From: Takakia lepidozioides
Lineage: Eukaryota; Plantae; Bryophyta
Length of the DNA: 64,000 bases
Reading direction: 5' to 3'
Assembly (NCBI GenBank): GCA_030704615.1
Contig: CM060731.1
Span: 88,660,001 to 88,724,000, forward strand
Shown: positions 1 to 64,000 of the stretch, piece after piece
Layout of the letters: every line of letters begins with the position of its first letter
Numbering within the stretch: position 1 is the first letter of the stretch
Notes under the pieces: generated by a model
Told to the model about the DNA's origin: nothing
The model's database searches: none
The model's input: only the letters and a program-made list of their open reading frames with translations
Position numbers and translations under genes: made by a program

Positions 1-140
1 ATTTGCGACATTTTTTTGGGGACGGGCTTGCGAAGCCCGGACGTCGTAAATTTGGTTTTTTTCCCCGCCCGAAAAGGGTTGTTTTACGACGTCGCGGCGT
101 GGCCGCGGCGTCGAAACCCCCCCCCCCTTTTCCTATAGTG
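1..140. mobile_element. Right terminus of a CACTA (En/Spm) DNA transposon inserted into the gypsy integrase
   Basis: Ends ...CCCTTTTCCTATAGTG (reverse complement CACTATAGG) after GC-rich subterminal repeats (CGACGTCG-like). Gypsy sequence resumes at about 141. Confidence 0.6.
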
Positions 141-3100
141 GCTACTGTTGCCGGTTCCTCAACGTCTTGGGCGGCCCAATTTGTCGACACCAGAGGTGTT
201 TTTCCATAGACCAATACGAAAAAGGAAACTCCCGTTGCGGAGTGTTTTGTGTTATTATAACAGAACTCTGCCGCGTCCAAGTGCTCCACCCAGTCCGATT
301 GGTCTGCCGACACGTAATTCCGTAAGATCTGCTTCACCACGAGTTCACCCTTTCCGTTTGGCTGTCCGTCGTAGGTCGGAAGGTGGTGCTCATCTCCCAT
401 TTTCTTCCAAAGTGCCCTCCAAAATTTACTTGTAAACTTTGGATCGCAGTTCGAGACAATATCCTTCGGGAGTCCATGATGCTTGAAGACGTGGGCGAAG
501 TAAAGTCGCCCCATCTCCTGTGCCATTAGCGTCTCCTTGGTGGGAATAAAATTGCCCATTTTACTGAACCTATCCACCACCACCATGATTGCATCGAATC
601 ATTTTGACAGCGGCATAGCAGTCATGAAATCCATCGAGACACTTTCCCAAGACCCCTCTGGAATCGGCAAGGGTTGTAACAGCCCCGCTTGCTTTTTGTA
701 CTCGCTCCGGTTTTGTTGGCATGTGGTGCATGTCTTGACATACTCCTTGGCCTCCTCCCTCAGTTTGGGCCAGAAATACTCTTTCTTTAAGAGTGTCGCG
801 GTGCGCTTGGCTCCGCCGTGGCCCACAAGTGGGCCATCATGGCATTCTCTCAAGAGACTATCTCTGATCCCTCCCTTCGACACGTAGAGATGCTTTTGCT
901 TGTATCAGAGTAGTCCCTTTTGCACGTAGAACTACGATTTAACCCCCATCCTTAAGTCCCGCATCACGGACCTCGTCATCTCATCCTTCCGGTAAGCCTT
1001 CCGGATCTTCCTTTGGAGCGCCGTCTCGCTCCTGTACACCAACATGAGCTGCTGCTTTCTACTTAAAGCATCGGCCACCACATTGTCCCTTCTCGGTTTG
1101 TACTGGATATCCACGTCGCACACCGCCAAAGTGTCTTGTCACCTAAGTTGTTTTGGGGACAACTTAGGCTGCGTGGCAAAATACTTCACCGTAACATTGT
1201 CTGTGAATACCTTCACCGGGATGGAACCAACATAGTGGCGCCAAAGCTCAAGGCAATGCACTACCGCCTTTATTTCTTTCTCGTGCGTAGGCCACCTTCG
1301 CTCCACTTCATTCAGTTTCTTACTTTCGTAAGCCACTGGACGTCCATTCTGCATAAGCACACCCCCAATTGCGAAGTCCGACGCATCCGTATGAATATCA
1401 AATGGACGGTCGAACTCCGAGATTTTAAGAACTGGAGCTTCCGCCATCCGCTGCTTCAACTCGGCAAAAGCTTGGCCACAGAAGGTGTTCCATACCCAGA
1501 CTTTGCACTTACACAGGAGGTCTGACAGCGACCCCGCGATCTTGACGAAATTTCTCACATACTTCCGGTAATAGGAGGCGAGTCCCAAGAAGGATCGCAC
1601 TCCCGGGACCGAAGTCGGAGGCTCCCAGTCCAAGATCGCCCTCACCTTTCTGTCATCCATTTTGATCCCATCCTGTGTAATCACATGCCCCAGGAACTCC
1701 ACTTTTGTGACCCCGAATTCGCACTTTGAAGCTTTGGCATACAGCTACTATTCCCGCAATTTCTGCAACACCCTTTTGAGGTGCTCCAAGTGCTCCTCCT
1801 TTGTTTTCGAGTACACCAAGATGTCGTCGATGTACACGATCACAAAGTCATCCAACCACTCCTGGAATAGGTTGTTCATTAGCATGCTAAAGGTCGCGAG
1901 TGCGTTGGCGAGCCCAAAAGGCATCACCAAGAACTCATATGAACCATATCTTGTCATGCACGCAGTTTTTTCCTCATCTCCTTCCGCCACTCGAATTTGA
2001 TGATAGCCGGAGCGCAAATCGATCCGGCTAAAATACTTCGCTCCTGCCAACCGATCAAAAAGGTCATCGATCCTTGACAAAGGGTACCGGTTTTTGATAG
2101 TCGCCTTATTCAGAGCCCTGTAATCGACACACATTCGCAGGGTCCCATCCTTCTTGTCTGCGAATAGCACCGGGGCTCCGTAAGGTGACTTACTCGGCCG
2201 GATGTACCCTTTTGACATTAGGTCCTTGAGCTGAGTCTTCAGCTTGACCAACTCTCTGTGGCTCAACTTGTAGGGCACCTTGGCAGGCGGCTCCGCTCCC
2301 GGTATCACCTCAATCTTGTGGTCAATTCCTCTTCGCGGTGGCAAGCCGCTTGGTAAATCCTCCGGCATCACATCCTGGTATTTCTCCAAGATCCCCTTGA
2401 TCCAATCTGGGCTCGGCTCCCTATCACCTTCTCCCTTCACTTGTCTTACGTAAAGCAAAAACTGGGGCTCATGTGGCTCCTCCACGGCCCAGTCCCTTGC
2501 TGACAGAAGGTTTATTCGCCCTCCCACGGGTTTGGGCGTTTCCGACACTCGTAAAACTTCGCCACCATTCCCACACGGTAGCGTGACTACTCTCTTGCGG
2601 CCATCTATGACCGCTCCGGATTTGCTCAAAAAGGTCATCCCCAAAATGAGATCCACGCCATCGATCTCGCAAATGGTGAAGTTCTCATGTCCCTCCCAAC
2701 TCCCCAGTTGAAGAGGAACATCGAACGCCAACCTCGTCGCCAATTGTGGTTCTCCTTTGGCAGACTTCTGATTTCGGACGCCCTCAAAGGAGCCGGGTTC
2801 CTTAGGCTTCATCTTAAACTTTGCCTTAGTGGAAGTTGCATTAGCCGCCTTCAACACGTCTTTCAACGTCCCGCCAAACTGCGCCAACAACCCTTCCCAA
2901 AAGGCTGCTGGCATGGGAGACATCTATTGGTTTGTCGGAGCTCTCAAGAATTCACAGATTCCTCCCATTCTTGAGCGGCCTCATTTTCAAAAGCATGCAT
3001 CGCTTCCTCAAATGGCCGCTTTGGTGACACGTCGCCCCCATCAGGCTCACCAGGATCATCATCTTTCGGGTCGTTCCGCTTTCGCTTTGGCTTGCCCGAC

Positions 3101-3146
3101 CCCATGATGAGGCCATTCCCAAGGACGATTGCGTACTGAACTCTAA

Positions 3147-3158
3147 GCTCTGATACCA
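3147..3158 (-). promoter_or_regulatory. Primer-binding site for tRNA-iMet
   Basis: Minus strand reads TGGTATCAGAGC, 2 nt inside the LTR end. Confidence 0.9.
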
Positions 3159-3160
3159 AG

Positions 3161-3886
3161 TGTCGCGTACCTCACTTCGGTAAGTTCCCCTTCAAGTCAT
3201 AGTTACTCGCTTTGATGCGCGCGCCTAACTCCCAACCTGGCCGCCGAGCCAACTTAGAGCTTCGGCTGCTCACCGGGACATAACGGTTCCCCTTTACTCT
3301 TCCAAAAGACCCTCCACCAATTTGGGCCTAATGGAAATTCCCTTTGGTAGATGGCAGTCCAGAATAGCTCCCCACTCCTTGGTCGCTTTCCGGCTCGCTC
3401 GCTTACTCACTAGTTTTTGGTCACCAACGGGCTTGCACCGTTCTCGGGGTTACTACTCCCTATATATACTTCTGTGACTGTCCGCGGGGGTTTCACAAAC
3501 AACCCTGCCATTTTATGGCGAACCACCACGAAGACCCTCGACTCCCGGTGATGAGTCGCGGTGAGTCTTGGCCCACCCACCACGGCCCCATTGGACCGTG
3601 ATGAGTCCCAAGACTCCCCACGACTCCCACCACAAGGTCTCCGCCCCATGGTGAGTCCTATGCCACCCCCACTACGTCCCGCTAAGCTACCACCACCCCT
3701 TGTGGAGCCACCCCCACCGCAACCCGGTGTGCGGGGCTCCACCTAGTGAGCGCCTCCGCCTTCTCAAGTGCCTTGGGCACTCAAGGGTGCTTCAGCCCCC
3801 CGTACCTATTGCTGCCACTGCCCCCACCATAGGGGCAGCCCCTCTTGCGTCGCGACCCCCTGCCCTCAAGGCACAGGGCCGCAACA
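3161..3886 (-). repeat. 5' LTR of the first gypsy element
   Basis: Termini TGTTGCG...CGCGACA on the minus strand, followed after 2 nt by the PBS. Confidence 0.85.
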
Positions 3887-4329
3887 CATGTTATGCCGAC
3901 GACACCACCCTCTTCCTCAAGAATGATCAACACTAGTCTAACATTGACAATGTTTTCTCTACTTTGAATTCTTTCTGCCTGGCCTCTGGTTTTGAGGTCA
4001 ACTGGCGTAAGTCCAAAGGTTTATTATCTCTTCCATCGGCTTCTGGCCCCACCCATCTTCCATATTTGGGCATTGATTGGGGCTTGTCATGGTTACGGAT
4101 TGGTGAATCCCATTCGTTGTTCGGCCACCTGATGGGTCATTGTCTTTCCCTGGAGCAGCCAATCCTAGCTCGTCTCAAGTCTAAACTCTCTTTCTGGTGT
4201 TCATCTAGACTAACCTTGGCTGGTCGGGCTCTTGTGGTCAATCAAGTTCTGGAAGCCTCCATTTCGTTTATTGCTTCTATGTGGTTCCCCCGGGCCTCTA
4301 TCTCAAAAAAATCAAAGCTTTAATTTGGA

Positions 4330-5313
4330 GAGAGATGACTCCGGCCGGGGCCGGCGTAACTAAGAGCCACTTGGTCTTGCGGTTACTGCCCCCTTTCGGG
4401 GGTGGGCCCTATATAAAATAGTGGGTGCCCGGAGGGCACCCTGTAACCAAGGGAACATGTATTGGGGGGTACCCCAGGGGTATCCGGGGTATTAAAGGGC
4501 CAAAGAAATATGGCCTCAAGCTGCATTTTGTTGGTGATAATAGCAGTGAGGGAGCGTAACGCAGTCAGGTGGATAGCTTTGAAGCATTTGTGTATAGGGG
4601 AGATAGGAATTTTGAAGTTTTTGTGAAGAGTAGAGATACTAGCATTGTGGATACCGCCTCTGGTGCCAACGGTAATGACCGTTAGGGGGCCGGTGAACCA
4701 GCCATGTCGACGGATGGCTAGGATGAGTGGGACGTATTTTTGACGTTTTTCCAGTGTGGAGGAGGAGGGGTAACGGTCATTATAGTATGTGAATTCAATA
4801 AAATGTATGGTGAGGTTTGGAGATGGGGCGTTTATGGGCAGCCCGTGTATTAGAAGTATGTATGGACATAGTTTGGCAGGACATGTGCAGGGTGGGGGTG
4901 ACTGGCAAGAGCATGGTAGAAGCCATGAGGGTATAGTGTAGTCAGGGGGTTTGCCCTGGTAGGTCCCTGCATTGATGAGTGAAAACCAGCGTGTTTCAGA
5001 TCGGCGTAAGAGTAGCTTATGGATGTGCCAGACGACATGGTTTTGTCGAGTGACACAAAGGCCATGACGGGATGTGTGCATTAGCTGAGCAGGTGGGGCC
5101 AAGTGTCGCGAGCCGAGTGGGTACTAGCATAAAATGGACAATTTGGGGAGGGAAAAAGGCGGTGCCAAAAGATGTGCTTACATTGGTGGCCCATGTATTG
5201 TCTGAATTTGAGGGTCTGTCTTATTTGGGCATCTGTGACGAGATTAGTGTGCCAGAAGTGATTAGATAGTTTATGGTGTTACAGTACCTCGGATTGCGTC
5301 CATTTCTGGATGT
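4330..5313 (-). mobile_element. 5'-truncated non-LTR retrotransposon with CCHC knuckle and restriction-like endonuclease (Dualen/RandI-like)
   Basis: 12-bp TSD CTTTAATTTGGA at 4318-4329 and 5314-5325. Minus strand encodes SNHFW...LKFR.QYMG...CPFY...DTWPHLLS*C, then RQNH (RHN-like), PYILLI (PD-like), IEFTY..D, EKRQKY, GW and ITVGTRGGI. Short TC-rich 3' tail. Confidence 0.75.
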
Positions 5314-5463
5314 CTTTAATTTGGAACTTTCGTTGGGGAGCAACTGATGTTGTTGTATCTCTCAGGGCCTTGGTCTCTTGGTCTTAGCTCTGCCAGGAAA
5401 AAAAAACTTGGGGGGCTGGGTATCCTTGATCTTGACTATCAGATAATGGCCCTTCTTGGTAAG

Positions 5464-6069
5464 TGTCAAAGATGAGAACATGACTGAACACAAACAAGAT
5501 ATCAGACTAGAGATACAAGACTAGACAAGAAGTCAAGGCCGGCGTGGCTGAATGCATGATGGGTAAACATGAATCAAGATGATTTTTATAACAATGAACA
5601 AGAGTACAAGATACTGGAACTCGACTCGAATACTGGAATGCTGGAAACTGGACTCGGGTACCAGATACTGAAAACTGGGCTAGAGTACTGGAAGCTGGAC
5701 TGGAGTACTGGGACTGGGAACAAGAGTAGCTCGAACTTGTGTTGGCGAGACTGAAGAGTGTCCAGTCTCGCCTCCTATATATATTGGCTACTAGGAAGTT
5801 CCCTAAGAAGCTTTTCCAATGGAGGTTTCTTGATGGAGAAGTTTCCTTAACCAAATGAGGTATATTGATGGAGAAGTTTCCTCCAAAGGAAGCTTCTTGA
5901 GCAGTTTCCCAAGTTACTCTCGGTAATTTGGTAAACTCCCGGTAACTTGGTAACTAATTGTAACTAATGGTAACTTATGATTAAAATCATGGTAACTTTT
6001 GATAACATGGTAACTTGGTAACTTCTGGTATTTACTCTTAGTAAGTTCCTCTAGACAATGTCCGTGACA
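5464..6069 (-). repeat. 3' LTR (internal CTGGA- and GGTAACT-type short repeats)
   Basis: Near-identical to 8970-9577. Confidence 0.93.
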
Positions 6070-8969
6070 TCACCCCTCCTCTAGCGCCGAGTTCCTCGAG
6101 GAGCGGTAAAATCTTGGATTTACTTAGAGTTGGAGAAAATCCTAAATCCGGCGAATGGTGCTTGCCAAGTATTCGACTCTTCGTTCTTGACTCAAATGAT
6201 TTATAGGTCCCTGCAACCATCGATAGTGTCCAACACCTTGAACTTGGGACCACGCAGTGATTGGAGCATTCTGATTTTCGAAGCTGCCTTCAAACATGAT
6301 TTCGTTGTCCTCTGGGTTCAAAGCCTCAACCTCCAACAAGATTATCAGACTTCGAGTAGGCTCTACTTGCCGTCGTATGGGGTCCAGACGAGGAAGTACG
6401 CGTCGCATTGGTGGCTCATCGTCTCGAGAGCGTCGGCGTGATGTTGAAGATCGTGAAAGTCGGAACGGCTGATCTGGTAGTTGGGTAAGCGACAACTCCA
6501 ATGTATCTGGTTCATGTGACTTCATGTTGTCAATACAACATGCAAGAGTGCTGGAAGTATAACTATATATACTGATGTGTGGTGCTCCTCCCTCCTTAAC
6601 GTGTATCAGATACACTGAATATGAAGTCTTCATCTTGAAGCTATCTTGGCTAACATCATCGTTGTGGCGTCTTATTAACGTGTAACTCGGGGCTTAGCTG
6701 GATATCATTGAAATTCAACCTCAGATTGATGGAAAAGACATTTTTCAAACTTGGCATATAATCCTCTTTCTCTTAATTTATCAAGGACAAGGCGTACATG
6801 GTGGCCATGTTTTTCTTCATTATTTGAAAATATCAAAATGTCGTCCAAATATATAACTACAAAGTCATCTAAAAATTCTCAAAAGATGTTATTCATCATA
6901 TGCTGAAAAATTGCTGGAGCATTTGTTAGACCGAAAGGCATAACACTATATTCTAAATGTCCATACCTTGTTCGAAAAACTGTTTTCCATTCGTCTTCTT
7001 CTTTTATCCGTACAAAGTTATAAGCTCATCTCAAGTCAATTTTGGTGAAAATCTTCACTCGTCCCAGCTGGTCGAGAAACCCAGAAATCAGCGGCAACGG
7101 ATAGCGATTCATAATTGTGACTTTGTTGAGACCGTGATAGTCTACACACATGCGTAATGATCCGTCATTCTTTTTCACAAACAAGATAGGCGCCACCGCA
7201 GGTGATTTTGAATGTCGGATGAAGTGCTTCGACAAATTTTCATCAATGTATTCGGTCGATGTTCTGGCAATATGTCTGCATTTTTCTTCTCGAAGACATC
7301 CTTGAAATCTTGATATTGAGTGGGTAATGTTGAAGTACTTTTGTCTTTGTGGTCTTGATCGGAGTCGCATAAAGTGCAAATGTCGCATCATTTTTGGTAG
7401 ATCTCATGAAAGTTCTAGCTTCAAGGAACAGGGGTTGAATACCTTTGATATTTCTACATTTTTGTCTTGCAAAAAATTTTCGCGATCGCCAGTCGATATC
7501 AGGATTGTGAAGTACGAACCAAGGAAGTCCAAGGATCACAAGATTCGTTGTAGACTGGATGACGTTGAAAATGATGTGTGATGCTTGATCTTTAAGCTTC
7601 ACTTCAAGTGGTCGAGTTTCATGGTTAACATCTCCCGATGCTAACGGTCGTCCATCGATGACTTCAACGGGGGCCGATAGTTTCTTCTTTACGAGCGTTA
7701 AATTGTGTTGCTTCGCAAAGTTTTTGTCAATAAAACATGCTGAAGCCCCTGAGTCCAAAAGTGTTTCTACAGAGATATCTCAGTTTTAAACTCTGATTTT
7801 TACCGGAACTGTGAAGCAAGGTGTAGGGTCTGGGAGGTAGAAATAGACCTTTATTCGGTGAGGAATTTGTGGTGTCCAGCCGCATGGTTCCTACTGAGAC
7901 TGGACATCTTCGTTTTTCAACCTCCTCGTATCGAGCACTTGAGTTGCGCCCCGAACTTTGAATCTTCTCTTGTTGGGGCAGTTTAATGCTATGTGATCTT
8001 CTTCTCCGCAATAGAGGCATAATCCATTCGAGCGCCGTCTTTATTTTTCTTGTGGTGTCAATGGCTTGAATCGGACAACATCAATCTACATAGGATCACT
8101 ACCGGATGTCTGATAGATCGTTGTGTTTGGTGCCATAGTAGCAGCGGCATGATGCGTCGTCGACCATCCAGATCGCTTCTCTTGACGTTTTTCAAACAAA
8201 CGATTATCGCATGCAATGACTTGGATGATGAATTTACTCAGGGTGCTCACGTTTGGCATTGTTAGCGACAAATCTTTTACATCCTCTTTTAACCCACATT
8301 AAAACTGACTAATGAGGCTCTTCTCATTCCAATCGAGGTCGCACGCAAGTTGTCGAAATTCGGCAGCATAAACGGAAGCAGGACGTGCTCATTGTCGAAG
8401 ATTTCACATCTTTGTCTCTGCAACTCTCTCTCTATCATTCTCTCCAAACGTTGCAGTGAACTCGGACATGAACGCTTCAAAATTGTATAGTAAATGCGAT
8501 TTTTTTTCTAATAGCGGTGCAAACTAAGATAGGGCAGTGCCTGATAGAAGAATGCCCACGAATCCCACTTGAATACCTTCATCGGAGTAGCATTGTGGAT
8601 GTAGTCGTAGGAACAGTCATACTTGTTGAACAAAATCGCGAAATCTTGATCTCGTCCCATCAAATTTTTTGGGCATGCTGATCTTTGGTTCTCTCGTAAT
8701 CTGTTGAAGAGGAACCGTTGCAGTAGGAGCTGTTGCAGTAGGGACTCGTATGGTTGAAGATCCATTGTTCGACTCCTTTAACTTTGAAATTTGTTGTTGC
8801 AAATTGTGGAGAGCGTTGCCAAGATGTTGAGACTGATCAGCTTGTAATTGGGCGGTAGAGGTACGAAATTCTTGCATCTGGAGCTGAAGACTCTGCAATG
8901 TGGCGACCATTTCCGCAAATGTGTCTTCCATCTTAATGAACTAAGGAACAAACTTTAGTCTCACCAAAC

Positions 8970-9577
8970 TGTCAAAGACGAGAACATGACTGAACAAAAA
9001 CAAGATATCAGACTAGAGGTACAAGACTAGACAAGAAGTCAAGGTCGGCGTGGCCAAATGCATGATGGGTAAACATGAATCAAGATGATCTTTGTAACAA
9101 TGGACAAGAGTACAAGATACTGGAACTCGACTCGAATACTGGAATGCTGGAAATTGGACTGGGGTACCAGATACTGGAAACTGGGCTAGAGTACTGGAAG
9201 CTGGACTAGAGTACTGGGACTGGGAACAAGAGTAGCTTGAACTTGTGTTGGCGAGACTGAATAGTGTCCAGTCTCGCCTCCTATATATATTGGTTAATAG
9301 GAAGTTCCCTAAGAAGCTTTTCCAATGGAGGTTTCTTGATGGAGAAGTTTCATTAAACAAAGGTTTATTGGTGGAGAAGTTTCCTTAACCAAATGAGGTA
9401 TCTCGATGGAGAAGTTTCCTCCAAAGGAAGCTTCCTGAGCAGTTTTCCAAGTTACTCTCGGTAATTTGGTAAACTCCCGGTAACTTGGTAACTTATGGTA
9501 ACTTATGGTAAATCATGATAACTTGGTAATTTCTGGTATTTACTCCTCATAAGTTCCTCTGGGCTATGTGCGTGACA
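8970..9577 (-). repeat. 5' LTR
   Basis: Near-identical to 5464-6069; followed on the minus strand by TGGTGAGACTAAAG (putative PBS). Confidence 0.93.
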
Positions 9578-11398
9578 GTAAGTGGATTCCTCGGTCTTTT
9601 TCGCCAGATGCAGGTCCTTAGATATTTCTTATTTGGAATCATTTGGCCGCTGCAACACTAAATGCTAATCCCCTATGGAGTAACTTTTTGCGTTGGCTCT
9701 CACAAGGTGTACTCTCAACCGTAAACCTGTCAATGGCTCATCGACTTAGCATTCTATATGGGGTGCCTGGGTAAAAGTCAGAGAGTTTCTGTACCACCGC
9801 CCTCCTGGCTGCTAGGAAGAGGTAATGAGACAACCTTTACTTGGGAATCTACAGCTTGATGATGAGGCTCTGGCCAATTGCTCCCTACCCTGGGCCTGTT
9901 GGGAATTTGCAGGTTTAAACTTAGTGACAAACATTTGGTCAACTGACACTCTCTCTCTCCGCGCCCCCCTCTTGGATTTTGCTGGGCCCCCGTCTTTCTC
10001 CTGCCTCTAGTCCTGCATTTCCTCCAACGACGCAACGGCGTGAGCTCACGCTTACGCAGGAGTGACGTGTACGCTCACGCCAGCTGACGTGGCGTAAGCG
10101 TGCACCTATGCTGACGTGACGTGAGCGTGATGTCATCAAGCTGACATGACGACAAATGCTGATGTGGCATTGCGTCGTCATCTGCCTGGCTATTCTATCA
10201 GCTATCAGCCATCAGTCATCAGCCATCAGTGTGACGTGGATGCGGAAACGGCGGCCACGTGGCAATATAATATATTTTTCTCGGGCTGCCCGTAATTGTA
10301 TGCTTGGATTTGTAAGAAACAATAATGAAAAATGACACGGGATTGTACTGACACGCCACCATTGGCTGCCGAAGGTGGAGGCTGAGCGGAGAACATAAAG
10401 GTAAAAACGAAATAATTGGATGTCGAAAAACAAAAAAAAGAAAAAAAGAAAAAGAAAAAGATATTGACTTCTAACATGGAAGAATTCTATACGAACGTGG
10501 AAGAATTTTGCATGTTTTTTAGCCATTTTAATCTCTCGCTTGGATTATCGTATGCTACGAAAATGTCCAGGGATACTGGGGAAATATATATATATTTGTT
10601 GGACCTAAGTTGAACGAAGGTGGCTCTTCTATCCTGTATAAGGTACAATTCGCTTTTTGGAATATGATCTTATATTCAATTTCAAACTCTAAAATTTATT
10701 TTTTTCCGGGCAGGTTCGTTGGGCAGATTGAAATGTTCTTGTTCACCTTCGTTGACCTTCGTCACTTGATAGAATTGCGTTGGTAACTGACAGAATAGGA
10801 GCTCTCTCACGTCAGCATGAACATGCGGCGCCTATAACCGAGGATGGTCCTATGACCGTGGGATTAATGCAGAGAATCGTTGGTTGAATACAATTAAGAC
10901 TACCACGAAGCCTACAACTGTAGCATCCAACATTGTGCAATTACAATTGTTTGTTTCACTATTACAATTACAATGACGACAAAATATTCTCACAACGTGT
11001 ATGCCATAGAGGCTGCCATGGAAAGACCCTGCTCCCTCCCCAAATAACAATGAGAGTTGGGATCATCTTCAAAAGATGATTACAGTGCATAGCAACAGGA
11101 GAACATGTAGACTTCGAAAGGTACAATGATGCGGGTGCTTTTAAAAGTTACCACTGAGAGCTCACTGGGTATAGTATAATGGAGAGATAAGGGATGTCAT
11201 ATCATTGCACCGCCGACGATGTTGCAAATGAATTCAATTGAATTGAATTTCAATGACAATGTTGCAAATTGCACATTTCACAGCATGGTCGTCCACATAC
11301 CAGATTGCATATTCACAATCCATAAAAACTAGATTTCAGATTGCAGATTCCAGATTGCACATTCATCACATTCCAGATACACGAAGTGATAGTGGATG

Positions 11399-14300
11399 CT
11401 ACCTATGTGTTGTATCCCGCTGCAATAGAGTATCGACCTCGTTGAAACTCAGAGTGGCCTGGTGAACGAAGTTGTCACGTTTGGGATCGCAAACCATCAT
11501 CTTCAAAAATATGAAATACAAATATTTGCAGGGTATAAATTTATCTCTCTTACCCAAACTGGTTGATAGCATATTCACAAAATCAGGCCAGGTGCAATTG
11601 GGGAAATTGGAAACTGTGATGTCGTACGTCCTGTCATGAACAACAGATGTTGAAGTGATTATTGTGTACACTCGACCATACCCTGGATCGGGCACTTCCG
11701 TGGTGCTTGCAACACGAGCTTGGAGCATTCTTGCGGACTTCACCTTGCTGAAGTGTTCTGCGGTTGGAAGGAAACGCCGAACCAGCTTTCCATCTCGTTT
11801 GGTTGGCCACAAGTGAGGATTTACCGGAGGGACCCGACAAGACGCGAAACTAGAAGCAGATGCATGCAGAGGGGGTTGTCTTGCAAGGGAAAAGCCTGCC
11901 TCCTCCAGCATTGCAATCTCCTAACTTGTGAGATGTGTTCTCACCTTGACGGGCCAAACGGTTGGAGGAGCTGGCTTCATCACCACGGAATATCGCACAG
12001 TTCTATGCACACATCTACCACAATTGTCTGCGAAGAACCAGAAGTTGTGATTCTTGGCTTCTGGTTGGCCGTATGGACGCATCAAACCCGTGAAAGTTGG
12101 AGCAGGAATCCGGGCACCGCCTCTGGATATAGATGAAGTGCATTTTTCGAAATTAGTTGTCCTGATCGCTGTACATTTTACACGAGACCCTGCACTTGTG
12201 CGTTCTATGTGTCAAACATGGTCAAGGCACGCGGACTCGAGCACATCAGGGAGGAAGTCTGTCTCCTGCACCATTTCAGTGATAGTGTTTGATGCTGGAG
12301 CCTGCCGTCGTGACGGAGGTTCCTCCAGAATGGAGGTTCCGGACATGGATTTGTCATGCAGGGGAACACGAGGCTTCGAGAAGTTATCACGGTCTGCCCT
12401 GTGCGAATCGGAATCCGAACCAGATGGGGTGTTCAATTTCCTCTTACAGGAGCCGAATCTCTCCTCCCCTTCCAGTTGTGGAACTCTAGACACAAGTGGT
12501 ATTCCCTGGGCATACATGCTCACTGCCCGTGCTATCTTGCTTGGATCCCCAGATCTGCTTGCAGCACGCAACATCAACTCTAGTTTGTCCGGACCCTTGC
12601 CACCAACCCCACCTCGCAAGATATCACGGTATCTGGTTTTGTTGTTGCAAGGCACGTATCAGATCATCTATTGTTGCCACATACAAATCCTGACCTCGTT
12701 TCCCAGACTATTGCAAACATGCGTTGTGCACTGTCTCTGCCAAATTGCAAGATGACATGTCTGCCTTTTCCTCAATGGACATGTTCTGCAAAGTGGAAAA
12801 CCACACTTCAGAACAGCGGACAGGGAACAACAGAACGAAAGCAAGCAAAGCAAAATTTGGAAAGTAAAGATATGAATAAAGCAAGCAATAGAAGCCACGC
12901 ACCATTGTCATGGCTGCTCCCCACTGTTTGTACCGGAAGTGTCAAAATGCCAACCAATCTTTCAATGCTCTCATACTCTCAAGCGATGCAGCTCCAGAAG
13001 AGAACCACCAGGCACGAATTGTCTTGAACAAAGTGTTCGTCTCCTTTATTGTTCTAGCATCTTTGTACTCTTTGCACAATTTACGATGTTGTGTCTGCAT
13101 CTCTGGTTTGATGTTCGACTTTGTATGTTTCCCCAGAGATTGTGTCCAATGAAACAGACATGTACGCTCTCTTCCCTCCATTGCCTATTTTGGGTTGCCT
13201 GATCCGAAGACAATTCGAACAACATTGAAATTCGTCTGAGTAATATCTGTCATGAAACCAGCAAAATTTGGAGATGGCACCCCATGGCAGCCTATAACAC
13301 GTATCAGGGAATTCCACATTAGCTTCTGGGATTCCGTATCCTCAGATTGCATGTCACAAACTGCAATTGTCATAACTCGTTGGTACACTGGATTGTACAC
13401 ATGACAAGCCATTGTCGTCCAATCTTTTACTCGTTTTACATGATCAAACATAAGAAAACAATTATGCAGGTCCCCAATCTTCTGCATCCACTTCACGAGG
13501 CTAACCCCGCTGCCCTCCCCAGCAGTCGACATTTTGAAAAGAAATACTTTGGTGGCACCTTGACCTGGAAAAACATTGTCCTGGATGTAGTCGTACTTGC
13601 TCCGTCGTTTCAATTCCAAAATGTTGTCTATGTAGCCTCTGATCCCAGAGCCCATTCTCAATGCATTGATCTGATGCCGAATGTTTGGTGAACTCAAAGT
13701 GGAGAAATGTCCATGACACTCCAATGTTGAACCGTCAAGTTTAGTGCCCACAGAATCCCCTTCACTCAAAATATGGCTCTCCAAGAAGGACTTCCTTGCG
13801 GCAAGAACAATTGCAGATGTTGTTGCAGATGGGTTGCTCTCGTACTCTTGTTTAATCAACCTCGAAACTGTCTCAACACTCTCCCTATATCCCCCTTCGA
13901 GACAGGATGGTTATGAAAACCGAAATGCACACAAGCTCTTGTCATTGTTTTCAAACGGTGGACGATATAGTACATTCTTGCTCCACACACTGCCAAGCAG
14001 GATGGGACAAGTCTGCAGAAATTGCAAACGAAAGTGTTTGCCGGTGGAGGAGCAGCCCAGGCTTAAATGGATTTTCCGCGAGACCCTCCCACTCGCTTTG
14101 ATTATGAACCCCAGACTGAAGAAAGTGCCTGCAATTCAAATTGTCACACCTAAGGTGTCCATTGCAAACTGTTCTCCTGAAAACAAGCTTGTCTTCATTT
14201 TGAGTATTGGATGTTTTTGTTCTGCACCATGGGTGCCCATCGTGTTTCTTGTCCATCCCGTGCATCATGCTTGTTATACCTCCAACTCGTGGAGGAGGAG

Positions 14301-14909
14301 GCAGCTCGAATAGGATATCCCCATCAAAAGTCTCCGGTAGAAACTTCACTGGCACCTGCCTGAAAGATTCCCAATCAATTCCCCGCAACTCACTTTTGAA
14401 ACCGGCCATTCTTCCCATTGCCCGTAGTTTTGGAATGACACTATAAATCTCTTCTTCATCCGTTTCCACAACTAGCGTAGTAAGCACTGGAGTTGGAATT
14501 TCACTTATGTCTTCATCGGACGAATCCGAAAGCTCAACGATTGGAGTGGAGGACGTTTGTTCTTTTTCACCACCACCTCCTTTTTGTCTTCAACGACCGA
14601 AGCAGCAGTCCCCGGCGTCACATATGATCCAAGGGACTTTCGCCGAGGCTCTCCAAGTACTCTGTATCTCCCAGGGCGCACTCTCCACTGGCTGACATGA
14701 GCTGTCTTATCACGATTTTGGAACGAGTATTTCAACAATTTCCCATCCAAATCGTATACCTCTTTCTCCAAGAAGATGGAGCCATTTTGAAGCTCAAACC
14801 GGGTAGCCAAGACATGTTCCAGAACAATTGCGAATCCATTGTCAAGGGCTTCTTTGGAGAAAGACACTGGTTTGTCGTCAGAAAAGAACTCTGCTTCGGA
14901 GAAAGCCAT
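11399..14909 (-). pseudogene. Mutator/MULE-type DDE transposase with N-terminal GCM-like Zn domain and C-terminal SWIM finger (frameshifted); the element spans roughly 9950-15720
   Basis: DGHPW...C.GHLRC.N..C (13951-14487); MFDH and FMTD aspartates (13185-13859); CLFHW CxxH (12942-13181); NLAETVHN glutamate (about 12730); SWIM-like CTWPDF...CKY (11399-11911). Termini not resolved. Confidence 0.75.
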
Positions 14910-17100
14910 GTGACCTCCTTCCGCGGGGTGTTCTCTTTCCTGAGCTGCTCCTTTGCGAACTCAGGTCTGCACCACACTGGCAAGCATGCGCACAACAAAT
15001 GCGGCGAAAACACCCGTTCCATGAAGATTGTGCATATTATGTTATTCCATATAGTTACCTGTCAAGTTGCGCGGGTATGGTTCCTGACAATCCGCCGCCA
15101 AATTAACGTGTCAAATCTGCAATCCGCATTGTTTTCTGAGCAAATTTGACAGATGATCAACCCAATTTCAAAGAGTCGGCCCAAAACTATAAAAACCCGC
15201 CGCCTTCCTTGAAGCCTGCCAGTGGATCTGATCCAGGGATGAAGGCAATATAAGTGATGTACATACATTGTTTATCCGACCATGACTAGATTCACTTCGC
15301 CTTATCATCTTGAAGCTTTAACAATTATGCATGAAATGGCCCAGAACTCTCCACGCACGCATATCCCCTGAAACCATAGGTAGACCTCATCCTAAGTACT
15401 TTAAGAATCCTCATCTATGACGATGATGTACGATGAAATCAACAAAGCCGTCCCAAAAAGACATGTTTATTTTATGTTTGCACATGCCAACAACCCAAAA
15501 CAGCCGCGCAAAAAGAATAGCTGTCCCAATTGCGTTACGCCATTTGCACTTAAGTCGTTCATTGACGTAACGGACACGCGAGAGGCAATCGGACGGTGCC
15601 AGAGAAACTCCAAAAAAGACGGAACCGCGCAAGACACCGAGTCTTTTCTTCTTTCGAGTTTCTGCACGAAGAAAAAAGAAAAAGAAAAAGAAAAAGTATT
15701 TTTTATCCTTATTTTAATGTAGATATTGTACAGAATAATTACATATCAACAAAACAACTATAAATATTCATGGCTTCTTTTTACATGCAACTCCAATTCA
15801 CAATCATAAGTACTATGCTCTTATGGCTCCCACATAGATTGGGACAAATGGACCTCCCCAACATTGCGTATATGGTATTACATAAGCATATTTTCACAAA
15901 CAATTAACCTATATTTATTGCTATGAAATTACCTGATTACATCCAACATATCTCATCACCTAGGAGGAGCCATTACCCTACGAGGCGTTTGAAGTGGACA
16001 ATTGGATTCCAGGCGTGCGGTCATTAGATTAGATCGTGTCTCACCAAAGCATCTGCTTGTTGGAAGTGAGGCACAATTGATTGAAATACAAATGTCGGCA
16101 TTTGGCTTCCCAAGCACACCATCAGACCATTAAATTATGCCTCGGTAAATCAGGCTATCTAGCTTTCCAGAGTAGCTTTCCATAGGCTAAGGCAAGGGTC
16201 TCATGAAAACATTACAATCTCTAACCGAAGTGAAAAAAAATAGCAAGAAGACAACAATCAGTGAGTTTTTGGGTGAGACATGTATAAGCCAACATATTTC
16301 CATATTGTTCCAATCCCACCCATTTCCGTTCAGCAAAAAGGGTGGATAAGTTTGTTATTCCCTAATTTCAACTTCCAAGTAGGGTCCCCGGCTCCCTTAT
16401 GTCCAACTATGCATTCACTCAGGGAGGTCCAAGGACACGACTACCTGTATTGGGTTCAATCCACCTTCACATGTGAAAAAAGTAACTCAATCGCCCACCC
16501 GTTCATGTTTTTCAGATTATGCATCCTTAATATTCACATTTATCAATGGGCGAAGGCCAGGGAATGGGGGAGAGGCGAATCCCTGGCCCCAAAAAATCAG
16601 CTCAAGTAGATAGATTTGCGAAAAGTCTGAGAAAGAGAAAATTACAAACTGTAACTATTGTGCAGGTAATGAGTCCTGATTGCAGCCTGCATACACCTAT
16701 TTACACGAAGATTCTGCAATTTCATAGCTCATGGTACATAATTGGGACTTGTGGAACAATCTACCCACTTAGTGTGTCTTGCTTAGAAAGCTAGACAGGG
16801 AGAGAGAGACAGAGTTGTCACCCAAAGTATAAATGTCAAGTGCCAATGCACTGTTCAATGCATCTGCCTAAGAGTCGTAGAACAACGTAACCTTGTGCTC
16901 TGATGTAAACTCATGCTACATGCTTGAAGAAGGGAAGCAATGCAAGAAACATACTTTCCTGACTTCCTCCACGCAGTATCCTGTGAAGCCACAGGGAGAT
17001 TATAATCGCAAGTGAGCCAGCAGGTGCTGTCGTCTAAACTGTTCAATATACCGATTGTGTTGGGCGAATGTCTAAACGTTGCATCTTGGTAATACATAAG

Positions 17101-20100
17101 TCAATCAAAAATCCTTTCACCGGAAGAGAAGATGTTCCAGACAACAGTGCCGAAAATGTAAAGACCGACGGCTACTTTAAAAACATCATCCCATGACCCT
17201 GCAGTGAGATACACATAAACACTACATCAGAACACATAGTGATACATCTTCAAAATAACCGCGAGAAAAAGGAGGAGGACATCTCAAGTAAGTGTGATTC
17301 TCAAAAGAATTCAGCCTTCACCCGCATTGAATGGAACCCAGAACCACAGCATTGGTAGAGCAAAGCCAAAAGGCAACCAACCATGCTGTAAAATATAGCC
17401 GGTAGCTGCAGTTCCGAACACCCCGGCAAGGACTCCTGCTGTGTTGGACAGCCCGAGCAACACACCCTGTGTTCAATGCCCACTTTCAGTCAGTGTGTTC
17501 CATTTCCTCGATGACTTCCTACCACAGCTTAAACAGTTGACAGCACCAGAGTGCTTACAACTCTTAGTGGGACAAGTAAAGTTGTGTTAGAACAGTGATC
17601 TCCAGTGTATGTGCTAATTGTGCAGTATTCCAAGTGAGAAAGTAGCACAACTTGTGACTCCAACAATTATCACTGCAGAAACACCTGCCGTGTTTGTTTA
17701 CTCACACTTGTTGAGCAGGCAAAGTTATGATGCATCTCATTCAGTACAGACTACAGAAAGATTATGAAGTAACCACAGCTACAGATTTGACTGCAAACCA
17801 GCAAACAGAAGCTGGGTACAAAAAGAACTGATGATCGTACCGAATAACGGGGTCCAATATCCTGATGGTTAGAATACAGGCCTGACTGTGAGAAGGCATC
17901 GCTTCCCTGCAACAAGCCAATTTCCAGTCAAGATTATGCGCCTCAAAGCTTCAAAACACAATTACCATTTGATGGTCTACAGCCTCAATTCCAGAGTAAA
18001 GGAGAGAAGACAGAGTGAGCGTGTGTGTACCTGGGAGCACATCATGCACAAGACAGCAAGAGGAGGTGAGTTGATGTGGCTGAGTTGCGTAAGGAAAAAT
18101 GCAGGGCCCAAAAATCCAATGCTTTGCATGACCTGCATTCAAACTGTGTCAGACACACTCCGAAGTTAACTTGGAACTCACAAAGTTAGCCTGTCTTCAA
18201 AGGCATGAAGGGCCACAAGTGAAGGTCTCTGGTTTCTGGGAGCCCATATGACAGCAAAAAATTGAATGTATTGAATAGAGACAAAAGAATGCAATCTTAT
18301 AAAATGAAGAGAAAATGAACATAATGGCAGGTACCCTGCACTGCACACTGCAAATGATACTGGTCAGAGCTAGGGCTCCTGAACATGTTAGAACTACTGA
18401 GTTAGGATGTGCACACCTTCTAACACAGCCACTTATAAAGCAATCACAGCATCATTGTGTTCCCATTTCCCTCCTTGCAATGTCCTAAGTACCCTATTTG
18501 ACAAGATCAAGCCCTATATGAGACTTCATTATGTCATTTGACCTCCAAAATATGCTACCATTTTATTTGAACCCAGTCACCTCCTTATGGTTGATGCCCT
18601 AACATTGAGCTATATGTTCACAGTTCACAGCTAGCCAGGCGACCCCAATCAGGGGTATTACCATGACTTAGAGGTGGTTTCCACACCGAGCTGAAATTTG
18701 CTTGTAAACCTATGATCAATTTCTCCACTAAACCAAGCGATCACGTGATCACGAGTGCAACATACAATTTTCTTGAACCCTTCTTCAGGTGAAGGAAAGC
18801 ATAGGGACCCCAGTAGACATTGATTAGCAGGCAGAAGAAGACAAACCTTTCGCACAGTAGTGACGGAGACACCACGGCTAACCATAGTGTCGGCGATCCA
18901 ACCTCCCAAGTTGGCTGAGAAAGCCATTGTGAGCCAAGGAAGTACTGAAAATAGGCCCGACTCTGTCAAATTAAACCCCAACACCTGCCCATTCAATATC
19001 CCCCCTCCCTGTCAGCACACGTATAATTAAACTCATATGTGCAATGACTTGCCATTGGATAGAACTGCCATACGTATCTCAAAGCCAGTGACATATCAAT
19101 TAACAATTGACAAGATTATTACTGGCACTGCTTTTATGGTTTTCCAGGTTGACAATGGCCTGTCCATATACCCAAAGGGATCGCCACACCTTTAAAATGT
19201 TCTTTCAAGTAGTAAACAACCTTCTGTGCCGTGGAACGGGTTTTGATTCCGTTTGGCAGATAATGTCATTCTGTTGCAATCAAGTAAGCTATTCTGATAT
19301 GTGGATTATGATAGGGCTGTTGTACAAGCTGGTCTTGGCTAGGACAATCTGGTTGGAAAAATAGTTTCACAGTATCTTTTGACTCAGAGCAAAAGCCCAA
19401 TGCTTAAGTCCCACCTACCCACAACCACCTATAGAGATGATCAAGCTATAAGGGGATGTCAAATGTATCAGTGCCATTTCCTTTGGGGGTATACTCAGAA
19501 AGTCAACTTGTTGGCTGCTGTCGACTCAGAAGTTTCTCACAAAGTATGAGTAACCCTGTCCTTAACCACCATAGCTGTACAAAGTCTGCCAATCTTTATT
19601 TGGCGTACTCTTCTTACCAGAGATGTCCATTTGTTCAAGAATTGATGCAGTCTTTAATGGTAGAGATCGTTGTATGTGTAGACTACCACCTTACTCCCCT
19701 CCCAGTGATCAAAACGTTGGTGGCCATGATGCACTCTGCCGTAACCTTATGTCATTCTCCCTGCTATCCGCTGCCATTTCACTTCAATTCTGGGGTTCAT
19801 TGTCTCAGTCACAGAGGGAAACAGGGACATAGCTGTTTGATAATACCCTGCGCCTAGTTTGAGCGGAACAGAATGGGATGGCGAGGGGGAGGGATGATGA
19901 GGAGAGAGATGAAAGGAGGGACAGATATGGAGATAGAGACACAAGACATCGAGTCCAGAGGTGCAACGAGGATTACCTGATTATAATATGTGGGCATCCA
20001 AGTAAGAAGGATGAACGTTCCCCAATTGTGGCAGAAGTGGCAGACAATTAAAGCCCAGACAGGTGCTTTTGACAAGAGCAATCCCCAAGGGATGTTTTCA

Positions 20101-23100
20101 ACAGGTGCCTTGGGCTCACTATCTCCCAAAATCAGTTTCTTTTCCTCTTCTGTGATCTCAGGGTCTTCTGCAGGCGAGCTATATGCCTACCCTTCAACCC
20201 CAGATCGATATCCCTTCAGCCTCCAAACTTCTCTCATTTCAGTTCATACCAAAACCTCCTCTCCCCTGTGTAGAGGTCTGTCTGTTGCAATCCTAAACTA
20301 ACAGGAGAGAGAACAACAACTCTGCTGTTAAATCACTGACTTGCAGATGCATCATCACAACACTGAGATACAAGTTGTACACCATAGAATCCCCACAGCT
20401 ATCTTTTGCCCAGATCCTGGCTGCAGTGCAGCATATCTAGTTCATGTACCCAGTTAAGCACAGCAAAAAAAATTGAACAAAGAGTGAGCAGTATTGAGAA
20501 TTCAAAGCTCTCATGGAAGAAGAATCACCTAGAGAGGGCAACTGGAAAGGAGAAGCGGGCTAACCAGGGAAGAATGGATAAGGCATGCAGGCTTACATAT
20601 CGTTGCCAGGCAGCAAACCAAAGAGCACCGACTGAACCAAACGAGAAGAAGACAGATGGCCAGTTGAATTTGTGAATAAGACCCGGGGAAAAGGCCAGTC
20701 CTATCACTGACCCGAGGTACATCCCACTATAAACCAAGGCCAGTGATCTGCTCCGCTCCCCAACTGGCACCCAGCGTGATAGCAGGTTATTCATTGCTGG
20801 CATTGCAACACCCTTGCATTTCCCCAACCCCCCCGGCAGTTACGCCCATCCTCTTGAGAAACACACTAGTTTAAGTTGAAATGACGATAGTGTGAACTCA
20901 CGGTGGATATTTTAAGAACAGAGGTCAAAGGCTTCGTACAAACCAGTGTTGGACTGGTATATAGGTGAAGGACTGGTATAAAGTACTGGTATATGCACTG
21001 GTATTAGATACCAGACCAGTCTGGTATCGTTTGGGAGAATACTTGGTCATGTACCAGACCAGGCTGGTAACAGTTTTTTCATACCAGCCACAATACCAGT
21101 ACTCCCCCGCAGTCTACCTCATTTACTCTGGTATGTGTACCATATTAATTTATGTGTACATTTGCCTATACATTTGTATTTATGTATATTTACTTCTAAA
21201 GCCATCTTGAATTACAAGTTTATCAAATAGCAAATATCAAGTGAAAATAAATACAATACACATAAAGGATGATACTAGAGTTGATACCTCATACCAGCTG
21301 GTATTGTGGTCATGATACTCATACTCATACCAGTATTTGGACAAATATACATCCACCATTATATAGACCAGACTGGTATGAAAACTTTGTGATACGCCTG
21401 GTACCAGGACCAGACTGGTATGTAAAAAACTTGATACCAGTCCAACACTGGTACAAACTAGGGTGAACATCTCGAGAAAGGCTATATTGCACAGCCGCAT
21501 AAGGAAGAGGCTGCAGTTGGCTCCCATTAGTCACAATCGTGAGCTCACAACCACACTCAAATTTAGAAAACAACAATGTTCATGCACATCTTATGGTTAA
21601 CATATGAAAATGGAACCACATGAACTGAACCTTAGGGACTGTATTTAGGCGAGAAAAACACTCATGATCATATAAATAACTCACCTCGCCAACACCCATG
21701 CAGGCACGCACAAGGAGAAGAGCAGGCAGCCCAAGTTTGGCAGCAATTGGGGTAGCCATGGTGGCAATGGACCACCATATCACGCCAAATCCCAGCACCT
21801 GCTTTCCGCCAATGCTATCCGCCCATATTCCTCCTGCAATCTGCGACCCTTTCTTCTTAGCAGCTTACATTCCAGCATATGACCCTCTGTTTATAGCTTT
21901 CTTTTGGTCTGTGGCTGGTGTTCTCCCTTAACTTCACTAACAACTTACAGATGCCCTTGCTCAGGTTTGGGTGGTTTTCCAGTAGGGTCTAAATTAAGAA
22001 ATTCATGTCAGAGAGAAGATGACTGGATAAAGTGTTGCACTCTAAGATGAGGACATCTTCATCGTTTGGCCAGCTTATATCTGAAGTGGTAACACAAAGA
22101 GGAAACTTGACTATCTGCTACTCTCCAAAAATATTTGGCACATCAATACAGCAACAGCGATTCCTCAGAAAGTCCTTAAAGCAAAAAACCCTACCACCAA
22201 ATATTCGCAATTGCAGACAAAAAAACTCATAAACATCAGATCAGTTAGTTCTGGATAATCCTAAGTGCTTTTCACCATCACTTCCTCTCCAAGAAGAACA
22301 TTGACCTCCCTTCCCTTACATAAGTTTGAGAGAGGTACAAAACCTGGGTGAGAAGATAACCCCAGAAAAAGGAGGACTGCACCAAGCCCACTGTTGTGGG
22401 ACTCCAGTGAAACTCGGCTGACATGGGCAAGATGGCAATGCTCATGTTTACCTGTGCCCCAACCATTCCTCTCTCAATTATTGCCTTCTCCCTTGCCCTG
22501 CACAATACTTGCCCACTATTGATGCAGCACAATTCATGGTCTGCATTCCCAGCACCTTGTTAAATATCAGTAAAATGGCCAAGCCAATGACCACTTCAGG
22601 AAAATTGGAAACACAACATTCATGCAATCTTTCTGCAGTTATGCTGGGGAAAGGAAAGCTTACCCGATCCATGTTGCAAAGAAGGAAGGCAAAGAAGCAG
22701 AGCATCACAATAGTCCAGCGCTTCGGCACCTGCTGCCACCATGCACCTGTGGGGGCTGTAGCTTCTTTATTGTCAGCCTGCACGCTGGCACCGTTACCGT
22801 CGGCCACCAGGCTGAGTGCCAGCTCAGCCAACTTTTTCTGCTCAAGTGAGAGGTTATCTTCACCCAACACATCCTCCCGCTTCATGTCCCCTACCCCCAG
22901 GTTGTCAGCACGCTTAGGCTGACTCCTACACCGCAATTCTGCGTTGCCTCTTCTCCAGCTACTGCGTGGTTGTGCACAGAACAAGCTCTTCATAGAGCCG
23001 TACTCACACCTGTGTCTCAACTGAGTTGCATTGCTTAATGTATGTCCAACTTTGCTCCTACTGCTACAAAACTGTGACCAGAGGGCCCTCTCCAATACTC

Positions 23101-23828
23101 CCTTTCCAGCATTCCTATTCTCCCAGCCGCATTTACCCGACCATGAAGCCAGCTTGAGAACAATTTGTCCCCTTCCTCTTCTGATGTCATCACTACCCAA
23201 GCCTACCGACTGCGCCCACATGTGCAGCATGCCTTGCCCCACTGCCATGGTCCTGTCCTTCCGCCATCCTGTGTCTATCACAGACAACACACACCCCGTA
23301 GTGTGAGAGATTTCAGGATAAGAAAATGCAAAAACCCTACGGAGAGGACCGAAGTAATTACAACATCAAACCAAGCCATAAAAATCTCAACTGAGGCTGT
23401 CCAAGTGAAAAAATTGCATCATGCCATCAAGGCCTCCTTCTGTGACACAAACGATTCATAGAAGATGACAGCAACTGAATCCGAGCTATACAAGACAGTC
23501 TTCACTCCCACACGAAAGATGCTTAGACATCCAGCGGGCTAATTGCATGTAGCAAACCAGATTTGGAGTCCATGCTCCACGTTTTAAATCACACAGTTAT
23601 GCACGATCCATCCAGCCACAGCCCAGGCCTGATGCTTCCGAACCCGAGCACAATTCCGACACAACACAAACCCAATTGAAGGAAAAATCACGCCAATTCA
23701 CGAGTAATCCCAAGTGCAATCACCATTCACACACAGCTCGAGAACAAAAGCAAGAAAGGAACAATGCACAAACCAGGCTGAAAAAATTGACAGGGAGGGC
23801 CGTAGGCGAGGACGGATCCCACAGCCAT
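17101..23828 (-). CDS. PHT4: PHT4/ANTR plastid Na+-dependent phosphate/anion (ascorbate) transporter, MFS; about 612 aa, 11 exons
   Basis: GT-AG exons 23774-23828, 22664-23268, 22344-22451, 21685-21840, 20597-20812, 19977-20186, 18847-18984, 18031-18132, 17841-17906, 17382-17466 and 17101-17198 join in frame. Motifs LLCNMDRVNMSIAILPM, QSSFFWGY, HFCHNWGTF and SQSGLYSNHQDIGPRY; transit-peptide-like N-terminus. Confidence 0.95.
20942..21452. mobile_element. MITE-like foldback element in PHT4 intron 4
   Basis: Perfect 19-bp inverted repeat ACCAGTGTTGGACTGGTAT (20942-20960 and 21434-21452), with many internal ACCAG/CTGGT units. The outer ends and TSD are not resolved. Confidence 0.7.
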
Positions 23829-25049
23829 GGCCGCTTCCTGCTGCAACACACGGATGCAGGGCGCTCTGAAGGGCAGGCATGCACTCGCTGTCGGCACCCA
23901 GCTCTGCTACTGCGACCTGCCCGCCATAGCCCGCCCCCTTCCTGCTTCTACACTCACAATATCCCCTTTATCCGTCATTCTTTTTCATTCACTCGCCAAA
24001 TTGGCTAAACTTGAGTCGACTTTTCCGTATACCAGATGGAAGGTTTCGCCATATACACTAGACAGTTTCGCCGTTAACATTTTAAAATTGTAAAAAGCCG
24101 ACGGGGCAATTTCAGCTCTTTTCAAGGGGGCAAGTTATCCACCACGTGCCGCAATACTAGTAGGCGAACGCTAACTAAATCTGTGGGAATATTCCCTATT
24201 CTGGATGGATGCTTTTGGATGAAGAAACGATTAATCCATTTATCAGGTCGTCTCCCAAATGGTTCTCTCTTCTTCTTCCACCGAGGGGAACTGTGCCTGG
24301 AGATCACTGCCGAACTAGCTCTGCCTTCAATCTATAAAGTGGCCTCGGATTGGAAGTTACATGACTAGACAAGCTAGACAAGCTGGAATTCCATGAGTAG
24401 CTAGCTACAGCTGCATTGACACCAGCTCCATGGATAATTAACATCTAATTTCAACCACCAAAAAGGATCTACAGGTACAGATTAAGCATGCAATAGACTG
24501 AATCGGAAAGCAGTCAGACGTACATGCACCATAGTTTGCAGCAGGTATCAAAGGCACACAAATGTCAAAATGCCGATTGCTGGGGCCACAGCGGACCCGA
24601 TCGCGAAGGGTTTGTCAGACGAGAATGGCAGCGGGGGTTGGCCTCGGGTTATGCATCACACTCTCACACAGCAGGAAATTCTCGTAGTCAGCAGACTCAG
24701 ACAAGAGGAGAACACAGAGATAGACAACACTGCACCTAGTCATCCATCGCCAGCTTCAGTTGCCTCGCTACAGCATATGTAACGTGAGTGGCAACAAGTG
24801 ATGCAGGAAGAAAGCAGATGGTTGAATCATCTAGCCTCATACCTCAGGGCAGTCTCGAGGACTAACTTAGGACTCATTGAGAAGCTGCACAGTGCAGAGC
24901 TGCGAACCCAACTCCCACCCTCGCTGTAGGCCACGTGTAAGTATCCCAGACTTGCAATGAATTAAGTTATGACGCATGAAGCATGTTGACTGTCAACACA
25001 CCTCAAATTCTAAAATAGCAACTCCAAGAGTTTTAAATAGAGTGTAGTC

Positions 25050-25172
25050 CATAATAATAATATATGACGCCTCCGGAAGGAAGCATATTTTGACCCTGAA
25101 GGGCTATTGCCTTCCAGCAGGAAGGTGGACACCTTTGTGACACCAATCGGTGGATTGAACCCATAACCACTT
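25050..25172 (-). mobile_element. 5'-truncated copy of the tRNA-derived SINE found at 33589-33784
   Basis: Aligns with 33595-33740 (GAAGGGCTA, GGAAGGTGGACAC, CTTTGTGACACCAAT); B-box-like GGTTCAATCC; (TAT)n tail. Confidence 0.7.
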
Positions 25173-25707
25173 CCAATTCACATAAATCAGTTGTATCAAA
25201 GTACCTTCATGGTGGTATTTACATTGGAGCAAGCAAGCTAATAATAGGATCAAGACAAGCCACAGCGGTCAGGTGATGATGTAGGCAAGTCAAAGGGAGC
25301 GTCCCTGTTGAGGGCTATGGACTATGGAGCGCCTGCCATGTGGTGGGGCCGGGCACCGGGTCAAGTATTGTTCTAGGTGGCGTTGGGTCCATGTCATATG
25401 CTGCTCTGGGGTTGATCTGGTGAAGGAAGCTTGTGGGTTTGCTCAGATCCACGTACTGTGTGTGGGTTCCACGGGGAATGGTGAAGTCGTTTTCTGTTGG
25501 TGAATCTCTCTGCAACATCAGAGGGGATTGGCCTGCTGGGTCGGAAAGGCGTTCGTCAGAGTTATGATAAGGAGTAAGAGGGGATCGGAATTGCAAGAGT
25601 CCCGACACGATGTTGCTAGGGACAGTCACTTGAGCACAGTAGAGGAGTTAGAATTTGTGCTGCCGCAGCCCTCTCAAGACGTTGATTTGTGCCACAAGAG
25701 ACACCAC

Positions 25708-28700
25708 ATGTTGGTCTGGTTGTCGTTGTTATGTTTGCTCGTACTGCAGAGGGCATCTGTGACAGAGGCCGATCATGGGATATTTCGATTGACCCACAGC
25801 TACGCACATTTGGAAGGGTCGAGTGTCCAGCGAAGAGGGCAGGGAATGAGTATTGAACACTTCCAGAGATTGAAAGCTCACGACCGGGGACGGATGCGCC
25901 GCTTGCTCTCCATTGTGGATTTTCCTCTGGCCGGAAGTGACGATCCCCTCACTGTTGGGTACTTTCCTTCTCCCTCTTGTAGCTTTAATCAGGGTACAAG
26001 GAATTTGGTCCCCTTCTCCTCTCTTCTCCCGACAACTCGGCAGTAGTCGTTTTTCTGTTTGTCTTCCAGTACCTTCTCCCTGCCTTCTCCCTGCCCTCCG
26101 CCTTTCTTGAGGTGGGTTCATTGGTTTGCATGGAAATGATTCTCATGGCAGGGAAGGAGATGGTGAAAAGGACAGACCCGAGGATTTGCATTGAATGCCA
26201 TCATATATCCCAGCTTCAGTAATAAGAGAGATTGACAGGCTTGGGCAGTGGACTACAGATATCTGCATCCAAATAAAACTTTAGGTCATGTGGCAAAGCT
26301 ATATAAGCTCTCATTGTCCGTGATGGTGAGGTTGGGATCCTCTAGGGGTTCTGGTGGGGCGGAGGACAATCCCCCTGCCAGATTTTTTTTTTTTTTCCTG
26401 TCATGGATAGCAGGTGGGGCCAGTTATAATGAGTGTCAGAACATTTGGATAGGGACTGTAACAGGGGTTGGGGGGCGTAGGCTATACTACACGCAGGTGG
26501 GGCTGGGCACACCCATGCGCAACTATTATCTGCAGGTGGACACTGGCAGCGATGTAATGTGGGTGCAATGCAATCCTTGCTACAATTGCCCTACTTCAAC
26601 TGACCTTCAAGGGGTAGGCAGTCTCCATTTACCAGTCATTGTTGTAGCCGGCTTTGCATATAAAAAATCACGGTCAAAGGCATATGAATCCTTTTAACCT
26701 TGAATGCAGAGGCACAGGTATTGGTAGGGTTCCAAGTGGTCGTCCCTGGCTGTGATGTGATTGGGGCTGTTGGGGTGAGCAGATCCAACTTACCATATAT
26801 GACCCATCAGCATCATCAAGCAGCAAGGATGTGGGCTGCAGTGACTATGATTGCGAAGCCTCCCAACTCAACCCCTCATGCTCCCTGGAGCAGAAGTGTT
26901 TATATGAGCTGCAATATGGGGATGGCAGCATTTCGGACGGATACTTAGTCTCAGATGTGCTAGTATATGAGCAGCTTGTTGACGGCAACTCCACCAGAAA
27001 TGCCTCTGCATCAGTCTTTTTTGGGTTGGCATTCTTCTTTTATCCAAAAAGTGGAATGAATATCATGAATATCATGATATGATATTCATGAATGATGTGT
27101 CTCAGATGTGTTAGTGTATGAGCAGCTTGTTGACAGCAACTCCACCAAAAAGGCCCCTGCATCAGTCTTTCTGGGGTTGGCATTCTTCTTTTATCCAAAA
27201 TATGTCATGAATATCATGAATATGATGATGATGATGATGATGATGATCAATAACTCGATACTTATAAGGATATCTCTGTTCACTATAGAAGCATTGTTGG
27301 CACTGGTGTTTTCTATATGTTGGAATGCTATAACTCCACTGAACTTGGTATATCATAAGTGACCAGGTTTTTACAATGAAGCTCATCCAATATGAGTCAC
27401 AAGATGGTCATGATGTTTCCTCTTGCAAGTATTTCCACTGCTGGCTTGCTCACTATTTGTTTGCTAGATGGATAGAAATGCAGCTATTTAAACAGGATGG
27501 ACTGGGAAGGGGAAAGCAGGTGTGGGTACAACCAAACAGGGGATGGTTTGACATCATCAGCACGGGCGGTGGATGGAATCATAGGGTTTGGACAGGCAGC
27601 TAGCTCAGTCGTGTCCCAGCTCGCTGCTCAAGGGAAAGCCCCTCACGTGTTTACGCATTGTCTGCAAGGCGAGAACAAGGGTGGTGGCATTCTAGTAATT
27701 GGTGCTGTGACACAGCCAAGTCTTGCCTATACCCCCTTGGTTTCTAAGCAGTGAGTCTCTATGCCTTGCTACTCATGTTTCTAGAAGCTCAGCTAGTCAA
27801 GAGTCTTTAAATGGGGAGCTGCACAGGACATTGTGGCCAGTGTAGCACAAGAGGTTTGTCTGAGACAGGGCAGAAGGGTAGAGCATGTGACTTGATGGAG
27901 TAGAGGGCTAAGAGGTAGAGAGGAAAAGTCAAATCACTTGTTGAAGCAATTTATTCTGGCAGAGGTGCCTTTGTATGCATGGGCTTCTTGGTGCCCATGC
28001 AATGTGGTAAAGTCTTGTCCTCCTGGGTTTCTGTTACCAAATGCATTGTGGTAGGACATAGATTCAAGCCTGAGGGATGTTGACTGAGTAGACTTCTGTA
28101 TTCTGAGAGTCACAACCCAGCCATGTCTTTATTCCAGAGTAAATGGGAATGCATTGCGAGGGTTGGGAAAGTGGAACAAAACGTAGTGTGCTTTACACAA
28201 AGTTAGGCTGAAGATATTGAATGGCTGTTGTTGAAAGGTGGTGTTGATAAGTAAGGCACAGTATCTGACGATTGGGAAGGTATGGAGCGATGCAGGGCAC
28301 ATTACAATGTAAATTTGCAGAACATAGCTGTAAGTGGAAGCAATATATCAAGCCCTTCAGTGTTTGATATTTCAAGTGGTGGTGGAGGAACCATCTTTGA
28401 CAGTGGCACAACGCTGGCGTATATTGTGGATCCCGCTTTCACAAATTTTGTGGATGCAGTATGGTTCTGCACCCTGGTTTTTGTTAGACATGTATGTTCT
28501 AGGTGTCACTAGACATTCTTGACACTAAGGTTGACTGAGCATCTTGCAAACTTTCAGCTGGTATAGGTAGAGATCTGCTTGTCTCCGTGTTTGTCTCTTT
28601 TCCCATGCACAAGATTGATCTCACTTCTATCCTAAGGCTTCCTGTTGTTTTAGCTTCCCCCTCCCTTGGAGAAAAGTGTGTCCCTTAGCAGCTTGGAAGT

Positions 28701-31700
28701 ATGGGGTTCAACTCACCCAAGAACAACAGTTTGGCTACAGAGACGTGTGTTTCTTCAAAAGTTCGAATCGAGCTGACCTCGGCAAACCATTCTTCTAAAC
28801 TAATTTAAAACCAGATCGTGCATGTAATCAATTGAATTTGTCATAGACAAAAGCTTGGGACATGTTATTACAGCCGATCCCTCAAATCCCGTCAAATGTT
28901 GGTTGAACTCTTTTCAAGAGGTAGGAAACCCAGAAGTTCAATTCTGAAGAGAGAGGTTTGTCTCGATTGTTCTTAAACAAGAAGAGCTCTTTTTGGGGTT
29001 CAATTCACTTTGAGTGAGGAAATGTAGTTTCTTGAATGTGTTGTGTGGAGTCTTTGCTATTCCAAAGGTGTTGTCTCCTTTAACTCTTCTCCTTTAAGTT
29101 CCTTGTTTGGTTTCTTGTTAAGATAGGAAGGTTTAATAGGATTGCCCAAAAATCTAGTCATTGCTGTGTGGATAAATGTAGTAATAACTTCGTCTTTGTT
29201 CGCTTTCTTGTTTAGACATGAGGTTTTTGGGTGAATGTCTGAAAGAATTTGTTATTATTGCATCAATAAATGCAGTAATAACTTTGTCTTCATTTGCAAG
29301 AATCATTATGTCGCTTCTATCACGGATGAACTTTATTTTCCTGCAGGTACGTACTTAAAACTAAACCTCACAGACAGTAGCATCTTGCAGATCCATGCAA
29401 AGATTGCGCAGTCTATCGGTTTCAACCCTCAGAAACTCGGTAACAAAGCTTCCTTTCTTTGCAGCCTGGAAGTTTCATAAAATCATCTAAAAACCTGAGA
29501 TTTATCAAGGCTTCATGCGATAGTTCCTAGACAGAGTTTCCAAGTGGCTGTTATTTCTTCTTCCTGTCTTGAATTACCTCCGGAAGTCTTCAAAGTTGAC
29601 GGTTTTACAGAAAATAGCTGGGTTTTAAGGGACTCTTCTGAAGTGGTTGACATATTACACTACTTCAACCATTCTAGATTGGCTAAAGACTAAAGAGAAA
29701 GAAGTTCCCCTTGGATTGACTTCCTTGGTTAGACTTCTTGGCTGACAGTCTATTCCTAGTTTTTGGTCAATCAAGCTTCAATCAATCTATTGGGATTCCT
29801 ATGGGTACCAAGGGTGCTGTTTTCTTAGCTGATTTCTGTCTCTTCACATATCAGTTTGAGCCTATAGAATGCTTAATCAACCTTGGCACCTGCCCTGTAC
29901 CTCTAAGAATTGTCTATTGTAAGAAGGTTTGTAGATGATCAAGATATCTTTAGTTTTTGGAGTTCACGTTAAGAGTATGAACTCCTTTGGTGGTGGTATT
30001 AATTTCAAAATAGCTTGTGAGATGAAATGTACTTCTACAGGGAAGGTTTATAATTTCTTGACTTGCAATCCTTCAGTCCTCGGCACGTTTTGAAGTGGGA
30101 AATTCTGATGAACTCTCACTAGCAGACTATGCTGGTATTCAAGAATAAGAATGCCTCATATTGAATCCAACATTTTGGCTATGGCTAAGTATGGTAGTAT
30201 CACAAGCCAGTTCTACAGGTTTTCAAGAACTTGCAGCTCTAAGGAGTTGTTTGTCTGTCAATTGTTCATGTTATTAAAGCTGCTTCAAGACAAAGGGTAT
30301 GCTTTGCATCTCCTTTTGAAGAGAAGAACTGTTCTCTGTACTCATAAGTATGTCTTTGGGATTTGAGCCTTTGGTCCACGCAAAGTGATTAAGGACAGAC
30401 TGCTTAAGTCTTAATTAGGTTCGCTCCCTCTTTAATTATTTTTAAAATGGCTAAACTATGTCTTGGCTGCGCTTTTTCGTGTTGACACCAGTGCTTCTAC
30501 ACCCCTTGTCAGGAACTGATGGAGTGGGTAGTTATAACAGCTGGTCACTGTTATATGGGATGTAATCAATTCTCTCATACTCTTAGATTGACTCTCTAAG
30601 TTATGAGACAACATTTTTTATGGCTTCATCCTTGGTTACCATTCAAAAATGAGTTCAGAGTTTACTAGGCCCTTATATACAGATATATATATATATATAT
30701 ATATATATAGGTAGGTATGACATTACATTTGTTTCTGATTCAGGTTGCTTGTTTTTGGCAAGTTCCATCATCTGGTTATTTTGCTTTAATGATCTGATTA
30801 CCTGATTATGGCAGATTAAGAGATATGCACCGGTTTCATCACATATTGAAAAAGATGCAGCAGGCGATGAACAAACCTGCTTCTTTTATGGTGACAGGTA
30901 TCTGTTAATGTTCATTCATGGATACTGTACATGTTGCGGTTGTGGCCTCTGTCTTTGGCTTCGAACTTCTTTGGAAGGCAACGTACTTCACTGTAGCTTC
31001 CATGCAGTCTGCATTCTGTTTCTTTGTCTACCAATCATTACCTACGTTAAGTTTTATATCAATGTTAAGGATACTACACCAGAAGATGGAAGAACACAGA
31101 TTCATATGTTTATGCCAGCTCTCTGTCGTGGACTCCTGCAAGATTGTGGTTGTGGTCAATGATGTAATGCTCGGCACAAATTGCCTGACTGTTGTGTTTG
31201 GCTCGTGGGCTTCGGCAGTGTGGATGGGAGTTTTCCTGAAGTCATTCTTTACTTTGAAGGTGCAACAATGCAGCTGAAGCCAGAGAATTACCTTATAAAA
31301 GAGCCACTTGTATGTGTCTCTCTCTGTCTCTCTCTCGTCCCATTCTAGACCAAGTGTGGCTGGAATCAACAGTGGAACATGTTGTCTACACCAGCCTCAC
31401 ATCAAACACCCCTGTGTTCAGTTTGTGTTGTCTGTGTGCAAGCAGTATGGGGATTGGTGAATAGGTTTCCCAGACCTTGGTAGACAGAAATCCCATATCA
31501 ATTTGTTAGTGATCCTGCAGGGACTGTACCCTCAAGGGTATGTCATTCACAGGAACATCCCTCGCTCTATAACCTTTGTGCTTCGTCTCCAGGTGAGATG
31601 AACTAGGAATGAAGCAGCTTGAGTGTAGCATCACTGCCTATGGTACCCACATTCCTACTTAGATCAGGGATTGGGGTTCAATTGGGTTTACTCATCAAGT

Positions 31701-33289
31701 TTTTTTGGGTGTTATCTCCTACAATTGACCCAAGGAGCTTAGTCCGCAGCTGCAAGGTTGTGTTTAGGCACATCTGAGGAGCGAATAGAAAATAGTACGA
31801 GAAAGCACCTTGTACTTTTTGGTGCAAGGAAACAGCTAAGTTCCAATTGGTCTTCCAACCTGGGTGATCTATGTAGAAGGCATTGGTCCTCACTTCCCTT
31901 CTTGGAGCATGACTACACTGAGGGTTTTTAGTGATGGTAAGATGAACTGTCTTGCTTAGACTTGCCTCTTAGTGTTCTTCTTCCTTGAAATTTGTTGCAG
32001 CATATCTGATGTACTTTTGGGGCTGGGTGGTGGAAAATAGAATTCTCAAACAGCTTGGTGTATAGCCTGGTATAGTGGTGGAAGTGCAGGTGGAAATGAT
32101 CTCGCATACTCAATATTTGGAGGTGTGCACTTGCTTTCTCATCTCTCCCTCTATCTCCTTGTTCTCATAAGTCCATCTGGTGATTTGGTGAGCAGACTGT
32201 CAAAGACAGCTTGCTGGTGCAATGACATGCCATAGGTTGGTGTGTTACTTTGTGCATCACCTCTGTCTATGCAACGGATTGTGTCCAACGCATTCCTTGA
32301 AATTGAGCTTACAATGAATGAAAGTGGGTCCACATGTACTAAGATAACGAGCATTAGACTCACAGGTGCGCTTTGCTCATTCTATTCCACGGGTTGAGGA
32401 GTGGCATCCAAATTAGCGTTGCAAAAGTACAGAGTATTTGAACCCTTTTCTTACAATTTTGGTGTTCCATCTTTGAGTTGTGGATCTCAGTGGTAAGGGG
32501 TAGTCCAGTGACAAGGCTATGAGATGGTGTCCAGTGAGAGTCTCTTTTCTTTTCTGTCCAAAAGCACAATCCGTGATACCCAGAGGACTATTTTCCCCTT
32601 TGACTTCCAGCAAGCAACTGACAGTGCCATTCTTCCAGTGTAATACATTCTTGTTAAGGACACAGGAAGCAGTGCTACTTCAGTAACAACACGAGGTTCA
32701 GGAAAATGTGAATCCATCTAATATTAACACTGAAGTTGTTGCAAGTGGAAAATTGTTGTTGTGAGTGAGTTCTATGGTGAGGTCAATTTCAGTTTTAAGG
32801 AGTGGACAGTGTTGAAAGGTGTAGAGTAACGTGGGCTGGAGGGTTGCAGACATTGTTCTGAAGGACAAGCTGGTGGAGTATGACGTAGCAAATCAACAAA
32901 TTGGCTGGGTTGATTATGATTGTGTGTATTCTTTTCCTTATACAACTTCTTAGGATTACCACATGCTGAGATTTCCTTACATTTCCAGAGGACTAGCATA
33001 AGGGTGGATGCTCTTTTCCGCATGGAAAAAAGATCAGTAATGTAAAAGTGAACTATCTTGACAGTACAGGGTAGACTAATCTCTGAAAGCAATCTGATTT
33101 GGAAGTTGCTGTTGGTTTGTTCCAGGTACGCAGAGTGTCTCAGTCTCGCAAGGTACTGGAAATTCCAGTGCTTCTGTGGACCCCCTATCAGTATATACCT
33201 CCAGCAGCTCTAATCCTTGGAATGCTAGAACGCAAGGTCTATTCTTGATATTACTGTGTAGTATAGTGTTCATTGGCCACTTCCATTAG
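25708..33289 (+). CDS. A1-family aspartic protease (aspartic proteinase 36/39-like), signal peptide and probable GPI anchor; about 503 aa, 10 exons
   Basis: Exons 25708-25958, 26481-26613, 26783-27024, 27520-27750, 28296-28458, 30815-30897, 31219-31309, 32041-32122, 32850-32921 and 33126-33289 join in frame. Catalytic DTGS and DSGT; IFGDIVLKDK...QIGWVDYDC; Ser-rich then hydrophobic C-terminus. An upstream in-frame ATG at 25564 is an alternative start. Confidence 0.93.
26949..27225 (+). repeat. ~150-bp tandem duplication of the exon-3 end and its 5' splice site
   Basis: 26949-27075 is repeated with substitutions at 27099-27225, followed by an (ATG)n microsatellite. Confidence 0.9.
28700..30420 (+). 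mobile_element. Decayed Penelope-like retroelement (Naiad/Chlamys-type RT) in protease intron 5
   Basis: GHVITADP (about 28858); DKCSNNFVF-type motif twice (29170-29310); [14 protein letters not shown] (about 29783); MPHIESNI...[14 protein letters not shown]...KGY (30151-30300). Confidence 0.75.
30683..30709. repeat. (TA)n microsatellite
   Basis: Uninterrupted AT run. Confidence 0.95.
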
Positions 33290-33588
33290 GTCCAGATTTG
33301 TGGGATGCACAATTCTTTATTTCCTGCTTTACAATTGGTGTCAAAAGTCGGGTGAGGGTTATTGGTTGCTTTGGATCATGTCTCACAATCATAAAGCATG
33401 GAAGTCTGTGAATAAGGCTTTTGCCAGTGAAAATGAGCATTACATTATATGGCTTGATGTAGTTAGACTGTTGAAGTATCCTAAGCCAGAAGCAACACAA
33501 GGTGATATGGACAAAAATGCACCAAACATGCAGAGGGAGAGAGATAGAGGACACAGATGGCAGGTCCACGTAGGCACAATCATGCTCT

Positions 33589-33784
33589 GATAACAATAAT
33601 AATATATATGTCGCCTCCCGAAGGTAGTGGAAATTATGGCCGGCTCTTGACCTTGAAGGGCTACTACAGCCTTCATGTAGGAAGGTGGACACGTGGACAC
33701 CTTTGTGACACCAATTGGTGCATTGAATTCACAACCACTTACGAGGTGGTATGTGCTCACCACTTGAGCTACAACTTGGTTGTC
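33589..33784 (-). mobile_element. tRNA-derived SINE
   Basis: Minus strand has A-box TAGCTCAAGTGG, B-box-like GAATTCAATGC, a body and a (TAT)n tail. 8-bp TSD CATGCTCT at 33581-33588 and 33785-33792. Confidence 0.8.
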
Positions 33785-34548
33785 CATGCTCTTCATACTT
33801 AACTACTCGTGCTTTCTGGCGAATTTTTGGATTTTTATCCCCCATAATACCTTTGTAACAAGTCTCTGCAACGAATTTTAATTGAATATGTCAGAAACAT
33901 GATGTATTTCTCCTGTTAATAAAAAACAGAAAGAAAAAGAAACAAAATAGTAAAATTAAAGTTGAACACTCAAACCTGCTCTACTATCTTATTTTATCAG
34001 CACTAGTGTGGCCTGTGCCGTTGAGCACACATTGTACTGTCATTTTATATTCCAGAGAAAGTTCCCAATCTGCTATTTATCATGAATTTCCAGTGACAAA
34101 AAACAAAGACTTTTGGATGGCGGAGCAGGAGAGCTCCGCGTTTAGTGGTGATAGAGAAGGCCCCACGGTCTCCCTGCAGGCTGTGGATAGCTATCGACCT
34201 CGCGATTTCGGAGAGAAGCAAGAGGATCGCGTTCTGGTTCTTTCTCTTCGAGGCTTCATCTAACTGGATACCCCTTCCTCTCCATCGAAATGGTTTTTAT
34301 GCTTTTTTCTGCTAAGTCAGCCCTCCTGAAGCCTTCTAACGAAATTCCTAATGCCTTTATCTGTTGATGAAAGTCACCTTCATCCCAGCAGCCCCACCCA
34401 CGAGCATCATCGCTACTCGTGTCCCCAAGCACGTCACCTTAACTCCTAGCCGCCTCCGGATGATTCTCCCCTCAAAACCTCAACTTGATCGACCCGCAAC
34501 CCCTCATTCTCTGTCCATTCTGTAAGGCCTCATCATTTCCTCATCAAT

Positions 34549-37070
34549 CACTACAATATACCATGGTTTTCACGACTACCATACCTTCACTATAGGTCTC
34601 ACTATTGGCATCTCTCACTGTACTGTCACTACTTAGTTGAAAAGTGCCACCATGGCATGTGAGTAGCAATGCATTTCATTATCACTAGAAAACTTTTCAT
34701 TACATAGTTAGGTCGTCTAACACCCTAATTCAAATTCTGACATATGTAATTATAAATGATATTAATTTTTATTCATACTTATCAGTCTTTAACTAATAGT
34801 GAAATGTTTGACTATAACCACTGACCATCACAACCAAGACAATGGTATGGTATTTCACTATCATTGTCAAATGTTTGTGTACTTGGTAAATGTAGGACAC
34901 GCTGTCATTGACAGCTGTACCTATGAAAATTTTGGACCACTAGTAGTGAAATAGTCTACTATAACCTATGACACAGCTAGGACAAGGCCACTATGCTATC
35001 TCACTATCACTATTAAATGTTTGTCTACTTAGTTTTTTTGATCTTGCAAACAATGACACGTATATCTATTGTACATATCTAATTTTTTAATATATATATC
35101 ACTAACGACATTGAGTCTTGGACAAGGCATGATGCATATATGGCTAAGTGTTTTAGGCAGGCTAGGTGTTATCTGGTCTCAATTTGCACTACTATTTAAT
35201 CTACTGGTATGCAAGTTCAGCTCTGAGCAATGATCATCAAAAGAATTCAACCCAAAACTTGTCCTGCATGTAGAAATCTCCAGCAGCTTTTTGACACTTG
35301 TAGAGTCTATATACAATTTGCTAAGTTTTTACATGTGGGATGCTGGACCGTCGAAAAGTAGTGTAGTTATCAAACAAAGCAAGACATAAGACAAACCACT
35401 ATACAGGATTTCACCCTCAAAATGAGCACCAAAAATGAGTTGCCCTTGCCCTCAAGGATACGATCTGAGCATTTGTCACACAACTCCTTGAGGAAATGGT
35501 GCAACTACCTGCTTTTGGAGCTCCTGCACTCGTTGCAGAGCTCACGGCAGCCCTCTTCCTCAAACACATGGGCAACATCCGAGAGAAATGGCAAAGCCCC
35601 AAGTGGGACTTGAACCCACTGACATGCCCAACCACGTGTGGCTTGTATGTGGGCCAAAGATGTGGCATGGGGCAAACTGCAAGTATTCTGGCATGCTGCT
35701 CAGACAGGCCAGAGTACTTGCCCCCCCTTTGCATGCATATGGATGCAATGAAATGCTAGTGAGAGAGAGAAAATGAATGCAATGCAGGTCTGCAATGCCT
35801 CCATGTCCCCTGCCGCACACCTGCATAACATACGGTTAAGCACTCCCTTCGTATCCTTGCAGCTGCACCTACATTTGACATACAAGTCCACGGTGTGTCT
35901 CCTTTAATTTCAGGTCGTGCTCGGTGGAGTCCATTCGATCAAACTTTCCAACGATTGCAACTCGAAAATCGATCCAACTTGCAGGTCTCAGTTCTTGTCT
36001 CAGGTACCAGTTTTCCGCTGTCCCCTGTAGGTTCAACCTCGCCACCTTGAACAATTTATCCTTGCTTTAAACTTGCTCCACTTGTGAGGGAAAGATAAAG
36101 GGCTGGTCATTTTCAGGAAGCGTACGACTAGTAAAGTCCACCAGTGTGAAACCATACTCGTCGTTCTTCATGTTGGCATTTCGACCCACCATGTTGGCCT
36201 TCACCCAAGTGCACCTGAATAGAAATAGAATAGGCTGCAATGTGTCATAGTCTAACTGTAATATTTGATTGATATTGACTCCAACGTATTGAAGAGAAGC
36301 CCTCACAAGATTGGAATCAGATGACTGTCTTATTCAAAGACAGAACATACCCCACTATCGAAAGTCACATGGGCTCGTCCATCAGTCATTCTCACCCTAT
36401 AATGGTTTCCATAGGCCCTCATACTAGGATATGACTTCACTGTGAAAGAGGGCGGTACACTCAATCTCACCACATCCATATCCACATCCTCCCATGTTGA
36501 TTGTGCACTTGCTATAGCACAGGGGAGCCATTCCTGGAAAGGGGATGGTAATTGGAGGTGTGGAGGGTAATCCACACGAGGCTGTCTTCCATGACGACGA
36601 AGACCATGCTGCTCTGCTACGAAGGCTTCCCTACCAGCATCCACTCCTTCTCTCTCAGTTTCGTATACTCTGCACATAAAATTGGCATCAAGGGAATAAA
36701 TGGGCAGCCTGCAAATTTCACCATGCTGCTCTTGCAATAAAACCCAGCCATCAGTGATGAAGAAAACAAACAAAAAAAGAACATACCTGAGAAATTGGGC
36801 AGTATAAGCAACCAAGTTGTGAAGCACATAAATGTGGGCTGCATCTCGCACGGTTGGTGACATGGACTTTTTGAGGGCATTGCCCAACCATTGATCATCC
36901 TCATTTGATCCCACACCGGACGTTGGGTATGCTTGAATTCTGCAATGCACTTCGTGCAAAACCCCAGTGCTTCATCTATTGCGTACCCTTAAGCCATACT
37001 ACCTTATGGTCTAGCCTTGTTTCGAACGTAACCCTTCAGGTCTTTAAGGTACCGTTCCATGGGGTAACAC
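34549..37070 (-). mobile_element. Truncated CACTA element with transposase C-terminal fragments (DUF4218/DUF4216-like) and an embedded retrotransposon gag fragment (35870-36065)
   Basis: CACTACAA at 34549 with CACTA/ACTAT subterminal repeats. YPMERYLKDLKGYVRNKARP*GSM (about 36990-37070), YGNHYRV...TFDSGV and DEYGFTLVDF...QPFIFPSQVEQV. The gag piece reads KLFKVARLNLQGTAENWY. Confidence 0.8.
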
Positions 37071-37079
37071 CACCTAGCG

Positions 37080-38830
37080 CCTACAGGCCCACAAATTGTC
37101 TATCTTGTCCACGAGATGAATGACAAAGGTGTGTCATCACATCGAACAAGGAAGAAGGAAACTCCTTCTCCAAAAGGCGGCCGTTTTCTCTCCATAACAG
37201 GAAGAGCCCTGGTTGCTAACCAAATCCTCATAGCTAGGATCTGGTAATTTGCTTCTACCTGGGGTTCGAACTCCAAAATCATTCAAGAGGTTAAGAGAAT
37301 CTGTATCAGGAACTCATATGGGGGGCCAGTCATCTTTCCAGTATAAGCGCCCACAAGTCTCCCGGTAGCAAATTTGCCTTCCAAAGAAAAAAGGGGGTTT
37401 AGGGGTTCTTGACCCAGAAAATCAGATTCAAGCCTTATTGGATAAATGGATATCCAGATTCCTTGGACCGGAAGGAGGTTGGTGGAAACTCTTGGTGGCA
37501 GATAACATCACCATCAGCTCCCCTCTTGCAAACTTGGACTGGGCTCCCTCGTTCAGATGGATCACTCAAGGTTTCAAGCATAAAGCCCTCAGCTCTTCTC
37601 TGTAGAAATCGATTTGGTGGGCTTGGGGCAAGTTCAGGCCCTTCCTCCGAAAGCAAGATCCTTCTTCTTTCCATGAAACCCTGAGGCAACACCTCTTCCT
37701 CAACAGCCTTCCACCTTCTCCATTGGAAAGGAGTCAGGTCAGAAGATGGGGGAACCTAAGGGATTCTCACAAGTCTCTCACCTCTGGAACCGCACCCCAT
37801 TTCACTTCAGAATGCTCTGGGTTATGCTCGTTTGAGAGCTGGCATTCCAACCATCCTATAGTCTATCCCAAACTCCTGAAGCCTCCATTTTAAGGCACGG
37901 TGTGCAACCACCCCACCTCAATAGTGGGTAACTGTCCCTTCTCAACCCTTCCAGGTGATTTTTGTGACGGAGGCCATTAACTCCTCTATCTCAGGCTATG
38001 GTTTTCAAGCGGATCCCTTCTCGGGAACCCTCAAACTAGTCTCCACACATAATGTCCATATCCTTGCAGCAATGCTTAACCCATCAATCTGTCAGTGGTC
38101 TGAGCCTTCCAAAGACTTCAATCCCTACCCCTCTCAGGGTATGCCTATCCTGACGTGGCTCACCATGACCTCTTTTGCCTGGATTGGGGGCCTTCCATTG
38201 TAGGATCTGCAAGTTTACCCGGCGGAGTGATTGTGGAGCTTTCTATGACCTCACGGTCGCTGCTAAACTTGCCTGGGCTAAGATTTGTGCAAAGATTGAC
38301 AGGAGATCTGAGCGCAGGACGGCCCTCCTCGCCATTTTCGCTTCTTCATGGGGAAGACATGAAATCATCTGCTTTGCGCTGATGCTGACTCCATTTCCTG
38401 GCCAGGGACTATTCCCCTCCTCTGGCAACATCATCGAGCCCCCATCTTCAACATCCCCTGAGTTTGATAGATCATAAATAAATTGGAAGCACATCAGGAC
38501 TGTAGCCACATCTAGGCTTCATTTTCCTAGATAGGTTGTTGTCCCTTTCCTTTGGTACTTTTGATTCCGCTTTGCAATGGAGCTCTTGCTCAAGCTACCT
38601 GATCTAGGGTTCCTTCACGCCCAAACTTTCAGAGAAAACAGTCTCCATTCTATAGCTACCTTTCGCTATAACTTAGTTTAGTGAGACCTTGGTCTCCTGG
38701 TGTTTGCTCGATCAGGCCTCATGGCAGCCTCTGCGCATGTAAGGATTTTTTTTTTTTTCCCTTCAATAATATTAATAAAGCTCTAAGGAGCTACCTCCTC
38801 TTTTCCTAAATTAGAAAACAAAACAAATTT
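37080..38830 (+). mobile_element. Decayed L1-clade LINE 3' portion
   Basis: LSITGRALVANQILIARIW (about 37188), a degenerate K..GGL motif (about 37385), a Cys cluster near 38200 and an A-rich 3' end near 38815. Confidence 0.65.
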
Positions 38831-39062
38831 TCCCCAAAATAATCCCAAATAAAGGGCCTCTGTCCCCTGTTTTCTATTAGAAAGAGAAAAATAGTTGAAA
38901 TTCAATATCTCTCACACCATAGGTCCAAAAATTATGAACCCGCCTCGATGCACCCCTACTCATCAAGGGCTTTCCAGCGATATCAAGAACCTGGGCAGAG
39001 GGCTTGCGGGAGATCTCAACGATGCTACAACAAACAAAACAAAACAAACTACCAAACTTAAT

Positions 39063-39432
39063 AGAGTTATCCGTTAAGTCACCCTGCCTTCCGCCCCTTA
39101 ATAATCCCCACAATGCCTCTGGTGGGCACTTTGCACGTATCCGTTAAGTCGAGCATACGCACTACCAAAAGAGGAACTAAGGAGAGGGTGAGCCTGCAGC
39201 AGCGGGCCCATGTCTAAGGTGCGCACCTGTTAGGCTCATGTCCCGGAGCAGAATGCTAAAAACCAAATACAAGATTAAACGCGTTTTACGCTCATATAGG
39301 TGTTAATTTGAGTCTGGTCCTCTCTTTTTCTCTCTTGTACTTTGTTCGCATGCTCTTTTGACATTTATTGCACTTCAGCTTGCCAAATTGGCCTAACTCA
39401 CCCTCCATCCCCTCGACTTAACGGATAACTCT
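39063..39432. mobile_element. MITE with perfect 18-bp TIRs
   Basis: AGAGTTATCCGTTAAGTC (39063-39080) and GACTTAACGGATAACTCT (39415-39432). Flanks fit either an AAT or a TA target duplication. Confidence 0.85.
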
Positions 39433-39580
39433 AATACATAGATATGAATAAATAAAGTAATATTTAGAGCACTGTATTAGAGCAGATTTGACAAAAAAGA
39501 TTTATGGTTTTGTTTTTGTTTCTCCTGGGTAGTTCGGGCAGCTTTAGTAAGGATGGACGTTGCCCATTATTGACGAAATT

Positions 39581-41250
39581 TGTCATGGTTTTAGTCATGG
39601 TTAACTAGAATTACCCACTTCTAGTTAATTAGGACATTTTGGATATTTATATTTGTATTTTGTGTGTTGGGACTTCATTTGGTCTCATATGCCAAGTGAG
39701 GTGTCAAGCCTCACTTGGGACATGGGGATGGGTTTTCCCCTTGTGAGTGTGGAGGAGAGCTCATTTTCTTGTAGTTGAGCCTCCATGAGCCTCTCTCACC
39801 TCCATAGCTCTAGGTATTGAGAGGGAATGTGTTGAGGGCTTTGTTGATAGAACTGACATGCACCCTTCCTTGCAAATACCTTGCAAGCACAAGAGCTCTC
39901 CTAGCTCTCTACCTCCTTACATACAAGTGCAATACTAATCCTTACACTTTGCACTCACAAGCATAAGGTCATCTTCTTGTAGTGATAATGAAAGTGAACA
40001 TAATGGAAACACTCCATTCATGAATCCACTCAATCACATAAACTAAGTCAAGCCAAGGGCACCTTTGCTAAGGAATCCAAGGGGTTGGAGAGCTCAAGGA
40101 GAGAGCTCTTGTGCTTGCAAGGTGTTGTAAGGGAGAGTGTGTTTGCATTGCATCAAAGAGGTGGAGAGCTCAAGGAGAGAACTCTTGAGTTACAAGGCTT
40201 TGCAAGTATTGCAAAGAGAAAGTCTTGTGTGTGTGGAAGCAAAAATGTTTGAAAGTTTGAGAAGAAGGAGCGTCATCTCTTGTATCTCAAATGTTGTGAT
40301 AACCATTTGCCAAGGAAGTGGCTTCTATGGTGAAAAGAATGCATTGAGGGTTTGTAGAAGCATTATTGTGCACCAAGGGTTTGAGAGCTTGGAAAAGAGC
40401 TCTTGCATCACAAGAGAAGTGTCTTGTGTGTGGAGAAGATAGACACTAGGGTTTCAAGAGCAAGCTTTAGTTGTTCATGGTGTGAGAGAGAAGCCAAAGA
40501 GTGGCACATGCTTGGGTTGGAAACACCATTGAAGGAGTACAACAAGGGTAGCTTGAGGAGCATTGAGTAGCTCAAGAGAAGCTAAGAAGTGGTTGTTTTA
40601 TCCATGGTGAAATGAAGCCAAGTGGGGTTTCATTTGGTTGACAAACAAGCAAGCTAAGGCGCTAGAAGGGAGTGTTTTTGCTAGTTCTATGAGTTCTTGG
40701 ATTGCTCTTGGTGAAGCAAGTGGTTGACCAAGCAAGTGGCGCATGTGTGGAGTAAGCTTTCCAAATGTGGCTTCCAACTTGAAGCTTGATGAGAGCTAGA
40801 AGGTGAAGTGAGCAAGTTCATTCCTTTGTGTATGAGGTGGTGCATGTGTGGAGCATGTTTTTGGCTTAAGCTTTGCTTTTTGAAGCTTGAGAGGAGTGGC
40901 TCTTGAGCTAGCAAGTGAAGGGAGCTTGAATGACCAAGGTTTGAGAGGAGGCAAGGCTTGGTGGCTTGCTAAAGGAGGGGGTGCATGTTGTGGAAGAGAA
41001 GCCAAGGAGCTACATAGGCTAGGGCTTGAAGACAACAAAAACAAACACTTGGAGAGCATCAAGAAGCTCAAGATGACCCTAAAGGGAAGCATGTGGGTGA
41101 AAATTCTATACATGATGATGTGAAGCCTAAAGCATTGAAGAGCTTGGAGCACATGTGGGAGATCATTGGAGGTGGTCTTCATGAAGAAATGAGATTGTGG
41201 CTCAAGGCATGCATAGCAACTTCAACCATACATTAGGATGGACAAGTCAA
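39581..41250 (+). repeat. 5' LTR, first part (continues inverted from 47824 leftwards)
   Basis: 39581-39843 matches 60179-60440; 39980-40073 matches the reverse complement of 60447-60538; interrupted by CACTA at 41251. Confidence 0.75.
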
Positions 41251-43912
41251 CACTACAACAGATCGTGGTATATATGACTGTATATATGACTATCCCGTAG
41301 TCATAAACGGTACATATGACTGCAATGACTTTAAGTCGTGCAAACCAAGTGAATACAATGAGTACAGTATGGTCAGTCATGGATGACTGCAGTCAGATGA
41401 ACCAAGTGATACATCTCACTGTCGTGTGGCAGTAATATGTACTTCTACTTAGTATGCTGCTACAAAGCAGGGATAGAGTGTGGGTTCAGATTCATCGAAG
41501 AGGGCCAGACTTCAAGCTCGACATTACCTACAATTCCATGTGGATCATCAATAGCTACTAGCAACCTGCATGGGTAGATGGTCAACTGGAAGCTGCAGCA
41601 GCAGCGACGGAATTGATAAAATCAGGCACTGCTAATGAAGGCACCTTCTTCAACACATTTTCACCTTGTTTTTCTTTCTTATCAGAATCGACCCTAAGAT
41701 TCCATGTTGAATTCTGCAAGTTAGCTGGTTGAGTGAACCTTTGATAGTTGGAGTGACTTTGACATGATACTGTCAATGTGACAATATGAAAGTATCCTGA
41801 AACAGGTAACAGAGATGGGGTGAAGCTGTGGAATGCATACTTTTCTTACCCATTCAATGGTGGGACAATCGAGGCAAGAAGGTGAATGTCTGTTTGATTA
41901 TAGAGAGTAGCAGATTCAATTGAGCATAGGAACAAGTGTGATAAGTTGAGTTGGGTGTTTCCTAGAACAAATCTAGGCTGTCATCGTCAGCTGCTAGCAG
42001 CAAAGCAAGGATGTATGCATGATTTGTGCATAGCCATGGATAGCTGAAGGAGCAGAGATAGAGTGTGGGTCCAGATTCATCCAAGAGGGCCAGAAAGAGG
42101 TCCATGGTGACATCGTCAAAGCTGGAATTGTACCGGATGTCATTATGAACACTACCCTGGTGGACATGTATGCCAAATGTAGGTGCATTAAGGATGCGAA
42201 GGGAGTTTCCAACACTATGGCTGAACGAGATGTGGTGTCGTGGAACGCGATGCTTGCAGTATGCACAGCAAGGACGTGGTATGGAGGCTTTGGAGACCTA
42301 TGATCAAATGATGGGGGAAGGGGTGAAGCCTGACCACATCACGTTTTTGTGCATTTGCAATGCATGTGCAAGCCTGGCAGCTCTGGAAAAAGGCACAAAA
42401 GTCCATGGCAACATTGTCAGAGCTGGAATTGTACCAAATGTCATTCTGAACAATATCCTCGTGGACATGTACATGCAAAATGTGGTTGCACCCTATCCTG
42501 CTGATTTGTTGTTGTGCTGGAACAGTAGCAAACGTAGAAAGACATACGCATTTTACATCTGTTGTTATCTTCAGTGCATATGTAGTGTCATTTGCACTTT
42601 GTCAGACTATTGTTTGAGGAGTCAGATTTTGGGACTCCAGTGCTATATCGTAAATTTGACTGGCAGCAGTTTAAGAGAAGCTCTTACATCTACTGCTGTC
42701 TTTAAGTGCCTATGTTTTGTCCTTTGCACTTGCCGACTTTGTTCTTTCCTGTGATTCTTGCCTGGGTATAAAGCATTCATTTGCAGAGTCATTTTTTGTC
42801 TCTTTGTTCTTCCATTTGTTCTTCTCTTTGTTTAGTATTGAATAATACTAACCCTAATATCTACTAACCCTAACGAGATAAGCATAGTCGTGGTTTTGTC
42901 TGTCCAATACATTTGAAAGTTCAAAACAACCCCTCATATGACACGCAGATCCTCCTCATGGATATGCCACGTGGCAGTTTCGGGAGACACCATATGGCGC
43001 ACATCCACAAAACCTCAAAGACACAGCTATCCATGCCTCTGCCCATCATGCATTCACCCTTGCCTTGCTGTTAACAGCTGACAATGAAAGGCTCGAATTG
43101 TTCTAGGAAACACCCAACTCAACTTATCACACTAGTTCATATGCTCAATGGCCATTAGGAAGAAATTTACGGTAGTTGGGATACACCATCTTGTGAAGAT
43201 GGCGGGAGCTATGTGCAAAGATCATCGCCACAATGCAAGCATGCATGTTACCCTTTGGTGCTTAGCCCCGAGCAAACAGTTAGTCCTGTACTACACATCC
43301 CGCCACATTAGCAAAAACAAAAAGTTGTCATGTGCATGATCCATAATGCCATCTACCCCACTACGGTGCACAAGACTGTCGCCGCTACTTCAATCAATCC
43401 CAATCCTCATCGATATTATCCGGCATTGACAAGTGAATGTGCGCGGGTTGTTCATGGGGAACATAATATACCTGGATAATCATGCATTGTCCAAAGCAAT
43501 ATGCCTCTCATATGAAAAGATTGTCCGGCCATAGGGTCAAGTGAAGCATCCAATGCCGGGACCCCCCTCCATAGCTCCTTAAGTTCATCAACAAGAGGTC
43601 GCAAATACGTGTCCATGTTTGCCACTTGTTTTTTCCCTATGAGACATTCACATCATTGTTTCAATGCTCCACCAATATGCAAATTATACTACAAAATGAA
43701 TTACACGTCTTACTCCATGATTATGTCACTAATCAATCTTGCATCCGAATTGCGTCAGAGATCAGAAGTTTAATGTAAAGTCTAAGGCAATAATAAACAT
43801 GAAATGAGTACACTCACCTGGCACAATGGCAGCCAACATGATATGGCATTTTTTAATTGAAAGATACGGAGGGATGTTGTAATTCACCATGGTCACCGGC
43901 CAAGTGGAATGA
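41251..43912. mobile_element. CACTA element, one end, with PDF/PPR gene fragments and an intron-containing Tnp2 transposase fragment (minus, 43150-43912)
   Basis: CACTACAACAGA at 41251 with ATGACT subterminal repeats. Tnp2 reads HSTWPVTMVNYNIPP, MDTYLRPLVDELKELW, LLWTMHDYPG and YRKFLPNGH. Confidence 0.85.
41460..42490 (+). pseudogene. Scrambled OSB-type PDF-motif and PLS-class PPR gene fragments
   Basis: GPDFK...W; QWWDNRGKK; LVDMYAKC; VVSWNAM; GVKPDHITFLCICNACASLAALEKG. Paralogous to 48830-50300. Confidence 0.85.
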
Positions 43913-46125
43913 CTACATGACTGGACAGAGTGAACCTACTGCAGCTGCATCCAACAATACAGCTGGTCCAATCCATGATCGGATCTGATGTACACTGGCC
44001 ATAATCCTGGCCCAAGAATCCCCCATGAGATGAACATTCTCCACGATGTAAGCTGGAGACTGCACTTGCCTCACCTGCAAGTCACGCAACACTTGCAACA
44101 TCAAAATAGATGCGATCGTGCATCATGCAAACCATTACCATGACTTGCGGGAGAATGTCCTTGGCAAGGCCACCCTCATATCACCAAGTCAATGGGACCA
44201 TGCCGATCCAAATCATCCGCCCCCAGCATGGTAATGTCTGCTGGCAAAGCCTTTTGGTACCCTTGAATTGCTGAGAGAGGCAACAACTCAGGATACTGAT
44301 ATGTGAGTAAGGCAACATGGCGCATGGAAACACGCCGAGCAATCTCATCCTTCTCAAGGAGAGGTCACTTCCAAATATTACCATTTGACGTGCAAAAAAA
44401 TATAGGGTGCCAAAAATTCTGAGAAAATAAAATTTAGAATATATTTAGAAATACTATAGGATACTAATATATTGGCGCCACCACATTTAAATTAAAATAG
44501 GGTCCAAAATAAAGACGGATTCTTCAAAAAAATAAAACTAATATAGGGTGGAGATAAATTAAAGGGACACGTGTCGATCAGTGACACGCAGCGGAGAGGG
44601 CGTAGGCGCATGTGCACAACAACCCTAGGCTTCCCTCTCTCCTGTCGGCTGCAATTCGTGGTGACATTGTGCTAGACAGACAGAGAGAAAGGGTTGTGCA
44701 CTCAGTGGTGCAAGCATTGTGGCCCACAGGTTTTGAAGCTTGCAGGGCGTGACAATGGAAAAGCGTAGATTGAGGGGGAAGGATGGCAACACAAGCATGG
44801 CGGCCCATAGGTTTTGAGGGACATGGTGGATAGACAGAATACAAAAAATGAGAAGAAAGGTAGGGAACAGGTGGGAGGTCTCTCGACAACTAGTTGATCT
44901 CTTTAACAAGCCAGCCACAACAATCATGGTGCTTTTCAACTACTTCTCAAATCTAGAGGGCATCTGAAATTCAAATATGATGTAACTGACAGCAAGTGGA
45001 TAGACATAAATTCGATTATTAGTTCAGTTACTATGAGATTTGATTTTGCTCAGAACCTTTATACTTTAAATGATGCTGATGCATCTACTTTGGATAAATC
45101 TGTTTCCAGCAAATAAAAAATTATTACCCCTTAATTTTTTTTAAATTTTCAGGTTAATATAGGGTGTCCAATATTTGTTACCTGCTATAAAATATAAATA
45201 ATATAGCCTACAAGAAAATATGTCATATTACAAAATTATGTAATAAAGAGTGGCAAAAAATTCAGAAAATAAAATTAATACCCCCATAGAAAATGCCTAT
45301 AATTTGCATCACATGTCTAAGAAACTAGATAGGGAGTGACCTCCCCGAGATCCTTCTCCACATATAAGTACTTGCGTACTTTGATTCCTGCTTACAACAC
45401 TCCTGCAAACCCAGTGCTCATGCCTCCAAACAGGTCTAGTAAACAAATCCCTGAGTCAGGTGGTTGCCAGGTAATGGGCACTGTGTCCTAACTCAGGAGG
45501 TCCATGTGATGTCACTGAACTCCCCTCGCTCACCAATGGAAAGGCCTCCTACCACACGCTCGCCTGCTACTCGATTCAAATTCCCAACTGTACCCCATAG
45601 TGGAATATGCATAGGCACATGAGGAAGCAACTCAGCCTTGTATGTCAATTGTTTGTCCTCATCAGATGGTGGCATATCATCTGCATGGCTATTGCCCTCC
45701 AAGAGCTCACCACCCCAAGCCACCACACCTGAGAATGTAGCCAATGTTGGCATCATGTTCCTATGATCCACCGCTACATTCCCAATAAACCGCACTGGGA
45801 GCAGTGCACGTCGGCCATCCCCTGACTGCCATTCCGGCCTATAGGACGTCGTTTCCTCCCAAAAGTCCAGAGTAAATCCCATTGGGTATAACACGGCCCC
45901 ACCAACAAGCACATCATAGGACATTGTGTCCGTAACAATGGTTTTGGCTCTCATGACTGAGCCATCCGTAGGATAATCTGGCTGTAGTCAAATGAAGAGC
46001 TCATGGCGTATGATCCCTCGCGTCTTCTCTGAACCACCTAAAGACGTTTGAATCTGGAAAGGGCAAGGCTCCAAATCCGCCTCTGTAAGGCCCAAGCCTG
46101 CAACTGCTGCTCTCCCCAACATATT
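43913..46125 (-). pseudogene. Retroviral-like aspartic protease (C-terminal half) fused to a cytosine-5 DNA methyltransferase, motifs I to start of VIII
   Basis: DVLVGGAVL (protease); motif I LLDLFGGMSTG (about 45410-45445); motif II YLYVEKD; motif IV IDLVI*GWPCQGHS...GLHDARS (44105-44195); motif VI YIVENV (about 44035); DAAAVGS before motif VIII. Stops and frameshifts are present. Confidence 0.88.
44356..45349. mobile_element. Non-autonomous TIR element inserted in the methyltransferase domain
   Basis: Direct repeat ATCCTTCTC at 44347-44355 and 45350-45358; imperfect TIRs GAGGTCACTTCC / GGGAGTGACCTC. Removing the insert restores VEKDEIARR. Confidence 0.8.
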
Positions 46126-48779
46126 GATGGCATTGTCATGTAGGAGTATGATAATTTATCACTATTCTATGTCTGAAAAAAATAGTGTTGTGACAGCAAA
46201 AAATGGACACTGTAGGCTGCAATCACCCTGGCATAAACCGCACACCTCGTCTTGTGTACCACTAGTATTGCTGGCACTGCTCGTATCGGCACTCCCCTCA
46301 GCAACTGGTGGCACCTCCGTGATGAAAACTCACAACCACACCTGTTGTAAACCTGTCTCTAATCCCCCTTTCCATAAGGTAATCGGATAGAGAACCTGTT
46401 GCCGCTTATGGCTTAGACTACTAGGTTCTTAATATAAACCTGTACCTGCACCTGCATCCACCGCAAACACTCCTATGGTTGGATGGTCGTCACCCGAACC
46501 TCACCACAGGAGAAACAATGATGGTCTGACTGGTCATCACCCCAGCCTCACCACCGACAGCATGCTCTAGGATTGGCCGGTGATCAAATCCGGACCAACC
46601 TCCTATGAAAACAAGCGCCCACACAAAGCTAACATGGCGCACAGTCAAGCATGCAAGTGTGGAGGGGATCCAAACGGAAGAAAATCAAACAGTAACTCCC
46701 CCACACCACAAACATTCCACAGTGTCGCTCCTGCAAGACACCCCCAGCCCAAACCCGGACTGATTCTTGCCTCCACCTACGGAAATGTTTTGGCCTACAG
46801 AGAGGGTGAAAGACTACATGGAAGAGAGACTAAAACAACTCCTAATCCAGCATGCTCTCATCCCACTAGCCTATCTCCACACTCTCTTGGTGGAGCAATA
46901 GACAATACTACCTTTCAAGGGTCTCTCAAATAACTCTCCAAGAGCCCTCAAGATGTCTATCAAACAATCTCACTAAGGCTCCCAATCCTTACACAATGGG
47001 ACTCCAAAACAGTACACCAAGGCCCAAGAGCCTGCCAAATCTCGGCCCTCAAGGACCCGAAATAGCCCTCCAAAGGCTCTTCAACGTGTCCTCCAAAGAC
47101 CCCCCAAGGATCCTCCAAAGGAAATACTCCTCCAGATACACCATATATGTCATACACTTTTAATGAAAACGTATGGCAGGAAAAGTCTCTCCACTTGTAT
47201 CCATACACTGTTCAAAAAAGTGTATGTTGGGCAGTATGAGCCATACTCTTATCACAAAACTGTATGGTGGGCAGAATGAGCCATACCCTGTTTTTGAAGT
47301 GGATGGAGAGTAGGGTTTGTAGAGTATAGTAAGAAACACCATACACATTATTGCTCCTGATCCATGCTTCTACCCCAAGTCTTAAGGAGTTTATGCGATG
47401 GTGAGAAACACCTTCTTCATGGTATCTTCCCCCCTAACATGCATGCAAGATTGCATTGTCTTATCTTGCAATGAATTCATCACAAATTGACAAGTTCCTC
47501 ATGATCTCCTTGGAACTCATAGCAAGCTAATGTGCCCAATGACAGGCGCCAAGCCTTGCTTCAATTTGACTTTTGTATGCCATCTTCTATGTGTTTTCCC
47601 TTGCATGGGCTAGTCACACACACTTCCACCTCTTGACCTAGGTGTTGTCTTCATTCACAATAATGTGTATCCACACCTCTATTCAAGAGCTCATCTTCTC
47701 AAACTTGAAGTCATAAGCCCTAAAGAGCATGTTCCACATAAGCATCACTTGCTTGATCAACCATCCACCACAAAACTTAAGCAAGAAGAGAATGAATACA
47801 TGAGCTTCACCTTCCCCTTCCTTGCACTACAACAGAACGCGGTATATCTGACTGCCAGGCCGCGGTAGTCATGGTTTTCCTGACTTTGACCATGACTTCC
47901 TTGTATTTTTGGACCAAATGGGGCTTCACGTAGTCGTTGAAATGACTTCGTGACTATGTAGTCCTCTGAGCGACTACGTTGGTAGACGTCGTCATGACTG
48001 CATGGCTCCGCAGGAGACAGAAGGGTGGTCAACGATGATTGACCAGCGCCAGCTTGCCACCAACAGTCGCCGGAATGACTTCTAGTGCAAGCTTGGTAGC
48101 CAAAACGTTAAAAAATTCAAAAAGTTGTTTGTAGGGTTGCCCATTAGAGGGCTGGGACTTAGCCTCATTTTGGTTTTTTTGCTTTTGGTCTCCTGTGCGT
48201 TTTCTTAGTAAAGAGCTGAGAGCATGAAACGCGATGATCGCAGGATATGCAGGGGCGTGGGATGGAGGCTTTGCAGAGCTATTCTTGAGCAAATGATGCA
48301 GGAATGGCGAGGATATGCACAACGTGGAGGTGGTATAGAGGCTTCGGAGACGTATGAGCAAATAATGCGGGAAAGGGTGAAGCCGGACTGGGTCACGGTC
48401 GTTTGTGTTTGCAATGCGTGTGCGAGCCTGGCAGCTCTGGAAAAGGTAAAAGGTCCATGGTGACATTGTCAAATTTAGGGTATCCAGAAACAGGTAACAG
48501 AGACAGATGTGGCAGTATTGAGGATACAAAGGGAGTGTTTGAGAATATGGCTGAACGAAATGTCGTGTCCTAGAGTGCAATGATCGCGGGATATGCCCCA
48601 GCACGGATGCGGGATGGAGGCATTGGAGACCTATGAGCAAATGATGAGGGAAGGGGCAAAGGCAGACAGACTTGGTCACGTTCGTTTGTAGATGCAATGC
48701 GTGTGCGAGCTTGATTCTTCTTCGACCTGTTTCAGCCTGTTTTGCCCTCTCATCAGACTCGGCCCTGAATTGCTCGGCG

Positions 48780-50760
48780 GAGGAGAGCTGGCATGAGTTT
48801 TTTACAAATCCTTCACGATGGTGGGACAACCGCGATCACAAGTGCTTTGACATGTTACTGCCAATGTAGCAACTGGAAAGTATCCAAAAACAGAAAACAG
48901 AGATGAGGAGAAGCTATGGAATGAATACTTCTCCGACCCCAGTCAATGGTGGGACAAGCGAGGCAAGAAGGTGAATGTTGTTAGATTACAAAGAGAAGCA
49001 GATGCAATTAGCATAGGAACTAGTGTGATAAGTAGGGTTGGGTTATTTGTTAGAACAAATCATTGTCAATTGCTGGAAGCAAGGCGAGGATCTTTGCATG
49101 ATTTGTGCAGAGGGGCAAATAGCTGAAGGAGCAAGGATAGAGTGTGGGTCCAGATTCATCCAAGAGGGCCGGATTTCAAGCACAAGATTACCTATGATTC
49201 CCTGTGGATCAGTAGCTACACAAAACCTGCATGGGTAGATGGTCAACTGGAAGCAACAGCGGTCACACCGACACAGTTGATAAAGTCAGGCACCTCGATC
49301 CTAACCACAAGCGCTTCTAAAAGAGGACCAAGAGAGGGAGTCCACAATGACTCTTCTGGGACTTCTAGGCATGTGAAGATGCTTTGTGAAGCAGACTGAC
49401 TGACAGTGGCTCTACAGACTTTAAACCAAGGAGGAGGCATTTCAGCAGATTCAGATACGTATGTCTGTCTCTTGCATAAGTGCATCAAGATGAAAGGCCT
49501 GGAAGCTGGAAAACAGGTGCACGCTCACATCATCCAAAGTGGATTCAAGCCAAACGTTTTTTACACAACACCCTTGTCAACATGTATGTTGAGTGCGGGA
49601 GCATCATGGATGCTCACCAACTGTTCAACAGAATGCCTCAACGATCTTTGGTCACGTGGAATATTATAATGTTGGCAGGATTTACCAAGCATGGGTGTGG
49701 TACAAATGCTTTGGAGACCTACAAGCAAATGAGGCTGGAAGGGGTAAGCCCGACCACATCACATTTGTTTGCGTTTGCAATGCGTGCGCGAGCCTGGCAG
49801 CCTTGGAAAAGGGCAAAGAGGTCCATGTTGACATCGTCAAGCTGGAATTGTACCAGATGTCATTCTGAACACTACCCTGGTGGACATGTATGTCAAATTT
49901 GGGTGCATTGAAGATGCAAAGGCAATGTTCGACAAAATGGCTGAACGTGATGTGGTGTCGTGGAGCGCGATGATCGCAGGATATGCACAGCAGGGTCGTG
50001 GGATGGAGGCTTTGGAGACCTATGAGAAAATGATGCTAGAAGGGGTGAAGCCCAACTAGATCACCTTGCTGGCGTTCGCAATGCATGTGCAAGTCTGGCA
50101 GCCTTGGAAAATGTCTTGGTCCATGGTGACATTGTCAAAGCTGGAATTGTACCAAATGTCATTCTGAACACTGCCTTGCTGGATATGTATGCCAAATGTG
50201 GGAGTGTTGAAGATGCAAAGGGGATGTTTGACATTATGGCTGAATGTGATGTGGTGTTGTGGAACGCGATGATCGTAGGACATGCACAGCAGGGTTGCGG
50301 GATGGTTGTCATTCTGAACAATACCAAGGTGGACTTGTATGCAAAATGTGAGTGCATCGAGCCCTGGACAAGGGCAAAGAGCTGCATGGGGATATCATCA
50401 AAGCTGAAATGGTACCAAATGTCATTCTGAACATTGCCCTGGCAGCTCTTGAAAAGGGGAAAGAGGTCCATGGCGACATCTTCAGAGCTGGAATTGTACC
50501 AAATGTCATTCGGAACAATACCCTGGTGGACATGTATGCAAAATGTGGGTGCATCGAGCCCTGGACAAGGGCAAAGAGGTGCATGGGGATATCATCAAAG
50601 CTGGAATTGTACCAAATGTCATTATAAACACTGCCCTGGCAGCTCTGGAAAGGGGCAAAGAGGTCCATGGCGACATCTTCAGAGCTGGAATAAATGTCAT
50701 TCTGAACAATACCCTGGTGGACATGTATGCAAAATGTGGGTGCATCGAGGAGTCCCCCGT
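48780..50760 (+). pseudogene. OSB/PTAC9-type PDF motif(s) fused to a PLS-class PPR array
   Basis: WHEFFTNPSRWWDNRDHK, then EEKLWNEYFSDPSQWWDKRGKK, intron 48971-49153, then IHPRGPDFKHKITYDSLW...PAWVDGQL. The same frame continues into TYVCLLHKC...GKQVHAHII and P-L-S repeats, with stops and frameshifts. Confidence 0.85.
50308..50750 (+). repeat. Tandem ~190-197-bp duplications of PPR L/S-motif coding sequence
   Basis: Unit starts at 50308, 50505 and 50696. Confidence 0.85.
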
Positions 50761-53700
50761 GGGTCATGACACAAGGTCGAGGACAATGTGGTGAGGGCAC
50801 CTTCTTCTTCAACCTATTTCAGCCTGTTTTGCCCTCTCATCAGACTCGTCCCTGGATTTGCATGTTGAATTCTGTAATTTAGCTCGTTGGGTGGATCTGC
50901 ATGGGATAGCTGAAGGAGCAGGGATAGAGTGTGGGTCCAGATTCATTCAAGAGGGCCAGATTTCAAGCTCCAGATTATGTATGACTCCCTATGGATCAAT
51001 AGCTACAAGAAACCTGCATGGGTAGGTCGTGTTGTGATATCTCCCATGGATGCTGAAGACGAGTTGTGCTAAAAAAACAGAGTGTGCCCTGGTACGATCG
51101 ACCACCTTAGCAACAAGTCCTGACAAAGATGGTATTTCTGAAGGGTTGTATGGTGAAGAGAAGCGTGAATTGAAGAAAGAGGATGTTGCAGAGGAAGGCG
51201 ATAAACAAGGAGGTCCTCCAAAGAATAAAATGCATTTGGCATTCCTTGACATTGCTGAGGTTGTAATAGATGGAGCACTCAGTCAGAGCAAGGGAGTGGA
51301 AGGTGTAGGGATATGTCAAGAGACCAGCGCGCATTTGGACACTAGGAGATGCAGAAGTGAGGTTGATGAGGTCAGGGAGATGGACATGATGAGGTTGGGC
51401 GCTCCCTATCCTATGATACACGGGCAGCAAGTCAAAATTGTTTTTACTTTGATGCAATGACAAGTGAGGAGGATGAAGGGGAAGGACAAGCTAATTCTTC
51501 AGGCGATGACAACGATGATCTGAATCTGAACTGGGGTAAGAGTAGTCCGATTGGTATTCCAGGGGCACACTCAAGTTCAGACATCCTGTTCATAGTGGTC
51601 AGGATCTTCTACTCTCTGTAATCCAACAGGCATTCACCTTTTTGCCTTGATTGTCCCACCATTGACTGGGGTCAGAAAAGTTCTTTGTGGGTGGGGATAT
51701 ATGTAGGACCTGAAGATTCACCATCTTCTAGATCCCATGCATATTGAGAAGAATGTCTGCTCGTCCCTTTTTCGGGTTCTTCATGGCACGCCGGCAAAAA
51801 AGGGAGTGGCTGCAAAAGGAGATTCTCTCGGTGTTAGAAAGGAGCTTGAGGAATAGGGTCGCATGCGCCATCTATGGGCCGAACAAAATGGTGTGGACCC
51901 AAAGGGTGTTGTACGGTGGAAGTATAGGCGCGCACCTTGGCAATGGACAAAGGAGGAATACAAAAAAGTGATAGCCACCATAAATGTTGTCCGAACACCA
52001 ACTGGTTATGGGTCATCCCTCCGTACGAAGTTCAGCAAGGAAGACGGGGTCCATGGTTTGAAGTCTCATGACTACCACAATCTATTGCAAGACATCTTGC
52101 TCATTGCAGTACGTGGGACATTGACTCCCACTTAGTGGAAGAGGCTTCGATTGCCGGCCCCGTTCATTCTCGGTGGATGTACTTCCTTGAGCGTTATATG
52201 AAGACTTTGAAAGGATTTGTAAGACAAATGGCGCACCCAGAGGGTAGCATGGCGGAGGGGTATACGTTGCAAGAAGCTATGTTCTATTGCACGGAGTACA
52301 TGGCAAGGGTGGATTAGGAAGCCCCTCGGATGTCAAAGGAAGAGGAGGATGCACGAACCAAAGACATCATTTTGCCCAAAAAATCAAAGAGGGTAAAATT
52401 GCCGACCTTGGTGATTGAGCAAGCGCATGACTTCATACTGAAGAACACCCCATCCATACATGAGTGGGAGGCAAGATACAATAATCTTGTTCAGCAACAA
52501 GAGGAGGAGACGCTTGCATAGAGGCGGAACCATCCAAGGCCGGTTACTAAACGTCCACGACGAGGAGCGGGCCGCCGGAATGTTCCTTCACAAAATTTGA
52601 TCATGGAATTGCAGCCTCTAAGTTCATTCCAACAATGGCTTTGGACTTCAGTTTATGACGCCGTTGTTCAAGGAGAGGTGGTTTCAGATTTGGTGCAAGA
52701 CATTGCAAGGGGCCCCTCTCAATTCGCGACCTCATACACGGCGGTTTGGGTTCACGGTCGTCATTTCCGCATTCGTGCTCTTGACATGAAGCACAAAACA
52801 ACCTTTGATTCAGGCTTGTGTACCACATATTGACAAGACTCCGTGTGGGGCAAGGGAGATACATAACCTCCTATGAGCAAACTTGAGTACATTGGAGAGC
52901 TTGAGAGCATACTCCAACTTCAGTATACGGTACCGGCCTCTTCTCTTCAAGGGAAGGTGGTTCCAGCCACATCTTGTGGGGCCCACCGCAACACTAGTGC
53001 AAGATGATTGTGGTTTCATGCGTGTCAATGCAGATAGGCTCAACCCTACTAATCGTCCCTCCGATGAGTCTTTTTCACGGCCTTCAGACATGGAGCAAGT
53101 TTTCTTCTCCGATGACAAAACAAGAGGGGGGAATTGGAAGGTGGTTGTGCATGCTCAGCCAAGAGGAAGACGTATCTATCATGGTCTCGGATCTCCATGG
53201 GGTGAGGCAATTGCGGTGGACGGAGAGACTGGACATAATGATGCTGATGATGGAGGTTGGGTAGAGGGGGTGGAAGAGGATGATGACGCCCCGGACAATG
53301 CATCCTGAACCCTATATGATGAAGCTCTAGAAGATACGGATGTTGGAGAAGGAGACGAAGACACGGCCATTGACAACGAGGTGGAGGATGATTCGGAGGT
53401 GCCTTTTGAGGGCCAGGCCATTTATGACGATGACTCCAATGACCAAGAAGACTTGCAGCTTGATGAGGATGAAGAAGCTCCGGATGATGATGTTCAAGTT
53501 GATTAGACACAAAATCAAAACTACATAACAATTCTCGCACCAAACTGGACCCATCCCTTCGATTGATTGTACATGTACATGCATATTGTACTTTATTTCT
53601 ATGATTGATCAAATATGGCTGTGGCTGGTAGTCTTTTAAGAAAGAAGGCAGAGGCAATGAATATGTTGGAGTAACACATACTTAGATGGGCGGCGTGGGC

Positions 53701-53769
53701 GTAGTACTTGCAGCTTGGTTTATTGGAGTTGTGAAATCGATGTGTATTGCTACCTGGAATATGTGTAGG

Positions 53770-55625
53770 TTTTAAGGTTACAGCTCGGGAAAAGAATAGT
53801 GGGTGAAACAACTTGTCAAGCGAGCGAAGACTGTTGTGTCGTTCATCCACTCACACCACATCCCTTTGACAATATATAGGAGGCACGAACCCAAATACAG
53901 CCTCCGCAATCCAGGCAAAACTCGTTTTGTCACTAACTTCTTGATGGTGGATCGGTTGGTACCGGTGTTAATCGTCTTGCGGGAGTTTGATGGAAAACAA
54001 CCAGTAATGGGCAAGGCATGGTTACTAATGCAAAATCTTAAGAAGCACGTCCAATCTTTGAGGCATCCTCCCTTCTCCTTGGAACCTGAACTTGCGGCAG
54101 TGCTGAGGATGCATTTTACGACCGTCGTTCGATGGTTCGAACAGACTTGCATTATGCGGGGGCTTTGCTCAATCCATTCTTGCTCGACAATACCATGCTC
54201 CGAGACGACGCTGATGCCAAGGCCAACCTCGTGCGAGGACTCATGCGACTGGCTCCGCCAAACCATGTAGAGAGAGCTATATCCGAGTACTAATGATTCT
54301 CAGATCGCCGCGACCTTTTTGAGGACATGCCGGATCCAAAAAAGCTCAATATGTTGCCACATGAATGGTGGGATCTGATTGGAGCTGGAGCAAGAACATT
54401 GGCTCCCATTGCGAAGCGTATTCTTGCTCAAGTGTGCTCAGCCTCATCTTGTGAACGCAATTGGAGCAGTTACTCATTTGTTCACAACAAGATTCGCAAC
54501 AGGTTGAATCCCGCGAGGGCTGACAAATTGGTGTATGTGTATACCAATTGCCGACTGCTACGTGATAGGGCAGCGGATGATGCTGTAGCATGATATGAGA
54601 GAAATTTGCATTCCGAAGACTCTGCTTCTGAGGCTGATTCGATGAGTGACGATACTGAGTCTTAGAGAGAATCATCTCAGAGGGAATCATCTTAGAGGGA
54701 ATCATCTGCCTTCGATAGTAAAGATGGATCTGATGATGCTCCCGAAAATGCGTATGACCCGTTTACATTCACAGATGATGATGCTTATATCCAGCCGACC
54801 TTTGATGACCTTCTTGAAGAAGTGCGTATCGCAGATCAAAGTGAAGCTGCAATTGAATCATCCCCAGAACATGGTCCTCAAAATGAAGTTGGGGTCGACC
54901 CTCGCCCCCCACTACATGTTGAAGCCACCGGTGGTGCCCCAATGGAGCTTAGGGGTGATGTACTGCCAGGACCGATCGACGTACGCAACCATGTTCATAC
55001 AAACGATGGTGTCGAACCCATTGTACAGTTGACGGGACGATCATGCCTCACCGATACGACCAGCTCCACCACAATGTCAAAACCGATCAGTTCCCCATCA
55101 ACACAGCGGGCATTAAAGAGCAACAGGGTTGATCTATTTTCCACACGCACGCATCATTCTGCTGCATTGGACCGAGTGGAAGTTGAAGCCTCGGATGATG
55201 ACAATCTGCCACTACAATTCCACCTTAATCGACGTGTTGCGCAGCAGACCCGTGGTTCCTCACATGCCGGACCATCTAATGTCGGTCCATCTCGGGCAGA
55301 CCCCCCTCCGGTACCTCCTTCGAGACTACCTTCGATTGCGTCCCAAGTCCATAAACGACAGAGAACAGTCCAACCTTTTGTAGGCGATCGGCCCACAAAC
55401 AGGCCAGATACCGTGGATGGTATTCAAGACCGGAGTGGGAGTCGACCTCAGAGAGAACTAAATGTGGTTCGAGGTCGCTTGCAGATTCAAAAGCCTGGAC
55501 ATATGAGGTCGGATAGGGAGGACGATTCCAGCACTGATCATGGCAACGGTGGTGAAATCGAGGGTGACCCGGATTTTCAACCCATCGGAGCATTAGGCTT
55601 CTTCGTCCCGCCGTCGAAGCAGTAG
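53770..55625 (+). pseudogene. hAT transposase C-terminal fragment
   Basis: PGKTRFVTNF; WWDLIG...AKRILAQVCSASSCERNWS...RNRL...KLVYVYTN (dimerisation domain); acidic, low-complexity tail. Confidence 0.88.
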
Positions 55626-55902
55626 AAGGAATTGAATCAAAACAGCGGTAGGCATGCATCAGCACATTTTAGTGGACATGATTATATTTCTATAGTGAAG
55701 TAATACCAATGTGATCATTGTCACTATGAGTATTTGTATTGTTGTTGTGTATGTGTTGGAAAATAAAAGATGTTGTCCATGTGTATATCAGCCAAAATGT
55801 CGGCCAAATGCACCGTCACTTGCTCATGTTTGTGTTTGGTGATTTGCTTGTGGAATGGAGAACAATTGTGCCATACTTCCAACTGTGCATTCATTTTTAT
55901 TT

Positions 55903-56800
55903 AAATGGAGCGACCGCCAAGCTGGCGGTCGCTTCTACGAGGTCTGTTTTTATAAATGCAGCGACCGCCATTACTGGCGGTCGTTTTATTTTTATTTTTT
56001 GGCGAAATGGAGCGACCGCCATTTGTGGCGGTCGTTTTTACTTGTTTTTAAATGGAGCGATCGCCAAGGTGGCGGTCGCTTCTACGAGGTCCGCCCTGCG
56101 CGTGGAGCGAGGAATGAGGGGGTGGGGGGGCATATAAGACCCCAGTCATTCTCCCCTCACTTCCATTACTTGCAGTTTTTGTTTTTACAAAATGCAGCGA
56201 CCGCCATTTCTGACGATCGCTGTAATGGTTATTTTTAAAAATGCAGCGACCGCCAGTTTATTTTTTTATTTTTAGAAATGGGGCGATTGCCATTACTGGC
56301 GGTCGCTTCTATTTAAATGTTTTTGAAAATGAAGCGACCGCCATTACAGGCGGTCGCTTCTCTATATTTTGGAGGAAAATCGAGCGACCGCCATTACGGG
56401 CGGTCGCCACAATTGTTTTGTTTTTTGTAAATCCAGCGACCGCCACTACTGGCGGTCGCTTTTATTAAAATTTTGTTGGAAATGGAACGACCGCCATGAC
56501 TGGCGGTCGCTTTTATTTGAAGCGACCGCCTATGTTGGCGGTCGATTAGTTATTTTATTTTCGGAAAATGGAGTGTGGCGGTCGCAGTTTTTTTTTAATC
56601 CGGAAAATGGAGCGGCCGCCTGTTCTGGTGGTCGTTTTTATTTTTATTTTTATTTTTAATATTTCCGGAAAATGGAGCGACTGCCATTTATGGCGGTCGC
56701 AGTTTTATTTATTTATTCGGAAAATGGAGCGACCGCCATTTCTGGCGGTCGCTTATTTTTTATTTTCCGGAAAATGGAGCGACCGCCAAGTTGGCGGTCC
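55903..56800. repeat. Array of short hairpin units GCGACCGCCA-N(2-4)-TGGCGGTCGC separated by A/T tracts
   Basis: Directly visible. A larger unit is also duplicated at about 56080-56165 and 56803-56890. Confidence 0.92.
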
Positions 56801-57404
56801 CCTTCTAGAAGATTCGCTCTACACGTGGCTCGAGGAATGGGGGGGGGGATATAAGCCAAGGGAGGCTCATTCTCCCATCATTTCCTCTCCACACAACTTC
56901 TGTGTGTATGACATTTCATTATTCCACGACACGTAGTCATGTGGAGAAGGAGGCCATTGGTTGGGTGAGGGGTATTTTTTGCCGCGATTTTTGTGAGGTC
57001 GTTGCAGATTGCTCCCATAGGTCCTCCTCTGACTTCCAGGATCATTTTATTCTACAAAATTAGCTTTTAGAAACTATTTTGACACCTACTCAAACCTACT
57101 TAATGGGGGAAGAGTTTAGAGTTACGTCTTATTAGAAAACCTCGTTTAGTGTTGCTCCGATTGTTGCAGAATGGCAGAGGGCCAGGACGATGACCGTCAT
57201 GGAAGAGATGACCCCAATGAACATGGACCGCCCTCTAAGAAAATCAAATGGTCAAGGCAAGACTTAAATTGGGAAGTATATGGTGACCCTAGCATACTAG
57301 CAGAAGAGGGCTGGGAGGATGTTTCGGAAGAGTTCCGATGGCCGATGGCGAGATGCAAAAAATTCGTGAAATGGTACCACATCAATCGATTGTGGCCTTT
57401 GGAT

Positions 57405-59844
57405 AGGCATGTTTTTCGAGACAATGGTCCAGGGTTGATTTGGGACAATGTGCTACATCAATTGGTGGAGCCTAGTGCGGATGAGCGAGAGCGGGCAATG
57501 AGGTTTGCCACGGGCACTATAGCTGTGCCAGTTCTGTCAGAGGCATCACGACGCCAGGTGTTGGGTCAGACAATGGATCTCAATTGCTTGACATGGGTCA
57601 TTGGCTTGTGCATGGCTGAGCAACGGAGATTGCAAGCAGTGGTGGCTACTTCGGCACTCTCATTGGATAGTGCATCCTCCCTGCCAATCGAGATGGTTGA
57701 GGCAGTGAGTGGGGACGAACACAGGATCGTGGGGGTGCAAACACCCATGGCAGATGTGGGATGAGTTGCGAAGAGAAAGAGAGAGTCATTGGATCTCTCA
57801 AGGATCAATACGAGGAGTGAGGAGAGCCATACATGGAGGATCAGTTGGAGGCCAAGGTGACCAATGTTTTTGAAGAGGTTGAGAATCAAAGGATGTTCTC
57901 AAGGTGGCTACGGCGGAGCAAGTGGAGGTTACGCCACAGTCAGGATGGGCGGACAAGGCCCAAGAGGTTGCTATCTAGCAACCAAAAGATGCGTCTCCTA
58001 CCTCCAAGCCTGGTGTACACCCAAGGTTGCAGTCACTAAGGACAATTGGGAACCAGATGTTGGAGCTACAGTCACCGGAGGAGAGAGACAAAGGATCCAA
58101 CGATTTCTAAGGGCTTATAGAAATTGCTTTGCCTTCGGTTTGAAGGATTTGGGGAGCTTGAAGGGCCAGGAGATTCGTATTGATTTAGCAAGTGACACGC
58201 CAATTCTTCGAAAGCCCTACATGTATAGTGACATGGAGAGGTCTTTGATCCAGTCACGGACTATGGAGTTGTTCGAGGCTGGATTGGTGGAGTTGTCAGG
58301 CGGGGAGTATGCCTCGACAACGGTGATGCCAGCTAAGAATGATATCTATGGCAATTGGACAGAAAGAAGGATGTGTGGGGACTATCATCCTGTGAACCGT
58401 CAGACTAAGTCCGATAGATATGTCATGCCAACTCCAGAGGAGATCTTTGATGCCATTGGGCATGCGAAGTGTTTAGCACATTGGACTTGCGATCCGGTTA
58501 CCACCAGTTGTCAATCAAAGAGGCTGACAAACAAAAGACGACATTCTGGGGGATTGACCAGCATGGGAAGGATTGTTTGTACCAATGACGCTTCCTACCA
58601 TTTGGGTTGAAGAATGCTCCTGCAGAGTTTCAGAGGGTCATGGATAGGATTTTTGCAGGGCTAGACTTCACCCGATGCTACATTGATTACATCATCATCT
58701 TTAGTGCCACGGTTGAGGAGCATGAGAGATACCTTCAGGTGGTGTTTGAGCGCTTGAGGGCGCATGGATTGAAACTGCACCCTGGAAAATGCAAGTTCTC
58801 CACGATCAGATTGAGTATCTGGGCTACATGATATACCCTGGAGGATTGGGTGTTCAACAGACAAAGGTGGAGGCCATTGCACGCATTCTACGCTCCATAG
58901 ATGTAAACAGAGTTCGTGCTTTCATGGGGTTGGCAAACGTTTGTTAAGGGATTTAGCAGCATTGCGAAGGCTCTTACCAAGTTAACCAAGGTGGGTCAGG
59001 AGTGGCAGTGGGAGGAGGAGCAAGAGGAGCAGGAGGAAGCCTTTGAGGAACTCAAGGCTCGATTGACTTTTGCGCCTATTCTGAGGCGGCCTATTCGGGG
59101 GCGGCCTTTCCAGCTACATACGGATTGGAGTATGCTGGGGATTGGAGCAGTGCTCACATAGGTGGATGATGAGGGAAGAGAGTTCGTAGTGGCATATGCT
59201 AGTCGCTCGAACAATGATGCTGAGGTGAAGTATAGTTCATATGAAAGGGAGTGTCTAGCTGCAGTATGGGCAGTGACTCATTTTAGATACTACCTCTATG
59301 ACAACCACTTCACCCTTGTCACGGATCACCAACCATTGAAGTGGTTGATGGAGTCAGACAAGCTTACAGGGAAGCTTGCACGGTGGGCACTTATGCTTCA
59401 AGAGTACGACTTCCAGGTGGTGCATCGAGCCGGTATAGTCAATCGGGATGCAGATGGGTTGAGTCGTAATCCATGCATGTGTATCTGCAGCAGATAGCGC
59501 CTACAACCTTGGATGTCACAGCAGGACGTGTGATTCTAAAGGTCAGGGAGGTGTTGCCTTCATGAGTGTTGATTCTGGAGGGTTGAGATGGCATTGTAAG
59601 GAAGGACCATGTGTGCAATTGTGCGCCATGTCATCTTCCACATGTGGATGGGAGGATAGATCCCAACTTTGCAGTGGTACCTGCAGGTTTGCGTTGCATG
59701 CTATGTGGGCATGCTGGTGGTGCCGCAACCATGTTGGTGTTTGACAAATGCTCAAGGGGGTGGCACATGTGATGCTTGACACCGCCACTTGAAGAGGTTC
59801 CTAGCGGAGAATGGTTGTGTCCACGATGTCTTGGACAGAGATAG
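57405..59844 (+). pseudogene. 3' half of the gypsy pol: methyltransferase motifs IX-X, RT, RNase H, PHD finger (integrase core deleted)
   Basis: EPSADERERAMRF (IX); RRQVLGQTMD (X); RRMCGDY and KNAPAEFQR...YIDY (RT); LHTDWS...AYASRS...TDHQPL...DGLSR (RNase H); CMLC...MLVFDKC...WHM*C...PSGEWLCPRC (PHD, 59695-59829). Confidence 0.9.
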
Positions 59845-60093
59845 TGGACATGACAATGGTGAGGTTGACAAAGGTCTAGCTAGTGGGGGTTCAACGCCAT
59901 AGATCCCCCAGTGAAAGCCATGGATTGTAGGAAGGCGACTAACGATGGGGCTACTTTTGCACCCGGCCTCTTGATCTATCAACTTCGGATACTGGGGACT
60001 TGTGCGATTGAAGACCAAGCAATGATCTTATTAGGGTGGATACTTGTCAGCTACCGGTGTTAGAGGGACCTAATCACCAGCTAGGGGGGTGAT

Positions 60094-60623
60094 TGGCATA
60101 GCTTTCTAGGATTGTGTGCTTAGAATGTATGGTGGACAACGATGTATGTTGTGGCACGATGCCTAGGTGCACGGCAGCTGTCATGGTTTTAGTCATGGTT
60201 AACTAGAATTACCTACTTCTAGTTAATTAGGACATTTTGGATATTTATATTTGTATTTTGTGTGTTGGGACTTCATTTGGTCTCATGCCAAGTGAGGTAT
60301 CAAGCCTCACTTGGGACATGGGGATGGGTTTCCCCTTTGTGAGTGTGGAGGAAAGTTCATCTTCTTGTAGTTGAGCCTCCATGAGCCTCTCTCACCTCTA
60401 TAGCTCTAGGTATTGAGAGGGAGTGTGTTGAGGGCTTTGTAGGGTGCCCTTAGCAAGGGTGCCCTTGGCTTGACTTAGTTTATGTGATTGAGTGGATCAT
60501 GATTGGAGTGTTTCCATTATATTCACTTTCATTATCATTGTGGCATAGCTTTCTAGGATTGTGTGCTTAGAATGTATGGTGGACAACGATGTATGTTGTG
60601 GCACGATGCTTAGGTGCACGACA
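60094..60623 (+). repeat. Rearranged 3' LTR after the polypurine tract
   Basis: PPT AGGGGGG at 60083-60089; an ~85-bp LTR-end unit at 60094-60176 and 60539-60623; LTR start at 60179. Confidence 0.75.
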
Positions 60624-61505
60624 AATTAATTTTTTCGATGTGATACGATTTTCTTTTCTTTGGTTTTTTTCAGGGCAATTTGAGCAGTTTGAGAAAAATG
60701 TTGACGATGACGAGACACTTGAAAGGCCCCTTTCTTGAGGAAGAGGAAAACAATTCAGATGGGGTGGTCTCTCAGGGTGGTACCACAGCCTGAGCCTTTT
60801 TGTTACTTGAATTCAGGGCCTTTGTACCCTTTCAATATAGTTCTAGTGACAACTGAAAAGTGGGAGACTTGTTTTAGTGTAGAGCATGAGTAGGGTAGTT
60901 GCTCCCAGATTTCCCTTTTATAAAAATATAAAGATTACAAAATGTGATTGTGGTTGACTCAAAAATTGCAGGGGTCTCAAGTTTCAAGACAATGAAATTG
61001 ACGGCAAGTTACAAGCTGGAGTGATGATATCATTGTCTACATGACTGCGAATCTTCTTTAATTTTCACAAGACAACTCTAGGTGTATGCATATGAAGACA
61101 AACAAGTGGCCCAACTCCCATCCAAACAAAAAGGAACAGCACAGTAGACAACATTTGTGTACCTGAGATGATCTGCGAATTCACTCAACCAAGCACAATG
61201 CTGGAAATTGGACACTCCAGGGGCAGTTTTTATACCAACGTGTAGCCCATTCTTTTGATCGGGGCTCAACAAATGACAAATTTGACTGAATGACCACCAA
61301 GATCCAGATGGCAATTACAAAACTTACAAGCTGGGTAAAGTACATCACCAAAATCAGGCCCCCCCTTAGCAGACTATATCTGCTGCATTCTTGGAGTAAA
61401 CAATGTTGGTGGAAGTATATAACCAGTAAGGGGTTTATACAGCTATGCTAAAGCCTTCTTTACATCCTCTCCTGTTGAATGACTAACCACCTGGTTACTT
61501 ACATT

Positions 61506-63705
61506 CTAGTGCATCTGAGATAACCGACCATTCTGTTTCCAAAAGCCCACACTTCCATTCCCGTCCCCATTCCTGAAGGAGGGTCGCAGGCCAGCATCAT
61601 CAGGTTGGCCAGGCCAGCAGGGGTCAGGTCCCCGATGCATGTGGTCCATTGTATGCAACCCATCGCTGGAGGCTTGCTGGCCATACCAATTGGCAATGTA
61701 TTTAGCATACCTGCCAAAACACCACACCCCACTCCCTCAACCACAGCCATTCTCCACAGCACCTAAAAGCCTCCTTTGCAAAACTGGCCTACCAACACAC
61801 AACTGAATCAGGCACCAATGTCTGACCACTAACAGGTCATGTGGGAAACAGGGAAACATGGGACGTACTGATCATCAGAGTAGGCCGTGCCAGCCCCACC
61901 CGCCACCCATCCTCCATATAAGGGCCCTGTACTGTTGTAACCCATCTGGCCTCCACCCTGTCCAGTGTGTCAAAATAAAGTCATCACTCCAATGACGATT
62001 ACAATTGCCAGTTCAAGATAGAGCTCAATACAATCGAGGAATAACTAACCTGGTGGTAGCCATTGTACTCCCTCATATGGCCATGGCCATGCCGCTGTAA
62101 ATATTCCTCATAGGTCTGCTTCACAATTGCATCCCCATGAGTGCACACTTGGTTTGAGGCAATGCAAGGAAAGCTGTGGTCTTAAAAGTATGAGAGGAGA
62201 CCACACAAAAAAGTCATTTCTGCTTACCAAGAGAAATTAGCCTGGACTAAGCCTTCCTCATTGACCAAAGTGGGATATGAAGAGCACATGCTACAAACAC
62301 ATTACCATGCATCTTTGGGGTCGCTTCCCTCAAGAAGGCGTTAACCCAAAAACTGATGGAAATACTACCCCACATGTCAAAACATTGCCTGGGGATACAA
62401 CTTCTGGTATAAGACCAAAGTGGAAGCAAGTACGGACCATATTGAGTAGGTCCTCTTCAGGTGCTAAATCTGCACTTCTGCTGCTACTGCTGCTGCGAGT
62501 ACGATCCTTGTGCAACACCCTGTCCATGTCTCTCAGCCGCTCTGTGTCACTTTTCTCAGGAGCGAGAGAATGTGGTGACCTTGACCTTGAGGGAGGTCTA
62601 GGAGCTTCCCCCACATGAAGGCTCTTGCTTGTGAAGCCACTAGACCTCACCATTGGCCTCGAAGATGCAAAGGCTTCGGGAGGGGCCATATGAGGAGGGT
62701 ACATCAAAGGCAGTACAGGGCCTGATGTGGGTGCAGCAGGCAAGCGTGGCCTATATGCAACTTCCCCCACCCCCTCTCCACGTGGTCTCTTTGTCACTTG
62801 GGCAACCACCATGCCAGACCCCAACTTTCTGTTCACAAGCCACATACAATGCTCAATTCTCTTGCAAAATGACATGAGGACAGCCCAACTTGAAGTTCAA
62901 CTGGTAGGAGGAGTGAAAGCAATGTCTGTGAAGAGCTTACCGTTTCGGCCGACCCTCTCTATCAGCACCCTCATCAATGAGGGCACACAACGCATCACCA
63001 ATCTCTTGCGTGAGCTCCTGTGTAACAAACAACTTGTTTGTGAGTGCAGGGTTTGGGGGAAATATGAAACACATCTCAACCACTGGCAGCTGAGCCCATA
63101 CCTGACAATCTCGGCTGATCTTGACAGGCTTGTAGGAATTCAATGGATTCTTCAAATGAACAGTCTTCTGGAAGGGTAGATCATAGAGGCGCAACCATTC
63201 CACCCGAAAAGTTCCACCCCAAGGGTTGGCACCTTCATTCGCTTCACTCCATATGTTGGCCCTACGTCGCCCTATTGGAGTTGTCATTCGTGCATATCCT
63301 TGGAAGTGGCTGCTCATGTTCACACTGAACACTAACAAAACTCTCTCCGAGGTCTACACCACAGCATCCCACAAAGTTGATTGGGAGGTTGTCACATAGC
63401 CCAGCAAAACAGCAAACGACAAAGACATAACCATCTATTTGCATCAAAAGGCTGTGTCCGTAAAATACCCACCTCAAATGCCTCATTGAGGACAGGCTCA
63501 TTCATAGCTTGTGTAGCCCAAATCCCTTTCTCGATTGACTTGGCTATATTGTGGTGATTTAAGCTTTTTATGATGAAATATCTGGTATTGTACATTTTCC
63601 GTTGCTTTAAAGCTCCGCTGCTTGTACCACCATTTGCCAGGTCTCTGCCCTCTGTGACTTTGTCTGCAAGGCGTTGTTGACCTTTCCTTAGGTTAAGCAT
63701 GCCTC
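61506..63705 (-). CDS. YTH-domain m6A reader, YTHDC1/ECT12-type; start not resolved (ATG at 63700 or an upstream exon)
   Basis: Exons 63473-63705, 63102-63353, 62941-63017, 62438-62828, 62050-62115, 61869-61957 and 61506-61710 join in frame. Motifs RYFIIKS...SIEKGIWATQ...FSVNMSSHFQGYARM...NPLN..KPVKISRDCQEL and DLLNMTYEEY. Confidence 0.92.
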
Positions 63706-64000
63706 CTGCCAAACCCGAGTTTCACACTTTATAAAAGCTCCTAAGATGTAAACAATCATTAGTGGACCATCCTTAAAGATGTTGCTAAGGAACGTATAAC
63801 TCAAGCCACCTCTTCCGTGTCGCTGCCTAATGACTACAGACCCAACACAGGCCTGTTGCCCCCTTGTCAAATTTACATCCATAAACAACGCCTACTCTCT
63901 CCTCCTGACAATAACTTAACAGCAGATCAGACCTACAATTTGCATTTGTACAAACCATCTTTTTTAACCTTGAAAACAATATTAGCACAGCTTTCATACC

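Follow-up and report, generated by a model that had tools for sequence, protein, structure and literature searches.

A decayed Ty3/gypsy element with methyltransferase and PHD sequences

The window, a 64,000-nucleotide stretch of the Takakia lepidozioides genome (contig CM060731.1), contains a decayed Ty3/gypsy element at 39581–60623. The original prediction had placed it at 43913–59844; all of the parts it named lie where it put them, but the element reaches further on both sides. Its coding pieces were mapped by tblastn of Marchantia P0002 (Mp4g09160). On the minus strand, 45538–46122 encodes the C-terminal half of an aspartic protease and a linker (P0002 residues 645–862, 41% identity), followed by DNA methyltransferase (DNMT) motif I (LFGG; 45350–45484, residues 869–913, 67%, one stop), motifs II–IV (GWPCQG; 44104–44355, residues 910–994, 69%, one stop, with the tblastn piece ending at 44358) and motif VI (ENV) to just before the AHRxR of motif VIII (43931–44101, residues 997–1053, 67%), where the sequence is broken at 43931. 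These minus-strand pieces were matched at E 9e-54 and 3e-47. Motifs IX–X lie on the plus strand at 57408–57638 (residues 1130–1206, 73%, E 7e-31), a segment that aligns to motifs IX–X of DNMT3A via the relative P0008. The predicted distribution of C5-methyltransferase motifs I, II, IV, VI and IX–X over two strands was thus recovered with P0002 residues in order, at 67–73% identity, and Pfam DNA_methylase (PF00145) matched one 85-residue piece at E 2e-4 (21.2 bits, just below the cut-off of 22, with one stop read as X). The 76 DNMT residues corresponding to P0002 1054–1129 are absent, and with them the motif VIII arginines. The retroviral-like protease proposed upstream is only partly present: the C-terminal half stands, but the active-site motif is absent and the window pieces gave no match to a Pfam protease family, although relatives match Asp_protease_2. 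No gag was matched in the window by five ORF1 proteins at E ≤ 1.

Downstream of motifs IX–X, 58029–59479 (+) encodes gypsy reverse transcriptase (RT) and RNase H, with stops and frameshifts (P0282 residues 8–492, 65–71%; Pfam RVT_1 E 2e-16, RT_RNaseH E 7e-30). The integrase zinc finger and core (P0282 493–936) are deleted at 59479, and the remaining integrase C-terminal tail with its PHD finger occupies 59479–59844 (+; P0282 937–1056, 74%). The PHD itself, at 59695–59829, matches PF00628 (E 7e-10, one stop read as X) and has lost two ligands of the C4HC3 pattern. This copy is dead, as predicted.

The element ends in split repeats. The 5′ repeat A1 begins TGTC at 39581–39844 (+; 95.8% to 60179–60440, K2P 0.036), and the rest of A1 is locally inverted at 39983–40073 (−; 95.6% to 60448–60537). 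At the 3′ end, all on the plus strand, a polypurine tract common to related loci (60083–60091) precedes repeat B1 (60094–60176, 97.6% to 60541–60623), repeat A2 (60179–60540) and the terminal repeat B2 (60541–60623), which ends GACA. The B1/A2 junction at 60173–60182 is the near-palindrome GGCA-GC-TGTC (GACA-GC-TGTC in relatives). A matching 4-bp target-site duplication, AATT, flanks both ends of the element (39577–39580 and 60624–60627).

The protease and N-terminal DNMT part is inverted within a nest of other transposons. A 994-bp non-coding insert within the DNMT (44356–45349), predicted to need removal, has exactly these limits: it sits in a 9-bp duplication, on whose length we base the label MULE-like, and contigs of sister copies skip it. 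The sequence adjoining the broken DNMT, 43455–43930 (−), is a CACTA Transposase_21 fragment foreign to the element (Pfam E 4e-13 and 2e-9), and 43930 is where sister CACTA contigs part from the window. A lone, simple inversion that brought the DNMT break up against the CACTA gene was rejected: with breakpoints at 43931 and ~57405, neither element is cleanly restored, and the nest has three or more inverted pieces. The pieces are one internally rearranged copy of one element. That the halves derive from two insertions of the same high-copy family is very unlikely: they lie on opposite strands 13.5 kb apart, gag is missing, and the family is abundant in T. lepidozioides (4,282 contigs over 2.6 kb in run X1), but the A1 and B2 ends both abut AATT (chance of one 4-mer at both ends ~0.5–0.8%), the halves do not overlap (P0002 1053, then 1130), A1 and A2 diverge by just 3.5%, and further pieces of the nest are likewise inverted. 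Same-genome copies were seen as short contigs in runs X1, X2 and X3 (one sample) and X5, in which depth does not equate to copy number.

Relatives in liverworts and peat mosses

Relatives carry the domain order gag-PR-DNMT-RT-RH-IN-PHD, complete in 12 of 80 fetched loci (two of the 12 being one insertion), and the DNMT lies between protease and RT in 49 of the 80. This bears out the central prediction: in a land plant, a gypsy family whose C5-methyltransferase follows the protease and precedes RT, and which ends in a PHD finger. Neither of the two outcomes named in advance as refuting the prediction was obtained. Assignment to gypsy rests on the PR-RT-RH-IN order with gypsy-type RT and RNase H; a DDE integrase with an H2C2 finger is present in L040, P0282 and P0275, and the TG...CA ends, the polypurine tract and a target duplication within the 4–6 bp typical of gypsy agree with it. 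Named relatives come from Marchantia, Sphagnum, Calypogeia and Riccia, so that DNMT-bearing retrotransposons are present in liverworts, peat mosses and the T. lepidozioides genome. Marchantia has several open ORF1 copies of ~1,280 residues, annotated as hypothetical proteins, with DNMTs 98–99% alike, and L040 is open except for one TAG between frames of 1369 and 1047 residues. Another arrangement is found in a large clade with the DNMT between RNase H and integrase, in which RT-RH-DNMT-IN-PHD forms share a single frame for DNMT and PHD (17 proteins). In the DNMT and RT trees, the window copy is basal in the same Marchantia/Sphagnum-like clade (support 99; 100/98); the trees had two true outgroups, both from the window, the third intended outgroup having fallen inside the family, and, being built without host DNMT3 and Klebsormidium rows, they bear on no single capture origin. 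Viral contigs searched with A1 gave no relative, and with A2 a single match, L081, without a DNMT. An atlas search returned DNA_methylase clusters as its sole result.

A conserved stop between DNMT and RT

Throughout the window's subfamily, a TAG-CAR stop is conserved at the border of gag-PR-DNMT and RT-RH-IN-PHD. In the window, the ORF1 stop lies in a CARYYA context at 57976–57984 (+; TAG CAA CCA) and is likely a readthrough site; an indel close by has put it out of phase with RT, and sister copies vary in an indel around 58.0 kb. A strict CARYYA pattern matched 5 of 61 loci, and the count was then made at the fixed site: stop plus CAR occurs there in 34 of 40 loci of a Sphagnum-like family, and TAG-CARYYA in 4 of 4 loci of a second family, whereas CAR follows 15 of 647 stops that arose by decay. 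In keeping with a stop at this site, 39 proteins comprise gag-PR-DNMT and lack RT. The form seen most often in the Sphagnum-like family, TAG CAA CCC, departs from CARYYA at a single position, and a Met follows three codons downstream. The 17 loci of a third family share no stop in the interval from DNMT to RT. Readthrough in plants has the consensus UAG-CAR-YYA (PMC2754532), and the window and second family share this TMV-type context, placed after protease and DNMT rather than directly after gag. From its sequence, the TAG-CAR stop is likely a readthrough signal. RT-RH-IN-PHD would then be made by occasional readthrough, so that the DNMT would be as abundant as gag and would outnumber RT and integrase. 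Such expression is not a requirement, since the third family is without the stop and another clade places the DNMT between RNase H and integrase.

Production of ORF2 by reinitiation, an internal promoter or splicing instead would fit the Met just past the stop in the Sphagnum-like family, and the Tca2 junction is reported not to direct readthrough (PMC2194720). We nonetheless regard it as unlikely, given that in L040 and L077 RT begins without any Met intervening after the stop, that three lineages retain CAR while the protein on either side differs among them, and that the two frames are in phase.

Separation of the PHD finger from the methyltransferase

The C4HC3 PHD finger is nearest to those of CHD4, KDM5 (PHD1), PHF12, ATXR5, PHF21A, BAZ2 and UHRF1, relatives that are specific for unmodified H3 tails. 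Judged by these relatives, unmodified H3 tails are the likely ligand of the integrase PHD, which would steer insertion away from H3K4me3 promoters. Against this, it is without the acidic residues that the RH-DNMT-IN clade has before the first Cys. The original prediction had cast the DNMT and PHD as writer and reader in one polyprotein. In the window's subfamily, the in-frame stop does not support this: with a likely readthrough signal between them, the two would mostly not be one protein. Gypsy polyproteins are, moreover, cleaved by their own protease. The stop, the cleavage and the position of the PHD on the integrase tail ~1,000 residues away make it unlikely that the DNMT is directed by the PHD. 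The two could still act jointly on host chromatin, for example by methylating the insertion site, as selection has kept both across the clade, the 17 RT-RH-DNMT-IN-PHD proteins hold them in one frame, and animal DNMT3 is likewise paired with an H3K4me0 reader; weighed against the stop, the integrase C-terminal location and the expected cleavage, we consider joint action quite unlikely.

A DNMT3-type enzyme under purifying selection

In the PDB, the DNMT comes closest to DNMT3A/B, both in sequence (E 8e-11) and in fold (E 3e-15), the latter searched with a model of P0008 of mean pLDDT 56 and mostly 70–90 over the DNMT part. Relatives have motifs I, IV, VI, VIII and IX–X in unpermuted order, and all four motif patterns occur in 54 of 117 DNMT domains, as counted with a strict pattern under which variants go unrecognized. 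Values of dN/dS were 0.10–0.13 for the DNMT and 0.05 for the PHD compared with 0.36–0.59 for the linker, with dS near saturation in two of three pairs; by these sequence comparisons, the DNMT is under purifying selection. CpG depletion was discarded as a trace of self-methylation: values were 0.34–0.70 in six family stretches versus 0.90 in neighboring gypsy sequence, which host methylation explains equally well.

On balance, we favor a family that encodes a DNMT3-type methyltransferase closing the gag-protease frame and whose own cDNA is probably methylated by this enzyme within the particle. Once released by the protease, the DNMT would act on the cDNA ahead of integration, so that new copies would arrive pre-marked. 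In de Mendoza et al. 2018 (PMC5890265), a Symbiodinium retrotransposon Dnmt3 methylates CG de novo, and a Klebsormidium relative gave no methylation in yeast, a result its authors call inconclusive. The same account raises the ideas that such a DNMT is a self-silencing brake, or serves as a non-catalytic binder of nucleic acid or as an RNA modifier, and not as cDNA camouflage. The inactivity of the Klebsormidium enzyme would agree with these, but many relatives keep the catalytic PC, ENV and HRxR motifs and the fold is that of DNMT3, not DNMT2, making them improbable.

Split repeats combined with a DDE integrase

Two equal LTRs are not present in this family; instead, its direct repeats are split (A1...B1-A2-B2), its ends read TG...CA and its junction is the palindrome GACA-NN-TGTC, despite a DDE integrase. 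The junction was found in 15 of the 22 elements with enough 3′ DNA (none in 7), and an exact 4-bp duplication in 6 of the 8 with both ends (a 5-bp duplication in none). Pfam gave rve and no tyrosine recombinase in the two frames of L040 or in L050. We suggest that B1-A2 would template a B2/A1 circle junction and that the DDE integrase would cut its palindrome with a 2-nt stagger, yielding normal CA-3′ ends; foamy-virus integrase is reported to cleave the palindromic circle junction (PMC1180852). Such a circle should contain two equal junctions, which counts against it, as only A...B-A-B insertions are seen. A linear cDNA, with B1-A2 as the template for finishing both of its ends and 2 nt then trimmed off, would account for these insertions alone being seen, and the 2-nt spacer matches the dinucleotide that integrase usually trims. 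This route has no obvious means of halting synthesis exactly at the spacer, and no tRNA primer site was seen by eye in the 160 nt after A1 in five loci; we give it a substantial but less than even chance.

Comparison with known elements and implications

DNMT-bearing retrotransposons have been published from dinoflagellates and charophyte algae (PMC5890265), and one study states that land plants such as tracheophytes lack them (PMC6338049). Our literature search found no report of such a family in land plants, in line with the prediction that it is not a characterized one.

The closest known element, compared by its published description, is KnitGypsy-Dnmt3 of the alga Klebsormidium nitens (de Mendoza et al. 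2018, PMC5890265); our sequence searches retrieved no entry under the name Klebsormidium. As described there, it shares gypsy domains, an intronless Dnmt3-type DNMT, purifying selection and DIRS-like A1...B-A2-B repeats, but its DNMT lies in the RT/RNase H ORF, an arrangement seen here in the 17-locus family and P0160 and not in the window's subfamily, where the DNMT ends the gag-PR frame before the stop; the main text mentions no PHD, and the host of the window family is a land plant. SymbioDIRS-Dnmt3, in the same description, shares the retrotransposon-borne Dnmt3, for which CG de novo methylation was demonstrated, and split repeats; it differs in its DIRS order and dinoflagellate hosts, the window family having a DDE integrase and 4-bp duplications. 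PAT, Toc, Kangaroo and Ngaro elements share A1-B1-A2-B2 split direct repeats (PMC4157794) but use a tyrosine recombinase, in contrast to the rve integrase with DDE residues and TG...CA ends found here. Canonical plant Ty3/gypsy elements (Neumann et al. 2019, PMC6317226) share the PR-RT-RH-IN order, polypurine tract and 4-bp duplication but have two equal LTRs, and the text of that study mentions no PHD, methyltransferase, Marchantia or Sphagnum. PpDNMT3b (Yaari et al. 2019, PMC6453930) shares the unpermuted motif order and an origin in non-flowering plants, but is a host gene outside retroelements, and is absent from our DNMT tree.

As a wider reading, which we offer tentatively and judge possible rather than likely, these elements would form an ancient green-lineage clade, young and multi-copy in Marchantia, whose active DNMT3, packaged at gag levels via the leaky stop, methylates its own cDNA, and whose DDE integrase cleaves the palindromic split-repeat circle junction. 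If true, their replication cycle would be intermediate between those of LTR and DIRS elements, and bryophyte genomes would have in them a source of de novo methylation that has so far gone uncounted. The probable leaky stop, and the pairing of split repeats with a DDE integrase, are each a peculiarity of retroelement biology that can be put to the test separately. Marchantia has five host methyltransferases (PMC5784723), and the open, near-identical ORF1 copies come on top of these; with such copies, one can test in a transformable plant why a transposon should bring along an enzyme for silencing.

A decayed gypsy copy with split repeats

Queried with Marchantia P0002 (Mp4g09160, 1278 aa) by tblastn, the window gives colinear matches at 46122–45538, 45484–45350, 44358–44104 and 44101–43931 on the minus strand (E values of 9e-54 and 3e-47 among these pieces) and at 57408–57638 on the plus strand (E 7e-31); its DNMT pieces share 67–73% identity with P0002. 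Pfam recovers RT (E 2e-16), RNase H (E 7e-30) and a PHD finger (E 7e-10, one stop read as X), bearing out the original prediction of these pieces; one DNMT piece, also with one stop as X, scores E 2e-4, just under the curated cut-off. An open frame at 57150–57404, fused to the C-terminal DNMT piece, has no Pfam match. The proposed insert at 44356–45349 was confirmed, being 994 bp long, flanked by a 9-bp duplication and skipped by sister contigs. The copy is indeed dead: no gag was found in it, only half of the protease is present, 76 DNMT residues are missing (motif VIII arginines among them), the integrase core (444 aa) is deleted at 59479, and stops are numerous throughout.

These pieces all belong to one element, which is larger than the 43913–59844 first proposed, its terminal repeats extending it to 39581 and 60623. 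In self-comparison of the window, 39581–39844 recurs at 60179–60440 (95.8%), 39983–40073 is an inverted match of 60448–60537, and 60094–60176 recurs at 60541–60623, a pattern explained by the layout of related loci: a repeat A1 at the 5′ end and a block of polypurine tract–B1–A2–B2 at the 3′ end. The element starts with TGTC and ends with GACA. Twenty-two elements, the window copy included, extend 500 nt or more past the PHD finger (two others were too short); the B1|A2 junction GACA-NN-TGTC (two mismatches or fewer) is found in 15 of them and absent in seven. An exact 4-bp duplication occurs in six of the eight elements having both ends, and a 5-bp duplication in none, L037 and L043 being the same single insertion; the target duplication of L025 has one mismatch, and that of L067 matches by eye if a tandem end is allowed for. 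AATT flanks both ends of the window element (chance 0.5–0.8%). Divergence is about 3.5% between A1 and A2 and 2.5% between B1 and B2, which at plant substitution rates corresponds to roughly 1–4 million years.

Inside the element, CACTA, hAT and PPR fragments are nested, with several pieces inverted, and the DNMT break at 43931 adjoins the middle of Transposase_21, where sister CACTA contigs depart from the window sequence. CACTA pieces (Transpos_assoc, Transposase_21, DUF4218 and DUF4216) across 49400–53500 (+), 43455–43930 (−) and 36070–37100 (−) represent at least two transposases, on both strands. Shuffled PPR-gene fragments at 41466–42490 and 48230–51025, in many partial copies with CACTA pieces in between, show very high summed contig depth and were possibly carried by a transposon. 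A hAT transposase remnant (53800–56816; Dimer_Tnp_hAT at 54297–54590) is followed by an array of short palindromic repeats (some 12 or more; 55890–56816; spacing ~51 nt). Elsewhere lie gypsy remnants without DNMT at 1–2923 (−; little CpG loss, 0.90) and 6700–7779 (−); decayed transposase-like frames at 11402–14589 (−), resembling SWIM/GCM-type Mutator by eye, with no Pfam match at E ≤ 0.001; and host exons for an anion-transporter-like protein (22481–23365, −; by eye), a plant aspartic protease (TAXi_N; 26236–26694, +) and a YTH domain (62940–63353, −).

The family in land plants

The C-terminal DNMT piece matched 43 longer proteins, among them those of Marchantia polymorpha, Sphagnum jensenii, S. 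fallax, Calypogeia fissa and Riccia sorocarpa. At a cut-off of E ≤ 0.001 the piece has 282 representative matches; the PHD tail also matches Marchantia and Calypogeia proteins. From 302 confirmed metagenome loci 80 were kept, and 49 of these have DNMT contiguous between protease and RT, as anticipated; 12 of the 80 have the full order gag–PR–DNMT–RT–RH–IN–PHD, and short contigs account for many of the remainder. A linker resembling the one in Sphagnum proteins P0003 and P0013 is present in 40 of these loci. Marchantia holds at least five open copies of ORF1 (gag–PR–DNMT; 1278–1281 aa), with DNMTs 98–99% alike that keep LFGG, GWPCQ, ENV and AHRAR. DNMT and RT trees, built from selected sequences (56 and 39 rows, without Klebsormidium and host DNMT3), are concordant: the window copy is basal in a clade that also contains Marchantia copies and Sphagnum-like ones, joined by Calypogeia in the DNMT tree. 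Support for this is 99 by the quick method and 100/98 by the careful one. Thousands of same-species short contigs cover the window DNMT stretch, coverage that points to a high-copy family but gives no copy number. The host's PPR, aspartic-protease and YTH exons, like the relatives listed above, mark it as a land plant. Together these elements almost certainly represent a land-plant lineage of gypsy elements that carry a DNMT3.

A second large clade (P0218, P0224, P0227, P0140 and others) carries DNMT between RNase H and integrase; 17 of its proteins have the full RT–RH–DNMT–IN–PHD set, and its members include a protein of the green alga Cymbomonas. Both trees set this clade apart on one side of a single branch, which means that the DNMT either moved or was captured twice. 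P0249 (DNMT–IN–PHD), labelled a Spirochaetia MAG, probably comes from eukaryotic DNA that was binned as bacterial; a G-patch domain is also present in P0175 and P0233.

A conserved stop between DNMT and RT

The pairing of a methylation writer and a chromatin reader in one polyprotein is not supported as originally stated, since a conserved stop parts DNMT from PHD in the window's subfamily. In locus L040, gag through DNMT is open (1369 aa) up to one TAG, past which RT–RH–IN–PHD (1047 aa) continues in the same phase; L050 has the same boundary. Stop plus CAR stands at the matching site in 34 of 40 Sphagnum-like loci (TAG CAA CCC in 24) and TAG-CARYYA in all four L040-family loci, copies of one family not being independent; the context is common to three lineages. 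The window has TAG CAA CCA at 57976, out of phase with RT through an indel where sister copies differ. By comparison, among 647 decay stops that lie within domains, just 15 have CAR after them. The accessible part of PMC2754532 gives UAG-CAR-YYA as the plant readthrough consensus, and we consider readthrough of this putative leaky stop probable. The stop would likely leave DNMT at gag levels and PHD at pol levels, as separate mature proteins. Another family from the same metagenomes (L054–L080, 17 loci) shares the split-repeat layout and the junction, and its loci have no DNMT/RT stop in common.

Predicted DNMT activity and proposed mechanism

The best sequence matches of the relative P0008 are DNMT3A/B (E 8e-11), which outrank DRM (4e-7) and bacterial enzymes; its model, confident mainly across the DNMT part, likewise has DNMT3A/B as best fold match (E 3e-15). 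Between the open copies L040, L041 and L050, with dS close to saturation in two of the three comparisons, dN/dS is 0.10–0.13 for DNMT and 0.05 for PHD; RT, RNase H and integrase have 0.02–0.04 and the linker 0.36–0.59. The DNMT domain is therefore retained for a function; catalysis would be the simplest one to account for this, and we consider such activity probable.

The RNA would be translated into gag–PR–DNMT and, by readthrough, into the full polyprotein, whose parts the protease would release. RT would build cDNA with B1–A2 as the template restoring and joining both ends, as has been proposed for split-repeat elements. DNMT may methylate cDNA inside the particle, a target that we slightly favor. 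The PHD finger, nearest to those of CHD4, KDM5 PHD1, PHF21A, BAZ2 and UHRF1, which read unmodified H3 tails, may steer insertion. Integrase would cut GACA-NN-TGTC after each CA, leaving recessed CA-3′ ends with 2-nt overhangs, its normal substrate, and insertion would make the 4-bp duplication. Such cleavage of a circle, to which we give even chances, has a precedent at the joined ends of foamy virus in the accessible part of PMC1180852.

Relation to known elements

KnitGypsy-Dnmt3 of Klebsormidium has DIRS-like repeats and a DNMT within the RT frame, according to the accessible part of PMC5890265. The land-plant family would work as KnitGypsy-Dnmt3 does, but the window's subfamily, compared by description rather than sequence, lacks the DNMT-in-RT-frame arrangement; the two probably share one wider clade, again by description only. 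DNMT-bearing retrotransposons were reported as not present in land plants such as tracheophytes (PMC6338049), and the accessible part of PMC12344493 still cites just the 2018 streptophyte and dinoflagellate cases. No land-plant description of the family was found in the literature covered, which excludes subscription journals and Repbase and includes accessible parts of PMC6453930, PMC6317226, PMC5784723, PMC4157794, PMC2194720 and bioRxiv 2021.11.30.470311, whose supplements may list PHD-retroelement fusions. This land-plant branch combines split direct repeats with a DDE integrase and has a putative leaky stop after DNMT. DNMT3-bearing gypsy elements are already known in kind; the new part is a land-plant branch with a putative leaky stop.

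What the first reader, a model, noticed from the sequence alone, without database searches (positions are those of the whole stretch)
48780..50300. PDF (OSB ssDNA-binding) motif fused in frame to a PLS-class PPR array
Seen: a complete PDF motif split by a phase-0 GT-AG intron (48971-49153), preceded by half of a second motif. It continues in frame (one TGA at 49397) into PLS-type PPR repeats. Established: PDF motifs are the ssDNA-binding modules of organellar OSB proteins (Zaegel et al. 2006), and PLS PPRs are organellar RNA-editing specificity factors. Inference: the donor gene encodes a hybrid ssDNA-binding/RNA-binding protein that could tether editing to the nucleoid or transcription bubble. 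I do not know this architecture as functionally described.
Basis: partly seen in the sequence, partly recalled or inferred. Interest (0 to 1): 0.78.

Follow-up and report, generated by a model that had tools for sequence, protein, structure and literature searches.

The report
Dead copy of PDF-PPR editing gene

Summary
At 48908-49240 a complete PDF motif is split by a 183-base GT-AG phase-0 intron. A half motif precedes it. The frame runs from the second PDF half through a linker into PLS-type PPR repeats.

The local copy is dead. It has two in-frame stops and four frameshifts. It has no start or leader, and no E/DYW end exists anywhere in the window. It lies among shuffled fragments of the same gene kind at 41.4-43.2 kb and 48.2-51.7 kb.

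The junction is not a local accident. The window is colinear across it with intact annotated proteins. A search with the PDF part of one of them gave 182 hits, 120 listed. Of those, 119 carry PPR families: 94 loci of Diphasiastrum complanatum, plus Sphagnum species and Calypogeia fissa. Three checked in full have E, E+ and DYW deaminase domains.

The motif aligns with both PDF motifs of a protein named OSB2-like (E 2e-9 and 3e-9). In these PPR proteins it is about as conserved as the DYW domain. It is predicted to fold on its own, with no match among solved structures.

Contigs in runs guessed to be RNA show precise removal of the intron.

Eight literature searches found no description of the architecture. 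This scan met the same family before in three other genomes. The function is untested.

The parts
41466..41629 (+). Fragment: intron 3' end, second PDF half (with an in-frame stop) and start of the linker (second locus)
   Evidence: 82% identical to 49130-49293. tblastn with the PDF second half gives 70% over 30 aa. It keeps 7 of 9 invariant columns.
41636..41735 (+). Piece of the leader exon and following intron-like DNA
   Evidence: 76% identical to 50792-50893. Read.
41752..42094 (+). Exon with the first PDF half (frameshifted), its intron, and the first ~20 bases of the second half
   Evidence: 81% identical to 48841-49173. Exon and intron identities are similar, 86% and 79%.
42094..42490 (+). 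PPR fragment joined abruptly to the truncated second PDF half ('IHPRGPE|KEVHGD')
   Evidence: 83.5% identical to 49815-50201. Pfam PPR_2 1.6e-6. The same junction appears as a DNA contig joint 49170->50459 in run X1.
43036..43149 (-). Inverted copy of part of the PDF intron
   Evidence: Inverted repeat I1, 105 nt, 89% complementary to 41919-42023. Also matches 49010-49113.
48212..48713 (+). Decayed PPR fragments abutting the leader piece
   Evidence: 70-73% identical to 49673-50305. Weak Pfam PPR_2 hit. tblastn with P0004.
48715..48779 (+). Piece of the N-terminal leader exon (ILLRPVSACFALSSDSALNC in the frame of the half motif)
   Evidence: 93% identical to 50802-50858. Only a weak likeness to P0004 residues 56-80 (E 0.99), so the assignment is tentative.
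48780..48842 (+). Half PDF motif (first half only); breakpoint at about 48843
   Evidence: It keeps 6 of 7 invariant columns. Its frame differs from that of the complete motif.
48908..48970 (+). First half of the complete PDF motif (exon end)
   Evidence: 76% identical to P0004 residues 145-165. It keeps 7 of 7 invariant columns.
48971..49153 (+). GT-AG intron, 183 bases, phase 0
   Evidence: Sequence read. Contigs with exactly this stretch removed: 4 in X5 and 2 in X7.
49154..49240 (+). Second half of the PDF motif
   Evidence: It keeps 9 of 9 invariant columns. It aligns with the PDFKHK..LWI..P.W part of an OSB2-like protein.
49241..49375 (+). Variable linker between the PDF motif and the first PPR motif
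   Evidence: Lies inside the single tblastn match to P0004 residues 160-460. The stretch 49266-49311 is hardly covered in four runs.
49376..50305 (+). PLS-type PPR array, pseudogenised: TGA 49397, TAG 50057, four frameshifts, truncated at 50305
   Evidence: Pfam PPR hits. Period 299-304 bases. Reading path.
50307..50750 (+). Tandem duplication (197-base unit, 2.3 copies) of short PPR pieces
50792..51025 (+). Third partial copy: leader piece, intron-like DNA, 3' end of the PDF intron and second PDF half
   Evidence: 50906-51025 is 90% identical to 49119-49238. It keeps 8 of 9 invariant columns.
51604..51681 (-). Inverted fragment: end of the first PDF half plus start of the intron
   Evidence: Inverted repeats I2 and I4. 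tblastn finds FSDPSQWWDNQGKK.

Best explanation
The stretch is a dead, rearranged copy of a gene of the PDF-PPR family, in which one to three OSB-type PDF motifs precede a PLS-class PPR array that in intact relatives ends in E/E+ and often a DYW deaminase; in those relatives the PDF module is predicted to grip single-stranded nucleic acid beside the 5' end of the PPR footprint.

Shown: the motif, its intron, and the in-frame run from the PDF motif through the linker into the PPR repeats. Also shown: colinearity with intact proteins across that junction, the lesions of the local copy, and the lack of a start and of an E/DYW end. The same gene pieces occur in shuffled order and orientation within about 10 kb. 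The motif is homologous to the PDF motifs of a named OSB protein, and it is strongly conserved within the PPR family.

Inferred: the local copies arose by DNA-level duplication and rearrangement within a large family that gains and loses copies. The retained introns and the even decay of exons and intron point that way.

Inferred and untested: what the PDF module does in the live proteins. My order of likelihood is an accessory clamp on the RNA 5' of the recognised sequence (about 0.5), a tether to single-stranded DNA of the nucleoid or transcription bubble (about 0.3), or a protein contact (about 0.2).
For: Anatomy of the window copy.

Intact relatives. One search returned 3 proteins among 1030 candidates, all Diphasiastrum complanatum; the best had E 6.4e-38 and covered 92% of the query. 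One search searched with the PDF region alone and returned 182 proteins at E<=0.001 among 274 candidates, 120 of them listed. Of the listed rows, 119 carry PPR Pfam families. They comprise 98 Diphasiastrum rows (94 locus tags), 11 Sphagnum, 2 Calypogeia fissa and 8 unlabelled; 4 of the unlabelled clusters hold Sphagnum-named members.

Full domain sets. P0004, P0098 and P0121 have PPR, E, E+ and DYW_deaminase, the last at E 6e-42 to 2e-44.

Colinearity across the junction. P0004 residues 160-460 match window 49136-50071 at E 6.5e-53. P0025 residues 94-484 match 48908-50071.

The fusion is not an annotation artefact. Unlabelled metagenome proteins such as P0104 (849 aa on a 2923-base contig) hold the PDF motif and the PPR repeats together on short contigs.

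The motif is a PDF motif. P0172 aligns with both PDF motifs of 'OSB2, chloroplastic-like' P0230 at E 2e-9 and 3e-9. P0230 shows an SSB-like stretch.

Constraint. Mean column conservation is 0.76 for the PDF motif, 0.28 for the leader, 0.67 for the PPR array and 0.81 for DYW. There are 16 invariant columns in 41 sequences.

Fold. The PDF region is predicted with pLDDT 81-97 on its own and 73-92 in the full protein, directly before the first PPR helices.

Decay. No E/DYW or leader match occurs anywhere in the window; the best E is 0.24. Copies differ equally in exon and intron (79-86%), and by codon position the differences are 8, 8 and 12. The TGA at 49397 is private to this copy: related contigs read A there in 12275 of 12921 depth units in X5.

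Splicing. Contigs with the intron precisely removed number 4 in X5 and 2 in X7, plus 5 variant contigs.
Against: No binding or editing assay exists for any family member that I could find. OSB1 and OSB2 are reported to prefer ssDNA over RNA (passage in PMC4166229).

The runs that show splicing are only guessed to be RNA. The spliced forms could be intron-less DNA copies, since retroposition is reported as a driver of PPR expansion (PMC13386178).

The parent organism's genome is not held. I therefore could not find the intact parent in the same genome. The nearest intact proteins are only about 30-38% identical over the long alignments, and 63-76% in the best-conserved pieces.

The scrambled order could partly be an assembly error in a highly repeated family; I could not test this.
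Confidence: 0.85

Rival explanations
1. The PDF-to-PPR junction is a local chimera. Fragments of a separate OSB gene and a separate PPR gene were brought together by transposon capture or repair, and no real fusion gene exists.
For: The neighbourhood is a patchwork. Fragments lie in shuffled order and orientation. At least one clearly artificial junction joins a truncated second PDF half straight into the middle of a PPR motif at 42094, and that junction recurs in DNA contigs. A CACTA-type transposase remnant (DUF4218, E 1e-21) lies at 52072-52314.
Against: The junction in question (49240-49400) is colinear, in one frame, with intact proteins of three distant plant lineages. Its linker resembles the Diphasiastrum linker. 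The OSB-defining SSB-like domain is absent from the window copies and from the three PDF-PPR proteins scanned.
Confidence: 0.04
2. The locus is a live gene, and its apparent lesions are assembly errors or are bypassed.
For: Related contigs in the sequencing runs repair some lesions. Position 49397 reads A in most contigs. An extra T after 49556 restores the frame in some contigs: 8472 of 122996 depth units in X1, and 1426 of 7413 in X5.
Against: Two stops and four frameshifts fall within 1.15 kb. There is no start or leader, and no E/DYW part anywhere in the window. The array ends in a tandem duplication of short pieces. Copies diverge neutrally. Those contigs come from other family members, not demonstrably from this locus.
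Confidence: 0.03
3. The shuffled fragments were picked up and multiplied by a mobile element (Pack-type CACTA, Helitron or similar). On this view the local cluster is transposon cargo rather than a decayed tandem gene cluster. This concerns only how the dead copies spread and is compatible with the main explanation.
For: Tens of thousands of short DNA contigs of the same organism label match 48.23-51.04 kb: 49617 in X1 at 90% identity or more, while the right flank has none. 394 different joints were reported, 15 of them listed. The junction of copy 2 recurs. Most close relatives share the frameshift at 49556. Transposase remnants lie next door.
Against: The copies share no terminal repeats or flanks; only gene-derived parts match. 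Depth from contigs is no copy number. Conserved motifs of a very large PPR family would give the same picture. In Diphasiastrum 39 of 85 placed family loci have another member within ten gene numbers, so plain tandem duplication is common in this family.
Confidence: 0.2
4. In the live proteins the PDF module binds single-stranded DNA and tethers editing factors to the nucleoid or transcription bubble.
For: The PDF motif of OSB1 is reported to be sufficient for ssDNA binding (passage in PMC6963530). OSB1 and OSB2 are reported to prefer ssDNA over RNA (PMC4166229). The motif in PPR proteins is homologous to the OSB motif.
Against: There are no data on the PPR-borne motif. It differs from the OSB motif in spacer length, 8 against 12 residues between WWD.R and PDF. 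In the model it sits a few residues before the first PPR helix, in line with the RNA path.
Confidence: 0.3

Closest known systems
[quoted passage not shown]
   Same: They share the roughly 50-residue PDF motif, W..(F/L)...P..WWD.R..K....PDFKHK....LW....P.W. Pairwise E values are 2e-9 and 3e-9 between a PPR-borne motif and both motifs of P0230. The window peptide gives 3e-6.
   Different: OSBs have a central SSB/OB-like domain with the PDF motifs at the C-terminus. The PDF-PPR proteins scanned have no SSB-like domain, and their motif is N-terminal, before PPR repeats. The spacer between WWD.R and PDF is 4 residues shorter.
PLS-class PPR-E/DYW organellar RNA editing factors (for example Physcomitrium PPR56 and PPR65; names recalled, and seen in search listings)
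   Same: PLS triplets followed by E, E+ and a DYW deaminase in the intact relatives. PLS-type repeats in the window.
   Different: An extra conserved N-terminal PDF module is present. It is not named in the PPR surveys and reviews I searched: PMC13386178 has 0 occurrences of OSB, PDF or single-stranded. The window copy lacks E/DYW and is broken.
Other accessory-domain fusions of editing factors (RRM-PPR, MORF-RRM as in ORRM1, MORF-P fusions) catalogued in PMC13386178
   Same: A second nucleic-acid-binding or partner module is fused to an editing-factor hallmark domain (passages).
   Different: None of the fusions listed there involves the PDF motif. The PDF motif matched no Pfam model in my scans, so domain-based surveys would likely miss it.
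Multi-PDF proteins without other recognised domains (P0072, an MMETSP transcript, and library relatives)
   Same: Six tandem PDF-like units align with the PPR-borne motif at E 3e-10 to 1e-5.
   Different: They have no PPR and no SSB Pfam match. They probably come from algae, and their function is unknown.

Membership tests
PDF motif (as in OSB proteins) | A conserved block of about 50 residues with the Pro-Asp-Phe signature (definition from passages in PMC6963530 and PMC4166229) | tested here: met
   The window has WWDKR...PDFKHK...LW...P.WV over 50 residues once the intron is removed. It aligns with both PDF motifs of the OSB2-like protein P0230. The related P0172 gives E 2e-9 and 3e-9.
OSB protein family | A central SSB/OB-fold-like domain before the PDF motifs | tested here: not met
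   No SSB match in the window frames or in the PDF-PPR proteins P0004, P0098 and P0121. Named OSBs give weak SSB matches.
OSB protein family | ssDNA binding by the PDF motif | not testable with these tools
   Known only from the literature on OSB1 and OSB2.
PLS-class PPR proteins | Tandem P, L and S motifs (triplets of about 101 residues) | tested here: met
   Pfam PPR, PPR_1 and PPR_2 hits at 49480-50427. Period 299-304 bases.
PPR-E/DYW editing factors | C-terminal E, E+ and DYW deaminase domains | tested here: not met
   The window has no match to residues 601-828 of P0004; the best E is 0.24. The intact relatives do have these domains.
PPR-E/DYW editing factors | An intact reading frame with a start and an organelle-targeting leader | tested here: not met
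   Two stops, four frameshifts, no start, and only a short leader-like piece.
PDF-PPR family (found here and by earlier notes of this scan; not found in print) | The order leader, PDF motif(s), linker, PLS array in one reading frame | tested here: met
   A single tblastn match of P0004 residues 160-460 to window 49136-50071 at E 6.5e-53. P0025 residues 94-484 match 48908-50071. 16 of 16 invariant motif columns are kept.
PDF-PPR family | Transcription and splicing in the window's organism | tested here: inconclusive
   Contigs with precise intron removal occur in X5 and X7, but those runs are only guessed to be RNA. The contigs come from family members, not provably from this locus.

The most novel reading that the evidence does not exclude
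PDF-PPR-E/DYW proteins are a large, old and so far undescribed class of organellar RNA-editing factors of bryophytes and lycophytes, with at least 94 loci in one clubmoss. An OSB-type single-strand-binding module is an integral, selected part of the editor. It either lengthens the RNA footprint or couples editing to single-stranded DNA at transcription or recombination sites. The module is a compact fold with no solved counterpart.
Probability: 0.45. Interest if true: 0.75.

Novelty: new variant of a known kind. Interest (0 to 1): 0.6.

Why it matters
PLS-DYW proteins are the site-specific C-to-U editors of plant organelles and the basis of designer RNA editors. A conserved extra nucleic-acid-binding module on about a hundred of them in one species has gone unnoticed, likely because domain surveys cannot see it: it matched no Pfam model in my scans.

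It offers a direct, testable handle on how early land plant editors find or hold their substrates. It also bears on whether editing is linked to organellar DNA transactions.

It also widens the known use of the PDF motif beyond OSB proteins. The library holds PDF-like repeats on PPR proteins, as bare repeat proteins, and once before a kinesin motor.

The window itself adds three things: a dead example, the intron position inside the motif, and a hint that the family is very large in this organism.

Tried and rejected
- No genome is held for this window, so no search for the intact parent in the same genome was possible.
- A search with the 90-aa frame 49127-49396 alone, longer proteins only, found nothing.
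- Pfam matched no part of the PDF motif.
- A sequence search of solved structures with the double-PDF region gave only a chance hit, E 0.82.
- Fold searches with the PDF model found nothing. Foldseek against the PDB gave 0 matches at E<=0.001; the best was E 5.3, a WW domain at probability 0.05. VIA-align against 48161 chains gave a best Z of 2.9 and none at 5 or more. This does not show that the fold is new.
- The protein atlas gave no usable hit for P0098 residues 86-152. For P0172 residues 88-150 the best score was 0.83 (Phage_gp49), which is within the noise range.
- No RNA holder is listed among the sequencing runs.
- Parts without cover prove nothing: 49266-49311 in four runs and 51159-51500.
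- Transposon ends were sought and not found. Inverted repeats and self-comparison gave no terminal repeats or shared flanks around the copies.
- A 264-base direct repeat at 39581 and 60179 brackets the region, but I could not show it to be an LTR pair.
- The paper of Zaegel et al. 2006 is not held. Its content is cited only through later papers and from recall.
- The supplements of the 2026 OSB paper hold no sequences.
I stopped that step and used whole proteins by id instead.
Full report
**What is in the sequence**

The window is plant nuclear DNA rich in transposon remains. It holds a reverse transcriptase at 1751-2923 and a DUF4218 transposase remnant at 52072-52314. No genome is held for it.

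At 48908-48970 one frame reads EKLWNEYFSDPSQWWDKRGKK. A 183-base GT-AG intron follows at 48971-49153. It is phase 0 and holds an in-frame TGA at 49124. The same frame then resumes at 49154 with IHPRGPDFKHKITYDSLWISSYTKPAWVD.

Upstream, at 48780-48842, lies a first half only (EESWHEFFTNPSRWWDNRDHK), in another frame.

From 49154 the frame runs through a linker into the first PPR motif. It has one TGA at 49397 and stays open to 49558. PPR repeats continue to 50305, with Pfam PPR at 2.1e-15 and PPR_2 at 2.1e-10. The period of 299-304 bases fits P-L-S triplets.

The array, however, needs four frame changes (about 49558, 49745, 49838 and 50065-50077). It holds a second stop at 50057 and breaks off at 50305 into a 197-base tandem duplication of short PPR pieces.

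**The junction is the native order of a real gene family**

I read 48851-49558 through its two TGA codons and searched with it among longer proteins. That gave three hypothetical proteins of Diphasiastrum complanatum; the best had E 6.4e-38 and covered 92% of the query. They have a leader, one or two PDF motifs, a linker, PLS repeats and, in P0004, a DYW end.

A second search used only the double-PDF region of P0002, among proteins of 458-1460 residues. It gave 182 proteins at E<=0.001 among 274 candidates, 120 of them listed. Of the listed rows, 119 carry PPR Pfam families. They break down as follows:
- 98 Diphasiastrum rows, which are 94 locus tags on 21 chromosomes plus unplaced scaffolds
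- 11 Sphagnum rows
- 2 Calypogeia fissa rows
- 8 unlabelled rows, of which 4 clusters hold Sphagnum-named members
- 1 MMETSP transcript without PPR

By simple patterns, 80 of the 98 Diphasiastrum rows show both WWD.R and PDFK, 13 show two or more PDFK, and 30 show a DYW deaminase signature. Pfam confirms PPR, E, E+ and DYW_deaminase in one member from each lineage.

The window aligns with P0004 residues 160-460 in one stretch, from the second PDF half through the linker into the PPR array (49136-50071, E 6.5e-53). The linker resembles the clubmoss type: QLIKSG...KRGPREGVHNDSSG...VKMLCEAD*LTVAL against HIQSG...SRVPDSFCNGD...LSKLCEEGRLKEAL.

Short metagenome contigs carry the PDF motif and the PPR repeats together on one short contig; for example, an 849-aa protein sits on a 2923-base contig. 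The fusion is therefore not an artefact of gene modelling.

**The motif is the OSB motif**

The literature I could read defines the PDF motif as a block of about 50 residues with a conserved Pro-Asp-Phe, present in one to several copies after an OB/SSB-like domain in OSB proteins, and responsible for ssDNA binding. I saw this as passages in PMC6963530, PMC4166229 and PMC13393729. The original paper of Zaegel et al. 2006 is not held.

I searched every protein of the 1.84-billion representative library with the multi-PDF protein P0072. That gave 238 proteins at E<=0.001, 150 of them listed.

Of ten that I looked up, two are named OSB2-like (Cornus florida) and OSB4 (Tarenaya hassleriana). Both show weak SSB matches, below Pfam's cut-off.

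The PPR-borne motif (P0172) aligns with both PDF motifs of the OSB2-like protein at E 2e-9 and 3e-9. The window peptide aligns at 3e-6 and 1e-4.

The complete window motif keeps all 16 columns that are invariant across 41 PDF-PPR proteins.

The PDF-PPR proteins themselves are not OSBs. None of the three scanned has an SSB-like domain.

**The module is under constraint and looks like a domain**

Across 19 full-length PDF-PPR-DYW proteins, mean column conservation is:
- 0.28 in the leader
- 0.76 in the PDF motif
- 0.61 in the linker
- 0.67 in the PPR array
- 0.70 in E
- 0.81 in DYW

AlphaFold2 predicts the PDF region with pLDDT 73-92 in the full Sphagnum protein, directly before the first PPR helices, and a disordered leader of 85 residues. 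In a natural fragment that holds only the leader and the PDF motif, the region scores pLDDT 81-97. It forms a long helix, three short strands and a final helix.

Neither Foldseek (best E 5.3) nor VIA-align over 48161 chains (best Z 2.9) finds a solved counterpart. This is inconclusive about whether the fold is new.

**The local copy is dead and sits in a heap of fragments**

No match to an E/DYW part or to a leader exists anywhere in the 64 kb; the best E is 0.24.

The window holds four first halves and four second halves of PDF motifs, one of them cut to 7 residues. Only one pair is properly arranged.

A second locus at 41466-42490 holds the same pieces in another order. It includes an abrupt junction of a truncated second half into the middle of a PPR motif at 42094. 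Inverted intron and exon pieces lie at 43036-43149 and 51604-51681.

The copies differ as much in exons as in the intron (79-86% identity). By codon position the differences are 8, 8 and 12. This is neutral decay.

The retained intron argues for DNA-level duplication here rather than retroposition. A recent survey reports retroposition as the main driver of PPR expansion (PMC13386178, passages). In Diphasiastrum 39 of 85 placed family loci have another member within ten gene numbers, so local clusters are usual.

**Evidence from public reads**

Ten runs were listed. None is on record as RNA, and two are guessed to be RNA.

In a DNA run with the same organism label, 49617 short contigs match 48.23-51.04 kb at 90% identity or more, while 51159-51500 has none. 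394 joints were reported, 15 of them listed. One of these is 49170->50459, the same junction as in the second locus. Depth from contigs is no copy number, so I read this only as a very large family.

In the two runs guessed to be RNA, the two PDF exon halves have 10-100 times the depth of the intron. Four and two contigs respectively remove exactly 48971-49153, and five more do so with diverged exon ends. Unspliced forms are present too.

Related contigs read A at 49397 (12275 of 12921 depth units) and G at 49395. This restores LCEAGRL, so the TGA is private to this copy.

An extra T that mends the first frameshift is present in only 8472 of 122996 depth units in the DNA run. Close relatives of this copy therefore mostly share that lesion.

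**How it likely works**

Everything about function is inference. It is established (recalled) that PPR tracts bind RNA in parallel, with N-terminal repeats on the 5' side, and that the DYW domain acts just 3' of the footprint.

A conserved, aromatic and basic mini-domain placed a few residues before the first repeat would sit at the 5' edge of the bound RNA. I therefore favour an accessory single-strand clamp on RNA (about 0.5).

A protein contact remains possible (about 0.2).

**Novelty**

I ran eight full-text searches:
- 'PDF motif' with pentatricopeptide
- 'organellar single-stranded DNA' with DYW
- 'PDF domain' with PPR
- lycophyte, N-terminal and novel-domain terms
- OSB, PPR, PDF and lycophyte as whole words
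- motif strings
- Diphasiastrum with PPR
- Diphasiastrum complanatum, pentatricopeptide and DYW

None found a paper that links the PDF motif to PPR proteins. The one paper that holds both terms uses them in unrelated passages.

The 2026 OSB phylogeny has 0 occurrences of PPR. The 2026 kingdom-wide survey of editing-factor fusions has 0 occurrences of OSB, PDF or single-stranded. Subscription journals and bioRxiv supplements were not searchable.

This scan has met the family before on other DNA. Three earlier notes describe dead moss copies and reach the same reading. I tested that reading independently here.

**Verdict**

The local feature is an ordinary pseudogene heap. The gene family it betrays is a real, conserved and apparently undescribed variant of PLS-DYW editing factors.

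Noticed in passing
window 51707-52314 (+): Remnant of a CACTA/Tnp2-type transposase (DUF4218, E 1e-21 at 52072-52314). It lies directly right of the fragment heap and is frameshifted.
   Followed up: partly
window 55949-56800: Arrays of a roughly 51-base unit with a palindromic core, GCGACCGCC-N6-GGCGGTCGC. There are 12 matches against 0 expected by chance. They may be subterminal repeats of a DNA transposon.
   Followed up: partly
window 39581-39844 and 60179-60440; 39983-40073 and 60448-60537: A 264-base direct repeat (96% identical), with a 91-base inverted repeat beside it, brackets about 20.6 kb that includes both PDF-PPR loci. I could not show that it is an LTR or TIR pair.
   Followed up: partly
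window 62940-63353 (-): An exon encoding a YTH (m6A-reader type) domain, Pfam E 1.7e-27.
   Followed up: no
window 18661-20186 (-), 26236-26694 (+), 1751-2923 (-): Exons of an MFS-type transporter (weak Pfam hit), the N-terminal part of an aspartyl protease (TAXi_N/Asp), and a reverse transcriptase of an LTR retrotransposon (RVT_1, E 1.2e-31).
   Followed up: no
window 49556 (reads): Most contigs that match this place share the window's missing T in a run of T. The frame-restoring T is present in 8472 of 122996 depth units in X1 and 1426 of 7413 in X5. Dead copies of this subfamily therefore seem to have multiplied after the lesion arose.
   Followed up: partly
library protein P0227 (1526 aa): PDF-like repeats (residues 182-389) stand before a kinesin motor domain (E 1.8e-86). 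This is another unexpected carrier of the motif. The gene model was not checked.
   Followed up: no
library proteins P0072, P0179-P0183 and others: Proteins made of up to six or more tandem PDF-like units, with no Pfam domain. 15 of 23 long hits had none. At least one comes from a marine eukaryote transcriptome.
   Followed up: partly
protein P0104 (849 aa on a 2923-base contig) against window 48971-49153: The Sphagnum-type gene has no room for the intron that splits the PDF motif in this window. The intron was therefore either gained in this lineage or lost there.
   Followed up: no
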